Below, piece by piece: positions 1-56,849 of a stretch of DNA of 56,849 bases. The notes under the pieces were generated by a model that saw nothing but the letters and a program-made list of their open reading frames with translations, was not told where the DNA came from and searched no databases. The translations under genes and the position numbers were made by a program. The stretch is from the IMG/VR virus record IMGVR_UViG_3300025108_000058, positions 1-56,849 of that record; one strand, written 5' to 3'. Positions within the stretch are counted from its first letter, which is position 1. Each line of letters opens with the position of its first letter. This DNA comes from a virus. Lineage: Duplodnaviria; Caudoviricetes.

Positions 1-611
1 CCTTTTAACTTGTCAACTGACTCTTCATCTAACCCTAACCAAGTTATTGACCCACCTCTATTATTGATATTTAAACCATAGTCAGCTTGAGAGTAATGAG
101 CTCTGTATTTATACTTAGATTTATCAACATCTTTCATAATCTCATCAAATTTTTTAATTTGATCTATTCCATCATATAAATTTATATAAAGTAGATCCAA
201 ACCTGAGTCAAATAATTGCTTTGCATACTCTGGTGTTAATCTATCACCATTTGTATTACATTCTGCTGTAGTTTCTGGTAGTTTATCTTTAAGTATTTTG
301 ATTATATCGGCAAATTTCTTATTAAGTAGGTTCTCACTAAATCCGCTATACGATACTTTTCCTTTATAGTTGTCTAAACTTAAATTATCTGCTATAGCTT
401 GAGCAGTCTCTAAAGACATATTTAAATTCCTATTAGGATAAACATTTTTATCGTGTCTAGGACAGAACACACACGTTCTATTGCATAATTCAGTAGTATT
501 AATTTCTACTGTTAGCAGTGAACTCAAAGGATTAGAGGTATCAACATTACTGAAATGTAATTTCTCTTGTTTCTTTCTATGTTCTAAAAATGTATCTTTA
601 TTTTCTGCCAT
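1..611 (-). CDS. Radical SAM protein (partial, truncated by window edge)
   Basis: Not in the ORF track. Manual translation from ATG at 611: MAENKDTFLEHRKKQ...VEINTTELCNRTCVFCPRHD (CxxxCxxC motif), then SGFSENLL and NTNGDRL. The frame appears open to the left edge. Confidence 0.88.
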   Translation of the reverse strand, partial: MAENKDTFLEHRKKQEKLHFSNVDTSNPLSSLLTVEINTTELCNRTCVFCPRHDKNVYPNRNLNMSLETAQAIADNLSLDNYKGKVSYSGFSENLLNKKFADIIKILKDKLPETTAECNTNGDRLTPEYAKQLFDSGLDLLYINLYDGIDQIKKFDEIMKDVDKSKYKYRAHYSQADYGLNINNRGGSITWLGLDEESVDKLK

Positions 612-622
612 GTTTGTTCATG

Positions 623-1324
623 TTATCTTCTTGATACTGGTGTGTTAATCATAACGTTTATACTATTTGTAATTACTGTGATATTCTTTTTAATAATATA
701 ATTAGCCAGAGTTTGATGAGGGCCGATTATTGGATCTATTTTAATATCTTCTAACTCCTTTTTATAAAACACATTATCGTACATTTCAAACATTAAATCG
801 AGTGCTCTCATGTTACATAAAAAGAATCCGTCGTTTGGAGCTTGAAAATACATATCTACTGCAAGACCGTCTTTTAGGCTAATAAATGGTAACTCTAGTA
901 AGCTTATATCGGATTTAAATAGCTCGTCTAAGTGGGTTTCAACATCAGGTAAGTGTAAAAAATAATCAGCACGACAGACTATACAAAATTCTGCTTTATT
1001 CAATCGATTTTTAGTTACCTGTTTAAGGTTTTTGTAATGGTACGATATACGTGCTGCTGTAAGGTCTGTAAGTCCTTTACTGTTGTTTTTTAATCTCTCT
1101 TTTGTAAGCTCTTCGAATTCATCACGAAGTTCTTTTTCATTAACTAGTATTTTATTTTTAAATGGTAGTATTAGTTGGTTTTCTATATGAGAATTCCATC
1201 CACCTAAGTAAAATTCATAGTTATATTTTCTACTGTTTAAATAACTTTTATGGAATCTATTAAAGGCAATTATACCTCTAATCTGGCCATATAATAGTAC
1301 GGGTATGGTTTTCTTATCTGCCAT
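623..1324 (-). CDS. Putative glycosyltransferase-like protein
   Basis: N-terminal LLYGQIR and later CRADY, similar to CLSGQLR...SRPD of 7600..8382; lies in glycan gene cluster. Confidence 0.45.
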   Translation of the reverse strand: MADKKTIPVLLYGQIRGIIAFNRFHKSYLNSRKYNYEFYLGGWNSHIENQLILPFKNKILVNEKELRDEFEELTKERLKNNSKGLTDLTAARISYHYKNLKQVTKNRLNKAEFCIVCRADYFLHLPDVETHLDELFKSDISLLELPFISLKDGLAVDMYFQAPNDGFFLCNMRALDLMFEMYDNVFYKKELEDIKIDPIIGPHQTLANYIIKKNITVITNSINVMINTPVSRR

Positions 1325-2042
1325 GTAAGTAGTATTGTAAATCTTCTGGTGTGCCCATTTGGTATATATTATCGACTTGAGTAATTACTATACGTCTTCC
1401 GTCTTTAATAGCATAATTATAAACTGGTGCTACATAAAATTCATTATTAAGTCTATCATTTGCTTCTATCATCTGTTCAGCATACTTTACAAAATCAGAT
1501 CCTCTATTCCAGTAGTAGTATCCAGCAGTAGCATCATTAGAAATTTGTTTCTTTTCAGCTACTTCAGTAACATAACCCTCTTCATCTGTTTTGGCATAAC
1601 TCCATTTAGGTCCATTTCCTTTAAAGCATGGCATACCTCCATCATGTAGACTTAATCTACTAAAGGTTTCATCGGGATTATAGTCTATCATTTGGTCTGA
1701 GTTAAAACTAAGTAGAGGTACTCGATTATTAATATGTTCTTTAGCTGTAAGCAATGTACATGCTGCTCCTTCTGTAATACCTTTAAGTTTGATAACTTCT
1801 ATATTATCATGTCCTATTATTTCGTTAAATATACGAAAATCATATTGTTCATAATCTGCTTTTTGACATAAGATAATGAATTTAAAGTTCTTATCAAACT
1901 CTATATTGAGATTTTCAATAACTCTACGAATCATTGGTTTACCTTCTACATCAATGAATGGTTTAGAGTCTTTGTATCCTTTCTTTCTAAATCTCGATCC
2001 TCTTCCTGCCATAGGCAGTACTATATTAAAAAATTGTTTCAT
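1314..2042 (-). CDS. Sugar-phosphate nucleotidyltransferase (dTDP-glucose pyrophosphorylase/BcbE-like)
   Basis: PMAGRGSRF...KP, TEGAACT, NSDQ, EVAEKKQIS, NNEFYVAPVYN, MGTPEDL motifs; start at MKQFF (2042) preferred over 2066. Confidence 0.85.
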   Translation of the reverse strand: MKQFFNIVLPMAGRGSRFRKKGYKDSKPFIDVEGKPMIRRVIENLNIEFDKNFKFIILCQKADYEQYDFRIFNEIIGHDNIEVIKLKGITEGAACTLLTAKEHINNRVPLLSFNSDQMIDYNPDETFSRLSLHDGGMPCFKGNGPKWSYAKTDEEGYVTEVAEKKQISNDATAGYYYWNRGSDFVKYAEQMIEANDRLNNEFYVAPVYNYAIKDGRRIVITQVDNIYQMGTPEDLQYYLHGR

Positions 2043-2742
2043 ATATTTTTTTAGATATTCTATCACAATCCTCCGCTGTTGGGTGTCCTGTTTCGTTTTC
2101 AGTTCTATTAAAATGTAAAATTTTAGATGATTCTATTTTATTTGAGTTAAGTAGTTTTTTAATATGACTAGAATTACTATCGAACCCTACAATACAGTAA
2201 TTAAATTTTTTATACTCTAAAAAACTCTGTAAGCTAATAATTTGAGTTGAATAGAGGTTGAATAGGTCTTTTGTATAATCTTCATTATGGGTAATCATAG
2301 CTTTTATATACTCTCTTTTTGCTAAATAAATTGGTTCTATATTTTCAACTCTATCATTTGTTAATTCAGCAGCTAGTTCTTCAATTTCAATTAAATTCTT
2401 ATTTAAATAGTTAGAAGAAGTTAGTCTTCTCCGGAAGTTTAATTTAGATCCTAACCTAGGTTTTGGAAAATCAGCATTAGTTACATTTATATTCCACCCT
2501 TTATAGGTAAAGTAGTGCCTGTGAGGCCAAGTTAGACCAATCACTGCAGTTGTATCAGAACTACTTAGAGAGCTTAGATGGTTTATACTATTAAGAAATA
2601 TTGAACCCATAGATTGACCGTTAGCAGAATTATCATATAGTGTAGTATTAGAGAGCTGAGCTAACTTGTATGGCCAAGTCTCTCTGTCTTCTAGGTTATC
2701 TCCTGCGGTAAAGCTACATCCGTTTATATATAAGTTTTTCAT
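2026..2742 (-). CDS. SGNH/GDSL-like hydrolase or acyltransferase
   Basis: NGCSFTAGD block I and C-terminal GHP; start MKNLYING (2742) overlaps upstream stop as ATGA. Confidence 0.65.
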   Translation of the reverse strand: MKNLYINGCSFTAGDNLEDRETWPYKLAQLSNTTLYDNSANGQSMGSIFLNSINHLSSLSSSDTTAVIGLTWPHRHYFTYKGWNINVTNADFPKPRLGSKLNFRRRLTSSNYLNKNLIEIEELAAELTNDRVENIEPIYLAKREYIKAMITHNEDYTKDLFNLYSTQIISLQSFLEYKKFNYCIVGFDSNSSHIKKLLNSNKIESSKILHFNRTENETGHPTAEDCDRISKKIYETIF

Positions 2743-3395
2743 ATTGTTCCAATTCCACATTTATATCCGTCTTCTCTTTTAAATTCTTTAGTTTTATCTA
2801 TTCCAATCCAGCTACTTTCTACTTTATCACCAAATAAAGATTTATAATATCTTTGTTGTTGGATTCTTCCATCTATAAGAAAACTAAAATTAGTGTTGAA
2901 ATGCTCTTTTAACTTAACCATATTAGTAGACGCATTGCATTTGTATTTAGCTATATCGGGTCCATCATCTAAAACAAAGTCTACGCCTTTTAATAAATTC
3001 ATATCATGATTATAGTAGCAAGTTTGATTATCTTCAATTTTAACATCCACTAAGTACACATCACTATTAGTATAAAAACCTGAGTTTTTACCTAAGGTGT
3101 GGTATTTTTTATTATCTTCAAATGATATAATACTACCTCCGTAGTCTAGGTCTTTCAATATTGTACTCATAATTAGTGTAGTGACTCCGCTACCATACTC
3201 TACTATGTACTTAGGTTTCTTGTTATGTATATAACCTGTTAAGTACAAAGCTACAGCCATTCCAACACCAGTAAACTTACTACTCCAGTATCCGTCATAC
3301 CATAAGTCATAGTATTTAGAAAAATTTACTTGGAAATATTCTCTAAGCTCTTCTATTGTTCTATTATTATATTTTATAAACTCAAAATAATTCAT
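2739..3395 (-). CDS. Class I SAM-dependent methyltransferase
   Basis: IVEYGSGVTT motif I, ISFED, DFVLDDGP. Confidence 0.75.
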   Translation of the reverse strand: MNYFEFIKYNNRTIEELREYFQVNFSKYYDLWYDGYWSSKFTGVGMAVALYLTGYIHNKKPKYIVEYGSGVTTLIMSTILKDLDYGGSIISFEDNKKYHTLGKNSGFYTNSDVYLVDVKIEDNQTCYYNHDMNLLKGVDFVLDDGPDIAKYKCNASTNMVKLKEHFNTNFSFLIDGRIQQQRYYKSLFGDKVESSWIGIDKTKEFKREDGYKCGIGTI

Positions 3396-4353
3396 ATTTT
3401 CCTAAACATTCTTTTATAGTGTCCTCAGAAGAGAGGTAAAAAGTTATTACTTTTTTTACAGTATCTACATCTAATAATAAGTAAGTATATTCATTATCTA
3501 ACTTTCTATATTCTTTAAATTTAGACCTAATGTAATACCTACTTTCCTTACTTTTTGGTAAAATAATAGGTATATCTGATTTTGATAAAGCTGTCATAAA
3601 AAATCTATGCAAACCATTACCTGGAAGGCTATTGGGCGAGTAACCTCCTAGTATAGGAAATAATAACCCATCTCTCTTTACAGAAATATAAGACAAAATT
3701 GGAAACTGAAAGTTCCAATCTTTCCATATGGTATCGTATTCTTTTATAACCTCATTTACATATTCTATATTATTCCATGCTTCGTTTGTATCTTCTATTT
3801 CTCTAACAAACTTTTTTATAATACTTGTATCGGTACCTTCTAGTGATGCTATATTATCTTCTACAATTTTATACGGTATTTCTAAGTATATATTTTCTCT
3901 AGGTGTTTCACCATTATCGACTCTATAAAAATAATCTTTCCAGTCCCACGTGCCAAATCCAGGAGAAATTTTACCGTCTCTCAGCTGAAAGTTAGGTTGA
4001 TCGGGAATAAAGTGGTTACCTTTAGTTTTAGGTTTAATATAATTTTTGTCGTAGTTCTGTGTAAATACTCTCTTACCGTAACCTTCGAATTTTATTACCT
4101 GTAAGTCTTTTATATTAGTATTTTTATGATTAAATGTATCATGTAATTTTTTAACTCTAGGGTCTGTTAATTGGTCTTCAGTAATTCTTAAAAAATAATG
4201 ACCTTTTTTTTCTAGCTCTTTACACTTATCAAAAGAAGCTATAGAATCTTTATTTCTTTTTATTACATCTACTATGTCTAGAGTATCAAAAGGTTTGAGA
4301 TCGTTAAAAAACGGTTTCCAAAAATTTACACCTGTATGTTTATGTATTATCAT
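3382..4353 (-). CDS. Hypothetical protein with ParB/sulfiredoxin-like motif
   Basis: SVKRDGLLFPI...GNGLHR...IPI, paralogous to 5889..6689. Confidence 0.45.
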   Translation of the reverse strand: MIIHKHTGVNFWKPFFNDLKPFDTLDIVDVIKRNKDSIASFDKCKELEKKGHYFLRITEDQLTDPRVKKLHDTFNHKNTNIKDLQVIKFEGYGKRVFTQNYDKNYIKPKTKGNHFIPDQPNFQLRDGKISPGFGTWDWKDYFYRVDNGETPRENIYLEIPYKIVEDNIASLEGTDTSIIKKFVREIEDTNEAWNNIEYVNEVIKEYDTIWKDWNFQFPILSYISVKRDGLLFPILGGYSPNSLPGNGLHRFFMTALSKSDIPIILPKSKESRYYIRSKFKEYRKLDNEYTYLLLDVDTVKKVITFYLSSEDTIKECLGKYELF

Positions 4354-4933
4354 TATTTATTATGATCTTATTAAATTTATCAAAAGCTTGAGCAAGACCT
4401 TTTATTGGGTAATCTTCTGATGTGATATTTAGTGTAATTACTCTTCTAATATTACTTTCTTTATTTACTACTCTATGGTAGGTAGGAACATGTTTATTAC
4501 CAGGGCAAAATATTAACCCTCTATTTTGTTTCCATTCAACTTCTTTAGAAAACTCTTTATTTTTATCTAATAAATAAGTCCCAGTACTACCGTAACAGTA
4601 AATTATAAGAGTCCACAATTTAGTATAGTGGTCCATATGTACTTCCTGTTCTACGTGAGGTCCATTTGTTAACCAGTGTACTCTTGACCAAGTATTACTT
4701 ACATCTGCATCTTCAAATGGTTGTTGTATTCTAATAGGATTGTAAATTTTTAAAATATCATTTTTGATTACACTTAACTCTCCTAAAAGTTGATGATATA
4801 GAGAGTAGTTGAATATAAACTCTTCTTCATTTGTAAAATCGTAATTTAAAATATTATCTACAACGTAATGTGTAAATGGTTTAGTACGAGGTCTATTAAT
4901 TGCATTAAAAATTTTTTGTTTATTTAATATCAT
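4340..4933 (-). CDS. 2OG-Fe(II) oxygenase family protein
   Basis: HxD (HMD) ... distal H (TYHRV) ... R (RRVITLN); WKQNRGLIF. Confidence 0.75.
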   Translation of the reverse strand: MILNKQKIFNAINRPRTKPFTHYVVDNILNYDFTNEEEFIFNYSLYHQLLGELSVIKNDILKIYNPIRIQQPFEDADVSNTWSRVHWLTNGPHVEQEVHMDHYTKLWTLIIYCYGSTGTYLLDKNKEFSKEVEWKQNRGLIFCPGNKHVPTYHRVVNKESNIRRVITLNITSEDYPIKGLAQAFDKFNKIIINNDNT

Positions 4934-5238
4934 AAATTATTCTTAAAAAAATCCTTAGGGTGTATTCCTCTGTCATCTATGAATATATCTGCGTCAAAAG
5001 GTTTAAAGTAAAGGTGGTGGTATTTACATCCCCAACTTTCGAGCTGAGCTTCAGTGATAGGTCTATAATAAGCTTCTCCTCTACCGCTTTTGTTTCCTCT
5101 AGCTGTATAGTATATTATAGTGTGACCTTCGTCATACATTTTATTAATCTTTGCTATTCTATCTTCGAAAGGTTTTCTGCCTATTACAGGTCCTTCTTCT
5201 TTGCAGATAGTGTCATCAATGTCTATTACGTACTTCAT
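4930..5238 (-). CDS. HAD-family phosphatase (capsule biosynthesis BcbF-like)
   Basis: DIDDTI motif I, YTARG, KP, IDDR. Confidence 0.8.
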   Translation of the reverse strand: MKYVIDIDDTICKEEGPVIGRKPFEDRIAKINKMYDEGHTIIYYTARGNKSGRGEAYYRPITEAQLESWGCKYHHLYFKPFDADIFIDDRGIHPKDFFKNNL

Positions 5239-5896
5239 ATATTTTTTCTACTAATTTAAAATCTAATTCTGTGTCCACATCTATCAACTCTTCTTCTGGC
5301 CAATCAATAAGGTACGGGTACGGGTCTTCTTTTGTGTTAGAAAATAGTTCCCAATTGTTGAGCATATACTCTCTTTTATAAAATACTAAAGAATGAGTTG
5401 CTTTTATAAGACTTGGACCTGAGGTTGTAGAAAGTCTGTCATTTGCTGTAAAGTTAGCAGGTGTAAGGTCGTTATTCCAAAAAAAGTTTTTTTCTCTTGC
5501 TACTGTGATAGCACTATCGTACTTGCATTCTTTAAACCAATCGATTACTGCCTGTAATTTTTTAATATCCAAAAATGGTTGACATGGATTATAGTTACAT
5601 ATGTAATCAGATTTTACTTTTTCCAAGTGTTTATACATTATAGAGTGGTGAGCATTACCGGGAGCTACTGAAGCATATTCTCTGTGTAGTATTTGCACAC
5701 CGGGTATATACCTGTCCATTATTTCATCTTCTGCTGCTGCTAAATACTTTTCTTCTACATTATTTAAATCTCTAACATTTCTCAAAGCTACATCAAGAAT
5801 ATTGTCTCCTGTGTCATTAATAGGTCTAAGGTGTTTATTAGGGCACCTAGTGCTTTTCTGTCTTGCATGAATTAAAACTGCTAAACTTTTACTCAT
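5216..5896 (-). CDS. Acylneuraminate/nonulosonate cytidylyltransferase family protein
   Basis: HARQKSTRCPNKHLR N-terminal motif, PCQPF, IDVDTELDF C-terminal motif. Confidence 0.8.
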   Translation of the reverse strand: MSKSLAVLIHARQKSTRCPNKHLRPINDTGDNILDVALRNVRDLNNVEEKYLAAAEDEIMDRYIPGVQILHREYASVAPGNAHHSIMYKHLEKVKSDYICNYNPCQPFLDIKKLQAVIDWFKECKYDSAITVAREKNFFWNNDLTPANFTANDRLSTTSGPSLIKATHSLVFYKREYMLNNWELFSNTKEDPYPYLIDWPEEELIDVDTELDFKLVEKIYEVRNRH

Positions 5897-6689
5897 ATTT
5901 AAGTTGTTTATTTTTTAAATCTATTATTATTTTATGCGATACATTACTAAAAGAAGGAACATCAGTAGTAAGTTCAAATTTTATATTATTGTTTCCTCCT
6001 AATTTGGGGTGTTGTACAAAAATGGGGATATCATAACCTAAAGTTGCAAATACTAAAGCTCTATGCGTACCTCTAAATAAAATAACATTATCATCATGAT
6101 TAGGATAAGCTATTGGAAAAAATATACCAGATTTTCTTACTGAAATAAATTGTGATAATTTATTATCGAATCTCCAGCCAGGTCTCATAAGTCTGTGAGT
6201 ATTTAAAGGGTAATCCTCTGGATACTTTTCATCATATTTTGATTGTAATACATAACATTCGTTATCACTGAGTTTTTTATCGATGCATTCTTGCATAAAC
6301 TGTCTAAATATCTTAACCAAAGGTTCTATATGGTTATCAACTGTATGTCTTTGATTTTCTAGTATAAACTCTTTAGGTATAGTAAGATAAACCCAATGTG
6401 TCCATTTTTTACCGTAGTTAAAAAGCTTCATACTTGTAATATCAGACTTTACTCCTTGACTTTCCACTGGTATACCTTTAGGAGTATACATAAAGTGTAT
6501 TGGTTTATGTATTTCTACAGTAGGGTCATACACAGGACCTGATTTACCCTTATTGTTAGTACTTAAATCATCAGTTTTATATAGTAGTTTTTCTGTTTCA
6601 GTATACCTGTTAACTACTTCGTCATTTGATAAAATATCGAACGACTTTAAATCACTAAATGTACTGAAATAGTAGTTGGGTTTACTCAT
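5889..6689 (-). CDS. Hypothetical protein with ParB/sulfiredoxin-like motif
   Basis: SVRKSGIFFPI...FRGTHR...IPI, paralogous to 3382..4353. Confidence 0.45.
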   Translation of the reverse strand: MSKPNYYFSTFSDLKSFDILSNDEVVNRYTETEKLLYKTDDLSTNNKGKSGPVYDPTVEIHKPIHFMYTPKGIPVESQGVKSDITSMKLFNYGKKWTHWVYLTIPKEFILENQRHTVDNHIEPLVKIFRQFMQECIDKKLSDNECYVLQSKYDEKYPEDYPLNTHRLMRPGWRFDNKLSQFISVRKSGIFFPIAYPNHDDNVILFRGTHRALVFATLGYDIPIFVQHPKLGGNNNIKFELTTDVPSFSNVSHKIIIDLKNKQLKYE

Positions 6690-7603
6690 AACTTTGATTT
6701 TAAATAACCTGCAATCTTTACATAACCATCCTTTTCAAAGTGGTTATATCTATAAATAGAGTTGTCCTTAAAAACACTAAATTTAGAATAGTCAAAATTT
6801 GATTTAACGTTTTGGTGAAATCCTATATTAAGCTGTTGGACTTTTTTGGATAATTTTACTATCTCTATTGAATCTCTATTATCATACAAAGCTATTAATG
6901 GAATGTGGTGTTCTACACAATGAGTAATAATACCAAGTCCTGGTCGGCTCATTATAGCTATATTTTTGGTTATGTTAAAATCTTTAGTTATATTAAAATT
7001 AAGTCCTTTAAAAAAGTTTGCGTATGAATCTAGATAATTAAGGCTAGGTTCTAGTGTTAATATTTTATCTATCTTAAATTCTGTGTAACTATTATCTTTA
7101 CACCCGAATCCGAATTGAACTTTATTTTCATATAACACTACTCCGCCGGTCTCTGCATACTTGTTTGTAATTAACAGAGGATTATGTACCTCTAATAAAT
7201 TAGAATCGTAATCAGACAACACGTTAGATCCAAATTTTGCTTTATAAACATCTTTCCATAAGAACGAACCAAGAAGAATAGCATCTGGTCTATGTTGTAG
7301 TATCCCAACTATATTATCTGATACTATGTAATCATGTTTAGTTAAAAAGTCTTTGTATTCTTCTATACCTTTAATGTAAGTCCCGAAATTCACATTAGAT
7401 TCGCTTATAGTTTTATCCCATCTAATGTTATGTAGTTTAAGCTCTACATGCTTACAGTTTTCTACCTGTCCAAGTTTTTTTACTTGAAAATAACTAGCAT
7501 ATATTGTAATATCGAAATCATTAGATAGTAATGATGCTATTTCCGATATACGTTTGTAGTGGCCATACCCATTAGAGCAGGCAAAAAAACCTATACTTTT
7601 CAT
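6686..7603 (-). CDS. GT-B fold glycosyltransferase (GT28/PseG-like)
   Basis: N-terminal NGYGHYKR, IVSD, C-terminal MSRPGLG...IP. Confidence 0.7.
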   Translation of the reverse strand: MKSIGFFACSNGYGHYKRISEIASLLSNDFDITIYASYFQVKKLGQVENCKHVELKLHNIRWDKTISESNVNFGTYIKGIEEYKDFLTKHDYIVSDNIVGILQHRPDAILLGSFLWKDVYKAKFGSNVLSDYDSNLLEVHNPLLITNKYAETGGVVLYENKVQFGFGCKDNSYTEFKIDKILTLEPSLNYLDSYANFFKGLNFNITKDFNITKNIAIMSRPGLGIITHCVEHHIPLIALYDNRDSIEIVKLSKKVQQLNIGFHQNVKSNFDYSKFSVFKDNSIYRYNHFEKDGYVKIAGYLKSKL

Positions 7604-8382
7604 TTAGTGTACCAGTCTTGCCAGTATTTTGTCATTATTTCAAACTCATCAGGGACAAATAAGTCTAAGTCTTGCGGACAACCTTCTTTAAGTAGTATAC
7701 ATGGAGGTGCTGTACCGAAATACGGTGTAATACCATAATCACGAAAGTACTCATGCATTAGAGTACCTGGTCCCATTACGTGTATGTTCTTTTTATTGTA
7801 AATATTGTAGTCTTCAATTCCTTCTTGCCTGTAGAAATACAAATTAGAAAGTAAATCCATAGAAAAAGAATTACTGAGAAATAAAATATCATTAACGTTG
7901 TACATGTGATATTCTAAATCCATTACTCCACCGTGAGATGAATGAATAACATTATTCTCTAAATGAGGAACTTTGAAAGTCTTATTAGGGTGAAATAAAA
8001 TATCTGGTCTAGATTTCACTACTATGTCGTATATAAAATTATTTTCTATTTCGTAATCCCTCTTTAATTCTAAAGATTTGGCAAAACTGTAAAATAGTGA
8101 ACTCCAATGATCGTTTCCTCTAAAAAGATTTTGTTCTCTAGAATCTACAGACAGACCTTTTAGGTCGTATCTAACTTTAAAAGAATCTAATTCTTGTTGT
8201 GCTACTTGTCGTTGTTGATACTCTTGTGTAACTCCTGGTCTATCCCAACTGTAAGTCCACGTATGTGCAAAATAATCTACCTGTACGTGTTCTTTATTGG
8301 CTGTAGTCCAAAACCATTTCTGGTTTTCTACTCCCATTTCCCATTGTCTTAATTGACCGCTTAAGCATACAGCTATTCTCAT
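7600..8382 (-). CDS. Putative glycosyltransferase
   Basis: MRIAVCLSGQLR, DYFAHTW, YDIVVKSRPD; glycan cluster context. Confidence 0.55.
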   Translation of the reverse strand: MRIAVCLSGQLRQWEMGVENQKWFWTTANKEHVQVDYFAHTWTYSWDRPGVTQEYQQRQVAQQELDSFKVRYDLKGLSVDSREQNLFRGNDHWSSLFYSFAKSLELKRDYEIENNFIYDIVVKSRPDILFHPNKTFKVPHLENNVIHSSHGGVMDLEYHMYNVNDILFLSNSFSMDLLSNLYFYRQEGIEDYNIYNKKNIHVMGPGTLMHEYFRDYGITPYFGTAPPCILLKEGCPQDLDLFVPDEFEIMTKYWQDWYTK

Positions 8383-8840
8383 AATACTGGTTTTAAAAAC
8401 GTTTGATCAAAATCTTTCATCCTTACTAATCTAGCTCTATGATTGAGAAGATTGCCGTAGATAGTTGCATCTGCTCTATTTTGATATCCAATTATAGGAA
8501 GCATATAAGAATCACAAATAAAAAAATCAGAGTTAATTTTATTCTTAAGGTATTCTCCGTGGTGTTTTACATCGTCTACGTATACTTGTTTATGGTCGAA
8601 TTTAAATTTAGGTAGACGTTTAATGATGGAAGATAACGTAAATAAATCAATAGTATCTGAGGTTATTATTATATGTGCATTATATAGTTGATCAGATTTA
8701 AATTGAAACTTATTTATGTCATGTACTATAGTTTCTATGCTACCTTCGTACCTGTCTATATTACTAGGCACTTCGATGTCTAAAGGTTTTTTAGATATTA
8801 ATGTATACCTACCGTTTCTAATTGGAAGAGAATATTTCAT
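8379..8840 (-). CDS. Hypothetical protein
   Basis: 153-aa ORF overlapping its neighbours in an operon-like arrangement. Confidence 0.6.
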   Translation of the reverse strand: MKYSLPIRNGRYTLISKKPLDIEVPSNIDRYEGSIETIVHDINKFQFKSDQLYNAHIIITSDTIDLFTLSSIIKRLPKFKFDHKQVYVDDVKHHGEYLKNKINSDFFICDSYMLPIIGYQNRADATIYGNLLNHRARLVRMKDFDQTFLKPVL

Positions 8841-10944
8841 CGTTGTAAAGTACCTTATTAGTTAAATTATTATGTGTATCATAATTAAAAATAAAATTGG
8901 AATTGTGTTGAAGTACATCTTTCATATCAATATACATATCTAAAAACTGTTGCTTAGTTTTAGTAGATAATCTGTGAACTATCTTACAAACATATTCAAA
9001 TCTTAACCAGTCATCTTCAATATCATCATAACTTTCGTCCCACCATTTGCCAAAAGTTTTAAAACCTCTCTTACGAAGTTCTTCTAAATGTCCTTTCGGA
9101 CCAAATTGAATTACTGGATGACCACAGTACATGGGATTAAAAGTAGAGCTATGTAAATGACAAGCTTTATCCATTGGAAAAGCACAAAATACGACGCTTA
9201 TAAAAGTATTTCTATAGTGAATAGGTCTAAATGGTAAGTCAGCATTGAAGAACCCTTTACCTCCTCCTGGTTCTCCATGATTGTGTATATCTGATTCGTC
9301 TATATCGAAAGGTATCTTTTCTTTAAGAGATTCTATATTTTCATCCGTTACTAAAGAAGGAAATAGTTCTTTTACTTCATGACTATAAAATTCATTATTG
9401 TACTTTGGAAAACTAATTTTAAACTTGTGATATAAATTATGTTCATTTACATACAACATAAAAAGATTTCTTTCAGGTCTACCGGTTCTGTTTACTTTTA
9501 AAAAAGGAACAGTAGTATTTAAATTTTCAGTTTTATATTTTATCTCTTCTTCTATATCAACAAACTTTGGTAGATACGCATCTTTATATTCTAAACCTGT
9601 TTTAGGGTCTTTAAGTCTTTTAATATCAACAACATTATAAAGGTAAGATATAACGTTTATATGTTCTGTAAAATTACTATTATCAGTTTTAAAAGTATTG
9701 AAATCTCTTTCAGCAAATAAATTATTAGTAACGTATACTATATTTTTTCTATTGAGTCCTAATATATCTGTGTTCTTATAAAGTTCAGACAAGAATTGAA
9801 ATATAGGCTTACCTTCTAAACTATCATCTAATATTAGTTTACAGTCTCCAGTTCGCAACCCTTCTAATACTTTTTCTGGTAATTTATGTAAACACGATGC
9901 CACAAGTGGAGTATCGTGATGGATCATAGTGTGGTATGTAAAACGACCTTTGTCGTGTTTTGCTAAGTCTCCATTAGGTAATTTCATTAAGTTATCGATA
10001 TTGGTTTGAGAAAATATCGGTCTAACCATTACATGACCGTTTGCATCAATATCATTTATTTCAGGTACGTCTCTATAATGATATAGAATCTCTTCTGTAG
10101 GTTTATCTAATCTAGCTAAATTAATAGCATCATGTAGAGCTGGTAAATCTTTTTTAGTAAAGTATTGATAAAGGTATTCAGCCCATATATCATGACCTTG
10201 TTCATTTGGGTGCATGCCATCAAAACAGTGATTTTTACCAAACTTATCTAAATAACCTTTAAAACTTGTTAGACAAAAGTAATTTTCTACTATTTCCCTG
10301 TATACATCAATTAGGCTGTAAATATTAAGATGTTTAAGGTAGCTTCTAGACATTGAAGCTTCTAGTAAATCTATACTACTATGTAAATCAAATCCAAATT
10401 TGCCATCATTATCTTGGTAAAAAGCATTAAAAAAAGTATGGTCTATACCTTTATACTGTAAAAACTGATGTATAAGAAAGACTGATTGTAAATATCTTGA
10501 AATATACTCTTCTTTATTCCAGTATATAGACGAATAAACTTTTTTAAATAAACTTCTCTCTTCGGATAGTTCAGAAGAATCTAAAGGGTAAAGCACATCC
10601 CATCCATAATCATTATCTTTCTTATGGTAGAAGTCTTTTCTCTCTGGTGAAGTTAAACCTATTACTACTTTGATTTCTTGCGGTTCATAATTTTTAAGTA
10701 AGTTAAGAACGTTGTCTATTACCCTTCTTACAATACCGTCGTTAGATGATCCTGCAACAGCCGTATTCATCGACTTTACACCTAATTTAGTAGCTAATTT
10801 ATGAGGCCAAACTTTAGGTAATCTATAATTATCATTAATTTTTGCGTTAACATTACCAGCTAAGTCTTCTTTTATTCTTGGGTCAATAATATCTCCTGCA
10901 GTCCAGCTATCTCCTTCTGTTAATAGTATTTTTAACTTATCCAT
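8818..10944 (-). CDS. SGNH hydrolase domain fused to a putative glycosyltransferase-like C-terminal domain
   Basis: EGDSWTAG, GSSN, DGMHPNEQGH (SGNH blocks); C-terminal HPVIQFG...GFKTF..WWDESYD region resembling phage glycan-island proteins. Confidence 0.65.
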   Translation of the reverse strand: MDKLKILLTEGDSWTAGDIIDPRIKEDLAGNVNAKINDNYRLPKVWPHKLATKLGVKSMNTAVAGSSNDGIVRRVIDNVLNLLKNYEPQEIKVVIGLTSPERKDFYHKKDNDYGWDVLYPLDSSELSEERSLFKKVYSSIYWNKEEYISRYLQSVFLIHQFLQYKGIDHTFFNAFYQDNDGKFGFDLHSSIDLLEASMSRSYLKHLNIYSLIDVYREIVENYFCLTSFKGYLDKFGKNHCFDGMHPNEQGHDIWAEYLYQYFTKKDLPALHDAINLARLDKPTEEILYHYRDVPEINDIDANGHVMVRPIFSQTNIDNLMKLPNGDLAKHDKGRFTYHTMIHHDTPLVASCLHKLPEKVLEGLRTGDCKLILDDSLEGKPIFQFLSELYKNTDILGLNRKNIVYVTNNLFAERDFNTFKTDNSNFTEHINVISYLYNVVDIKRLKDPKTGLEYKDAYLPKFVDIEEEIKYKTENLNTTVPFLKVNRTGRPERNLFMLYVNEHNLYHKFKISFPKYNNEFYSHEVKELFPSLVTDENIESLKEKIPFDIDESDIHNHGEPGGGKGFFNADLPFRPIHYRNTFISVVFCAFPMDKACHLHSSTFNPMYCGHPVIQFGPKGHLEELRKRGFKTFGKWWDESYDDIEDDWLRFEYVCKIVHRLSTKTKQQFLDMYIDMKDVLQHNSNFIFNYDTHNNLTNKVLYNDEIFSSN

Positions 10945-11723
10945 CTGTAGTCGTATTTTAACAAGTGCATACCGTTACCTGAGTAATCTCTAGCCTTAAG
11001 TGGGGTTGTTTCTTCAAAATTTGTTGATATATAGATTGCATCTCCCTTAGTATCAAAACCATTATCTTTAAACTGTTCATAATCGTTAAACGCTAATTTA
11101 ATATCATTTTCAGACATAGTAGCTTCTTGAATATGTAGTAAGCTGATGTCTCCTGTGTAAACACATTGGAATACTTGTGGTGTATCGCCATCTTCGTTTG
11201 GTAATCCAGTAGCAGTCCCGCACCACATAAGTGCTTTCGTATAATCAATCATACCGTTTACTGCACATGAATTAGCACCAATACCGGGTATATCAATAGT
11301 TACTTCATTATTATATTTTCTGATAATTACGTTGTAGGTACCGTCAAATTCAGGCTCTACCATTAAGGATGCTTTAGCTACTCTATCTTTAGATGAATCC
11401 GGATCTTCATCCCAGTTAGGATTTTCCCACCATTCATACTCTAAGTGGTGTTTTACTAAATTAGTCTCATCAATAAACGTAGTCAAAAATAATCCACAGT
11501 GTTTACCATTTTTACCAAAAATACACTGTTTAACGTACACAGTTGTATTGTAAAACGGATCTTCTTTACGATCTTCTAAAAGTTCATATATGTTATCAAG
11601 ATCTGGTTTAAATCTAATTAATGCTGTAAAGTCATTTACTAACATTTGATGTGTGTGATTCTGTCTTACTCCATGTCTATCGATGTCATGAAATAAATAA
11701 GTGTAGTCTTTATGTAACCTCAT
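10932..11723 (-). CDS. LamG/concanavalin-A-like domain protein
   Basis: DFTALIRFKP start strand, YTGDIS, and ARDYSGNGMH (compare LMDLSGNNNDG in 14598..16022). Confidence 0.5.
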   Translation of the reverse strand: MRLHKDYTYLFHDIDRHGVRQNHTHQMLVNDFTALIRFKPDLDNIYELLEDRKEDPFYNTTVYVKQCIFGKNGKHCGLFLTTFIDETNLVKHHLEYEWWENPNWDEDPDSSKDRVAKASLMVEPEFDGTYNVIIRKYNNEVTIDIPGIGANSCAVNGMIDYTKALMWCGTATGLPNEDGDTPQVFQCVYTGDISLLHIQEATMSENDIKLAFNDYEQFKDNGFDTKGDAIYISTNFEETTPLKARDYSGNGMHLLKYDYRWIS

Positions 11724-13180
11724 TATATTGTTATTGCTTGTGTAAAATGATAAAATTCTTCTAGTTCAGGGAAAGTTTTACAGAAATCTGTACCTCTTCT
11801 TGCATCATGAGCTTTGAAATATCTTCCAAAATCTCTCTGTTGTCTCAATATAGCTTCAGGATCTTTAAATTTAGAGACCATCCAATCGTATGTTCTTTTA
11901 ATTTTCTGTACTTCGACATCAGAATAACCAATTAGTTTATGATCAAATTTTGGTATCCCAAGATAATCCATATATAGTACAGTGTCCCATAATATTGGTG
12001 CAAAATCTCCTTCTGGTAATACCTGTACTGTTTGATGTATAGGATGTCTGAGGTATGAGCTATCTAAGAATACAGCAGATACCCAGTATCTATCTGAGGA
12101 TCCGTATGTTTCTTTAAGCTTGTATATTCCGTCGACTAAAGGCTTGTAAGAAGTAACAGATAAAGCATTAAAGGTAGACATTACAGTAATGTTTACTCTA
12201 GGACATGCAGTAAGTATTTTATTCATATTTGCCCAGAATCTGTTAAATTCAAGACCGTTTCTGATATACTCTGCTCTTTCACCCCATGCATCTACGGAAG
12301 TAAAGATAATAAATTCATTAACTCTTCCTTCGTCTTCTATTCTTTTTATTTTTTCTATTAATTTATCAACTAAATTATCAGGTACTCCTAGATTAGAATT
12401 AATAGCTAAGTTTAGTTTCTTATTAGGGTTAGGTTGTTCTATAATATAATCTAATATCTTCCAAGTATCTTTTGATAGTAACGGTTCTCCTCCGGTAATT
12501 CTAAAGGTATGTAAGTCTCTATAGAGATCAGGCCACCATTTCCAAAATGCTTCTACATATGGATTGTGTTCTGTGTGATGTATAGGCATTTTGCCATTAG
12601 AAATCAATCCTTGAAGATCATTAAAGTTATCTTGAGTAGGGTAAGGACCGTGTTTTTTAGCCTCTTCAACCCACTTTGATGAAAACGATGGACCGCAGTA
12701 TGAACATTTAAAATTACATAGATTAGAAAACGATACCTCGACATATTTTGGGTTATAATCTTCTCTCCATCCTAAATTTTTAATTTCATTAAAGTATGGT
12801 TTAGACCAAGACTCATTAGATTTGAATACTCTATCAGAAAACTGAGGAGAATTATCTTCAACGTTCCAGCAGTAATCACATTCAGCAGGTCTTTTACCTT
12901 CTAGCATCTCTTTCCTCTTCATTTTCTTAAACTTGGTATTATGAAGTGCTGAAGGATTACGTTTTAGTTCATGTAATGGTATTTTATGAGTAGCAGGGTG
13001 ATGACAAGAGTGCGTTTGACCCATGTGTAGATGTATAGTAGTTTGAGTCCATTTAGCTAAACACATACCACATCCAACACCATCTAATTTTTCCTTTGTA
13101 GTGGCATAATCGTGGTTACCGAGTAGAATTTTTCTATGCTCTTTTTCTTTTGCTAAAGCATCATTTTGTTCACTTATCAT
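11723..13180 (-). CDS. Twitch/SPASM-domain radical SAM protein
   Basis: CNFKCSYC radical SAM motif, ITGGEPLL, N-terminal CLAKW...SCHH...CDYCW auxiliary cluster ligands. Confidence 0.88.
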   Translation of the reverse strand: MISEQNDALAKEKEHRKILLGNHDYATTKEKLDGVGCGMCLAKWTQTTIHLHMGQTHSCHHPATHKIPLHELKRNPSALHNTKFKKMKRKEMLEGKRPAECDYCWNVEDNSPQFSDRVFKSNESWSKPYFNEIKNLGWREDYNPKYVEVSFSNLCNFKCSYCGPSFSSKWVEEAKKHGPYPTQDNFNDLQGLISNGKMPIHHTEHNPYVEAFWKWWPDLYRDLHTFRITGGEPLLSKDTWKILDYIIEQPNPNKKLNLAINSNLGVPDNLVDKLIEKIKRIEDEGRVNEFIIFTSVDAWGERAEYIRNGLEFNRFWANMNKILTACPRVNITVMSTFNALSVTSYKPLVDGIYKLKETYGSSDRYWVSAVFLDSSYLRHPIHQTVQVLPEGDFAPILWDTVLYMDYLGIPKFDHKLIGYSDVEVQKIKRTYDWMVSKFKDPEAILRQQRDFGRYFKAHDARRGTDFCKTFPELEEFYHFTQAITI

Positions 13181-14601
13181 AATTTTATATTTATCATTTT
13201 AGCCCAGGGCGTGAATTTTTCTTCTCCTACAATTTCAAACTGCAGTTGTTTTATACCGTCTCCTTTATAGTTAATTTTTCCTTGTTGCATTTGTGTAACG
13301 TATCTTTTTTCATTTCTTGCTGTAGTTTCTCCTTTTGCCCATTTGCCGTTTACTAGTCCTTCATCTTTATGAGGTAAACATCTAAATCTACCGCTAATTC
13401 TATGAGGTATAATAGAGTTTGGTACGATAATGTCTTCTTGTAGCATTTCTACATCAGTAGCTTCATAACCTGTTTTAGGTTCATTAAAGTCTAAATCTAA
13501 CACCCTATTGCCTACCGGTATTGAAAGATTCAAAGTATTAACTTCCTCTGGTTTTAAACATCTATTCCAAGCAAACACTTTAGCAATATCCCCCTTAAAA
13601 AAACCATGTATCTTATCAGGAAACGATGGGGAGTGTCCCAGATAAATATCTTGTAATCCATAACTTTTAAGATTACTGTCCCATTTTAAAGGTGAAGGGC
13701 TTCCGTAACCTGCTTTTGAGTCTACTTCTGTACCGTTGAGATATAAATGAGATAATTTTTCATACTTATCAAACGTAGCTGTTACCCAGCTCCATTGATC
13801 AGCATATCTTTTGATCCACATATAGTGGTGTTTATTAAAATTGTTCCAGTAAGTTAAAGAAATAGCTCTAGAATTATTAAAACTAATACCGTAATCGTAT
13901 CCGGGTATTCTAAAAATAGGATGTTCTATGTACTTAATTTCAGCATCACCAATCAAAAATATACCGGTCTTATGTTTTTGGTGTTGATTTCTAACCAACA
14001 TAGATATAGAATGGTCGCCTGAGGTTAATCCTCTTAGTTTACGAGTAAAAGGTATTTTTATTTTTGATGAATCTCCGTTAAATCTAGCAAATTTTTGTTG
14101 TTCTGGTTTGTCTATATCTAAATAAGTAACGTTTGTGAGTCCTTCTAAGTGACATCTCCAGAATAAATCATCATCTTCCATACCCCAATCCCAATAGTCG
14201 TTTGAATAACCATTAGTAGCCTCTAAATGTTCTTTGGAAAATACTACTGCTCCACCAAAGTACTCATGATATTTCAACCCATAGTCCATTTGAGATATAT
14301 TAGTAGCGATATGTCTTGGAAATTCTCCTGGATGGCTATAATCAGCCCCTCCGTTTTGTTCAGGAATCATATCTATGTCATGAAAACAAACATAATCACA
14401 GCCGTCTTCTATTGCAATTTTAGCTCCAATATTCTTTGTAGCACCTCTGTTAAATAGTTTATCGTCAACTTGATGAATAAAGTACATTTGAAAATCAATC
14501 CCTTTTGACTTAAGGTACTTACCTGTCCTAGGAATAAACTCATGCATATGTATTTCTCTATCTCTGTATGGAATACATACTCCTAATTTATGTTTTGTCA
14601 T
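13177..14601 (-). CDS. GT7 (beta-1,4-galactosyltransferase-like) glycosyltransferase with inserted LamG domain
   Basis: PYRDR, FNRG, FHDIDM (DxD), YFGG, NGYSNDYWDWGMEDDDL; ARFNG...WSWVTATF...LYLNG...FKGDIAKV LamG; PHKD. Confidence 0.85.
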   Translation of the reverse strand: MTKHKLGVCIPYRDREIHMHEFIPRTGKYLKSKGIDFQMYFIHQVDDKLFNRGATKNIGAKIAIEDGCDYVCFHDIDMIPEQNGGADYSHPGEFPRHIATNISQMDYGLKYHEYFGGAVVFSKEHLEATNGYSNDYWDWGMEDDDLFWRCHLEGLTNVTYLDIDKPEQQKFARFNGDSSKIKIPFTRKLRGLTSGDHSISMLVRNQHQKHKTGIFLIGDAEIKYIEHPIFRIPGYDYGISFNNSRAISLTYWNNFNKHHYMWIKRYADQWSWVTATFDKYEKLSHLYLNGTEVDSKAGYGSPSPLKWDSNLKSYGLQDIYLGHSPSFPDKIHGFFKGDIAKVFAWNRCLKPEEVNTLNLSIPVGNRVLDLDFNEPKTGYEATDVEMLQEDIIVPNSIIPHRISGRFRCLPHKDEGLVNGKWAKGETTARNEKRYVTQMQQGKINYKGDGIKQLQFEIVGEEKFTPWAKMINIKL

Positions 14602-16022
14602 ATAGCTACTATTAAATGAGTGACATTACCGGTCTTAGTACTAGAATGTATATCAAACTCTAAATTACTTATTCCGTCTATACTAGGATTATGCCAGTTA
14701 TTTTTAACTTCATTATTAAATCTTAACTGGTTGTAACGTGTGTTAAGATCTTGCCAGGAATTATTACTAAATCCTGCATCTTCGTGATCTAGTAATTTAT
14801 ATCTACCTAATCGTCTAAAAGGTTTCGGTATTACCGTACTGCTTTCTAAATCAGTAGGAACCATTTCACAGTTCTTTATAACACCATCATTATTATTACC
14901 TGATAGATCCATTAGTTTGTATCCTTTGATAAACTTACCGTCGTAATAAGTCATTAATTTACCTGCACTTAAGTAATCGCCAAAATTTTGAGTTAGCCCG
15001 AAATATCTATTTTTACTTATTTCTACTATTTCTTTTGTGTCTAATTTATTTTTAAATATAGCTAGACTGTCTACCTTACCTTTATAGAATTTATTCTGTT
15101 CTTCTCTATTAGGATCAGAAACTCCTAGATACATAAACCTAGATTTTGAATAGTCAAGTATCTGAGTGTCTAAATTAACTTTACCAATCGATTCACCATT
15201 AATAAACCCTTCAATAACTTTATCTACACTATTATAAGAAACTACTGCAGTAACTTTCTTCATAGAATCTTCATCGGAATAGACCTGAATGTATTTTTTA
15301 CGTTTATTAAATAGTTCAACTTTATATCTGTTAAAACTATTCCATCCGATATTGAAATCATATCCAGGTATACCAAAAGCTGTGAAAAAATCATCTCTAG
15401 CATTTAAATCAAAATCAGTATGCTCAGGATGAAAACTAACAAAAATAGTAAAGTCCTTAGAAAAATTAATTGTATTTTTTATTTCAACATATGAATCTCT
15501 ACCGTTAAACTTTAAAGCTGCTGTTTTAGGTCCTGAGTTCTTAAGAAGAGTAGTGTCACAGGGTAGGTTATAATGTAAACATCTCCAAAGTAAATCATCA
15601 TCTTCAAATCCCCAACCCCAGTAGTTATTACTGTACCCGTTAATTTTTTCAAATAACTCTACTGGAAATAAAGTTACTCCACCAAAGTATTGGTCGAATA
15701 TAGGTTTATTTGTGTTATCTGATGAGACTAAAGTAGTAGCCATATGAATAGGTACGTTACTGTAGCTGTAATCTGCTTTAGATGGGAGCATATCTACATC
15801 GTGAAAACAAACATAATCACATTTTAGTTTCTTAGCTTCTAAAAAACCTATGTTAAGTAGTTTACCCCTATTAAAAAGCTTAGCGTCATCTTGCTCTACT
15901 ACAATTACTTTAAAATCGATTTCAGTTTTTCTTAAATACTCTTTTATCGATTGTTTAAATTCATAAAGTTGTGCGTATCTATTTCTATAAGGAACTACAA
16001 TACCAAGTTTATGCTTGGTCAT
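14598..16022 (-). CDS. GT7 (beta-1,4-galactosyltransferase-like) glycosyltransferase with inserted LamG domain
   Basis: PYRNR, FNRGKLLNIG, FHDVDM, YFGGV, NGYSNNYWGWGFEDDDL; LKFNGRDSYV...FING...YKGKVDSL...DLSGNNNDG LamG; LDHED. Confidence 0.88.
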   Translation of the reverse strand: MTKHKLGIVVPYRNRYAQLYEFKQSIKEYLRKTEIDFKVIVVEQDDAKLFNRGKLLNIGFLEAKKLKCDYVCFHDVDMLPSKADYSYSNVPIHMATTLVSSDNTNKPIFDQYFGGVTLFPVELFEKINGYSNNYWGWGFEDDDLLWRCLHYNLPCDTTLLKNSGPKTAALKFNGRDSYVEIKNTINFSKDFTIFVSFHPEHTDFDLNARDDFFTAFGIPGYDFNIGWNSFNRYKVELFNKRKKYIQVYSDEDSMKKVTAVVSYNSVDKVIEGFINGESIGKVNLDTQILDYSKSRFMYLGVSDPNREEQNKFYKGKVDSLAIFKNKLDTKEIVEISKNRYFGLTQNFGDYLSAGKLMTYYDGKFIKGYKLMDLSGNNNDGVIKNCEMVPTDLESSTVIPKPFRRLGRYKLLDHEDAGFSNNSWQDLNTRYNQLRFNNEVKNNWHNPSIDGISNLEFDIHSSTKTGNVTHLIVAI

Positions 16023-16215
16023 TTGATGAGCCTTTTGCTATAGTCATGAATTCGTGTAAGTAGAACTGTGCTCTTTCATCCCATTGTGAAAAATCTTTCT
16101 CTTCGAACCATAATGCTAATGCATCAGTAGATGCTGCAATTTTCTCTAATGCTTTTACTTTTCTTTCTTCTAGTAATAATGCTTCTTTTTCTTGATCGGT
16201 TAATTTACCTGCCAT
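16009..16215 (-). CDS. Small hypothetical protein
   Basis: 68-aa ORF in operon, overlapping downstream gene start. Confidence 0.65.
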   Translation of the reverse strand: MAGKLTDQEKEALLLEERKVKALEKIAASTDALALWFEEKDFSQWDERAQFYLHEFMTIAKGSSNDQA

Positions 16216-16220
16216 TTTTA

Positions 16221-17060
16221 TTAAATTTTAACTATTAAACTTCTTAACTTATCCCAGTACGGGTAATCATTATAATCAATATACGAAAAGTTTTTCAACT
16301 TTTCAACTAAATATTCCTTATTTTTTATGTCTATTTTCCAATCAGATCTTGCTATAGATCTGTACATTTTATTATATTCTTTATGAAAACTATAGTGAGT
16401 TTTTGTTTCTGCTACTTCTAATAGTCGTTGAAGAACAGAAGAGTCCCACTTAAAATGGTGGACTTGAGTAAAACAATCTTCTATAGGCATTCTATCAGGA
16501 TGTCTTTCACCCCAGCTAGTAGCGTAGTTAGCAAATCTTACGTAATGCTGTCCTGGTGTTACATCTACATATCCTTTCATTAACGTAACCTTGTTAGGGC
16601 AAGCTCCAGACATTGGATACCTAAAGAATCCTGCGTAGGGAAAAGTTTCATGCACATTAGTATCTGGTTTAACTTCTGGAAATGTTCCTTGAGGTCCTAT
16701 TCTGTCTAGAAATCCTCCAGTTACAAATTTATAGTCTTTTGTCTCACACTCTTCGACTATATCTCTTACGTCTCTAGGGTATACTTGTAGTTCATCATCG
16801 TCAGATACAATCCACCATTCATCGGCTTTAGTGCGTTTAAGTTTATTGTATAGTTCTGTTACTTTGTGCCAGTCATATTTAGGTTCAGTAACTACCCTGA
16901 AGGGTGTAATACCTAATTCTTCTATTTCTTCTACTATATTATCATCTTCAGATTGCCGATATACTACTACATACATATTATCAACCATATTTCTATAGTG
17001 ATTTAACATATGAGGTAACATATGTGTATTTCTTCCGACTACTGTAGCTAAGTTAAGCAC
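16221..17060 (-). CDS. GT2-like glycosyltransferase
   Basis: LPHMLNHY, WWIVSDDDEL, PGQH, VHHFKW motifs. Confidence 0.72.
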   Translation of the reverse strand: MLNLATVVGRNTHMLPHMLNHYRNMVDNMYVVVYRQSEDDNIVEEIEELGITPFRVVTEPKYDWHKVTELYNKLKRTKADEWWIVSDDDELQVYPRDVRDIVEECETKDYKFVTGGFLDRIGPQGTFPEVKPDTNVHETFPYAGFFRYPMSGACPNKVTLMKGYVDVTPGQHYVRFANYATSWGERHPDRMPIEDCFTQVHHFKWDSSVLQRLLEVAETKTHYSFHKEYNKMYRSIARSDWKIDIKNKEYLVEKLKNFSYIDYNDYPYWDKLRSLIVKI

Positions 17061-17814
17061 GCTGTACTATTGTTAATCCTGTTGATTGAGGTTTTGATGG
17101 GTGTATACCTGTATTAAAAAAATCAAATGTCTTCCATTCAGGTCCTAATTCTTTTATAAATTTTGGTGGACCGTCAAAAAATTCATAATACTCTTTTTCA
17201 TCTTCTGTGATAATCATTTCTTTTTGGTACCTTTCATCAGTATCGTGAATAGCGATCATACCTTTTGGATTTAACAGTTGAGAGTATAGTTCAAAATCTT
17301 TTTTTACGTCTTCGTAAGAATGTCCTGCATCAATATAAAGAAAGTCGAATTTAATATCCTTCTTTACAAAATAATTGTAATATGCGTTTTCTGTAGTTTC
17401 TTTTATGAATTTAGGAATAAACTGGTATCTAAAGAAAGAATGAGGTTCTTCATAGTCTACTTTGCCTCCTACTCCGTTACATGCATCAACTAAATAAGTA
17501 ATTCCTATATCTCCATAATTAATATCGCTATCTCCATCAAATATTTCTGTGTCATGTAAATCTAATCTAGCTTGAGTCATTATTCTCGGTATAAATCCTC
17601 CTCCTGATCCTAAACAGCATAGTGTTTTATATCTCATAGCAACTATAATAGAGTGAACTAAATGACCATCTCCTAAATGGTAGTTAGTAGCACCGTGAGT
17701 CCATCTATAGGGTACTTGTCTAAACTCTTTTACCGGTTTACCGTTTATGTCTTTTGACATAACTGGATTGTTAGTAAGAAATTGTCTAATGTATTCTTTG
17801 TTGTAAATTTTCAT
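17053..17814 (-). CDS. SAM-dependent methyltransferase (Methyltransf_24-like)
   Basis: CLGSGGGF, FLYIDAGHSYEDVKKDF, GMIAIHDT. Confidence 0.8.
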   Translation of the reverse strand: MKIYNKEYIRQFLTNNPVMSKDINGKPVKEFRQVPYRWTHGATNYHLGDGHLVHSIIVAMRYKTLCCLGSGGGFIPRIMTQARLDLHDTEIFDGDSDINYGDIGITYLVDACNGVGGKVDYEEPHSFFRYQFIPKFIKETTENAYYNYFVKKDIKFDFLYIDAGHSYEDVKKDFELYSQLLNPKGMIAIHDTDERYQKEMIITEDEKEYYEFFDGPPKFIKELGPEWKTFDFFNTGIHPSKPQSTGLTIVQRA

Positions 17815-17815
17815 A

Positions 17816-18670
17816 TTAACGTTTTTCTATATGTGCTAAGTTAAGATCAGTGAAATTAATGCATCTTGTCAAATGTTGTACTTCTCTATCGTAATTCTGG
17901 TCTGCTTTATCTGCTAATATCCATCTTTTTAATGGTCCGTAATGTTTAACGTATACTTCAGATTCATATATAGGCCATATACCTCTGTCATGATGTTCAC
18001 CCCATTCCCATGCATCGCAGTCCCAGTATGTAGCTACTAAAGACTTAAACTCTACTGCTCTCATATCAAACATATGTCTAAGAAATAGTTGTTCTGCAAA
18101 AATTAAATATTGAGAGTTAGGAACATCCATTGCAGTAAATTCTTCCATCAATTTAATACTCCCTGCAGCATAATCTTGAATAAACTTTGGATCAGGTAAT
18201 TGTAAAAAACTAACATTAACTGATTCAGTTTGCCATCTAGGGGTATATGAAAGTTTTCTGACATAATCATCAACATAACCTGGATAGTATCCTTTACCGT
18301 TTTCGATATTATGAACATAAAACTTATTAGGATCTAAATAAGTCTTTATAGGAGAGAATATATGTAAATCATTATCTACCATAATACACGGTTCAGTTTG
18401 TAAAGAAAGTACTTCGAGTTTTGCTGCTGCCCAAAAGATTTTTCTGTTTATATTATAGGTAGGTTTATAAAGTATTACTTCATCCCAAAAATGTAGTGTA
18501 TTAGTTAGTTTAAGCGTTTCTCTCGATAGTTCATCGCAATATAATATACATGTATCGTCCGGGTAGAATTTCTTCCATTGTCTAATAGATGCTATAAGTA
18601 TGAGTGTGTAAAGTTTACTGTAGAAACTAGCTTCACCTTTGACATTATCTAAAACCCAAATTACTCTCAA
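17816..18670 (-). CDS. Putative GT-A nucleotide-diphospho-sugar transferase
   Basis: TTG start; FWAAAKL, MVDNDL (DxD), NVSF, FAEQ, HYG; first gene of glycan island. Confidence 0.6.
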   Translation of the reverse strand: MRVIWVLDNVKGEASFYSKLYTLILIASIRQWKKFYPDDTCILYCDELSRETLKLTNTLHFWDEVILYKPTYNINRKIFWAAAKLEVLSLQTEPCIMVDNDLHIFSPIKTYLDPNKFYVHNIENGKGYYPGYVDDYVRKLSYTPRWQTESVNVSFLQLPDPKFIQDYAAGSIKLMEEFTAMDVPNSQYLIFAEQLFLRHMFDMRAVEFKSLVATYWDCDAWEWGEHHDRGIWPIYESEVYVKHYGPLKRWILADKADQNYDREVQHLTRCINFTDLNLAHIEKR

Positions 18671-18685
18671 AACCTTTTATTTATT

Positions 18686-18717
18686 TAAATATACGAAAAA
18701 TATTTTATATACACAAG
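18686..18717 (-). promoter_or_regulatory. Bacteroidota-type sigma70 promoter candidate
   Basis: Minus strand CTTG-N20-TATATTTA, versus consensus TTTG-N19-21-TAnnTTTG; 15 nt upstream of the TTG start at 18670. Confidence 0.55.
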
Positions 18718-18718
18718 T

Positions 18719-19177
18719 TTATGGTGGATCTACGTGAGTCGTAGTAAAGTGTGCATAATATACGTCATGATCTGCTGCAGTATCGTCTGTTAGAGTAACG
18801 TTTGCATTAGTACTTATTGAATCCCCACTACCACTAGCAGCTGTTCTCCATGAATCGAATACATAAGGGTAAGAAGTAGTAGCTGATAAAGCTATTGATG
18901 TGTTTGTGATATTTATGTTTTTAACCGTAATAGTTTTTGTTGCAGAAACTGTATAGGGAGCAGTGATAGCAACATTACCACCATGTCCTCCTACGACTGA
19001 GCCATAGAACATACTACTGTTCTGTAAGAACGAAGCAGCGTAACTTCCTGATTGATCGGGTATAAATTCTGAATATGCTGTAGATGCAGAAACATTGTTA
19101 TTATCTGCAAGTGCATTAGACCAACTACTAAAAGTTTGAAATTCTACATTATTAGCTCCGTACGTAAATCTAGCCAT
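18719..19177 (-). CDS. Putative virion structural protein (InlB B-repeat-like C-terminus)
   Basis: Ser/Thr/Ala-rich; YVFDSWRTAASGSG...VYYAHF resembles Listeria-Bacteroides repeat. Confidence 0.45.
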   Translation of the reverse strand: MARFTYGANNVEFQTFSSWSNALADNNNVSASTAYSEFIPDQSGSYAASFLQNSSMFYGSVVGGHGGNVAITAPYTVSATKTITVKNINITNTSIALSATTSYPYVFDSWRTAASGSGDSISTNANVTLTDDTAADHDVYYAHFTTTHVDPP

Positions 19178-19178
19178 G

Positions 19179-19727
19179 TTATACTTTTTGTATTAATTCT
19201 TCGGAAAAAAATGTTGTGAGGTATTGTTTAAGTCTATCATATACGTATCCATATACATCATCAAAAGCTTTTAAGTCTATAACTGATCTTGTTTCTTTAA
19301 ATGAGCCTACTTGCACTTTTTTCGGTTTTACTACTGTTCTATATTTCAATATTTCCTCTCCATCTGCATCAAAGCTCACAAAAGGAACTTCTACCTCTAC
19401 CATTTGTTCCTCAAATCGAGGTGTTTCTACTTCCTGAACTTTACTAACAATTACTTTTTCAAATTGCGAAAGTATAAGTTCTTTCCCTTCACTTGTCGGT
19501 GTATCAAAATAAATAATATTATTCTGAATTAAACCTTTCATTCCTCTTACCTCTTCGTCTAAATAAACTCGGTTGTGCCTAACAGCATGACTTCTGTCTA
19601 CCCAGTAGGTAATTTGAAAACTAAGTTGTGCATTTACCTTATTAAAAGTAAATCCTTCAACCCTTACATACAACTCTTGCGTCGGTCCGAGATTAGTCTC
19701 GAAGTCCGCATTAATAATAAAACCCAT
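19179..19727 (-). CDS. Hypothetical protein (possible fibre assembly factor)
   Basis: 182-aa ORF directly downstream of the S74 fibre gene. Confidence 0.6.
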   Translation of the reverse strand: MGFIINADFETNLGPTQELYVRVEGFTFNKVNAQLSFQITYWVDRSHAVRHNRVYLDEEVRGMKGLIQNNIIYFDTPTSEGKELILSQFEKVIVSKVQEVETPRFEEQMVEVEVPFVSFDADGEEILKYRTVVKPKKVQVGSFKETRSVIDLKAFDDVYGYVYDRLKQYLTTFFSEELIQKV

Positions 19728-19742
19728 TTAGTATAACTATAT

Positions 19743-21548
19743 TTATTTATTTTCGAGCTCTTTTACTTTAGCAGAAAGCTCTTTAACTGCTTCTATCAAT
19801 ACTGCTGTTAGTTTTTCATATTTAACAGCTTTATATCCATTATCTCTATTTTCAACTATTTCTGGAAGTACTTTTTCTACATCTTGTGCTATAACTCCTA
19901 TATCATGTCCTTCGTATACTTCTTGTTTATCATTCCAATCGAATTCTACTCCTCTTAAACTTTCTACTTTATCTAAAGCATTAGGTATATTCGATACATT
20001 GTCTTTTAATCTTTCATCTGAAGAATAGAATGCTACAATATCATTTGCTGCTCTAATTACACCAGATGTACCAGGTGCTGCTGTATCTACTCCAATACTA
20101 TCGAATCTTACATCACTAGTTGTTGCAACTGCTTGTCCAATCGCTATGTCGTTTGCATTAACTGTTACTCCTGTACCTGCTCCGATGTTAAATGTTCTAT
20201 CAGATCCTAGAGTACCTCCTCCTGTTAGTCCTGCTCCTGCTGTTAAATCTACTGCTGCTAAAGCGTAAGAAGCTGTTGCTGCATTTATTGCTTCAAATCT
20301 CACATTACCTGAACCTGATATTTGAGCAGCTGTTAGTCCTTTTATTAATGCTAAAGCAGTTACTTCACTATCCATTAAAGCTCCTGCTGCTGTAACATTT
20401 GTAGTATCTGTTACGTCTGCACTTGATTCAATTCCGTCTAATTTAGTTCCATCTGCATCAACATCTCTTCCGTCTACTGTTCCTGTTGTAATAATATTAC
20501 CTGCTATTCTTACAGGTGCATCAAAATTAAATCTTGAATTAGCATGATTCCAAGTCATAGCTTTGTCAGCGCCATCTATCGTTATACCAGCTCCATCTGC
20601 TGCAGCACTATCGGCTGCTCCAGAAGCAATTAAAATATTTTTATCTTCTACATTTAAAGAAGCTACTTGTAATTCTGTTTTAGTACCTAACACATTTAAG
20701 TTACCGTTTATAGTAACATCATTAGTAATTGCTAATCCGCTAAATGTAGGAGTATCTCCTGATTGTAGTCCTGAATCAACATCTGTATTTACTCCATTAG
20801 TAGCAAGTCTAACTGTACCTTGAGAAGGAGAACTAAGAACTGATGCTGAAACAATACCAGCTCCTGATTTTAACGCATATGATGCTGTTGCAGCATTTAT
20901 TGCTTCGAATCTTACATTACCTGAACCTGATATCTGTGCTGCAGTTAAGCCCTTAATTAATGCTAGCGCTGATACTTCTGAATCCATTAATGCTCCAGCA
21001 GCAGTTACATTTGTAGTATCCGTTACATCGGCTGAGGCTTCTATTGCATCTAGCTTTGTTTTATCTCCATCTGCAAAAGCACCTTCCGATGGTTTTACTT
21101 GTAATGTAGATATTGTTACACCTTTAATACCTGCAAGGTCAGTAACTTCTGAATCCATCACGGCTCCAGCTGATGTTACATTTGCAGTGTCTGTTACATC
21201 TGCACTTGCTTCAATTGCATTTAGCTTTGTATGATCTGCGTCTGTAAATACGTTAGAGTCAGAAGCAGCTTCTACTGCTGCTCTAATCTGTGCATCTGTC
21301 TGGTCTGCTGTAGCACTAGCCTCTATTGCGTCTAATTTAGACTTAAGAGTGTTAGTGAAATTATTCTGAGTTAGTGCACCGTCACCAACACCAATTTGAG
21401 CAGAAGAAGATATTAACGTTGGTTTACCTGTTATGTTTGCAAACGCAACCTGGTCAGCTGTTATATCTCCATCAAAGGAGCCAACAAACGATCCTGAAAA
21501 GGAACCGGTCGCTATTGCATTAGTCATTAAGGGGCTATCTATTCTCAT
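19743..21548 (-). CDS. Fibre protein with C-terminal peptidase S74 intramolecular chaperone
   Basis: SSDERLKDNV...WND...IGVIAQDVEKVLPE...KAVKYEKL..VLIEAVKEL; four KL(D/N)(A/G)IE(A/S)SA repeats. Confidence 0.88.
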   Translation of the reverse strand: MRIDSPLMTNAIATGSFSGSFVGSFDGDITADQVAFANITGKPTLISSSAQIGVGDGALTQNNFTNTLKSKLDAIEASATADQTDAQIRAAVEAASDSNVFTDADHTKLNAIEASADVTDTANVTSAGAVMDSEVTDLAGIKGVTISTLQVKPSEGAFADGDKTKLDAIEASADVTDTTNVTAAGALMDSEVSALALIKGLTAAQISGSGNVRFEAINAATASYALKSGAGIVSASVLSSPSQGTVRLATNGVNTDVDSGLQSGDTPTFSGLAITNDVTINGNLNVLGTKTELQVASLNVEDKNILIASGAADSAAADGAGITIDGADKAMTWNHANSRFNFDAPVRIAGNIITTGTVDGRDVDADGTKLDGIESSADVTDTTNVTAAGALMDSEVTALALIKGLTAAQISGSGNVRFEAINAATASYALAAVDLTAGAGLTGGGTLGSDRTFNIGAGTGVTVNANDIAIGQAVATTSDVRFDSIGVDTAAPGTSGVIRAANDIVAFYSSDERLKDNVSNIPNALDKVESLRGVEFDWNDKQEVYEGHDIGVIAQDVEKVLPEIVENRDNGYKAVKYEKLTAVLIEAVKELSAKVKELENK

Positions 21549-21567
21549 TGTGTATACTTTAATTTAT

Positions 21568-21575
21568 TATAAATA
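21568..21575 (-). promoter_or_regulatory. Putative late promoter TATTTATA
   Basis: Recurrent intergenic 8-mer upstream of 21548 start. Confidence 0.6.
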
Positions 21576-21593
21576 TAGGTTTTTATACATTAT

Positions 21594-22367
21594 TTACTTT
21601 TTGACTATAACCTTTCCGGTAAAACTGGAATCAAATTCTAACTGCACTTCATTTGATGAAGATGCAGAGATTAATCCCGGTAGTACTTGTAATTTATTTG
21701 AGTCATATATTTGCACTATTGGATAGTCTTCACCTAAGTTATGTGTTATAGTGTAGGCTGTATTCCCAGTAATACTTTCCTCGTATCTTGTAAGTAATTC
21801 TATTTGTGCAGATCCAGATAAAACACCTGTTCCGGATAGTACAGCTGATCCAGATGCTAGGTGACCTCCTTTTGCAACAACCACTCTTCCTGATGTAGAT
21901 GAATCAAAAGCTAAATCTACTCTGTTAACGGTTGCTGTAGTTATAGAGGAGGGTATAATTAGTTGATCACTATCATTATAGACTGATACTATTACATCTT
22001 TAGTACTAAAATTATGAGTAACTTGTTTTGAAGTTACATTAGTAAAGGTATCTGATACTGTTGCGTTTTCTACTACAGTAGTTGTAACGTTAGTTAATCC
22101 AGAGCCATCTCCGACAAATGCAGTCCCTGTAACACTACCTGTAATGTTAACTGAACCTGTAAAATAATGATTGTCTGATAACTCATCTCCAAATTTGTTA
22201 GAGCCTGAGGTAAATAGTATAGATTGAGAAACTATATTGGTAGTAAGTTTGTTTGCTACTATATCACCAGATACTACTAATGCAGATGCTGTTATAGCGT
22301 TCTCGACATAGAGATTGTTTAAATTAGCAGATGATCCGCTTAATATAATTTTTTTCCAGTTTGGCAT
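21594..22367 (-). CDS. Putative fibre/virion decoration protein
   Basis: N-terminal WKKIILSGS shared with upstream fibres; two THN(F/L)...V.(V/I)Y(N/D) beta domains; SGS-rich. Confidence 0.65.
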   Translation of the reverse strand: MPNWKKIILSGSSANLNNLYVENAITASALVVSGDIVANKLTTNIVSQSILFTSGSNKFGDELSDNHYFTGSVNITGSVTGTAFVGDGSGLTNVTTTVVENATVSDTFTNVTSKQVTHNFSTKDVIVSVYNDSDQLIIPSSITTATVNRVDLAFDSSTSGRVVVAKGGHLASGSAVLSGTGVLSGSAQIELLTRYEESITGNTAYTITHNLGEDYPIVQIYDSNKLQVLPGLISASSSNEVQLEFDSSFTGKVIVKK

Positions 22368-22373
22368 ACCTCT

Positions 22374-22424
22374 TACTATGGTTGGTTACTCTTTCGAGCC
22401 CACTTCCCTTTCGGGCCAATAATA
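22374..22424 (-). ncRNA. Candidate structured cis-regulatory RNA (three-way junction with two GAAA tetraloops)
   Basis: Minus strand UAUUAUUGG-CCC GAAA GGG-AAGUGG-GCUC GAAA GAGU-AA-CCAACCAUAGUA; GC-rich island in an AT-rich spacer between promoter and ATG. Confidence 0.6.
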
Positions 22425-22432
22425 CATTTATA

Positions 22433-22440
22433 TATAAATA
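22433..22440 (-). promoter_or_regulatory. Putative late promoter TATTTATA
   Basis: Recurrent 8-mer, immediately upstream of the structured leader of 21594..22367. Confidence 0.6.
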
Positions 22441-22468
22441 TAAGGGAAAAAAGATTAATATCCTACTA

Positions 22469-22699
22469 TTATTCGGAATTAGCTAGTTTTGTAAGTTTAG
22501 CCATAATCTGATAGAATTGTTCAAACTCTGCTCCGGTGTAGTTTGCCTGTCTTAGTTTATTTACTAGAAAAGCAGCTTCGGTGGGACTAAAAAGGGAAGA
22601 ATGCTTCCTTTGTTTTTTTACTTCCTTAGGAAGCGGCTCCTCTTTATTGTCTTTTAATTTACTGTGTCTCAAAATTCCCATTAAAAACCTTTTTAACAT
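22469..22699 (-). CDS. Small hypothetical protein
   Basis: 76-aa ORF; true start may be MGIL at 22681. Confidence 0.6.
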   Translation of the reverse strand: MLKRFLMGILRHSKLKDNKEEPLPKEVKKQRKHSSLFSPTEAAFLVNKLRQANYTGAEFEQFYQIMAKLTKLANSE

Positions 22700-22705
22700 T
22701 TTTCA

Positions 22706-25477
22706 TTAGCTATAAATCCATATACTTTCATCTGACTCATTTATGTGAGTAGTACCTGTTCCTTGGAACGTTGGTGCTGAAGATGGATTACTATTAGATG
22801 TTTCTATATTTCCTATCTTAGACTCTACTGATGCACTAACTGCTGATTGTTTAACATCCTGTGCAAATCCGAATACGTTAGAAGGACTATCCCAGAATAT
22901 ACCTGAACCAGTGTTAGCATTATTAGTACCGTCTCCTGATGGATCTGATCCTCCAAATATAATACCTACATCTCCTCCAGTACTACCTGAGTTAAGTAGA
23001 ATCATTCTATCTTCTACATTCAAGTTAGTTACTTGTGCTTCGAATGTATTACCTGTTACTGTTAAATCCCCAGATACTGTCAAGTTAGTAAATTGAGGTG
23101 AATCGCCTGCTTGTAAACCTAAGTCTACATCTGTATTCACACCATTTATAGCTAATCTTGCTGTACCTTGTGATGGTGAAGAAAGAACTGATGCTGATAT
23201 TAATGTTGGTTTGTTAGTAATATCATCAAAGTCTGTTGATATACTGTCTATTCTTGCTCCTAGAGCATTACTAGCTGAAACGAATGATCCTGATATGTCT
23301 GCTGCTAATTGAGCTGATCCTGATACCACATCGTTTGCGATGCTAATAGTTATTTCATTATCTGATACTGTAGTAGTAATTGAATTGTCTCCTGTGAACG
23401 TTAAAGTCTCACCAGTAGTGTACGTATCGTTAGTTCCACTATCGGCTGATAATGTTATAGTACTTGTAATATTGTCGATTCTTGTACCTAAAGCATTACT
23501 TGCTGATACATAAGAACCAGAAATACCTGCTGCAGTTAGTGCTTTAACAGTTGCTATTTCTGCTAGTTCTGAATCCATTAAGGCTCCGGCAGCGGTTACG
23601 TTTGCTGTATCTGTTACGTCGGCTGATGCTTCTATTGCATTTAATTTAGAATGATCTGCATCTGTAAAGACATTAGAATCTGTTGCTGCTTCTACAGCTG
23701 TTCTAATCTCTGCATCTGTTTGATCTCCAGTAGCACCATCTTCAACATTTAAAAATGTTCTAACATCTGATGCTGATCCTGATATTACATTATCTCCAGT
23801 TGTATTAAGGAAAGCTCCATCTATTTGTGCTGAAGAAGATATAACTCCCTCTGCACTAAGCTTAGCTTTAACACCGTCTGTGAAAGTACTAGATGCTGTA
23901 GCTAATTCAATATTATCTGCATTAGCAACGATACCGTTATTTGCTGATACTACATTAAATGTTCTATTTGATGCTAAAGTTCCTCCACCTGTTAAACCTG
24001 TTCCTGCTGTAAAGTCTACAGCTTCTAAAGTATCTACTGCTCCTTCTGCTGTTCTTAGGTCAGATGCTAGAGAAGCACTTGCTGCAACAAATGAACCTGA
24101 TATATCTGCTGCTATTTGAGTTGAACCTGAAAGTAATCCTTGTCCTTTTAGGAAGGCTACGTCTACTTCCGATCCTGATTGTCCTCCAATCCATTTATTG
24201 TTAGTTCCGTCCCATAGTAAAGAACCTGATTTAGGACCATTTGCATCATTTATATGTAAACCTCCTAATGCAGCTCCTGTTCCGTTTAGAGCTACGATAT
24301 TATCTCCTATATCTAAAGTAGTTGAATCTATAGTCGTAGTAGTCCCTTGAACTTCTAAATCACCAGATAAAGTAAGGTTTGTAAATGTTGGAGAGTCTCC
24401 TGCTTGTAAGCCTAGATCTACATCTGTGTTAACACCGTTGAGTGCTAATCTTGCTGTACCTTGAGAAGGTGAGCTTAATACCGATGCAGAAACGATTCCT
24501 AATCCTAATTTAGTTGCGTAAGAAGAAGTAGCTGCATTTAAAGCTTCAAATCTAACATTACCGGATCCTGATATATCTGCTGCTATTTGAGCAGAAGAGG
24601 AAATTGTTCCGTCTGCAACAACTCCTGTTAATCCTGATCCATCTCCTTGAAAAGAACCAGAGAATCCAGACCCAGATACTGTTGTGAATATATTGTTTCC
24701 AACGAATGTATTTGAACCAGTGCTAGCAAAACCTAAGTTAACTAACTTATCATCTAATCCAGATATATTATCTGCTGATATAGATCCTGATACAATATGA
24801 CCACCTCTAGCGGCAACTATATACCCTGAAGTGCTTGAATCGAATGTTACTACTGCTCTGTTAGTTGTACTTAAAGTAACACTGGCAGGAATAATTTGTA
24901 CATTACTGTCGTTATATACTACTACATTAACGTTTCTAGAGTCGAAGTTGTGATCTAAATTAACTGATGTTTGATTCGTAAAGTCACTTTTTACTGTAGC
25001 AGCTTGAGAAACTGTAATATTAGTTAAATTTGATCCATTCCCTTCAAAAGACCCTGAGAATGCTGATCCTGATACTATACCTGCTCCTAAATCTACTATT
25101 GCAGCGGCTGATAAAGATCCTGATATATCTGCTGCTAATTGAGCTGAACCAGAAACTACATCATCTGCTATACTAATTGATATCTTGTTATCACTAACTG
25201 TCGTTGTTATAGAATTATCACCTTCAAAAGTTAAAGTTTCTCCAGTTGTGTATGTATCATTAGTACCTGAATCGGCAGATAATGTTATAGTACTCGTGAT
25301 ATTATCTATTCTCGTTCCTAAAGCGGTACTTGCTGAAACAAAAGAGCCAGAAACGTCGGCTGCTATTTGAGCTGAGGATGATAAGGCGCCTTGGAAGACA
25401 CCTGTTATATTTCCATCAACTGCTAATGAACTAAGTTCACCTTGTGATCCACTAAAGAGTATTTTTTTCCAGGCCAT
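22706..25477 (-). CDS. Long fibre protein with shuffled repeat modules
   Basis: MAWKKILFSGS start; modules shared with 25501..27774 and 19743..21548; S/G/A/T-rich. Confidence 0.75.
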   Translation of the reverse strand: MAWKKILFSGSQGELSSLAVDGNITGVFQGALSSSAQIAADVSGSFVSASTALGTRIDNITSTITLSADSGTNDTYTTGETLTFEGDNSITTTVSDNKISISIADDVVSGSAQLAADISGSLSAAAIVDLGAGIVSGSAFSGSFEGNGSNLTNITVSQAATVKSDFTNQTSVNLDHNFDSRNVNVVVYNDSNVQIIPASVTLSTTNRAVVTFDSSTSGYIVAARGGHIVSGSISADNISGLDDKLVNLGFASTGSNTFVGNNIFTTVSGSGFSGSFQGDGSGLTGVVADGTISSSAQIAADISGSGNVRFEALNAATSSYATKLGLGIVSASVLSSPSQGTARLALNGVNTDVDLGLQAGDSPTFTNLTLSGDLEVQGTTTTIDSTTLDIGDNIVALNGTGAALGGLHINDANGPKSGSLLWDGTNNKWIGGQSGSEVDVAFLKGQGLLSGSTQIAADISGSFVAASASLASDLRTAEGAVDTLEAVDFTAGTGLTGGGTLASNRTFNVVSANNGIVANADNIELATASSTFTDGVKAKLSAEGVISSSAQIDGAFLNTTGDNVISGSASDVRTFLNVEDGATGDQTDAEIRTAVEAATDSNVFTDADHSKLNAIEASADVTDTANVTAAGALMDSELAEIATVKALTAAGISGSYVSASNALGTRIDNITSTITLSADSGTNDTYTTGETLTFTGDNSITTTVSDNEITISIANDVVSGSAQLAADISGSFVSASNALGARIDSISTDFDDITNKPTLISASVLSSPSQGTARLAINGVNTDVDLGLQAGDSPQFTNLTVSGDLTVTGNTFEAQVTNLNVEDRMILLNSGSTGGDVGIIFGGSDPSGDGTNNANTGSGIFWDSPSNVFGFAQDVKQSAVSASVESKIGNIETSNSNPSSAPTFQGTGTTHINESDESIWIYS

Positions 25478-25500
25478 CTATTATTTTATTATAATTATTA

Positions 25501-27774
25501 TTATTCTACGTATATGAATACATCTCCACTTCCGTCTACGAAAATGTTTCCGTCTTTTTGGTAATTTGCATCGTCATTTGCTAATGCTACAGCTGCTATT
25601 CTTGCATCTGCTGCAACTACATCTGTATTAGCATTTGCTCCAGCGTAGTCTAATGACCATCTGTTTGCTGTATCATCAAAGAATAATGCTGTTCCTTCTC
25701 CATTTGAAGAAGAATTTTGTGCTATTATACCTGAGTTACCAGAAGCTGATCCAGAATTAAGTAAGATAAATTTATCTTCTATATTTAAATCAGTTGAATT
25801 TATATTTGTTACTGTTCCATTTACATTTAAGTCTCCTGTTAGAGTTAAAGAAGCAAATGTTGGTGAGTCGCCAGTTTGTAAACCAGAATCTACATCCGTA
25901 TTAACACCGTTTGTAGCAAGTCTAACCGTACCCTGTGAAGGTGAACTTAATACCGATGCTGATACTATAGATGATCCTAGTACAGTTGCATATGAAGAAG
26001 TCGCTGCGTTTAAAGCTTCAAATCTAACATCGCCTGAACCAGATATCTGTGCTGCAGTTAACCCTTTAATTAAGGCTAATGCTGTTACTTCAGAATCCAT
26101 TAAAGCACCGGCTGCTGTTACATTAGTAGTGTCTGTTACATCTGCACTAGCTTCTATTGCGTCTAATTTAGTCTTGTCTCCATCTGCAAAAGCTCCTTCA
26201 GAAGGTTTAGCTTGTAAAGTAGAGATTGTTACTCCTTTAATACCGGCTAAATCCGTTACTTCTGAATCCATTAAGGCTCCAGCGGCTGTTACATTAGCTG
26301 TATCAGTTACATCTGCAGAAGCTTCGATTGCATTCAGTTTAGAATGATCTGCATCTGTAAATGTATTTGAGTCAGTTCCTGCTTCTACTAGTGCAACTAC
26401 TTGAGCTGATCCTGATACAACACCGTTGGCAATACTAATTGCAATTTGGTTATCAGATACTGTAGTAGTAATTGAATTATCTCCTGTGAAGGTTAAAGTT
26501 TCTCCAGTTGTATATGTATCATTGGTTCCACTGTCAGCAGATAATGTAATAGTACTAGTAATATTGTCTATTCTACTTCCTAATGCATTACTTGCAGAAA
26601 CAAACGATCCGCTTATATCTGTTGCAATTTGACCTGAACCTGAAAGTAATCCTTGTCCTTTTAAGAAAGCGACATCAACTTCAGATCCTGATTGACCTCC
26701 AATCCATTTGTTATTTGTTCCGTCCCATAAAAGTGAACCTGATTTAGGTCCGTTAGCATCGTTAATATGTAAACCACCTAAAGCGGCTCCTGTACCATTT
26801 AATGCTACTATATTGTCTCCTATATCTACTGTAGTAGAATTAATAGTTGTTGTAGTACCTTGTACTTCTAAATCTCCTGTAAGAGTTAATCCTACGAATG
26901 TTGGTGAAGCACCTGTTACTAAACTTTGATTTAATGCTTTAACATCTGCAATGCTAGTTAATTCACTATCCATTAATGCTCCTGCAGCAGTTACGTTAGT
27001 CGTATCTGTTACATCTGCACTAGCCTCTATAGCATTTAATTTACTATGATCTGCATCAGTGAATACATTTGAGTCAGTAGCTGCTTCAACAGCTGCTCTT
27101 ATTTCTGCATCTGTCTGGTCTGCAGTAGCACTTGCTTCAATAGCATTTAATTTGCTATGATCTGCATCTGTAAATGTATTTGAATCTGTTCCGGCTTCAA
27201 CTAAAGCAACTACTTGAGCTGATCCAGATACTAAATTAGCACCGAGATTTACTATTGCTGCTGCTGATAAAGATCCTGATATGTCTGCTGCTATTTGAGC
27301 AGAACCAGATAATACATTATCTCCTGTTGTATTTAAAAAGTCTCCGTCTATTTGTGCTGATGAGGATATAACTCCTTCTGCACTTAATTTAGCTTTTACT
27401 CCATCAGTAAATGTACTTGATGCAGTAGCTAGTTCGATATTGTCTGCGTTAGCGACTATACCGTTATTTGCGGATGCTACGTTAAGAGTTCTATTAGCTG
27501 CTAAAGTTCCGCCTCCAGTTAAACCTGTTCCAGCTATTACTTGTGTACCTAATATAGATCCTGTCTGTGTGTTTAATGATTCTATTCTTGTGCTTAAACT
27601 TCCGGTTTCGGTATTTAAAGCTTCAAACCTTACATTACCGGAGCCAGAAATATCGGCAGCCAATTGTGCGGAGGATGAAACAATAGATTGCGCGGTAGAA
27701 GTTAAGTAGTTTGCATCGTTATTTAACGCGGATATTGCTGATCCGGATACGATGACTTTTTTCCAACTTGCCAT
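25501..27774 (-). CDS. Long fibre protein with shuffled repeat modules
   Basis: MASWKKVIVSGS start; four KL(N/D)AIEASA repeats; C-terminal IEDKFILLNSGS...VFIYVE like that of 22706..25477. Confidence 0.75.
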   Translation of the reverse strand: MASWKKVIVSGSAISALNNDANYLTSTAQSIVSSSAQLAADISGSGNVRFEALNTETGSLSTRIESLNTQTGSILGTQVIAGTGLTGGGTLAANRTLNVASANNGIVANADNIELATASSTFTDGVKAKLSAEGVISSSAQIDGDFLNTTGDNVLSGSAQIAADISGSLSAAAIVNLGANLVSGSAQVVALVEAGTDSNTFTDADHSKLNAIEASATADQTDAEIRAAVEAATDSNVFTDADHSKLNAIEASADVTDTTNVTAAGALMDSELTSIADVKALNQSLVTGASPTFVGLTLTGDLEVQGTTTTINSTTVDIGDNIVALNGTGAALGGLHINDANGPKSGSLLWDGTNNKWIGGQSGSEVDVAFLKGQGLLSGSGQIATDISGSFVSASNALGSRIDNITSTITLSADSGTNDTYTTGETLTFTGDNSITTTVSDNQIAISIANGVVSGSAQVVALVEAGTDSNTFTDADHSKLNAIEASADVTDTANVTAAGALMDSEVTDLAGIKGVTISTLQAKPSEGAFADGDKTKLDAIEASADVTDTTNVTAAGALMDSEVTALALIKGLTAAQISGSGDVRFEALNAATSSYATVLGSSIVSASVLSSPSQGTVRLATNGVNTDVDSGLQTGDSPTFASLTLTGDLNVNGTVTNINSTDLNIEDKFILLNSGSASGNSGIIAQNSSSNGEGTALFFDDTANRWSLDYAGANANTDVVAADARIAAVALANDDANYQKDGNIFVDGSGDVFIYVE

Positions 27775-27804
27775 AATGTAATTTTATTGTTAGTAGTGTT
27801 CTTA

Positions 27805-27812
27805 TATAAATA
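27805..27812 (-). promoter_or_regulatory. Putative late promoter TATTTATA
   Basis: Recurrent 8-mer upstream of 27774 start. Confidence 0.6.
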
Positions 27813-27823
27813 TGTTAAAAGTA

Positions 27824-28465
27824 TTATTCCTGACCTATATAAAGATCATAATTTGTATCTAAGTATAATCCACCTGCTACTGCAGTTGGGGTTGTTGATT
27901 GACTTACAAGTTGAAGGACTCCCTGTTGGTTAACACTTACAGTTTTAACTGAACCACTAAACACAGATAATACGTCTCCAGATTCTGAAGCATTTAGTTT
28001 TAAACCGCCGGTAATATGTAATGTATTGGTAGTAGAAAAATATGAACCAGTTTGTTTAAAGACTGCTAAATCTAAAGAACCGGACATAAACTGTACTGAG
28101 CCAGTATCTAAAGATAGTGTTGCTGCACCTGATGTTGCTCCACCGCTCAATCCTGATCCTGCTACTACTGATGTTATATCAGCTCCTTCTCCAGCTGTTG
28201 ATGGAAAATTAAATTCAGCAAATGAAGCTGAATTAGAAAATCCTGAATATCCTGGAGTAACAAAAGCTTCAAAAAAGTTACATACATAAGTTTGATCTTC
28301 TGATCTTACGTATACTACTTGACCATCTGATAATCTAGTGGGATCTAAGCTAGTCATGTTTGAACCAGAAGCAACAGTAATCCATCCTCCTTGAACATAA
28401 GTAACTTGAGTAAATGCTCCCGCATTCCCCGACCTTACATAAATATCTCCTGCTGTTATTGCCAT
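27824..28465 (-). CDS. Putative virion structural protein
   Basis: S/G/T-rich; VAGSGLSGGATSG motif as in fibres; TPTAVAGGLY C-terminus. Confidence 0.6.
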   Translation of the reverse strand: MAITAGDIYVRSGNAGAFTQVTYVQGGWITVASGSNMTSLDPTRLSDGQVVYVRSEDQTYVCNFFEAFVTPGYSGFSNSASFAEFNFPSTAGEGADITSVVAGSGLSGGATSGAATLSLDTGSVQFMSGSLDLAVFKQTGSYFSTTNTLHITGGLKLNASESGDVLSVFSGSVKTVSVNQQGVLQLVSQSTTPTAVAGGLYLDTNYDLYIGQE

Positions 28466-28468
28466 CTA

Positions 28469-31400
28469 TTAACTACTATATGTTTGTTCGTCAGCTATTA
28501 AATGATAAGTAGCTGTACTTGAATTATACTGTTCTTGAAAAATCATTCCCCATCTTTTATTTCCTTCTACAAAATTTTCTGTATTAAAATAAATTACACC
28601 GGAATTAGATACACCGTCTATTCCAACTGTATTGTCTTGATATAAATAATACTCATTTACTTCATCCTGCCCTGTTGGTATAGATCCATCGTACATACTA
28701 GCAGGTTTATCTGCTACTAATGATTGAGATGGAAATACTATCATTAATATAGAACCAGTTTGAGAAAAGTTTATTGATCCTACAGAGCTTATACCTGCAC
28801 TACCTGATAGGTTAACTAGAGAACCGGTTTTAAATAAACTTACTTTAAGAGGTACTGTTGCAGGAGTAAATGAATTTGAACCTAAACTTCCGCTTTGCAG
28901 CATAGCAATAAGAGACCCAGATGTTATTGGGCTACCTGAACTATCACCGGTTGCTGCTGATAGGAAAGTAGATTGATTACTAGGTGAAGTATTTTTCCAC
29001 CCGTACATATATGTCTTACCTAATTGATCTCTTACATTGAAAGTTTGGTTATATGATCTTGTTTCATCAAAATTATCAAATACAGAAGCAGTGTAATTAA
29101 AGTCTGAACCTGTTACTAGAGCTTCTATATTTTGTAATTGAAAGGAAGATGAATTAGCATTTTGAGGTACTAATTTTAAGTTAGTTACATCGCCGGTCAA
29201 TGACATTGAGAAAGGAGTATCACTTTCATCATCTGTAATCGAGATATTGGCTAATGTAGTTCCAGCATCTACTGAACAAGTTAAAGCATTTGTTACATAG
29301 CTAAAACTTGCTTCTGGAGCTGAGTTTGGTCTCACTGTTACTGATATACTACCAGACCCTATATTGTCATATTGATCTCTAAACGTTATATCAGAAGATA
29401 TAGTTGCTCCTGAACTTGTTGCAGATCCACTTAAGTTAACTCCTAATGTTAAGTTACCGCTACTGTTAACAACTATAGCTGCATTAGAAGAAGTAAACGA
29501 CTGTACTGCTGCTGAATTTAAAGATGGTGAGTAAGATACAGATAGATCAGCTTGAGTACCAGTTCTACCGTTTAAGTTTGTTACTATACTGTTACCACTT
29601 ACTGCTGATTCTATTACCCTAAATGTACCATTAGTGCCTAGAGTACCTATAGGTGCTTGTGAAATATCAAAATCATCTTGAAAAATTGAAGTTTCAAATC
29701 CTTTATCATCTTGAATAGAACCGCTATATACATAATTACCGGCACTTAGACTAGCAGTAGGAAAGATTCTTAATATTGTATCACTGGCAAATGAAGAAGA
29801 TAAAGCTGTGGTACTATTAAATACTAAACTATCTTTATTAATAGAATCACTTTCTGTATCAGAGAATACAAATTGATAAATATAGTTACCTACTCTTGCT
29901 CCATTAGTATTTAAATTAGCTGTTTGAGCTTGTGTACTTACCGACGGTCCAACGTTATCAGTTATGTTAACTGTAAAAGTTGTAGCTGCTGTTGTTGCAA
30001 AATTGTTAGAAGCAGTAATCTGTCCTGATAAACTATTACCGCCTACATCACTAGATCCAGATATATTTCTATTAATAGTTAAATTACCTGAACTATCAAC
30101 TGCAAAATTAGAAGACGGGTTAACAGTGAATGTTACTGGCTCGTTTGCTGTAAACTGTGTAGTAGTTCCTGAAAAACCGTTACTATTATCGTATACTGCT
30201 GCTCCAGATACTGCTGATTCAATTATAAAGAAGTTGTTTCCTCCTCCAATAGTAGGCGGAGTATCATCATCTATAGGGATAGTTACAGTAGCTTGATTAG
30301 AAGCTGTATTAAAACCATCTTTTACTTGAACTAAGTATTGATATTCATTTATTAGATCAGAATTCAAATGTACTCCATTTTTCCTAGTTACCTGACCCGA
30401 TGAGTTCATTTGGAATGGGTTTTCATGCGGGTCAGATAGTTGAGAAGTACCTCCATAACTACCAGTAGGTACGTTAGAGTTGTCTAGTTCTAATTTAGAT
30501 AGAGTGAAGTTGAAAAACGTAATAGTATCTTCCTCTGTATCAGAAGCAGCAATATTATCTACTACTGTTCCTGCTGAACTAGACTCATTAATTGCAGTTA
30601 AAGTTTGATTATTAATAGTTGGGTGAACATTATCTGTTACACTTATTGTTATAGGTAAATTTACTATAGAATCTGTATCTTGACCAGATTCGTAGTGTTC
30701 ATCTGATGCTGATATAGAAAAACTATAGGAAGAAGTTGATTCAAAATCTAAAGAAGCAGTTGCTTGAGCAATACTTACATAGTTAGAAGATTTTGTTATT
30801 GTAAAGTGTCCTCCTGGTACAGAACTTGATCTTATAGTAATAGAATCAGAGTTAGTATCGGTAAAGTATATTTTAGTTACTTCTCCTGTAGATGCATTTT
30901 CATTTCTACTAGCTGTAAATGCTGTTATTATTGTACCAGCTGCGGAAGTCTGTCTAAATACAGGTGCTGAGTTAGCAGTTACATCAATAAATAAGTTTTG
31001 ATTTGTTACAGCATCGAAAGTATCTGTTACTTTTACTGGTATTTGGTGTGCATTTGTTCCGTCTCCTCTATTTGTTGTATTAAATAGTTCAACTATTGAT
31101 GAAGTAAGTAGCGTTACTACTCCATTTGTAGCTACATTTACAAATCCTGCTGTATATGAGTCTTGAGCTGCAAAAGTTAATGCTTGGCCTTGTATATCAT
31201 TAGCAGTTAAAGTGTGTATAGTAGATCCTGATGTTAAAAATTCAGCTATATTTACATTAGCGTTAGAAGTAAACTGAGGAGCATCGTTTGGATAAAATAC
31301 TTTCTCTAAAAAGTCGGATACACTACCAGAAGTACCTGGATTAAACGATGAAGTAAAGAATCCTGGTAAATGTTGTTGAGATATTATTCTATTACCGTTA

Positions 31401-31729
31401 AAAGTAGTAGAACTAAAGCCAGCTCTAACTCCTGAAGCTGATATAAAGGAATCTGATATAAAAGAAGCAGAATCTGCTATTTCAGCATGTGAAGATGAGA
31501 TTTCTGTTAATATTTCTACTGAAGCTGATATAGCATAGGAAGCAGAAGCTACTGTTATACTACCATCCGCAAGAGATGATGTATAAGTATTAAAAGTAGT
31601 CTCATTTAACTTACCGGTACCTATTGCTTGTCCGTTTAAGTTAATAGATCCACTAACATCTAAGGAACCTGTAAGGTTTCCATAGTTGCCAAGTTGCCCA
31701 CTTATTTGTTTCCACTTAATTAATGCCAT
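28469..31729 (-). CDS. Cadherin/Ig-like repeat virion protein
   Basis: Repeated NxAPxF, NE, AxDxE/D, LDFE, VTDNVxP motifs of cadherin-like domains. Confidence 0.75.
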   Translation of the reverse strand: MALIKWKQISGQLGNYGNLTGSLDVSGSINLNGQAIGTGKLNETTFNTYTSSLADGSITVASASYAISASVEILTEISSSHAEIADSASFISDSFISASGVRAGFSSTTFNGNRIISQQHLPGFFTSSFNPGTSGSVSDFLEKVFYPNDAPQFTSNANVNIAEFLTSGSTIHTLTANDIQGQALTFAAQDSYTAGFVNVATNGVVTLLTSSIVELFNTTNRGDGTNAHQIPVKVTDTFDAVTNQNLFIDVTANSAPVFRQTSAAGTIITAFTASRNENASTGEVTKIYFTDTNSDSITIRSSSVPGGHFTITKSSNYVSIAQATASLDFESTSSYSFSISASDEHYESGQDTDSIVNLPITISVTDNVHPTINNQTLTAINESSSAGTVVDNIAASDTEEDTITFFNFTLSKLELDNSNVPTGSYGGTSQLSDPHENPFQMNSSGQVTRKNGVHLNSDLINEYQYLVQVKDGFNTASNQATVTIPIDDDTPPTIGGGNNFFIIESAVSGAAVYDNSNGFSGTTTQFTANEPVTFTVNPSSNFAVDSSGNLTINRNISGSSDVGGNSLSGQITASNNFATTAATTFTVNITDNVGPSVSTQAQTANLNTNGARVGNYIYQFVFSDTESDSINKDSLVFNSTTALSSSFASDTILRIFPTASLSAGNYVYSGSIQDDKGFETSIFQDDFDISQAPIGTLGTNGTFRVIESAVSGNSIVTNLNGRTGTQADLSVSYSPSLNSAAVQSFTSSNAAIVVNSSGNLTLGVNLSGSATSSGATISSDITFRDQYDNIGSGSISVTVRPNSAPEASFSYVTNALTCSVDAGTTLANISITDDESDTPFSMSLTGDVTNLKLVPQNANSSSFQLQNIEALVTGSDFNYTASVFDNFDETRSYNQTFNVRDQLGKTYMYGWKNTSPSNQSTFLSAATGDSSGSPITSGSLIAMLQSGSLGSNSFTPATVPLKVSLFKTGSLVNLSGSAGISSVGSINFSQTGSILMIVFPSQSLVADKPASMYDGSIPTGQDEVNEYYLYQDNTVGIDGVSNSGVIYFNTENFVEGNKRWGMIFQEQYNSSTATYHLIADEQTYSS

Positions 31730-32133
31730 TAGCTAACCAATTTACCAGTTATCATAAATTCATCGTCAGCTTCTAAGTCAAAATTTAAACTATTATTAAA
31801 AGTTATAACTACGTTGCTACCATCTTCTGTAATTGAATCAATAGCATCTATTTCTGATGCAATTCCGTTTACAAAAACTGTAAAATCGTCTTTTTCTATA
31901 GCAGGGAACCCATCAGGTACAGTTGCGAATGATATGTCCTCAAAAGTAACTACTGGATCTGATACTGTCACAGTTGTGTTATTGCTGGTAAAAGCATTAT
32001 TTAATGTGGTAAAGGTTTTTTGTTCTGCCGTCATTGCTTCAGCTATGTTTTGTACTGTTAATCTTGTAGCAGATGCTCTATCATAAAATCTTACAGTCCT
32101 TGAATTTACTCTCGTACTAGAATATCTGCCCAT
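31729..32133 (-). CDS. Putative virion structural protein
   Basis: FTVFVNG...ITF..SLNFDLEADDE..ITGK beta-rich; within structural operon. Confidence 0.55.
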   Translation of the reverse strand: MGRYSSTRVNSRTVRFYDRASATRLTVQNIAEAMTAEQKTFTTLNNAFTSNNTTVTVSDPVVTFEDISFATVPDGFPAIEKDDFTVFVNGIASEIDAIDSITEDGSNVVITFNNSLNFDLEADDEFMITGKLVS

Positions 32134-32991
32134 TTATATGTCATTTATATCTTTTACTACCTCTGTTCCGAATAATACAGCAGCTTTATTAAAGAATTTC
32201 ATAGATCCTTGTTGTAAAGCATTAATACCGTCAGGAACTAGATGTCCTAAAAGGTTTATATTAAAATTTGTCTTAACTACTCTATCACTTCCCTGTGATA
32301 GCTCAGTTGTTGTAGCATAACTATCAATCATTGCTCTAAAATTAAATCTTTCTGGGTCTCCCCAATAAGAATCTGATGCATAATTGATACTTTCTACTAA
32401 TTTATTCATCTGTTCTATATACTGTGTAAAGATTACGCATGAGTATACTATATTTACATAGTCTGGCATTACAACTCCTTGGTATTCTTTCAGTATAGAC
32501 CTGTTATTAAGTAAAGAAAATCTATCGTATTGATTTTTCCTACTCCATTTCTTTTCAAACACTCCAAACTGTGTAGGTAAGTTAGCATCCATCTTATTAG
32601 CTAACTCTCTGTTCTTCTCTACACTGTCTCTCTTAATCATTATTAACGGTAATTGTATTTTACCATTTCTATCTCTATAAAATCCTTCTTTCTGTACTGC
32701 ATGCCAACGTTCTGGTGAACCATATAGCACGGGAACATCTTTTTTAGCACCGTTTTGTAGTACAGATGGTTTGATTACATTATTAAAGTAGTAAAATATA
32801 GCTCCATCTATGTCTTTTAACCCTAGACTGAATCGTTTAGTTTCATCATCCTTTACAGATCTTTGCAATTCCCTTTTTTTAAGGTCTTGCACAGGCTGTT
32901 TGCTACCACTTGCTGGACCTCCTTGAAAAGGACTAATCGAATCTTGTGATATCTGTGATTGAGTCTTTGGTAATGGCTTATTATTTGGCAT
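32134..32991 (-). CDS. Tail terminator/sheath stabilizer-like protein (T4 gp15-like)
   Basis: VPVLYGSPERW, IQLPLI, PDYVNIVY...EQMNKLVE; position after neck genes. Confidence 0.6.
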   Translation of the reverse strand: MPNNKPLPKTQSQISQDSISPFQGGPASGSKQPVQDLKKRELQRSVKDDETKRFSLGLKDIDGAIFYYFNNVIKPSVLQNGAKKDVPVLYGSPERWHAVQKEGFYRDRNGKIQLPLIMIKRDSVEKNRELANKMDANLPTQFGVFEKKWSRKNQYDRFSLLNNRSILKEYQGVVMPDYVNIVYSCVIFTQYIEQMNKLVESINYASDSYWGDPERFNFRAMIDSYATTTELSQGSDRVVKTNFNINLLGHLVPDGINALQQGSMKFFNKAAVLFGTEVVKDINDI

Positions 32992-33268
32992 ATTTTCTGT
33001 TTATATGCATTTTGTAAGCTCTTTTAAAACTACTAAACACTTTAAATAATTGTTCTAACTTTTCATCCTGTGGATACTTACGAGTTACCTCTTTAAAGTC
33101 TTCGTAAGACTCTTCTATATTTTCAGCAAGTGAAATTAAAGGTGTATATTTAACATCCCAGGTATATTGACCAGTTTCCTTGTTATATCCTGTTTGTTTA
33201 GTTTTAAAATCAGGACTATCTTGTTGCCAATCGTGCTCTTTTTCGCTAAGTATGTCTTTTATCTTCAT
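32981..33268 (-). CDS. Hypothetical protein with MKIKDILSE leader
   Basis: Start at ATG 33268 avoids overlap with upstream gene; leader matches the shared head-cargo motif. Confidence 0.6.
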   Translation of the reverse strand: MKIKDILSEKEHDWQQDSPDFKTKQTGYNKETGQYTWDVKYTPLISLAENIEESYEDFKEVTRKYPQDEKLEQLFKVFSSFKRAYKMHINRKYAK

Positions 33269-33273
33269 AATAA

Positions 33274-33771
33274 TTAATATTCTTCGTTCTGAGCAAAAGT
33301 TATACCAGTTTGCTCTCTTCTGGTCATATGACACTCTAAAATCAATGATACTGATGTACCAAATTGACTTCCATAGTCGGTTAAGTTGTAGCTCTTGTCT
33401 CTCCCCATAAATAATTGGTTCTCCTTAACGTTATCTACAATATAATAGTCTTCTTGCCAATTAAGTATATCCCCTACCTCAGGTACTACGCTTACTTCTT
33501 CTAAATCACGTCTTAGCAGTGCAAATTGAACATCTCTTTCAAGATCAGGTCCAAATTCATCTACTGCTATCACTTGATCACCTCTAGTTATAAGGCAATT
33601 GAGTTTTAACGGTTCTAAAAACGATTTTACTAGTCCTTCACCGTATATATTCACTTCAGTATCCTTTATACTAAACTTATAGTACAGTATCTCCTGTTCT
33701 ACTATGTCTTTTAGTAGTTCTCTGTTAATACCTACTAATAGGTTAAAGTCTCTGTTAGATCCAAATAGCAT
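33274..33771 (-). CDS. Neck/head-closure protein (T4 gp14-like)
   Basis: NIYGE...F, PEVGDIL.W..DYY.V motifs; synteny after neck protein. Confidence 0.65.
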   Translation of the reverse strand: MLFGSNRDFNLLVGINRELLKDIVEQEILYYKFSIKDTEVNIYGEGLVKSFLEPLKLNCLITRGDQVIAVDEFGPDLERDVQFALLRRDLEEVSVVPEVGDILNWQEDYYIVDNVKENQLFMGRDKSYNLTDYGSQFGTSVSLILECHMTRREQTGITFAQNEEY

Positions 33772-34070
33772 TATACTTTCTCTATTGTTTGTTCACCTAT
33801 TTTAACAAGTTTTACGTTAGGATACTTTGACATTGCTGTGTTTTTTAATGATTCAAAGGCTTCCATAGCGCTTTTTTGTGTAATAAGTTTTATTTTTAAT
33901 GTTTCTACGTTCTCCATTGTACTATCTGCTACTGTTACTGTAGTAATACCTGGTAAAGCTCTTATTAAGTCAACTATCTGTGTCTTATCACTGCCATCTT
34001 CATACATTACTTGTACCATACCTTCATAAGTATTATACTGAACCTCGCTAAGTATCTTCATTAACTTCAT
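33771..34070 (-). CDS. Hypothetical protein with MKLMKILSE leader
   Basis: 99-aa ORF, IRALPGITTV; translationally coupled to neighbours. Confidence 0.65.
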   Translation of the reverse strand: MKLMKILSEVQYNTYEGMVQVMYEDGSDKTQIVDLIRALPGITTVTVADSTMENVETLKIKLITQKSAMEAFESLKNTAMSKYPNVKLVKIGEQTIEKV

Positions 34071-35245
34071 TATCCTATATATAGTTTCATTGGCACTCCA
34101 GTCACCATTTTAGCATTAGCTTCCATCTCTCTTACTTGTTGTTCCATTTGTTCTACTCTAGAAGTACCCTCTAATAATGTTCTTAACTGCTCTAATAGAG
34201 AAGCTTTCTCTGATCTAGCATCAGCTAGTAAGTCTGCTTGGTTTAAAGTAGCTTCTGAACCTGGAACAGGTACTGTCTGGTATTTACCACGTATATAAGC
34301 TAGCATTTCTTTAGCTAAGGCAGCGGCATACCTATATATCCAGTCTCTACCTACTGAATTAATGTCAGTATATACAGGATTATTAAAATTAGCATTAAAT
34401 ATATTAGTTACAGGGTTATCTCCGCAGCAAGCGCTATCACTAGTGTTAATAGTAGCACTAGAATCTGTAGAGGATAACTTATCTGTGTTTTTAAAGTATT
34501 CAAATCTTAATTTACCTGCTTTCTTTGGTATAGGTAGTAAAGTTAGTTGGTTATTCATTATTTCAAACGAATAAGCCGATCTTCTTATCTGATCATTGAA
34601 TTCTATAGCTTGAGTTTTAAGTATATCGTAAGAAGCAGGCATTAATAAGAAATTTACTCCTGGACTATAAGATCCAAAGTCAAAAGCATCCATTAATGAT
34701 TGTACTCCTGTACCAGTTCCTGCATAAGGATCAAAGTATCTTACTATAGCCGGTGGTGCTTCGTAGAATATACGTCTTATCTCTATTCCACCTTCTATAT
34801 TGTTATCTACCGCCCATTGATTAAGGTCATAATTTTGTTGATCAGCTATTAGATCTAGATTACCTGAGTATTTAGTAATATCACCTCCAACTTCTGCTTC
34901 AATACCGTATTGTTGACTATATCTTATCTGTTCATTTAAGTTTGGTTTAATAAGATTGTTATTCTGTACTGTAGATTGTTTAGATCCTTGTAAGTTAAGG
35001 AAGTTCTGTTTTATTACAGAAGCATATACTTCATTTCCATACGTTGTAATTGCCTCTTCAAAGCAAGCATAGAAAGATCCTGATTGTAATTCAACGTCCA
35101 TTAAAGGAAATCCTAATTTAGTAGCACAGAAAAATGCTACTTTATCAGCATCAGTTTGAAACTGACTGTCTGAGTCATAGAATCCGAATGGTGTTTGTCC
35201 GGCAGCAAATGTACTCGAGCCACCGTAAGTTATTATATTAGCCAT
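34070..35245 (-). CDS. Neck/head-tail adaptor protein (T4 gp13-like)
   Basis: LGFPLMDVEL, WIYRYAAALAKEML..IRGKY..VPVPG..TLN..L. Confidence 0.75.
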   Translation of the reverse strand: MANIITYGGSSTFAAGQTPFGFYDSDSQFQTDADKVAFFCATKLGFPLMDVELQSGSFYACFEEAITTYGNEVYASVIKQNFLNLQGSKQSTVQNNNLIKPNLNEQIRYSQQYGIEAEVGGDITKYSGNLDLIADQQNYDLNQWAVDNNIEGGIEIRRIFYEAPPAIVRYFDPYAGTGTGVQSLMDAFDFGSYSPGVNFLLMPASYDILKTQAIEFNDQIRRSAYSFEIMNNQLTLLPIPKKAGKLRFEYFKNTDKLSSTDSSATINTSDSACCGDNPVTNIFNANFNNPVYTDINSVGRDWIYRYAAALAKEMLAYIRGKYQTVPVPGSEATLNQADLLADARSEKASLLEQLRTLLEGTSRVEQMEQQVREMEANAKMVTGVPMKLYIG

Positions 35246-35248
35246 AAG

Positions 35249-35677
35249 TTAAGATGTTGTTATATAATATTCGATTTTAGCTGAACCTGATACTGGTTCT
35301 ACTAATATATCTCTAATATTATCATAATTAATATTACCTACAGTATAGCTTCCTGTCATCTCATTAGAAGTCAACATATAAGAACCACCTGGTTTTATTT
35401 TTTGATGAAAGTTTTCTGTTGAGCTTGATATCTCTAGATTAACACTATATGTGTCGTTTAAGTTACTAATTCTTCCGTAAACTATCGAACCAGTTATAAA
35501 AGTTCCTCTATCTATAGCACCGTTATAAGAAAATATTCTAGTTTTAGATCCAGAAGGAGCTAGTAAAGTTCTATGGTCTAAATAATTTACACCAGAATAT
35601 GTTTTGCTGTAGACATTGTTTTTATTATTATCATCTAGAGTGAGGTTCTCTAAAATCACTACTTGTACATTTGCCAT
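35249..35677 (-). CDS. Putative virion structural protein
   Basis: 142 aa, YGRISNL, multiple SGS/TGS motifs; first gene of neck operon. Confidence 0.6.
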   Translation of the reverse strand: MANVQVVILENLTLDDNNKNNVYSKTYSGVNYLDHRTLLAPSGSKTRIFSYNGAIDRGTFITGSIVYGRISNLNDTYSVNLEISSSTENFHQKIKPGGSYMLTSNEMTGSYTVGNINYDNIRDILVEPVSGSAKIEYYITTS

Positions 35678-35694
35678 ACTATTACGTTTTCTTT

Positions 35695-35702
35695 TATAAA
35701 TA
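35695..35702 (-). promoter_or_regulatory. Putative late promoter TATTTATA
   Basis: Recurrent 8-mer upstream of 35677 start, just after a terminator. Confidence 0.6.
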
Positions 35703-35707
35703 GCAAT

Positions 35708-35734
35708 AAAAAAAGAGGGCTTACGCCCCCTCTT
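35708..35734 (-). terminator. Rho-independent terminator
   Basis: AAGAGGGGGC-GTAA-GCCCTC followed by T7 on minus strand. Confidence 0.8.
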
Positions 35735-35757
35735 CTTAAAAATTCAAAGTTCTTAAG

Positions 35758-35991
35758 TTAATCTTTCTTGAAGATGTAATATAAGACCATCGCACCTACT
35801 AAACCTAGCAAGCCTTCGTTACTCAATCCTCCTAATATGCCCATGATATTATCTACCACAGATACTTCAGGCCAGAATGGTATAGACGCACCCTTAAAGA
35901 GTACTTCTAATACAACACCGAGAGCAACAATGCTCATTCCAATTTTCGTAAGTTCGTCGGCCCATTGACCAACTTTTTTAAATAAATCCAT
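35758..35991 (-). CDS. Small membrane protein (two hydrophobic segments)
   Basis: MDLFKKVGQWADELTKIGMSIVALGVVLEVLF...GLLGLVGAMVLYYIFKKD; start 35991 because the longer start overlaps promoter and terminator. Confidence 0.75.
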   Translation of the reverse strand: MDLFKKVGQWADELTKIGMSIVALGVVLEVLFKGASIPFWPEVSVVDNIMGILGGLSNEGLLGLVGAMVLYYIFKKD

Positions 35992-36050
35992 ATAATTGAT
36001 TTTAGTTAAACAAAAGGTAACTGTTAACTTGTGAAAGGAATTCCATCTTA

Positions 36051-36058
36051 TATAAATA
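36051..36058 (-). promoter_or_regulatory. Putative late promoter TATTTATA
   Basis: 8-mer directly after the capsid-gene terminator. Confidence 0.6.
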
Positions 36059-36061
36059 GGC

Positions 36062-36090
36062 AAAAAAAAAAGAGGCCCGTTAGGACCTCT
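36062..36090 (-). terminator. Rho-independent terminator of the capsid operon
   Basis: AGAGGTCC-TAAC-GGGCCTCT followed by T9 on minus strand. Confidence 0.88.
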
Positions 36091-36120
36091 CTTTCTTAAT
36101 ATATTCTAAAAAGTAGAATC

Positions 36121-37713
36121 TTAGATTAGATTGTGATCTGATACAAAGATTTTACCGTAGAATTCTGGTCTGATCATCTTCTTAGCATATCTTGTCATAA
36201 GACCTTTTCTTGGTGTAAAAGTCTCTGGGTCATATACTAGAGGAGTCATCATTAATGGTACATATGGTGCATATACAGCTCCTGTTTCTAGGAATTGTGA
36301 ACCTCTGTATCCCATTAAGATAATGTTCTCAGTCATGTATGGGTTTTTGTATACTTTGAATCTGTTAGCAAAGCTACCAACTCTTTGTACTCCCATGTTA
36401 AATTCAGCCTGATCTCCATCAGTTGAAGCAGCATATCCTGGAATAGATTCTAAGATTGTTGCAATGTTTGGAGAACATACAAGGAAGTTTGCACCACCTC
36501 TTAATGTTTTTTGGTGAATTTTGTTAGATACCTTTTGGATTTTAGTTCCTAAAGTTTGGAACCATTGTCCTTGAGTATTGTAGAATCCTCCTGATCCAGC
36601 AGCAGAAGTAACGAATGCAGATCCGTTCCAGCTTTTGTTAGATTTTGCAGACCATTGGTCAGTAGTGTTAGCGTCTTGGATTAACATATCTAAGATCTCT
36701 AAATCGATCTCCATAGAGATATATTCAGATAATAAAGATGTTAATTCAGCTTCAGCATCAATACTGTGGTAAGCGTTAAGATCTTGAGAAAATTCTGGTG
36801 TCCATTGTGCTTTTAATTTTCTTGTTTTAGCAACAATTGCTTCACTAGATAATTTAACATCAATAGATGGAATAGAGATAGAAGTGTCAACTGCTCTTGA
36901 AGAATCAGCTTCGAAGTCTCCTCTATCGTTATCAACTGGCTGTTTGTGGTATATAATAGATCCAGTTAAAGAAGCATCTACAGTAGTGTCTCCTTTTGCG
37001 ATAACAAATGTTACATCGTTTCCAGATACTGAAGTATACTTTGGGTTAGTTACGTCAACAGAAGCAGATAAGATTCTAAAAGCTCTTACACCTTTTAAAT
37101 CAGCAGCTAATCCACTAAAAGATTTAGTAATCTTGTAGTAGTCAGCAGGATCAACTCCATCTTCATAAGATATAGAAGCAGAATCAGCAGCTACAGCAGC
37201 TTCTTCAACAGCAACAGATGCACTATTGATAGTGTATCCAAACTGTCCAGCTCCGTAAAGACCTCCTGAAGGATCAGCGTCTTTTACCATTTTTGTAGAT
37301 CCTTCTGTTACGTTACCATATAAATTTGATTGTGCTTCTCTTCCATTTCTAGTGTCTCCATATTTGAAGTCTAAATAAAATACAAGTCCTGAAGGTAAAT
37401 TCATTGGTTGTACAGATACGAAATCTTGTGATACGATTTGAGCGAATACTTTTCTTACTAATGGTAAGACAACACCAGCCCATTGTTCACCAGCGCCTGC
37501 AGAGAAAGATCCTCCACCAACGTTAGTTGTGTTTGCTTCAGAGACTACTTGTTTTGCTTGGTTTTCAAGAATCATTGCCATGTTATTCATGACTTTTTTA
37601 TCTTCAATACCTTCTAACAAACCAGATTTAGCCCACTTTTCAGCAAGTTTTGCAGAGTCTTCTTGTAAATTCTTGTAAGAATTAGAACCCTCTAATAATT
37701 GGTTAATTTCCAT
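36121..37713 (-). CDS. gp23: Major capsid protein (T4 gp23-like)
   Basis: VSVQPMNLPSGLVFYLDF, AKTRKLKAQWTPEFSQDLNAYHSIDAEAEL, YAPYVPL, FTPRKGLMTRYA. Confidence 0.95.
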   Translation of the reverse strand: MEINQLLEGSNSYKNLQEDSAKLAEKWAKSGLLEGIEDKKVMNNMAMILENQAKQVVSEANTTNVGGGSFSAGAGEQWAGVVLPLVRKVFAQIVSQDFVSVQPMNLPSGLVFYLDFKYGDTRNGREAQSNLYGNVTEGSTKMVKDADPSGGLYGAGQFGYTINSASVAVEEAAVAADSASISYEDGVDPADYYKITKSFSGLAADLKGVRAFRILSASVDVTNPKYTSVSGNDVTFVIAKGDTTVDASLTGSIIYHKQPVDNDRGDFEADSSRAVDTSISIPSIDVKLSSEAIVAKTRKLKAQWTPEFSQDLNAYHSIDAEAELTSLLSEYISMEIDLEILDMLIQDANTTDQWSAKSNKSWNGSAFVTSAAGSGGFYNTQGQWFQTLGTKIQKVSNKIHQKTLRGGANFLVCSPNIATILESIPGYAASTDGDQAEFNMGVQRVGSFANRFKVYKNPYMTENIILMGYRGSQFLETGAVYAPYVPLMMTPLVYDPETFTPRKGLMTRYAKKMIRPEFYGKIFVSDHNLI

Positions 37714-37733
37714 TTTAATTTAATTTTTTAAGA

Positions 37734-38885
37734 TTATTGTTTAATAATACCGGCTAACATTTGCATTCTTCTAACTGTATCAGATACTTCAGCGATTACT
37801 TCTGGCTTACTTGCAGTAGTTCCAGTAGCTTTACTTGCCATACCTAATTTAGCTTTTGATTCTTTAATAGACTTAGCAGATTCTTTTTTACCTACTACAC
37901 TATCAGAAACAGTTTCAAATACAAGTTTAACTTCTTTTACGCTCTCAGCTTTATCAAAAGCAGCGATAATGTTAACTTTTTGACTTTCAGAAAGGTCGTT
38001 TGACTTGAAGATCTTGTTAACGTAAAGTAATTTAGAATTTAAAAGATTAACCTCATTAAGGTCTTTCTTTAAAGTTTCGATAGTTTCTAAAGCTTCTTGA
38101 AGTTCATTTGATTCTTCAGTTACTTCTTCTTCCATCTTTTTGTCATCTTTCTTACCTTCGTCTTTGTGGTCTTCTTTAGCCTCTTCAACGTTTTCGTCTT
38201 TGTCATCTTTCTTTGGAGCTTCGTCCATGTCTTTATCGTCCTTAGCTTCTGCAACTTCTTCTGAAGTTTCTGCTTCTAATTCTCTTAAAAGCTCATCTAA
38301 GTCGATTTCTTCTTCGTCTGGTGCATCCATAGCGTCCATATCATCTGCTGCAGGTTCATCACCTATAGCTTCGATATCTCCACCATCCATGTCATCAGCT
38401 GGAAGTTCTTCGCCGTGACCTCCTTCTTGAGCGATAATATCTCTTACTAAATCTTTGAACTGGTCAATAGATAATTTAGAAATATCTTCATCTCCGTCTG
38501 GCATATCATCCTCGGCTGGTTCGTCGATAGGAGCATCGTCTTCAGATTCTTCTGAATCATCCTCTGCTTCTTCTACTTCAGCTTCAGCTACTTCTGGCTC
38601 TTCTGCAATTTCTATTTCCTCTATTGCTTCATCTTTGTCGTCCTTAGGAGCTTCTTCGATAGTTTCATCTTTTTTGTCATGTTTAGGAGCTTCATCCATT
38701 TCCTTTTCGTCTTTCTTTGGAGCTTCTTCAATAGTAGTTTCTTCCATTTCTTGAAGTTTAGCAGCTAACATGTCTTTAAGATGAGGTGTCAAAGATTCTT
38801 CTAAAGCTTCCTTAGCGTTGGCAATAGCGGCTTCTCTTACAGATTTAGCTTCAGCAATAGCTTGCTTGAATAAATCTTTACTCAT
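37734..38885 (-). CDS. Prohead scaffold/core protein (T4 gp22-like)
   Basis: Very acidic coiled-coil, repeated (I/M)(E/D)EAPK units, NLLNSKLLY, ends RMQMLAGII; between protease and MCP. Confidence 0.8.
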   Translation of the reverse strand: MSKDLFKQAIAEAKSVREAAIANAKEALEESLTPHLKDMLAAKLQEMEETTIEEAPKKDEKEMDEAPKHDKKDETIEEAPKDDKDEAIEEIEIAEEPEVAEAEVEEAEDDSEESEDDAPIDEPAEDDMPDGDEDISKLSIDQFKDLVRDIIAQEGGHGEELPADDMDGGDIEAIGDEPAADDMDAMDAPDEEEIDLDELLRELEAETSEEVAEAKDDKDMDEAPKKDDKDENVEEAKEDHKDEGKKDDKKMEEEVTEESNELQEALETIETLKKDLNEVNLLNSKLLYVNKIFKSNDLSESQKVNIIAAFDKAESVKEVKLVFETVSDSVVGKKESAKSIKESKAKLGMASKATGTTASKPEVIAEVSDTVRRMQMLAGIIKQ

Positions 38886-38980
38886 TATAAAAATAATTTG
38901 TGGTTTCGTACGATTATTGAAATCGTAATATGAAGTTAGTTATAAGTTTTTAATACAGTATAAGTGACTGTATATTCTTA

Positions 38981-38988
38981 TATAAATA
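38981..38988 (-). promoter_or_regulatory. Putative late promoter TATTTATA
   Basis: 8-mer ~96 nt upstream of the scaffold start; leader holds two hairpins. Confidence 0.55.
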
Positions 38989-39009
38989 TATACTGTTTAC
39001 AAAAACCTA

Positions 39010-39588
39010 TCAGGCTCTTAATATATCGTTAAGTATATTGTCTAATTTAGCAAACTTATTTGGTTTTTTTAACCCTTCTTGTAAAGCTACAGGGTTCATA
39101 AAAGCACCGTGTGTGGATGGATTAGATACAAAGTCCCAGCATACTAATTCAAAGTCTGGTTGAACCTCTAATTGTCCTTCGTTAGTTTGTTTAACAGAAC
39201 CTGTACCTCTAGATGAGATACCTATAGTATGTCCTGCTTTAATAATTTCTTTTACTATATTACCGGCTGGTGTGTTTAATAGTTCTACCTTACCCATAAG
39301 GTCGTTTCCTTTCCAATATAGCTCTTTTACTATGTGAGATGCGTTCTTAAGAGAGACAACAGGAGACTCAGGATGATCTAGTTCTCCGAATGCATTACCT
39401 CTTTCAACAAACTCTTTAACGTATTTAGAAGCTTCTCTTTCTAAAATATCTTTTGAATATGTTCTACCGTTTTGATTTTCCGCAACTGCTCTTTGCATAA
39501 CACCCTCAACTTCATATACTCCTGGTCTTTCTTTAGACTCTCTAAGTACTGATTTAAATGGGGTAACGTCTACTAATAGTTGTGCCAT
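39010..39588 (-). CDS. gp21: Prohead core protease (T4 gp21-like)
   Basis: NQNGRTYS, GELDHP, GISSRGTGS, WDFVSNPSTHGAF. Confidence 0.93.
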   Translation of the reverse strand: MAQLLVDVTPFKSVLRESKERPGVYEVEGVMQRAVAENQNGRTYSKDILEREASKYVKEFVERGNAFGELDHPESPVVSLKNASHIVKELYWKGNDLMGKVELLNTPAGNIVKEIIKAGHTIGISSRGTGSVKQTNEGQLEVQPDFELVCWDFVSNPSTHGAFMNPVALQEGLKKPNKFAKLDNILNDILRA

Positions 39589-39592
39589 TCTT

Positions 39593-41317
39593 TTATAAGT
39601 CTTTTCTTAATTTAAACTCTCCTTTTTCGTTTATACCGAATATAGTTTCTTTTGGAGCTGCTTCTACAGGTGCTTCTTCTTGTCTTAAGTTATCAAACTT
39701 AGCAACTTTTACTTGAGGTATTTGTACGCCTTTCATAAATCTACTACCTCCTAAGTGTCTTGAATCTTTTACAAAAGCGCTTTCTATAGCAGGAGCTAAA
39801 AATCCTCCTACTTTAAATCCTTCTTCATTTTGTATTTCACCTACTTTTTTAAATACTCCTTCTAATCTATCTTTTTGTTTAGCATAATAACTTTCGATAT
39901 CTGTTACTATGTTCTGAAGATCATTTAGTACTACTGTCATACCTTTATAGTCTCCATAAGTATCAGCCATTGCAGCTAAATGATTAGTAGCAGCTTCGTT
40001 TAGAGTATCTTTTGCTAAAGATTCTTTTACAATCTTTTTTATAGCTTCTTTGATTTTCTCTTCTTTATTGTAGAAAGAAGTATATTTTGCAGTATTATTA
40101 CCAGATTTCTTTTTAGCTGCTCTTGCTGCATCTCTTGCTGCTGCTGCTTTAGCTCCAGCTTCTTTATGTCTGTTAGGATTTTGTCTGTCTAATTCTTTTT
40201 CTCTAGCAGCAAATTTGTCTAATCCTGCTCTTGCAGCCTTAATATCTGCAGTGCTAATTTCTTGTTGTGGTTCTTTACCCATTGCTTTTTTAATAGCTTT
40301 GTCTTTAGCAGCCATATAATCATCTCCGTCAACATCTCCGTCCCCGTCATGATCTTTACCTTTCTTTTCAGAAACGCTTTCTTCTTCTAAACTATCATAA
40401 TTAACTGATACATAGTTTTCAAATTCTTCTATAGGATCTGCTCCACCATATAGATCATCCATATGAGTTCTTAAAAAGTCTTTAAGTATCCCAGCAGTAA
40501 CTTCAGGAAACTTTCTTCTTAAAATATCTATAGCAGCATTAGCAGCTTCTTTTCTTTTTAAGTGGTACTCTTCTTGATCCATTTCTTCTGCTTCCTTTAC
40601 TTTAGTGTAATTGCTTTCTTTATCTTCTTTTTCATTACCGTGTCTATCGATGTTCATTACTTCATCAGGTTCTTCATCTATAATGGCTTTCATTGCATTT
40701 ACTTTACCGGCTGTTTCTGCAGCATCTTCTCTTTCCATTTCTCTTAATCTATCAGCAGCAGCTTGTAATCTACCTACATCTATTCCTAGCTTTTCAGCTA
40801 AGTCATCCATTTTGCCTTCTTTTAGCATTGTTTTAGCTTCTCTTAAATCAGCTTTCTTTAGACCATTAAATACATCTGGTTTATCTGATACTGGTTTCAT
40901 TTGATCGTTCTTATCTACGTTCTTATCATTACCAGCAAGTATATTAAGGTAGTGCATTGGATCCTTGTCTAAATTTGCTTTAGCTTTATTTAGAGCATCA
41001 TTGTATTGATCCATATTAATATTAGCACCTGCGTGATATTCAATTTTAGCTTCTGCGAATTCATGTCTAATACCTCTATCTAAGGCTTCTAGACTATATG
41101 GCAATTTCATAGCATCAATCTTTTCCTCTACTACTATAGGTTTAACCTCTTCGAAAAGAAGTCCTCTATTCTTAAGAATTTGTACTGTATCTTTAAATCC
41201 GTTCCACTGTGTAATATGTTCAGGGTAACCAAGTCTCATTTGTCTTACAAATTCTGATTTAGCCATCTTACCTTCGTTGACGGCTCTGTACTTTTCTGTT
41301 ACTGTGTATGTTCTCAT
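39593..41317 (-). CDS. Putative internal head protein
   Basis: Charged, many (L/I/V)xE sites, DHDGDGDVDGDDY motif; between portal and protease. Confidence 0.55.
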   Translation of the reverse strand: MRTYTVTEKYRAVNEGKMAKSEFVRQMRLGYPEHITQWNGFKDTVQILKNRGLLFEEVKPIVVEEKIDAMKLPYSLEALDRGIRHEFAEAKIEYHAGANINMDQYNDALNKAKANLDKDPMHYLNILAGNDKNVDKNDQMKPVSDKPDVFNGLKKADLREAKTMLKEGKMDDLAEKLGIDVGRLQAAADRLREMEREDAAETAGKVNAMKAIIDEEPDEVMNIDRHGNEKEDKESNYTKVKEAEEMDQEEYHLKRKEAANAAIDILRRKFPEVTAGILKDFLRTHMDDLYGGADPIEEFENYVSVNYDSLEEESVSEKKGKDHDGDGDVDGDDYMAAKDKAIKKAMGKEPQQEISTADIKAARAGLDKFAAREKELDRQNPNRHKEAGAKAAAARDAARAAKKKSGNNTAKYTSFYNKEEKIKEAIKKIVKESLAKDTLNEAATNHLAAMADTYGDYKGMTVVLNDLQNIVTDIESYYAKQKDRLEGVFKKVGEIQNEEGFKVGGFLAPAIESAFVKDSRHLGGSRFMKGVQIPQVKVAKFDNLRQEEAPVEAAPKETIFGINEKGEFKLRKDL

Positions 41318-41320
41318 TTT

Positions 41321-41554
41321 TTATAAATAATCAAATCCTTTAGTATGTGACGGTCGTTTAGGACGACTAACCTGCTTGTAACCTTGCTTCTTAAGCGTTT
41401 TAATCGCTCGAGTAGCCTTTCCAAATGCAGCTGGTGTAGCATACTGTGCTCCATCGCCAGGTGTAAATGATGCTCCGCCACTATTAGTAACGTTAGCCTC
41501 GTCTAATTCCTGCTGTACTTCACGTACTAACTGAATCAGTGCTGATCTTGTCAT
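41321..41554 (-). CDS. Small hypothetical head-associated protein
   Basis: LIQLVREVQQELDEA leader, QYATPAAF. Confidence 0.65.
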   Translation of the reverse strand: MTRSALIQLVREVQQELDEANVTNSGGASFTPGDGAQYATPAAFGKATRAIKTLKKQGYKQVSRPKRPSHTKGFDYL

Positions 41555-42405
41555 AAGCTTTTTAGCTCGTTTACTAGATCGTAATATTGCATAAGATTAA
41601 CTAAATGGGTATCTCCTACTCTATCTGTGCTTTTTAACGGCTTGATAGATTTAGATATTTCATCTAATTTAATCTTAAGTATATCATCAGTTACTTTTTT
41701 ACTTAAGCCAGTTACAGCTTCGGCAATTTTAGTAAATTCTTTATTAACTAAATTAAATAGTTTTTTACTTGAGTTTACTGATGTTATAAATTCTTTAAGT
41801 ATATTCTTCTGTTCAGGAAGAAGATCTTTGTATTTACTATTAAACTTTTCTAATAAGATTTTAAACGTTAAAAGTTTTAAATCAGTATCATACTTAGAAT
41901 ATTGCTCAATAAGTGAGTCTTTAACATCTTCCTCATTTTGTTTCTTAGATGTTAAATGCTCTAATAGAGTTGTTTTATTATTAATTAAAAAGCTAGGGTC
42001 AACTATATTAGAATTATTCTGTGCTTCTAATAAACAGTATAAAGACGCTAATGCTTTATAATCTCTTACATCAACAGTAAAAAATTCGTCGATGTTATAT
42101 CTTTCTTTTATTTCTGATATCAAAGCATACTTTTGTTCTTTAAGTAATTTTTGATTAAATTTTCTAGATACCTCTGTAATAGTAGAAATGATCGTTTCTG
42201 CTTTAGCTTGAGATACAGAATTGTTTTTAACTACAAATTCGTATAGCTTGTATTCTTTAGCTAGAGTAGTTTTACCGCTATAGTACTTTTTTAATATTTG
42301 AATAGCACTTGACTCTTTATTTTCAAGTACGTCTGCTGCAATTTGCTTTACAAGCAGCTCATATATCAAACCAGTATTGCGATACTTTGAATGTTTTATC
42401 CTCAT
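41551..42405 (-). CDS. Hypothetical protein of head module
   Basis: MRIKHSKYRNTGLIYELLVKQI; directly downstream of portal with its own promoter motif. Confidence 0.75.
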   Translation of the reverse strand: MRIKHSKYRNTGLIYELLVKQIAADVLENKESSAIQILKKYYSGKTTLAKEYKLYEFVVKNNSVSQAKAETIISTITEVSRKFNQKLLKEQKYALISEIKERYNIDEFFTVDVRDYKALASLYCLLEAQNNSNIVDPSFLINNKTTLLEHLTSKKQNEEDVKDSLIEQYSKYDTDLKLLTFKILLEKFNSKYKDLLPEQKNILKEFITSVNSSKKLFNLVNKEFTKIAEAVTGLSKKVTDDILKIKLDEISKSIKPLKSTDRVGDTHLVNLMQYYDLVNELKSL

Positions 42406-42422
42406 TGTATACGTTTACTATA

Positions 42423-42430
42423 TATAAATA
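42423..42430 (-). promoter_or_regulatory. Putative late promoter TATTTATA
   Basis: Recurrent 8-mer upstream of 42405 start. Confidence 0.6.
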
Positions 42431-42434
42431 TGTG

Positions 42435-44336
42435 TTAATTCTCTAAATCTTTAATATTGTCTTCACTTAGCATTTTAGATTTCTGTTCTGACTGCTTTTT
42501 AAAAACTATATTTTTAAGATCTTGTTTATTTCTATGATAAACAGCTTGAGTAGATAGATTTTCAGCAACGTTGTCGTTATCTGAAGGATACCCTCCTTTC
42601 ATACCGTGTACACCTAAAGGATCACGTCCACCCAGTGCATCATTGGTACCGTATACAGAAGCTTTTTCAGTAGGTCTACCACCGTCAGGTCCTGGTTCTC
42701 CCCAGTCTGGTGTGTTTTCTACTTCTGAATAGCCTGTTGGTAAGTCTTCTGCTCCGCCTCCTTTAGGAGTTGATGTAGCTCTTCTACCGTACATTGAAGC
42801 AAGATCATGTGGAGTACCGTATGTAGTACCTGATTTAGCAGGATCATTTCCTTCACCTTCTATTTGAGCTATTCTAAATGTTCTTTTAGAATCTTCTCTA
42901 ACCAAGTCTCTCATTTCCATATATTGATCTTCTGATAAATTAAATATTGATTCGTATATATAGTCTGATGAGAATAATTTAGTGTCTTTCATTTGAGAAG
43001 CTAAATCTACCTTTTCTTTAAGTAGTGCTACTTTTTCTTGTTCGAATATAATAGAAGGTGTAGTTAACTTAATTTCGAAGTTAGTTAAACTTTCTCCTGT
43101 AAATCCTTGAGAGTATAAATGTACTAGAGCTATCTTAGTTAACTCTGATTCCATTATTTTTTGTACTCTTTCTACTGTTCTTGCAAATCTAATATCTTCT
43201 GCTGCTAAAGTAGCTTTACCAGATAATTCTCCTTCATATCCAAAATATGCTTTTGGTATCTTAAGAGCAGCAAACATTTTATTAAGTAAGTAATTAACGT
43301 CAGTAGTCCCATCGTAATCTAAACCTTTAGTAGTTTCGATTCTAGTAGAAGTATCTCCTCCTCTTACAGGTAGATAGAAATCTTCCATCATATTCTGCAT
43401 ATTAAACTTAAGGTTGTATTGACCATCTTCTCCAACATAAGGAGTCTTTTTCATTGAATTAATGGTCTTTTGCATAAATTGCTCTACTTCATTTGGTGGA
43501 ACGTTTCCTACGTTAATGTAGAACATTCTCTTTTCTGGAGCTCTCATTATACGATGAATTAACATCGCATCTTCCATTAGAGTAACTTGTTTATATATCT
43601 TTCTAGCTGGTTCTAAATATGATCTACCGTATGGTAGGTAAGAAGTATCAGATATTAATCTAAAGTGAGCTATTTCGTAATTATCAAAATCTATAACTCT
43701 TTCGTTAGACTTTCTTTTTGGAAGGTAATTAGTACTTTGAGATGATGCTAGTCCGTCTGGGTCTAGTTGAAATATTACTTTAGAAGGATTATCAGGATCT
43801 TCTCCTTCTCTTCTTATCATGTGATAAACTGTGTAAGGTAGTACATTATATACTCCAAACTTTTCTGAGATTTCTAACTTTAAAAAGAAGTCTCCGTACT
43901 TAACCATGTTTCTAGTCCAAGACCAAAGGTTAAACTCAATATTAAGTACATCGTAAAATAAATTATAAAGTACTCTCTGTATGTTTTCGTCTGATGATTG
44001 TATTGCTAATATTTCGTTTTGATCGTTTTTAACTGTTGCTTCATCAGCTAATATATCTAATGCAGAAGCTATAATTGGATCAGTATCCATTACTTCATAA
44101 TCAGAGTATAATTGAATCCTTAGTGTCTGGTAATTAATATTAGGGTTAAAGATATTTTTATTATTGTAGATATATAGTCTACTAAATCTATCTACTAGAG
44201 AATTCGTTTGATACCTACCGGTATTCTGTATTTTGTTTACATCAGCAATCTTAAGTTCTTTTCCTCCGACGTTTCTAATTACTACATCGTTTGAAAAAAG
44301 TGTTCTAAGTCTACCAAATAAGGATTTATCCGCCAT
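42435..44336 (-). CDS. gp20: Portal vertex protein (T4 gp20-like)
   Basis: MEDAMLIHRIMRAPEKRMFYINVGNVP, MEDFYLPVRGG, ALKIPK, EDIRFARTVERVQ. Confidence 0.93.
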   Translation of the reverse strand: MADKSLFGRLRTLFSNDVVIRNVGGKELKIADVNKIQNTGRYQTNSLVDRFSRLYIYNNKNIFNPNINYQTLRIQLYSDYEVMDTDPIIASALDILADEATVKNDQNEILAIQSSDENIQRVLYNLFYDVLNIEFNLWSWTRNMVKYGDFFLKLEISEKFGVYNVLPYTVYHMIRREGEDPDNPSKVIFQLDPDGLASSQSTNYLPKRKSNERVIDFDNYEIAHFRLISDTSYLPYGRSYLEPARKIYKQVTLMEDAMLIHRIMRAPEKRMFYINVGNVPPNEVEQFMQKTINSMKKTPYVGEDGQYNLKFNMQNMMEDFYLPVRGGDTSTRIETTKGLDYDGTTDVNYLLNKMFAALKIPKAYFGYEGELSGKATLAAEDIRFARTVERVQKIMESELTKIALVHLYSQGFTGESLTNFEIKLTTPSIIFEQEKVALLKEKVDLASQMKDTKLFSSDYIYESIFNLSEDQYMEMRDLVREDSKRTFRIAQIEGEGNDPAKSGTTYGTPHDLASMYGRRATSTPKGGGAEDLPTGYSEVENTPDWGEPGPDGGRPTEKASVYGTNDALGGRDPLGVHGMKGGYPSDNDNVAENLSTQAVYHRNKQDLKNIVFKKQSEQKSKMLSEDNIKDLEN

Positions 44337-44352
44337 TAAAGTACGTTTTAAT

Positions 44353-44360
44353 TATAAATA
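44353..44360 (-). promoter_or_regulatory. Putative late promoter TATTTATA
   Basis: Recurrent 8-mer upstream of portal start. Confidence 0.6.
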
Positions 44361-44362
44361 GT

Positions 44363-45937
44363 CTATTTTAATAACCAAGAGATATCTTGTTCGCCTCCTG
44401 GTGTATTAACAATATAAGGATTTTTTACTTGATTACCAACTGTTTTAATGACAGCTTGGTTCTTTGCATTGAGGTTTGTAAACGATGATAATGACGCTCT
44501 GGCTAGGTCCATACCCTGCTGTCTCAGTCTTAATGCAGTATCTCTTACATATAAAGCAGTTGCAAAAGAAATAATCAAATCATCATTATACCTATCTTGA
44601 GCTTGTGCTTTACCGTTTTTCCATATAAATACTCTCATCTCAGCCATTAGCCTTTTTGATTGTATATTTACAGAATGTTCTCTTATATATTCGATTGCTT
44701 TAGCAATCACTAATGGACGTGATTTAGCTGACATAGTAAAGCCAGGTACTAGTTTATCACGTTCAAATTTATTCATATATGATTCTACTGTGTCTCTATT
44801 ATTAGTAGGACTATAGTATAAATTTCTATATTCTCTTTCCATTACCTGTTCTATTGTAGCCCAACCAATATTAGCATTTTCAACTACTAACAGAGCATCA
44901 TTGTACTCAGCTGCTATTCCTACAAGTACATTTCCAAAATCTTTAGGAGATATCTTTCCTTTGTATTCACCTACTTGTACACAATTTTCTATATCAAATA
45001 TATGAAATGCAGAGTAATCCGTTGCATCTCCTCTCGCTACATCCGCTACAACCATATATGACTTGCTGTAGTCAACTCCTTCCCAAATCCATAAGTTACC
45101 GTCGACTCCTCTTTTTTCCATAGGATCTTTTTGGTATGTTTCTTCGTAGAAAGTAATATCTTCAGGTTCAAATACTGTATCTCCAGAGGATAGGAAATCG
45201 CAATCACATTCTTGACCAGCCATCCTTGGACCTAGGTCTCTGTCTTGTTGTTGCCTCCAGGTTTCATCTCTTTCAGGATGTACTGTCCAAGGTAATCTTA
45301 TAGGTAAAAATGAATTTTCTCCTGTTTCAGCCTTTTCCCAAGTTAAATGAAACCAGTTACCTATTCCATTAGGAGTAGACAGTGCCATACATTGTCCACC
45401 GGTAGCTAACGTTTGTTGAGCAGCAGTATATGTTTCGTCTATATTATCTATAAATGCAGCTTCATCTATTAATAGTAACGATACTGCTTCAGATCTAGCG
45501 GCATCTGCATTAGATGATTTAGCTGATATTTTTGATCCGTTTTTAAGTCTTAATGATAATTTATTCTTTTCAACTGATTTTAATCTTAACCACTTAGGTA
45601 GTTGATCGTACATAAAAATAGTCTTTGTTACTAAGTTTCTTGCAGTTGCTTGAGTAGTAGCTAAAGCTAGTACGTTTTTATCCTTATGAAAGACCATTAA
45701 CCATAAACTATAAGCAGCTGAAAGGGTTGATATACCTAGCTGTCTAGACTTAAGGGTAATAATATACTGGTTGTCTTTAAATAAATGTAAGATTTTCTCT
45801 TGAAAAGGGTATAAAGAAAAAAGAATTCTACCTCTTGTAGGGTGTTGAATAAAGCAATACTTCTTCATGAAGTACGCTGGATCTTTAGCGCACTTTAAAT
45901 ACTCTTGTGCGATTATTTTTTTTATGTCTTTTGCCAT
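44363..45937 (-). CDS. terL: Terminase large subunit (T4 gp17-like)
   Basis: LKSRQLGIST Walker A, LLIDEAAF Walker B, STPNG, ADVARG / VENAN / NDDLI RNase H-like nuclease. Confidence 0.95.
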   Translation of the reverse strand: MAKDIKKIIAQEYLKCAKDPAYFMKKYCFIQHPTRGRILFSLYPFQEKILHLFKDNQYIITLKSRQLGISTLSAAYSLWLMVFHKDKNVLALATTQATARNLVTKTIFMYDQLPKWLRLKSVEKNKLSLRLKNGSKISAKSSNADAARSEAVSLLLIDEAAFIDNIDETYTAAQQTLATGGQCMALSTPNGIGNWFHLTWEKAETGENSFLPIRLPWTVHPERDETWRQQQDRDLGPRMAGQECDCDFLSSGDTVFEPEDITFYEETYQKDPMEKRGVDGNLWIWEGVDYSKSYMVVADVARGDATDYSAFHIFDIENCVQVGEYKGKISPKDFGNVLVGIAAEYNDALLVVENANIGWATIEQVMEREYRNLYYSPTNNRDTVESYMNKFERDKLVPGFTMSAKSRPLVIAKAIEYIREHSVNIQSKRLMAEMRVFIWKNGKAQAQDRYNDDLIISFATALYVRDTALRLRQQGMDLARASLSSFTNLNAKNQAVIKTVGNQVKNPYIVNTPGGEQDISWLLK

Positions 45938-45939
45938 AA

Positions 45940-47010
45940 CTATTTGATTCCACTCCTAAATACTTGAGGTGCTAAACCATTTTTAAGTGATATAGGACTT
46001 GAAAATGTTTTTGGATTTTCTCCTATATAAGTCATTAATTGTTCAGGAGCCAGTGATAAGTAATCTCCAAAACCAGTGCTTGTATCAACAAATATAAAGT
46101 GTGCTACTCCTTCTCTTTTAGCATATGTAGCAGCATATACTTTCTGTAGTGCTACTCTTAATCTATTAGAGTCAGTACAATTTTCTGGTGTAATATACCT
46201 TTTAACGTACTCTTCATCGTAAACTTGATTAAGTAGTTTATTAAGTTGTTCTACACTTTTTTTATAGTCAACATCTTCTCTATCTTGAGATATATTAAAT
46301 AGAGCAGGCATAAAAGAGTCTGGTCTATTAGTGTCTAATTGTAAAGCTTCTAAAGTGTCTATTATTTCGGCTCCACCGGTAAATGAATGATCTCTTTTAC
46401 CCAATCTAGCTGCAGATCCTTTTACCTCTAAGTACTTACCTCCCCAGTCTAAATCTCCTTTTTCCCCTTTCATCATTTTAACATCGCCTATGAGTGTTGA
46501 TAAGCCTATTTCAGCTTTACCTACTCCTCTTCCTCCTTCTTGGCCACCGATATTAATAAGAGACTTAACAGAATTACCTGAAAGCTTACCGTTAAATTTA
46601 CTGAGTATATTTCCTTTTACACCTAGATCAGAAAAGTTTATTGTCTTTTTAATGTAGAGCATATAGTTTTCTAAGTCATCATTATCAGCTAATACGTTAA
46701 ATACTCTCTGAGGAGCATCTCCGGATTGAAGAGTATTGTCGTCTATGTTTTGAAGTTTTATATAATCAAAGAAAGCATTCTGATTAGGTCTGTTTCTAAT
46801 GTATCTTCTTAGATACTGTAAAGCTTCTTGATCGTCTGATATAGAGGTAATAAGAGATATTACATCGTCGGGAGTAACTGGTTTATTCTTATCTGTTGCT
46901 TCGCCTATTATACTATCAAGCAGAGCTCTATCTTCAGCATTATCCATTGATGGAGTACCTGTTTTAGACCTCCAAGCCCACTCTGTGTATAGTTTATCTG
47001 TAATGTTCAT
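45940..47010 (-). CDS. Putative PD-(D/E)XK-like nuclease
   Basis: GKAEIGL...GDL...YLEVKG motif order. Confidence 0.5.
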   Translation of the reverse strand: MNITDKLYTEWAWRSKTGTPSMDNAEDRALLDSIIGEATDKNKPVTPDDVISLITSISDDQEALQYLRRYIRNRPNQNAFFDYIKLQNIDDNTLQSGDAPQRVFNVLADNDDLENYMLYIKKTINFSDLGVKGNILSKFNGKLSGNSVKSLINIGGQEGGRGVGKAEIGLSTLIGDVKMMKGEKGDLDWGGKYLEVKGSAARLGKRDHSFTGGAEIIDTLEALQLDTNRPDSFMPALFNISQDREDVDYKKSVEQLNKLLNQVYDEEYVKRYITPENCTDSNRLRVALQKVYAATYAKREGVAHFIFVDTSTGFGDYLSLAPEQLMTYIGENPKTFSSPISLKNGLAPQVFRSGIK

Positions 47011-47654
47011 TATGCGTCTGGTTCTTCTCCTGCTTCAAAGTCTACAGGTTCATCGGATAAATCAGCTCCTCCATCATCTACTGCTGGAAAGTCATCTCCT
47101 CCTGCATCGTCTCCTCCTTCTGCTCCTCCTCCAGCATCTGCTCCAGGAAAGTCTCCTCCGCCTCCGCCACCGCCTCCGGTGTCTACGTCAGCAGGTTCTC
47201 CTTCTCCAGCTCCTTTCATTGGTGACTCTCTATAAAGTAATTCTAATTTATCTAATGCTTGCTGATAATCATCTATTTTATTAATATAGTATCTTTTACC
47301 TTGTATTTGAGCTTGAAATCCATCTCCCATCCATTTAAGTATGTAGTCTTGACCATTCTTTAGATTTACTCTAAATGAAGTTGGTCTAGGAGAAACCCAG
47401 TCTATTGACTCGACGAACTCTTTAAATTGTTCGGTTTGTAGTTTTACTAAAGCTGCTTTTAAGGTAGGAAATTTACCTAGTATTTTATCAGTAGCGTCTT
47501 CTAGAACTGTTCCTTGTGGAGCTTCCATATCTGGTTCTTCCTCTGGTATAGGTTCTTCTTCAGGTTCTTCTTCGTTTAATTGATCTAATAAACTTTCTTT
47601 AAGTACCTCTTCGTACGCCTCTAGAATGATATTTTCTAATTTAGCTTTGTTCAT
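47010..47654 (-). CDS. Hypothetical acidic protein (putative head-associated)
   Basis: Start MNKAKLENIILEAYEEVLKE at 47654; VSPRPTSFRVNLKNGQ core; Gly/Asp-rich tail. Confidence 0.65.
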   Translation of the reverse strand: MNKAKLENIILEAYEEVLKESLLDQLNEEEPEEEPIPEEEPDMEAPQGTVLEDATDKILGKFPTLKAALVKLQTEQFKEFVESIDWVSPRPTSFRVNLKNGQDYILKWMGDGFQAQIQGKRYYINKIDDYQQALDKLELLYRESPMKGAGEGEPADVDTGGGGGGGGDFPGADAGGGAEGGDDAGGDDFPAVDDGGADLSDEPVDFEAGEEPDA

Positions 47655-47655
47655 T

Positions 47656-50600
47656 TTACTTCTTTTTCTTTTTATATCCTTTGTGCCAATGTTCATTAGA
47701 TGTTTTAATCTCTAACTCACTAACTGGTATATCTTCTACTGTTTTGCCGCTTTCAAATAAAACGTCATAATGAGTAACTACATGTTTCTCTCCTTCTTTA
47801 ACTAGAGTATGTTTCTCTGGTATACAATTACCTTTTCCATACTTCTCATGTACTACTTTAGCAGCACAATCGTGAGCAAATCCAGGTCCAGATTCTTTTA
47901 CTTCTTGATCTGCCTCAGTATCTGGTGCTTTTGCAACGTAGTTAAGTAGTTTTAGTACTCTCTTTATATTTCCATTAGCTGTAAAATCAGTAGGTTCTTT
48001 ATCGTTTATTTGATTAAAAAGAGATAGAAGTGCAGTAGCCATTGATTGTGCATTCTTTACATTAGCATTATAACCACGTAAGATAGTATCTGGTATTGGT
48101 CTTGCTTCTGCTTCATCTATATCATCATCATCATAGCCTGGAATATCGTATATACCCATACCGTCTAATTCTGAATTGGAAAATTCAGCACTTAGTCTCT
48201 TTCTAAATTCTGGTACACTAGTAATCCATCCGTGTAGTGCTTCTACTGCACCTGGATTATCTTCTATAAATTCTTCGAATCCACCACTATATCCTATAGC
48301 TCCAAATAAAGTTTCTAACTCCCTAGAGCTTTCTTTGATTGTATCTTCTTCTTTTACTATTTTACTTCCTTTAATTCTACTATGTGCTATACCGTATACA
48401 TCTCCGTTTCCGAAATCTACTGTAGCTTGAGTATCTGATATTTTAGTTACCTTTCCTTTTTTACCGTCTTTAGTAAGTGTATCTCCAACTTTTACTTCAG
48501 ATACTACTTCTTGCATATAGTCTTCTAGATTTTTATCTACTGGTAATTGAAATTTATCTGCTAAAGCTAATACTATTTCTGCTGCTGCGTCTCTCTCTGA
48601 TATATCATCATTGTTAGACATATTTTGTACAGCTTTTAATACATCATCGAAATCTCCTCTTCCTTCATCTAATTCTTGATCTCTACCTGTTCCTGCTATT
48701 TTATCATCTTGTTTAGCTAATAGCTCTTTATATTTAGCGTTTATTTGTTTTACTTTTTTGATAAACTTTATTCTCTTAGGATCATCTTGAGGTAATTTAT
48801 TCATAGAAGGAGCTAAATCCTTAATGAATTTTCTACCTTGAATAATCTTATCCATCTCAGAATTTTCTTTTATACCTTCTAATTGTAAGCCATCTATTTG
48901 GTCATACCTTACTTCATGCTCTTCTCCATCTTGATCTACACCAAATACAGTATCGTCATTCCACATATTAGCATTATCGTCGTTACCATTTTTAGGATTA
49001 TAGATAATTAAATACTTATCATCAAAAGTTCTAATCATAGCATCGTCTGATTGTCCTAGGTAAGCTAATAATTTTTGTTTTGTATACTCTTCATTTACAT
49101 TTGTACCTCCATGTCTAGCCATTGCTGCTTTAAAGTCTCCTTTATATAGCTGCTTTACTATTTTACGTCCTAACATTTCTAATTCGTCAGCATCAAGAGA
49201 GTGTGGTCTATCAAATCCATCTAAATAATTTTGAGCCATTACTCCGTAGTCAGCAGGATCTATAACGTCTTCTATACCTTCATTATAGTCATAGTCGTCA
49301 TTATTAGCATTTTTTATCATATCAGCTATCTTTGCAAGAGTAGCTTTATCCTTATCTGACAGTCTATGACCTAAGTGAGTAGGTTTTCCTCTGTCGTCAA
49401 ATTTTTGTTCGATATCTTGTTCGTTTATTTCTTGCATCTGTTTAAAATATTTTGTCATCTCGTTTTTAACGAGCTCTGTATTTATAAAAGGTTCACCTGA
49501 AGGTTTAACTCCTACATCTGATAAAACGATGTCTTTATCGTTTGCCAAGAATATTAGTTTGTTTCCATCTATTTGAAATCTGTATGATACCTCTGAGTCA
49601 TTCTTATATATAATATGTACTGTAAATGCTTCTGGTACGCTAGGAGATAGTGCTGAGGAGAATACTTTTTTAATTCTAGCTTTAGATACTTCGTCTCCTG
49701 AAGCATGTACTGCTTGTACGATTGCTTTTCCGGCTTTACTAGCTATGATAGAAAGATGCTCTTTACTTAAGTTTACGTTGTCTTGTTCTTTTAACTTATT
49801 ACCAGCTTTAACTGCATCTTTATGTGCTTTAGAATTACCATGAGAAGCTTTTTTCCCTGCTTTTCTCTTAGCATTTATATTAGCCCAAAGTCCTTCTTTA
49901 TTTATCTTCTGACCAGCTTTAACTGCATCTTTATGTGCTTTAGAATTTTTATGAGCAGGTTTTTCACCTCTAGCTCTTTTAGCTCTGATATTAGCCCATA
50001 GCCCTGGTCTTTTCTTTTCTCCTATATAGTCTTTTTCAGCTTCTCTATCTGCTTGATAATCTGTTTCTTCTTGATCTCCAGCATTCATAAGTAAGTTACC
50101 TAACTCTTTATCTTGTTCCATTTTAGGATTAATAAGAGTAATAGCATTTGGATGTGTGTCTCCTCTACCAATATGTAGTTCGTAGTCTTGTCCTTCTTTA
50201 TATTTATATTTAAGGTAGTCAATTAAATACTGAGTAGCATCCAAATCGTACCCTAAAGCAAAGACATCGTCTTGACCTTCATTAAAAGTATCATCATAGC
50301 TTTTAGGTTTTGTTCCTTTAGCTTTTGCTATTGCAGCATCTATCTTATTAAGCATATCTCCATACTTATCTGCTATTGGACCTCCTTCTGGTTCAGCTTC
50401 CTGCTCCATATCTCTCATTACCTGGTCTCTTTTGATTTGAAGTTTGGATAATATTGCTGAGTTTTTAGGAGATGCTGTTTTGTTATCTTTCTTTTTAGCC
50501 ATCCTAGATTGTAATGCTCTTAATTTCATAAGAACAGGATCGTTAATATCTTTAGTTTCGTCTAAATCGTGGCTTTTATCTACAACAGAAATACCATTAG

Positions 50601-51069
50601 CTTCTAAATCCATAGATAAGTCGTATATAAACTCTGCTGGATCTGAGTCAGGGTTATAGTGATCGTGATCAGTAGTTGCTGATGTAAAGTTAAAGTATAC
50701 AATTACATTTCCGTCTCCATCATCATCGACTATGTCAGTACTTACGTACTCACTGTCTATATTTTGATCTATAACTTGTATAGCTTTTTTATAATCTTTT
50801 CTAGATACTTTTATATAAGTTGTTTGATGTGGACCTTCTGTTTTAAGATTTACGTTAACTCCTTTCTTAGCTAATTTCTCTGCTTCTTCAGAGTCTTTAG
50901 TAACTACCATTCCTGCTTCTTGTTCTTTTAATTGATTCTCAAGAGATTCCTTAAGTAATTCTAATTTTTTCACTGTTTTGTTATCTTTTTCCACCGCTTT
51001 ATTTTCTCTGTAACACTTAAGAGTGTATTCGCATTTAGATAAACGATCTTTAAGTTCTTTGTAATTCAT
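47656..51069 (-). CDS. Large modular putative internal head protein
   Basis: 1137 aa of short modules bounded by (L/I/V)xE; duplicated GLWANIxAKR module; SH3-like segments. Confidence 0.6.
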   Translation of the reverse strand: MNYKELKDRLSKCEYTLKCYRENKAVEKDNKTVKKLELLKESLENQLKEQEAGMVVTKDSEEAEKLAKKGVNVNLKTEGPHQTTYIKVSRKDYKKAIQVIDQNIDSEYVSTDIVDDDGDGNVIVYFNFTSATTDHDHYNPDSDPAEFIYDLSMDLEANGISVVDKSHDLDETKDINDPVLMKLRALQSRMAKKKDNKTASPKNSAILSKLQIKRDQVMRDMEQEAEPEGGPIADKYGDMLNKIDAAIAKAKGTKPKSYDDTFNEGQDDVFALGYDLDATQYLIDYLKYKYKEGQDYELHIGRGDTHPNAITLINPKMEQDKELGNLLMNAGDQEETDYQADREAEKDYIGEKKRPGLWANIRAKRARGEKPAHKNSKAHKDAVKAGQKINKEGLWANINAKRKAGKKASHGNSKAHKDAVKAGNKLKEQDNVNLSKEHLSIIASKAGKAIVQAVHASGDEVSKARIKKVFSSALSPSVPEAFTVHIIYKNDSEVSYRFQIDGNKLIFLANDKDIVLSDVGVKPSGEPFINTELVKNEMTKYFKQMQEINEQDIEQKFDDRGKPTHLGHRLSDKDKATLAKIADMIKNANNDDYDYNEGIEDVIDPADYGVMAQNYLDGFDRPHSLDADELEMLGRKIVKQLYKGDFKAAMARHGGTNVNEEYTKQKLLAYLGQSDDAMIRTFDDKYLIIYNPKNGNDDNANMWNDDTVFGVDQDGEEHEVRYDQIDGLQLEGIKENSEMDKIIQGRKFIKDLAPSMNKLPQDDPKRIKFIKKVKQINAKYKELLAKQDDKIAGTGRDQELDEGRGDFDDVLKAVQNMSNNDDISERDAAAEIVLALADKFQLPVDKNLEDYMQEVVSEVKVGDTLTKDGKKGKVTKISDTQATVDFGNGDVYGIAHSRIKGSKIVKEEDTIKESSRELETLFGAIGYSGGFEEFIEDNPGAVEALHGWITSVPEFRKRLSAEFSNSELDGMGIYDIPGYDDDDIDEAEARPIPDTILRGYNANVKNAQSMATALLSLFNQINDKEPTDFTANGNIKRVLKLLNYVAKAPDTEADQEVKESGPGFAHDCAAKVVHEKYGKGNCIPEKHTLVKEGEKHVVTHYDVLFESGKTVEDIPVSELEIKTSNEHWHKGYKKKKK
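49801..49947. repeat. Perfect 36-bp direct repeat (111-bp period) within tandem GLWANI...AHKDAVKAG modules
   Basis: accagctttaactgcatctttatgtgctttagaatt at 49801..49836 and 49912..49947. Confidence 0.9.
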
Positions 51070-51090
51070 AGATAGAGTATTGTATACGTA

Positions 51091-51098
51091 TATAAATA
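51091..51098 (-). promoter_or_regulatory. Putative late promoter TATTTATA
   Basis: Recurrent 8-mer upstream of 51069 start. Confidence 0.6.
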
Positions 51099-51104
51099 AA
51101 TAGA

Positions 51105-51731
51105 TTAACTATCCCAAATAACGTTTTTGAACTTCTCTGGGGATAAACCAAAATAGTCTGTTCTCCATTTAGTTTGTTCAAAAAAATCTAAATAAAACCA
51201 ATCATCTTTTCTTCTCCACAGGGCTTTAGCTACATCATCCCAATCTAATTTAAGAAGAAATTCTTCAATCTCCAACTTTTTCTCTATAACTTGTTCATAA
51301 TAAAAGGAGTCCCATTCGTAATGAAATACTTCAAATACTGCATTAGGTGAAACATAATCGATAGAAATGTCTATTCCCCATTTCGGTTTCATTTTTATTA
51401 ACTTATATAACATTGGATTATAAGGTGCTACAGCGTAAAGCTGTTCTAATGCGTTAGAGCTGAATCCTTTTCTTTCAAATAAGTCTGAATGGTTAATATG
51501 AGCTCCGTCTCTTTTATCCCATAACATCCAATCGTATCTCATACAATCTTCATGTCTTCTTTCTATTGTTTGATATCCGTTATAACCTAAGAAAGCTTGT
51601 TCAGCTTTAGTTAAATGATATCCATTTTGATCAAATAGGTCAACAGAATTAGGATCTTTAAGTGTTTTAATATCTTCAGTAGGGTCTAAGAAATTAGGTT
51701 CCCTATGTAGTGTAGTATTTGCTATTTTCAT
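51105..51731 (-). CDS. Hypothetical protein
   Basis: 208-aa aromatic-rich ORF (DLFDQNGY, KPKWGIDISIDY). Confidence 0.7.
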   Translation of the reverse strand: MKIANTTLHREPNFLDPTEDIKTLKDPNSVDLFDQNGYHLTKAEQAFLGYNGYQTIERRHEDCMRYDWMLWDKRDGAHINHSDLFERKGFSSNALEQLYAVAPYNPMLYKLIKMKPKWGIDISIDYVSPNAVFEVFHYEWDSFYYEQVIEKKLEIEEFLLKLDWDDVAKALWRRKDDWFYLDFFEQTKWRTDYFGLSPEKFKNVIWDS

Positions 51732-52303
51732 TTTTTACCACCTTTCATATTAGCACACCAGTGGTACATTTTACCTTTTTCACCACCGTGTTTTTTTGCT
51801 TTAGCTCTTAAAGATGATACTGAACCTTTGCATGATGCTCCAGACTTTTTTACTCTGCCTGGTCTTGATTTACCTTTCTTTTTACCGTCTTTATAGTTTT
51901 CGGATAATTCAGATATATCAACAATCCAAATTTTTGGATCAATTCCTTTTTTTACTAGTCCTGCTAATCTAGTATTACCTGCTACTAAATCGTAATCGTT
52001 ATCAGAAAATTTAACAGCTATGGACATTTCAATAGTTCCTTTGTTGAAAGCATCTATAAATCTCTGTTTTTTAGGTTCTTCTAAACTATCAAAGTTTAAG
52101 TCTACATTACCTAAATTATCTTTTATGGAGCTATAAGGTACTGGTTGGCCTTGGTTAGCTATATTAATCCATTCCTCTTTCCCAATCTTCACAAACTCAG
52201 AATAACGTTCAGCCTCTTCCCATTCGTTATCAAAGTTTGGATGAGAGTATTTGATCTCGTAAATAATCTCACCGATGAGCTGGGCTAGAGTAAGGGTGTT
52301 CAT
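51728..52303 (-). CDS. ParB-like domain protein with basic C-terminal module
   Basis: YDLVAGNTRL ParB-like motif; after LSE a Lys-rich tail with two Cys. Confidence 0.55.
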   Translation of the reverse strand: MNTLTLAQLIGEIIYEIKYSHPNFDNEWEEAERYSEFVKIGKEEWINIANQGQPVPYSSIKDNLGNVDLNFDSLEEPKKQRFIDAFNKGTIEMSIAVKFSDNDYDLVAGNTRLAGLVKKGIDPKIWIVDISELSENYKDGKKKGKSRPGRVKKSGASCKGSVSSLRAKAKKHGGEKGKMYHWCANMKGGKK

Positions 52304-52491
52304 ATTCTTTTGGCAAGTTCTTTAAGTATAATACTTTTTTTTCTTTTATAACTAGAGTTTTCAAGTAACTTCTTTAACTCTTCTGTTGATGTAGTAGCTG
52401 GAGTATAATGTTTCCATGACCATTTTTTAGTCATTTTACCTCTAGCGTCCCTGACATACTCTTTAGATGAAGGTTTTAATTTTGCTGGCAT
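52300..52491 (-). CDS. Small basic hypothetical protein
   Basis: 63 aa, Lys-rich, overlaps next gene by ATGA. Confidence 0.6.
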   Translation of the reverse strand: MPAKLKPSSKEYVRDARGKMTKKWSWKHYTPATTSTEELKKLLENSSYKRKKSIILKELAKRI

Positions 52492-52502
52492 TGTTTTTTT
52501 AT

Positions 52503-52856
52503 TTATCCTTCAGCGTGCATCATAAACATTCTTATGATAATAGCTGCTATAATACCGAAAATAATCCAAAGTGCTCTAGTAACTCCTTCTTTCCAATTTT
52601 TAAGAGTTTCTACCTCAGCTAACTTATTTTCGAATTCTTTTTGATTAGATTGAAGAAGTACTCTCCATTCTGTGTTTTTATTAGTGTTTACAATAACTCC
52701 AGTATCTGGGTTTAGTAAGGTTTTCTTTAGAGAAGAAATGTCTACTTTTAACTCACTAACGTCAACCTGCATTTGTTTTAATTCGCCGTTCGGCATTTGC
52801 TCTTTGACGTGTTTAATTTCTTTTAGAACTGATTCTAAGATCTGTTTCTGTGTCAT
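52503..52856 (-). CDS. Coiled-coil protein with C-terminal transmembrane helix
   Basis: ALWIIFGIIAAIIIRMF hydrophobic segment; preceded by TATTTATA. Confidence 0.7.
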   Translation of the reverse strand: MTQKQILESVLKEIKHVKEQMPNGELKQMQVDVSELKVDISSLKKTLLNPDTGVIVNTNKNTEWRVLLQSNQKEFENKLAEVETLKNWKEGVTRALWIIFGIIAAIIIRMFMMHAEG

Positions 52857-52867
52857 TGTATTTTATA

Positions 52868-52875
52868 TATAAATA
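52868..52875 (-). promoter_or_regulatory. Putative late promoter TATTTATA
   Basis: Recurrent 8-mer upstream of 52856 start. Confidence 0.55.
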
Positions 52876-53457
52876 TCACTCTATATGCTTACGCATAACT
52901 GTTGTGAATTCTTTTAAGTCTTTAAGTATTTTATCTTTAGTTTCTTTATTCATACCGCCCCAATCTTCAATAGCTCCTTGTTCAGTAACAAATGTATGTT
53001 TATCGTTAACTGAATCAAGTACCCAGTTTTCAATATCCTTTACTACCTCTTTAGCATTACCTTTAATCATCCTCTGTTCATACTGTTTGTATAATCCTGC
53101 TTTTTTAAGGGAATGTTCATACTCTACAACACAAGGGTCAAAACAAAAACCATGTATCTTATACATTTTTTTAGCTAACCAGTGCTCCATAGGACCATTA
53201 CATTTAGGGCACCTAAGAGGCATTCTTAATGCTTTTTTTGCAGCGTCTAGCTTAGTAATGTTCTGTTTAATTCCGTTCTTAATAGTCCACTGTTTACCGC
53301 TTTCTTCCCATATGTCTCCTTCTATATGTTTTATAGAAGTTTTTCGGTAACCGGCTTGTACTTTAACTCCAGAAGTGAAATCTTTATTTACTAAATTTCT
53401 TACTCTCTGAACGTCGCTTTGTTTGAACTCTTTTTTTAATAATGTTTCTTTACTCAT
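52876..53457 (-). CDS. Hypothetical Zn-finger protein
   Basis: CPKC...CFDPC; EGDIWEESGKQWTIKNGIKQN. Confidence 0.7.
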   Translation of the reverse strand: MSKETLLKKEFKQSDVQRVRNLVNKDFTSGVKVQAGYRKTSIKHIEGDIWEESGKQWTIKNGIKQNITKLDAAKKALRMPLRCPKCNGPMEHWLAKKMYKIHGFCFDPCVVEYEHSLKKAGLYKQYEQRMIKGNAKEVVKDIENWVLDSVNDKHTFVTEQGAIEDWGGMNKETKDKILKDLKEFTTVMRKHIE

Positions 53458-53992
53458 AACCTAACTCTTTCAATCCTTTTAAGGCATCGCTTATATCTCC
53501 TTTTCTAACTCTAAATGCTATACCTCCTTTAGCTTGCCATTCTTCTATGTTTGACGGTTTATCGTCGATTAATATACTGTTTTCGTTTGCGTAATTTTGT
53601 TTACTTTTAGAATAAGCAAATATAGTTTTTGGTTTAGGGTTTAATTTATTTCTTACCCATAGGTTTTTACCCAATCTTGATGAATCATGTCTGGAAGGAG
53701 AGGTTAATAATTTAGGACTATACTCCTTAATAAAGTCCCATAGTACTTTTCCTTTTGGCATCCAGTCCATTCCAACCCAGAATTTAACTCCTACTTTTAC
53801 ATCTATTAAGTGCCAAAATGCTTCTAATCCAAATTCTTTTTCGTACTCTTGAGGATGTTTACCTGTAAAGTGTTCAAAACGCTTTTCAAAATTTGTTAAA
53901 ACTCCATCCATATCACAGTATATTTGATAAGGAGGTTTTACTTTTTCTTCCGGAAGCGGATATGCTTCTAATAAATCTACTAATTTTCCCAT
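53450..53992 (-). CDS. HAD-family 5'(3')-deoxyribonucleotidase-like protein
   Basis: YCDMDGVLTNF, LTSP, GK..W, ILIDD..NIEEW...GG. Confidence 0.82.
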   Translation of the reverse strand: MGKLVDLLEAYPLPEEKVKPPYQIYCDMDGVLTNFEKRFEHFTGKHPQEYEKEFGLEAFWHLIDVKVGVKFWVGMDWMPKGKVLWDFIKEYSPKLLTSPSRHDSSRLGKNLWVRNKLNPKPKTIFAYSKSKQNYANENSILIDDKPSNIEEWQAKGGIAFRVRKGDISDALKGLKELGYE

Positions 53993-53997
53993 AACCT

Positions 53998-55209
53998 TTA
54001 TTGATTTTTTATTTTATCTTCCCAATTGCGGAAAGTAATATTACCTAATGTATAGGCTTCTTTTTCTATCTCTACTAATTCTTCATCTTCATTGGTATTT
54101 GTAGTCCCGTAGTTTTTTAATCTACCTTCTACGTTTTGAATATGGTGAACCATTTCATGAGTAAAAGATCTGAGTACATCTTTAGGGTGTCTGCCTTCGG
54201 TATATAATACTACTTCTTTTAATTCAGGGTTATAATAAGCTGTTCTACCAAATACACTAGAAGCTTCTGCTATGTCTTTTTTTATTTTAATCTCCGGTAA
54301 AGGAGTAATGTTTAGTTTTTGATCTAACATATACTCTAATATAGACCCCATAAAAGGTGTGAAATCGAAATCAGATTTAGCAAACTCATTAGATATACTC
54401 ACTCTAATATGATCTTGCATAAATTTAACTGCTATATTGTCACTACCTATTTGATTTTTTATTCTCTTATATAAGGTAATTAAGTGAGCTCTGTCTTTTG
54501 ACTTCATAGCTGATCTAGGAGCTATGTGTGTACCAGATGTACCTTCAACAACAGACTCTTTTTCAGAAACAAATATCTCAGTTAATACATCTTCTAACTT
54601 TTGTTTCATTTGTTCTGATACTATACTTCCTTTTAACATATTTAATATTTTTAACATTTCGTCGCTAGATAAACTTTTAGGAAAAAAGTCTCTTACCTGG
54701 TCTAAATTACCGCTAAGTATAGCTTTTCTAAAGTTTGTTGCTCTAACATTATTACTATCGTTTGAAGTAACTGATAATCCTTTTACGTTTGGTGTTTTCT
54801 TAAAAGCAGAAATTCTTCCTAAATCTCTAAGATCATCTTTTTCTCTAATACCTGCTACAGCATAAAATTCTTCATCATTATGTAGTGCTGCATAGTCTCT
54901 AGCTAAAGTCATTGGATTACCTTCCTCGGTAACTATTTCTATATTAGTTAGATATTTTTTGTAAATATTCCATATAGCAGCTGATTGCTCTTTATTGATT
55001 CCGTTTCTTTCGTTTCCTCCTATAAAGATGACTACCTTATCAACCTTTTCTATCTTATCAAATCTTTTGTCTAATACATTATCTCCAGCTTGTTTATAGT
55101 TATCTAACCCGTAAAGTTTGCCTTTAATAGACCCGTCTAATAACCTTTGGGCTATTTCGAAATGTCCTCTGTGAGGGGGTTTAAAAGCTCCTGGGTATAG
55201 TGCTATCAT
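53998..55209 (-). CDS. HIGH-superfamily nucleotidyltransferase fused to HExxH metallopeptidase-like domain
   Basis: ALYPGAFKPPHRGH, RATNFRK (KMSKS-like); C-terminal RHPKDVLRSFTHEMVHHIQ...EKEAY. Confidence 0.78.
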   Translation of the reverse strand: MIALYPGAFKPPHRGHFEIAQRLLDGSIKGKLYGLDNYKQAGDNVLDKRFDKIEKVDKVVIFIGGNERNGINKEQSAAIWNIYKKYLTNIEIVTEEGNPMTLARDYAALHNDEEFYAVAGIREKDDLRDLGRISAFKKTPNVKGLSVTSNDSNNVRATNFRKAILSGNLDQVRDFFPKSLSSDEMLKILNMLKGSIVSEQMKQKLEDVLTEIFVSEKESVVEGTSGTHIAPRSAMKSKDRAHLITLYKRIKNQIGSDNIAVKFMQDHIRVSISNEFAKSDFDFTPFMGSILEYMLDQKLNITPLPEIKIKKDIAEASSVFGRTAYYNPELKEVVLYTEGRHPKDVLRSFTHEMVHHIQNVEGRLKNYGTTNTNEDEELVEIEKEAYTLGNITFRNWEDKIKNQ

Positions 55210-56132
55210 GCTAAGAATGATTGTAAGTTAGAATCTATTTCTCTAGGAGTGTTACTAACAAGTTTAGAGTTAAAAACAGGGCTAAATAACATTTCAGCTA
55301 TATTCTCTAAAACTTCTTCTTCTCTCTTAACTGCTTTTTCTTTACTAGTTCTATAACTTTTAAGTTTAGCAGTCATCTTATCATCTCCGGGTCCTACTCC
55401 ATTTTTTTGATACCAATCTTGAAAATATTTTTTTAACGTTCTATCTTCACTATAATTATCTCTATCATAATCCATATGAGACGTTGCATTAACAAACTCC
55501 TGATTTTCTTCAGCAGATAGTTTAATTGGGTTTCTGAATGATGAACCGTCTATCTTATTTTCTTCAGAATATCTTTGTAAATAGTCTTTGATACCCTGTG
55601 CTCCATTTTTAGCAGCTGTATCAAATCCTTTAATTTCTTTCTCAAATCCTGGTCTTGCATTTACAAATAAAGAAAAATTACCTTTAGTCATCTTAGAATA
55701 ATCTTGTATTAATTGATAAACATTTCTCCAAGTAGAAAACACAGCTGAACCAGGTACATTTCTTTCTCTTTTAAAGTTAGAAATATATGCAATCATAGGG
55801 TGAGTGTACACCATTACCATGTATACGTTAAATCCACTCGAAATAAGATCTTTTATCTTTTTGGGGTTACTAGCAGTTGTATCCCAAACAAAAGATTTCT
55901 TATTATCTACGAGAGACTGAGCTTCTTGGTCCGCTGCTCGAGTTGCTGGACCTAGCTTGTTGTATGCTGGATGGTCTGGATTCTCCACGAACTTGTCTGG
56001 ATTGACTAGGGGAAGAGATTTGAGGTCTAATTGCTGGAGTAGATGTGTTTTCCCTGCTCCAGACCCCCCTGCCATTACTATTACCTTCGGGCCTGCCGTA
56101 GCTTCTAGGATTAGATCTGATAGTTTTATCAT
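55206..56132 (-). CDS. Zeta-toxin/AAA_33-like P-loop kinase
   Basis: MAGGSGAGKT Walker A, VNPDKFVE, FVWDTTA, SNFKRER.VP. Confidence 0.78.
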   Translation of the reverse strand: MIKLSDLILEATAGPKVIVMAGGSGAGKTHLLQQLDLKSLPLVNPDKFVENPDHPAYNKLGPATRAADQEAQSLVDNKKSFVWDTTASNPKKIKDLISSGFNVYMVMVYTHPMIAYISNFKRERNVPGSAVFSTWRNVYQLIQDYSKMTKGNFSLFVNARPGFEKEIKGFDTAAKNGAQGIKDYLQRYSEENKIDGSSFRNPIKLSAEENQEFVNATSHMDYDRDNYSEDRTLKKYFQDWYQKNGVGPGDDKMTAKLKSYRTSKEKAVKREEEVLENIAEMLFSPVFNSKLVSNTPREIDSNLQSFLA

Positions 56133-56787
56133 TGTTAAACTTATTTGGATTATTATATTCTCTTATTATTATATTTTTATTTCCGCCTTTAAGTATGTTT
56201 ACAGACTCTCTAAGTTTATATTCTCTTACTTCTGGTCTATTATATACCCTTACGTTACTATTATTATTAGCGATAGCTCTAGTTCTAACTCTATTTTTTA
56301 TCTCTCTATCTTTAATGTCTTTTTGAGTACTCTGTCTGTAATTATTCATATGAGCCATAGAAGGTCTATTCCATAAGTGAAAATTACTATAGTATGGATC
56401 GTAACTATTCCATCCCCATTGTCTAAATCTATATGGATCCCAATGATTGAATGTACCAAAATTAAAATTAAAGTTCCAGTCAAACCAGAAGTCATATCTG
56501 TTTACATATAAGTCCCATGGAGTAACATTTCTATTATACTTCCATAAAAAGTTTCTATTGTAAAAAGAATAATACCAACGTAAGTCTTGCTGTTTAGCAA
56601 ATTGAGAATAATTCCATCTAAACTTACTATCTCTACTAAACTTTCTGTATAGTGATGATTCACTGTCGATCACATCTACTAAGATACCTTCCTGGGTAAC
56701 TATAGGAGAATGATTAAGCGTGGCTACTTTAAAGTTAGCACAGCTAGTTACTAAAAATAATGCAAGTATAAATGTTATCTTTTTCAT
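55903..56787 (-). CDS. Lipoprotein with W/Y/N-rich core and S/R-rich disordered tail
   Basis: MKKITFILALFLVTS-C lipobox signal; C-terminal 230 nt overlap the kinase gene. Confidence 0.72.
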   Translation of the reverse strand: MKKITFILALFLVTSCANFKVATLNHSPIVTQEGILVDVIDSESSLYRKFSRDSKFRWNYSQFAKQQDLRWYYSFYNRNFLWKYNRNVTPWDLYVNRYDFWFDWNFNFNFGTFNHWDPYRFRQWGWNSYDPYYSNFHLWNRPSMAHMNNYRQSTQKDIKDREIKNRVRTRAIANNNSNVRVYNRPEVREYKLRESVNILKGGNKNIIIREYNNPNKFNNDKTIRSNPRSYGRPEGNSNGRGVWSRENTSTPAIRPQISSPSQSRQVRGESRPSSIQQARSSNSSSGPRSSVSRR

Positions 56788-56800
56788 ATAAATGGTTTAT

Positions 56801-56808
56801 TATAAATA
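56801..56808 (-). promoter_or_regulatory. Putative late promoter TATTTATA
   Basis: Recurrent 8-mer upstream of 56787 start. Confidence 0.55.
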
Positions 56809-56849
56809 GTTAAACTTTTATAGTAGTAGGGTAACTATTGTATATTGGT

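Follow-up and report, generated by a model that had tools for sequence, protein, structure and literature searches.

Small three-way junctions that regulate a gene from its leader are known from the S15-type ribosomal-protein leaders, which carry a conserved G-U step near the initiation region in the form of a G-U/G-C motif, are bound by protein and repress translation. The put RNA of phage HK022 consists of two stem-loops that lie right after a phage promoter and act in cis on terminators downstream. GP20-a (RF02991) and GP20-b (RF03003) are motifs from comparative genomics, placed no more than about 25 nt upstream of one phage gene class. T4-type phages themselves have the RegA, gp43 and gene 32 operators, of which the gene 32 operator is a 5′ leader pseudoknot followed by an unstructured A/U-rich spacer, an arrangement that is also stated in PMC10690425. 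The RNA element that we describe here lies in the leader of a fibre gene, likewise in a phage that appears to be T4-type, and together with its spacer it repeats the gene 32 layout: a compact fold at the 5′ end of the leader, an open A/U-rich stretch running into the AUG, and a single gene behind it. However, the element is a three-way junction and not a pseudoknot, and the gene is a late structural one, in contrast to an early or middle gene whose product binds DNA. Like GP20-a and GP20-b, it precedes one phage gene class at short distance, but no Rfam 15 model matches it in sequence or structure. It shares with put the two stem-loops behind a promoter; put, however, has no enclosing P1, and no terminator on which such an RNA could act is evident downstream of the element. 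From the S15-type leaders it differs in its step (G-U/C-G), in the lack of any Rfam ribosomal-leader match and in its gene, a fibre gene being unrelated to ribosome assembly.

The window, that is, the whole stretch of 56,849 nucleotides that was analysed, is an IMG/VR virus record that is 34% complete according to CheckV, has about 33% G+C and carries all its genes on the minus strand. Pfam recognizes in it a T4-type Gp23 capsid protein, a Gp20 portal protein, a Gp21 prohead protease and a T4-type terminase, and the capsid protein shares 69% identity with its counterpart in Flavobacterium phage vB_FspM_immuto (160 kb, genus Immutovirus). Judged by sequence, the window can be read as part of a distant T4-like phage of Flavobacteria. 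ARAGORN found no tRNA or tmRNA genes in the window. Between 19.7 and 27.8 kb lie four fibre-like genes full of internal repeats, three of which begin x-W-K-K-x-I-x-SGS; the fibre genes at 19743-27774 (minus strand) have many diverged internal repeats in common (families D1-D19), and the gene at 19743-21548 ends in a Peptidase_S74 intramolecular chaperone domain. The minus-strand block at 623-18670 encodes nucleotidyl- and cytidylyl-transferases, glycosyltransferases with Laminin_G_3, a radical-SAM protein and a methyltransferase. A module for sugar or glycan modification is one possible reading of this block, and its sole copy of the TATTTATA box is at 6758. A minus-strand ORF at 55206-56132 has a Zeta_toxin/AAA_33 P-loop kinase domain (E 2.8e-10) and sits among structural genes. 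The features of the fibre locus, in the order in which they are read, are as follows.

22706..25477, minus strand: paralogous fibre gene (start MAWKKILFSGS) that lacks the RNA element, the only copy detected in the window by the covariance model being the one at 22374-22424.
22469..22699, minus strand: SP-A, a conserved upstream neighbour (76 aa) whose basic N-terminus is disordered and which has a two-helix hairpin.
22433..22440, minus strand: TATTTATA box, a late-promoter-like 8-mer that is strand-specific and found upstream of starts.
22425..22432, minus strand: 8-nt AT-rich spacer, by its position the probable zone of transcription start.
22416..22424, minus strand: 5′ strand of P1, UAUUAU, a bulged U (22418) and GG; seven of the eight P1 pairs are compensatory.
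22406..22415, minus strand: P2 hairpin CCC-GAAA-GGG; alignment pair 14-24 is CG in 65 copies, UA in 22 and UG in 3.
22403..22405, minus strand: J2/3, AAG, invariant in 19/19 copies found through protein homology.
22383..22402, minus strand: P3, UGG-GCUC-GAAA-GAGU-(AA bulge)-CCA, with covariation in the family.
22382, minus strand: J3/1, a single A, invariant in 19/19 copies found through protein homology.
22374..22381, minus strand: 3′ strand of P1, CC-AUAGUA, which pairs with 22416-22424.
22368..22373, minus strand: 6-nt spacer AGAGGU, which with 22374 reads AAGAGG and resembles a Shine-Dalgarno (SD) sequence.
21594..22367, minus strand: fibre-like gene of 257 aa that starts MPNWKKIILSGSS and has virion-structural matches in PHROG.

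On the minus strand, the end of the 76-aa ORF (22469-22699) is thus followed by a 28-nt spacer, the TATTTATA box (22440-22433), 8 nt, the element itself (22424-22374), the six nucleotides AGAGGU and the ATG at 22367. A sequence-only reading of this DNA had described the element as a compact three-way junction with two GAAA-capped stems, and its letters, coordinates and distances proved exact; both stems are present, CCC-GAAA-GGG at 22415-22406 and GCUC-GAAA-GAGU at 22399-22388. It had also excluded a terminator, in agreement with our analysis: no T-run follows P1, P2 or P3, the terminator scan omits the element, and the GC-rich hairpin with U-tract of an intrinsic terminator is absent from it. 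The fold of this copy is unexceptional by energy. RNAfold gives an MFE of -12.8 kcal/mol with z = -1.20, 25 of 200 shuffles fold equally well, and within a 131-nt context z is -0.18. Since chance could explain a single such copy, the case rests on comparison. Within the window the element has no further copies or repeats; the CCCGAAAGGG motif occurs once against 0.34 expected, and a search of the window for an antisense partner of GGAAGUGGGC or GUAACCAACC matched only the complement of the element itself.

Relatives of the fibre protein were collected at 23 IMG/VR loci, 19 of which begin MPNWKK at the match, and the element lies directly upstream in 17 of these 19. The other two (L024 and L025) have an MPNWKK ORF without the element, which counts against a model of control through the leader; they also lack SP-A. 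A degenerate pattern of the core recovered at least 120 IMG/VR loci, and 4 of the 120 listed are GC-rich chance matches. The three-stem RNA precedes MP[NSA]W[KR]K fibre genes in at least 116 IMG/VR loci and in Flavobacterium phage immuto, where it stands before a “putative tail fiber-like protein” (MPSWKK) and has a compensated GA...UC closing pair. Among the 116 AT-rich pattern matches listed, 112 have an MP[NSA]W[KR]K ORF no more than 60 nt downstream, which agrees with the sequence-only placement of the element in the leader of a WKK-type fibre gene. The other 4 of the 116 listed have an insertion between the element and this ORF. In L031 it is a gene for an HNH endonuclease and in L083 a GIY-YIG-like one; in L036 and L097 it consists of about 115 additional nucleotides. 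The two homing-endonuclease genes sit exactly between the element and the fibre ORF (L031:143-385 and L083:1-384, both on the minus strand); the HNH match has a Pfam E value of 1.4e-4, and the GIY-YIG-like match, at 1.7e-4, is below the Pfam cut-off. Because the HNH ORF of L031 starts MPN, it has taken over the start of the fibre gene.

A covariance model built from 117 distinct copies among the matches listed finds one copy in the window (68 bits, E 2e-20; the next match has 11.6 bits), one copy each in 23 of the 25 longer loci and a single one in the complete genome of immuto (160 kb). A blastn search of 50,697 phage records with the element returned chance matches only, and tblastn of two N-terminal peptides returned only immuto isolates (4 records). 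A pattern scan of bacterial genome contigs gave no family member among the 120 matches listed, which were due to chance and mostly in GC-rich DNA. On these comparisons, the element is one copy of a widespread three-armed RNA of aquatic Flavobacterium-type phages. The searches further show it, among the loci and genomes examined, to be tied exclusively to the MP[NSA]W[KR]K fibre class, at one copy per genome.

The fibre proteins of phages with the same junction share less than 45% identity; the leader and the N-terminus are conserved and the fibre bodies are highly variable. In 19 of 20 long loci the box is immediately preceded by SP-A, which has 58-95 aa and the core ExxFLLxLIKxSxFKGExVExxYNLxxKLQ; SP-A is often followed by another small protein, SP-B, and a paralogous MA[ETN]WKK fibre gene precedes both. 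By a strict motif, SP-A or SP-B is found upstream in 76 of the 107 short loci listed; of the 31 that the motif missed, 22 were inspected again, and in 17 of these 22 a diverged SP-A or SP-B was recognized by eye. SP-A belongs to no Pfam or PHROG family, and the ESM Atlas holds only hypothetical viral clusters for it; its model has a pLDDT of 68.9, and the two-helix hairpin is too simple for a fold search. SP-A may be a chaperone of the fibre or the partner of the element, as a candidate by synteny only. SP-A and SP-B are weakly alike (hhalign E 0.003, probability 10%), and neither is in Pfam or PHROG. In one locus (L147) the two small proteins lie at 5442-5624 and 5698-5922.

To score the fold, we aligned the 117 copies with MAFFT (alignment A1) and compared the columns with the RNAfold topology. 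In A1, 96.3% of 2081 cells are paired, against 31-47% for slid registers, and 303 cells have changes on both sides, against 93 ± 7.5 in shuffles; none of 500 shuffles reaches 303. Because the core pattern used in the search fixes several core columns, the count was repeated on the 19 copies found through protein homology only (alignment A4). In A4, the paired share is 97.1% and compensatory change is seen at 12 of 18 pairs, which again none of 500 shuffles reaches; J2/3 (AAG), J3/1 (A), the G-U/C-G step and the closing pairs are all invariant in these 19 copies. The check that had been proposed on the upstream regions of homologs thus found the element conserved and its covariation strong. Individual pairs of A1 behave accordingly: pair 7-72 in P1 is AU in 65 copies, GC in 46 and UA in 5, and G33-U62 is GU in 116 of 117, while the distal pairs of P3 covary freely. 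Across the family alignment there are 205 G-U cells and 19 A-C cells, which identifies the sense strand as the strand that folds.

Two further columns define the register. Pair 11-69 of P1 is GC in 115 copies and AU in 2, and pair 31-66 is GC in 78 and AU in 39 with none unpaired, so that GG/CC closes P1 and UGG/CCA forms the base of P3; the RNAfold MFE structure has the same arrangement. The inner P1 first suggested (UUGG/CCAA) was therefore out of register, with no compensatory pair and 47 unpaired cells, and the GUGG:CCAU pairing that had been suggested as a switch or pseudoknot is the constitutive UGG/CCA base of P3; no conserved switch was found. The covariation and the excess of G-U cells uphold the idea of selection on RNA structure, but the two GAAA loops are local to the window copy and not a feature of the family. 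The P2 stem has 2-5 bp, its loop is GNRA or UNCG in most copies (GNRA in 68 of the 116 listed), and P3 is 18-36 nt long with a GAAA loop in 3 copies only. The mean MFE of the element over 112 leaders is -13.5 ± 3.2 kcal/mol. In this fold, an AU-rich P1 is closed by GG/CC, P2 joins it without a linker, the junction strands are AAG (J2/3) and a single A (J3/1), and P3 carries the invariant G-U/C-G step and a 2-nt bulge. The alignments show that the element is a selected sense-strand three-way-junction RNA with an invariant junction and a variable periphery.

The box in front of the element belongs to a recurrent signal. The window has 15 exact copies of TATTTATA on the gene strand and 3 on the opposite strand. 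For 12 of the 15 a listed ORF start follows within 120 nt, although upstream sequence of this kind makes up only 12% of the window; a thirteenth copy (36058) stands 4 nt before an internal ATG. The first bases of copies on the minus strand include 21575, 22440, 27812, 35702, 36058, 38988, 41329, 42430, 44360, 51098, 52875 and 56808, and late structural genes are preferentially preceded by it. TATTTATA is the reverse complement of the T4 late TATAAATA, here read in gene orientation. In the family, a TA[TC]TTAT box lies within 60 nt upstream of the element in 108 of 117 copies, and P1 starts 2-11 nt past the 8-mer in 93 of these 108. At least 11 of the 120 loci listed have a terminator hairpin and T-run directly before the box (e.g., GGTCC-TTCG-GGACC-TTTT), which fits a new transcription unit starting there. 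The T4 late promoter is described in PMC2988020 as an 8-bp TATA box that precedes the start by about one helical turn, with an AT-rich melted segment after it. Taking this layout together with our data on the box, we read TATTTATA as the putative late promoter of this lineage.

The leaders of ten of the 12 boxed genes are AT-rich and 4-30 nt long, several of them only 4-17 nt; the exceptions are the fibre gene with 65 nt and the gene at 38885 with 95 nt. The latter leader (38886-38980, minus strand, of the gene at 37734-38885) has two predicted hairpins with an MFE of -14.2 kcal/mol and z of -2.4, and 5 of 200 shuffles fold equally well. The contrast between 4-30 nt and 65 nt and the terminators before the box fit the position of the element as the leader of a late mRNA. 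RNA-library contigs (Logan; three metatranscriptome runs, small shares) cover the element, but the local rise in depth recurs in a DNA run, and since the contigs show neither transcription starts nor strand, this coverage is no measure of expression. A 939-nt RNA-library contig of a relative spans the upstream gene, the element and the fibre gene. A simple scan found no convincing terminator downstream of the element and no strong terminator between the upstream genes and the element in the window. A terminator-like hairpin with a T-run lies at 22595-22608 (minus strand), inside the SP-A ORF and about 150 nt upstream of the box.

Initiation in Bacteroidota is SD-poor, and these hosts work largely without initiation led by the Shine-Dalgarno sequence. 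Across the family the AACC end of the core lies 12-25 nt from the ATG, which places the end of P1 about 5-18 nt before the AUG. Only 25 of 113 copies have an SD-like 4-mer within -16..-4, which makes the AAGAGG of the window a minority trait, in line with Bacteroidota hosts. When 112 leaders were folded with the partition function, the stretch -15..-1 and the AUG came out mostly unpaired (probability 0.56-0.67, with means of 0.6-0.67 over -15..-1); the initiation region is thus predicted not to be sequestered, which counts against control through the leader. Watson-Crick complementarity between the apical loop of P3 and -4..+8 extends over 5 nt or more in 35 of 96 copies, as compared with 4.0% of shuffled loops; its commonest form is GGCAUA:UAUGCC. 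These copies belong mostly to one lineage with a long P3, and AUGCC is invariant, hence there is no covariation for this pairing. The loop of the window copy has no such complementarity, its longest run being 1 nt, so that pairing of the loop with the AUG cannot be the mechanism here and is an add-on of a subclass; a pseudoknot that would sequester the start codon was rejected for the window copy on the same ground. A UUGGC:GCCAA pairing with the start region shows no covariation at column 9 against the wobble base of the Pro codon. The subclass with loop-start pairing nevertheless argues that the family may act on translation, and the distance from P1 to the AUG together with this subclass would point to control of fibre translation.

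Based on these findings, we propose that the element is a cis-acting structured leader of the late fibre mRNA, whose junction is read by a trans factor and which controls translation or stability; we consider this proposal about evenly balanced between right and wrong. Where transcription starts, which kind of factor acts in trans and in which direction control runs, we infer as follows. Transcription would most likely start a few nucleotides past the TATTTATA box, and the 5′ end of the RNA would then be buried in P1. Because the peripheral stems vary and about 20 junction nucleotides are nearly invariant, the junction can be read as the recognition site of the trans factor, most likely a protein. 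The weak P1, which here ends 6 nt before the AUG, would, once stabilised, impede the loading of 30S subunits at an initiation region that is A/U-rich and SD-less, and could in this way limit or time fibre synthesis, and the paired 5′ end would also protect the message. By this scheme, the element probably sets the amount of fibre made. The open spacer and AUG and the loop-start complementarity of P3 are features that point to translation; against the scheme, the two homing-endonuclease genes and the two insertions of about 115 nt part the element from the fibre start, and the phages evidently survive.

Other readings must be weighed against this one. The element could be a passive 5′-terminal stabiliser or insulator that works without a partner, shielding the late fibre mRNA from 5′-end-dependent decay and preventing upstream sequence from base-pairing with the initiation region. 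P1 starts only a few nucleotides from the expected start, as deduced from the box, stable GNRA or UNCG loops cap P2 in most copies, and the initiation region stays open in predictions, all as such a device would have it. Yet a stem alone would suffice for that purpose, whereas about 20 junction nucleotides are invariant where the fibre proteins share less than 45% identity, and the gene of the far more abundant capsid protein has no such leader; we therefore hold this reading to be unlikely. The invariant junction might instead be a sensor, either an aptamer for a small molecule that reports host state or defence or a site that the fibre before its assembly, or its chaperone, recognises; we regard this as improbable. 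A riboswitch whose junction would bind a small molecule or ion reporting host state and gate fibre translation via P1 seems to us quite improbable. The pattern is aptamer-like, in that a conserved junction is surrounded by a variable periphery with P1 beside the initiation region, and sequence covariation does delimit a conserved, covarying domain of this kind. However, the element serves one structural gene, once per genome, outside any metabolic or transport context; only about 5 unpaired nucleotides are conserved, and no Rfam riboswitch matches. No conserved alternative pairing or expression platform was found either: the UUGG/CCAA and UUGGC:GCCAA alternatives have no covariation, nor does column 9 covary with the Pro codon, and P1 itself is left as a candidate platform.

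Action on transcription or processing, with the RNA modifying RNA polymerase as HK022 put does or marking a site where read-through transcripts are trimmed to a defined 5′ end, is in our view very improbable. Two hairpins do follow the promoter directly, and with no strong terminator upstream in the window, read-through transcripts would carry the element, as the 939-nt contig across the upstream gene, the element and the fibre gene might suggest. But that contig may be DNA carry-over, no duplex has the length for RNase III, the gene downstream is short, the next one has its own box at 21575, and the simple scan shows no convincing terminator for a polymerase to read through. We give least credence to the possibility that the element acts as DNA, as a recombination or homing target for the swapping of fibre modules, or that it is a self-cleaving ribozyme. 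The HNH (L031) and GIY-YIG (L083) genes inserted exactly behind the element would suit a DNA target, as would a conserved leader and N-terminus flanking highly variable fibre bodies. The compensatory changes and the 205 G-U against 19 A-C cells, however, speak for selection on the sense-strand fold and not on the sequence of duplex DNA, and conserved runs are no longer than 10 nt. As for a ribozyme, the hammerhead core has the consensus CUGANGA...GAAA...UH, whereas the junction strands of the element are 0 nt, AAG and A; no extended conserved single-stranded core is present, and no Rfam model of a small self-cleaving ribozyme (hammerhead, twister, pistol or hatchet) matches.

The sequence-only reading could not assign the element to a known RNA, and Rfam 15 gave no family for it. 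In the region 21800-23000 at E ≤ 10 the only match is an unrelated DdR4 elsewhere (E 6.9), fifteen homologous loci give none at E ≤ 1, and the whole window gives none at the gathering score. Full-text searches of the literature turned up no description of the motif. PMC10690425 is a catalogue with 8495 unnamed csRNA candidates from IMG/VR, and the motif may be listed among them without a name; the main text of that paper names no fibre-linked motif, and the core strings are absent from six of its supplementary files.

With more than 100 distinct copies, near-perfect covariation and an invariant junction, the element is among the better-supported uncatalogued RNA folds, and it is tied to a single class of host-recognition gene in abundant aquatic phages with Bacteroidota hosts. 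Since phage vB_FspM_immuto is in culture together with its host, Flavobacterium sp. LMO8, the function of the element is directly testable. The outcome could be a protein-RNA operator or a ligand-sensing RNA of a new kind, or a rule by which late T4-type messages are tuned in Bacteroidota, and the element can be used as a marker for the fibre module in viromes. If the junction were a sensor, the phage would couple the production of one receptor-binding fibre to conditions in the infected cell, and it would be the first case in which a virion component that determines host range is under riboswitch-like control or under feedback from assembly, and one widespread in aquatic phages of Bacteroidota.
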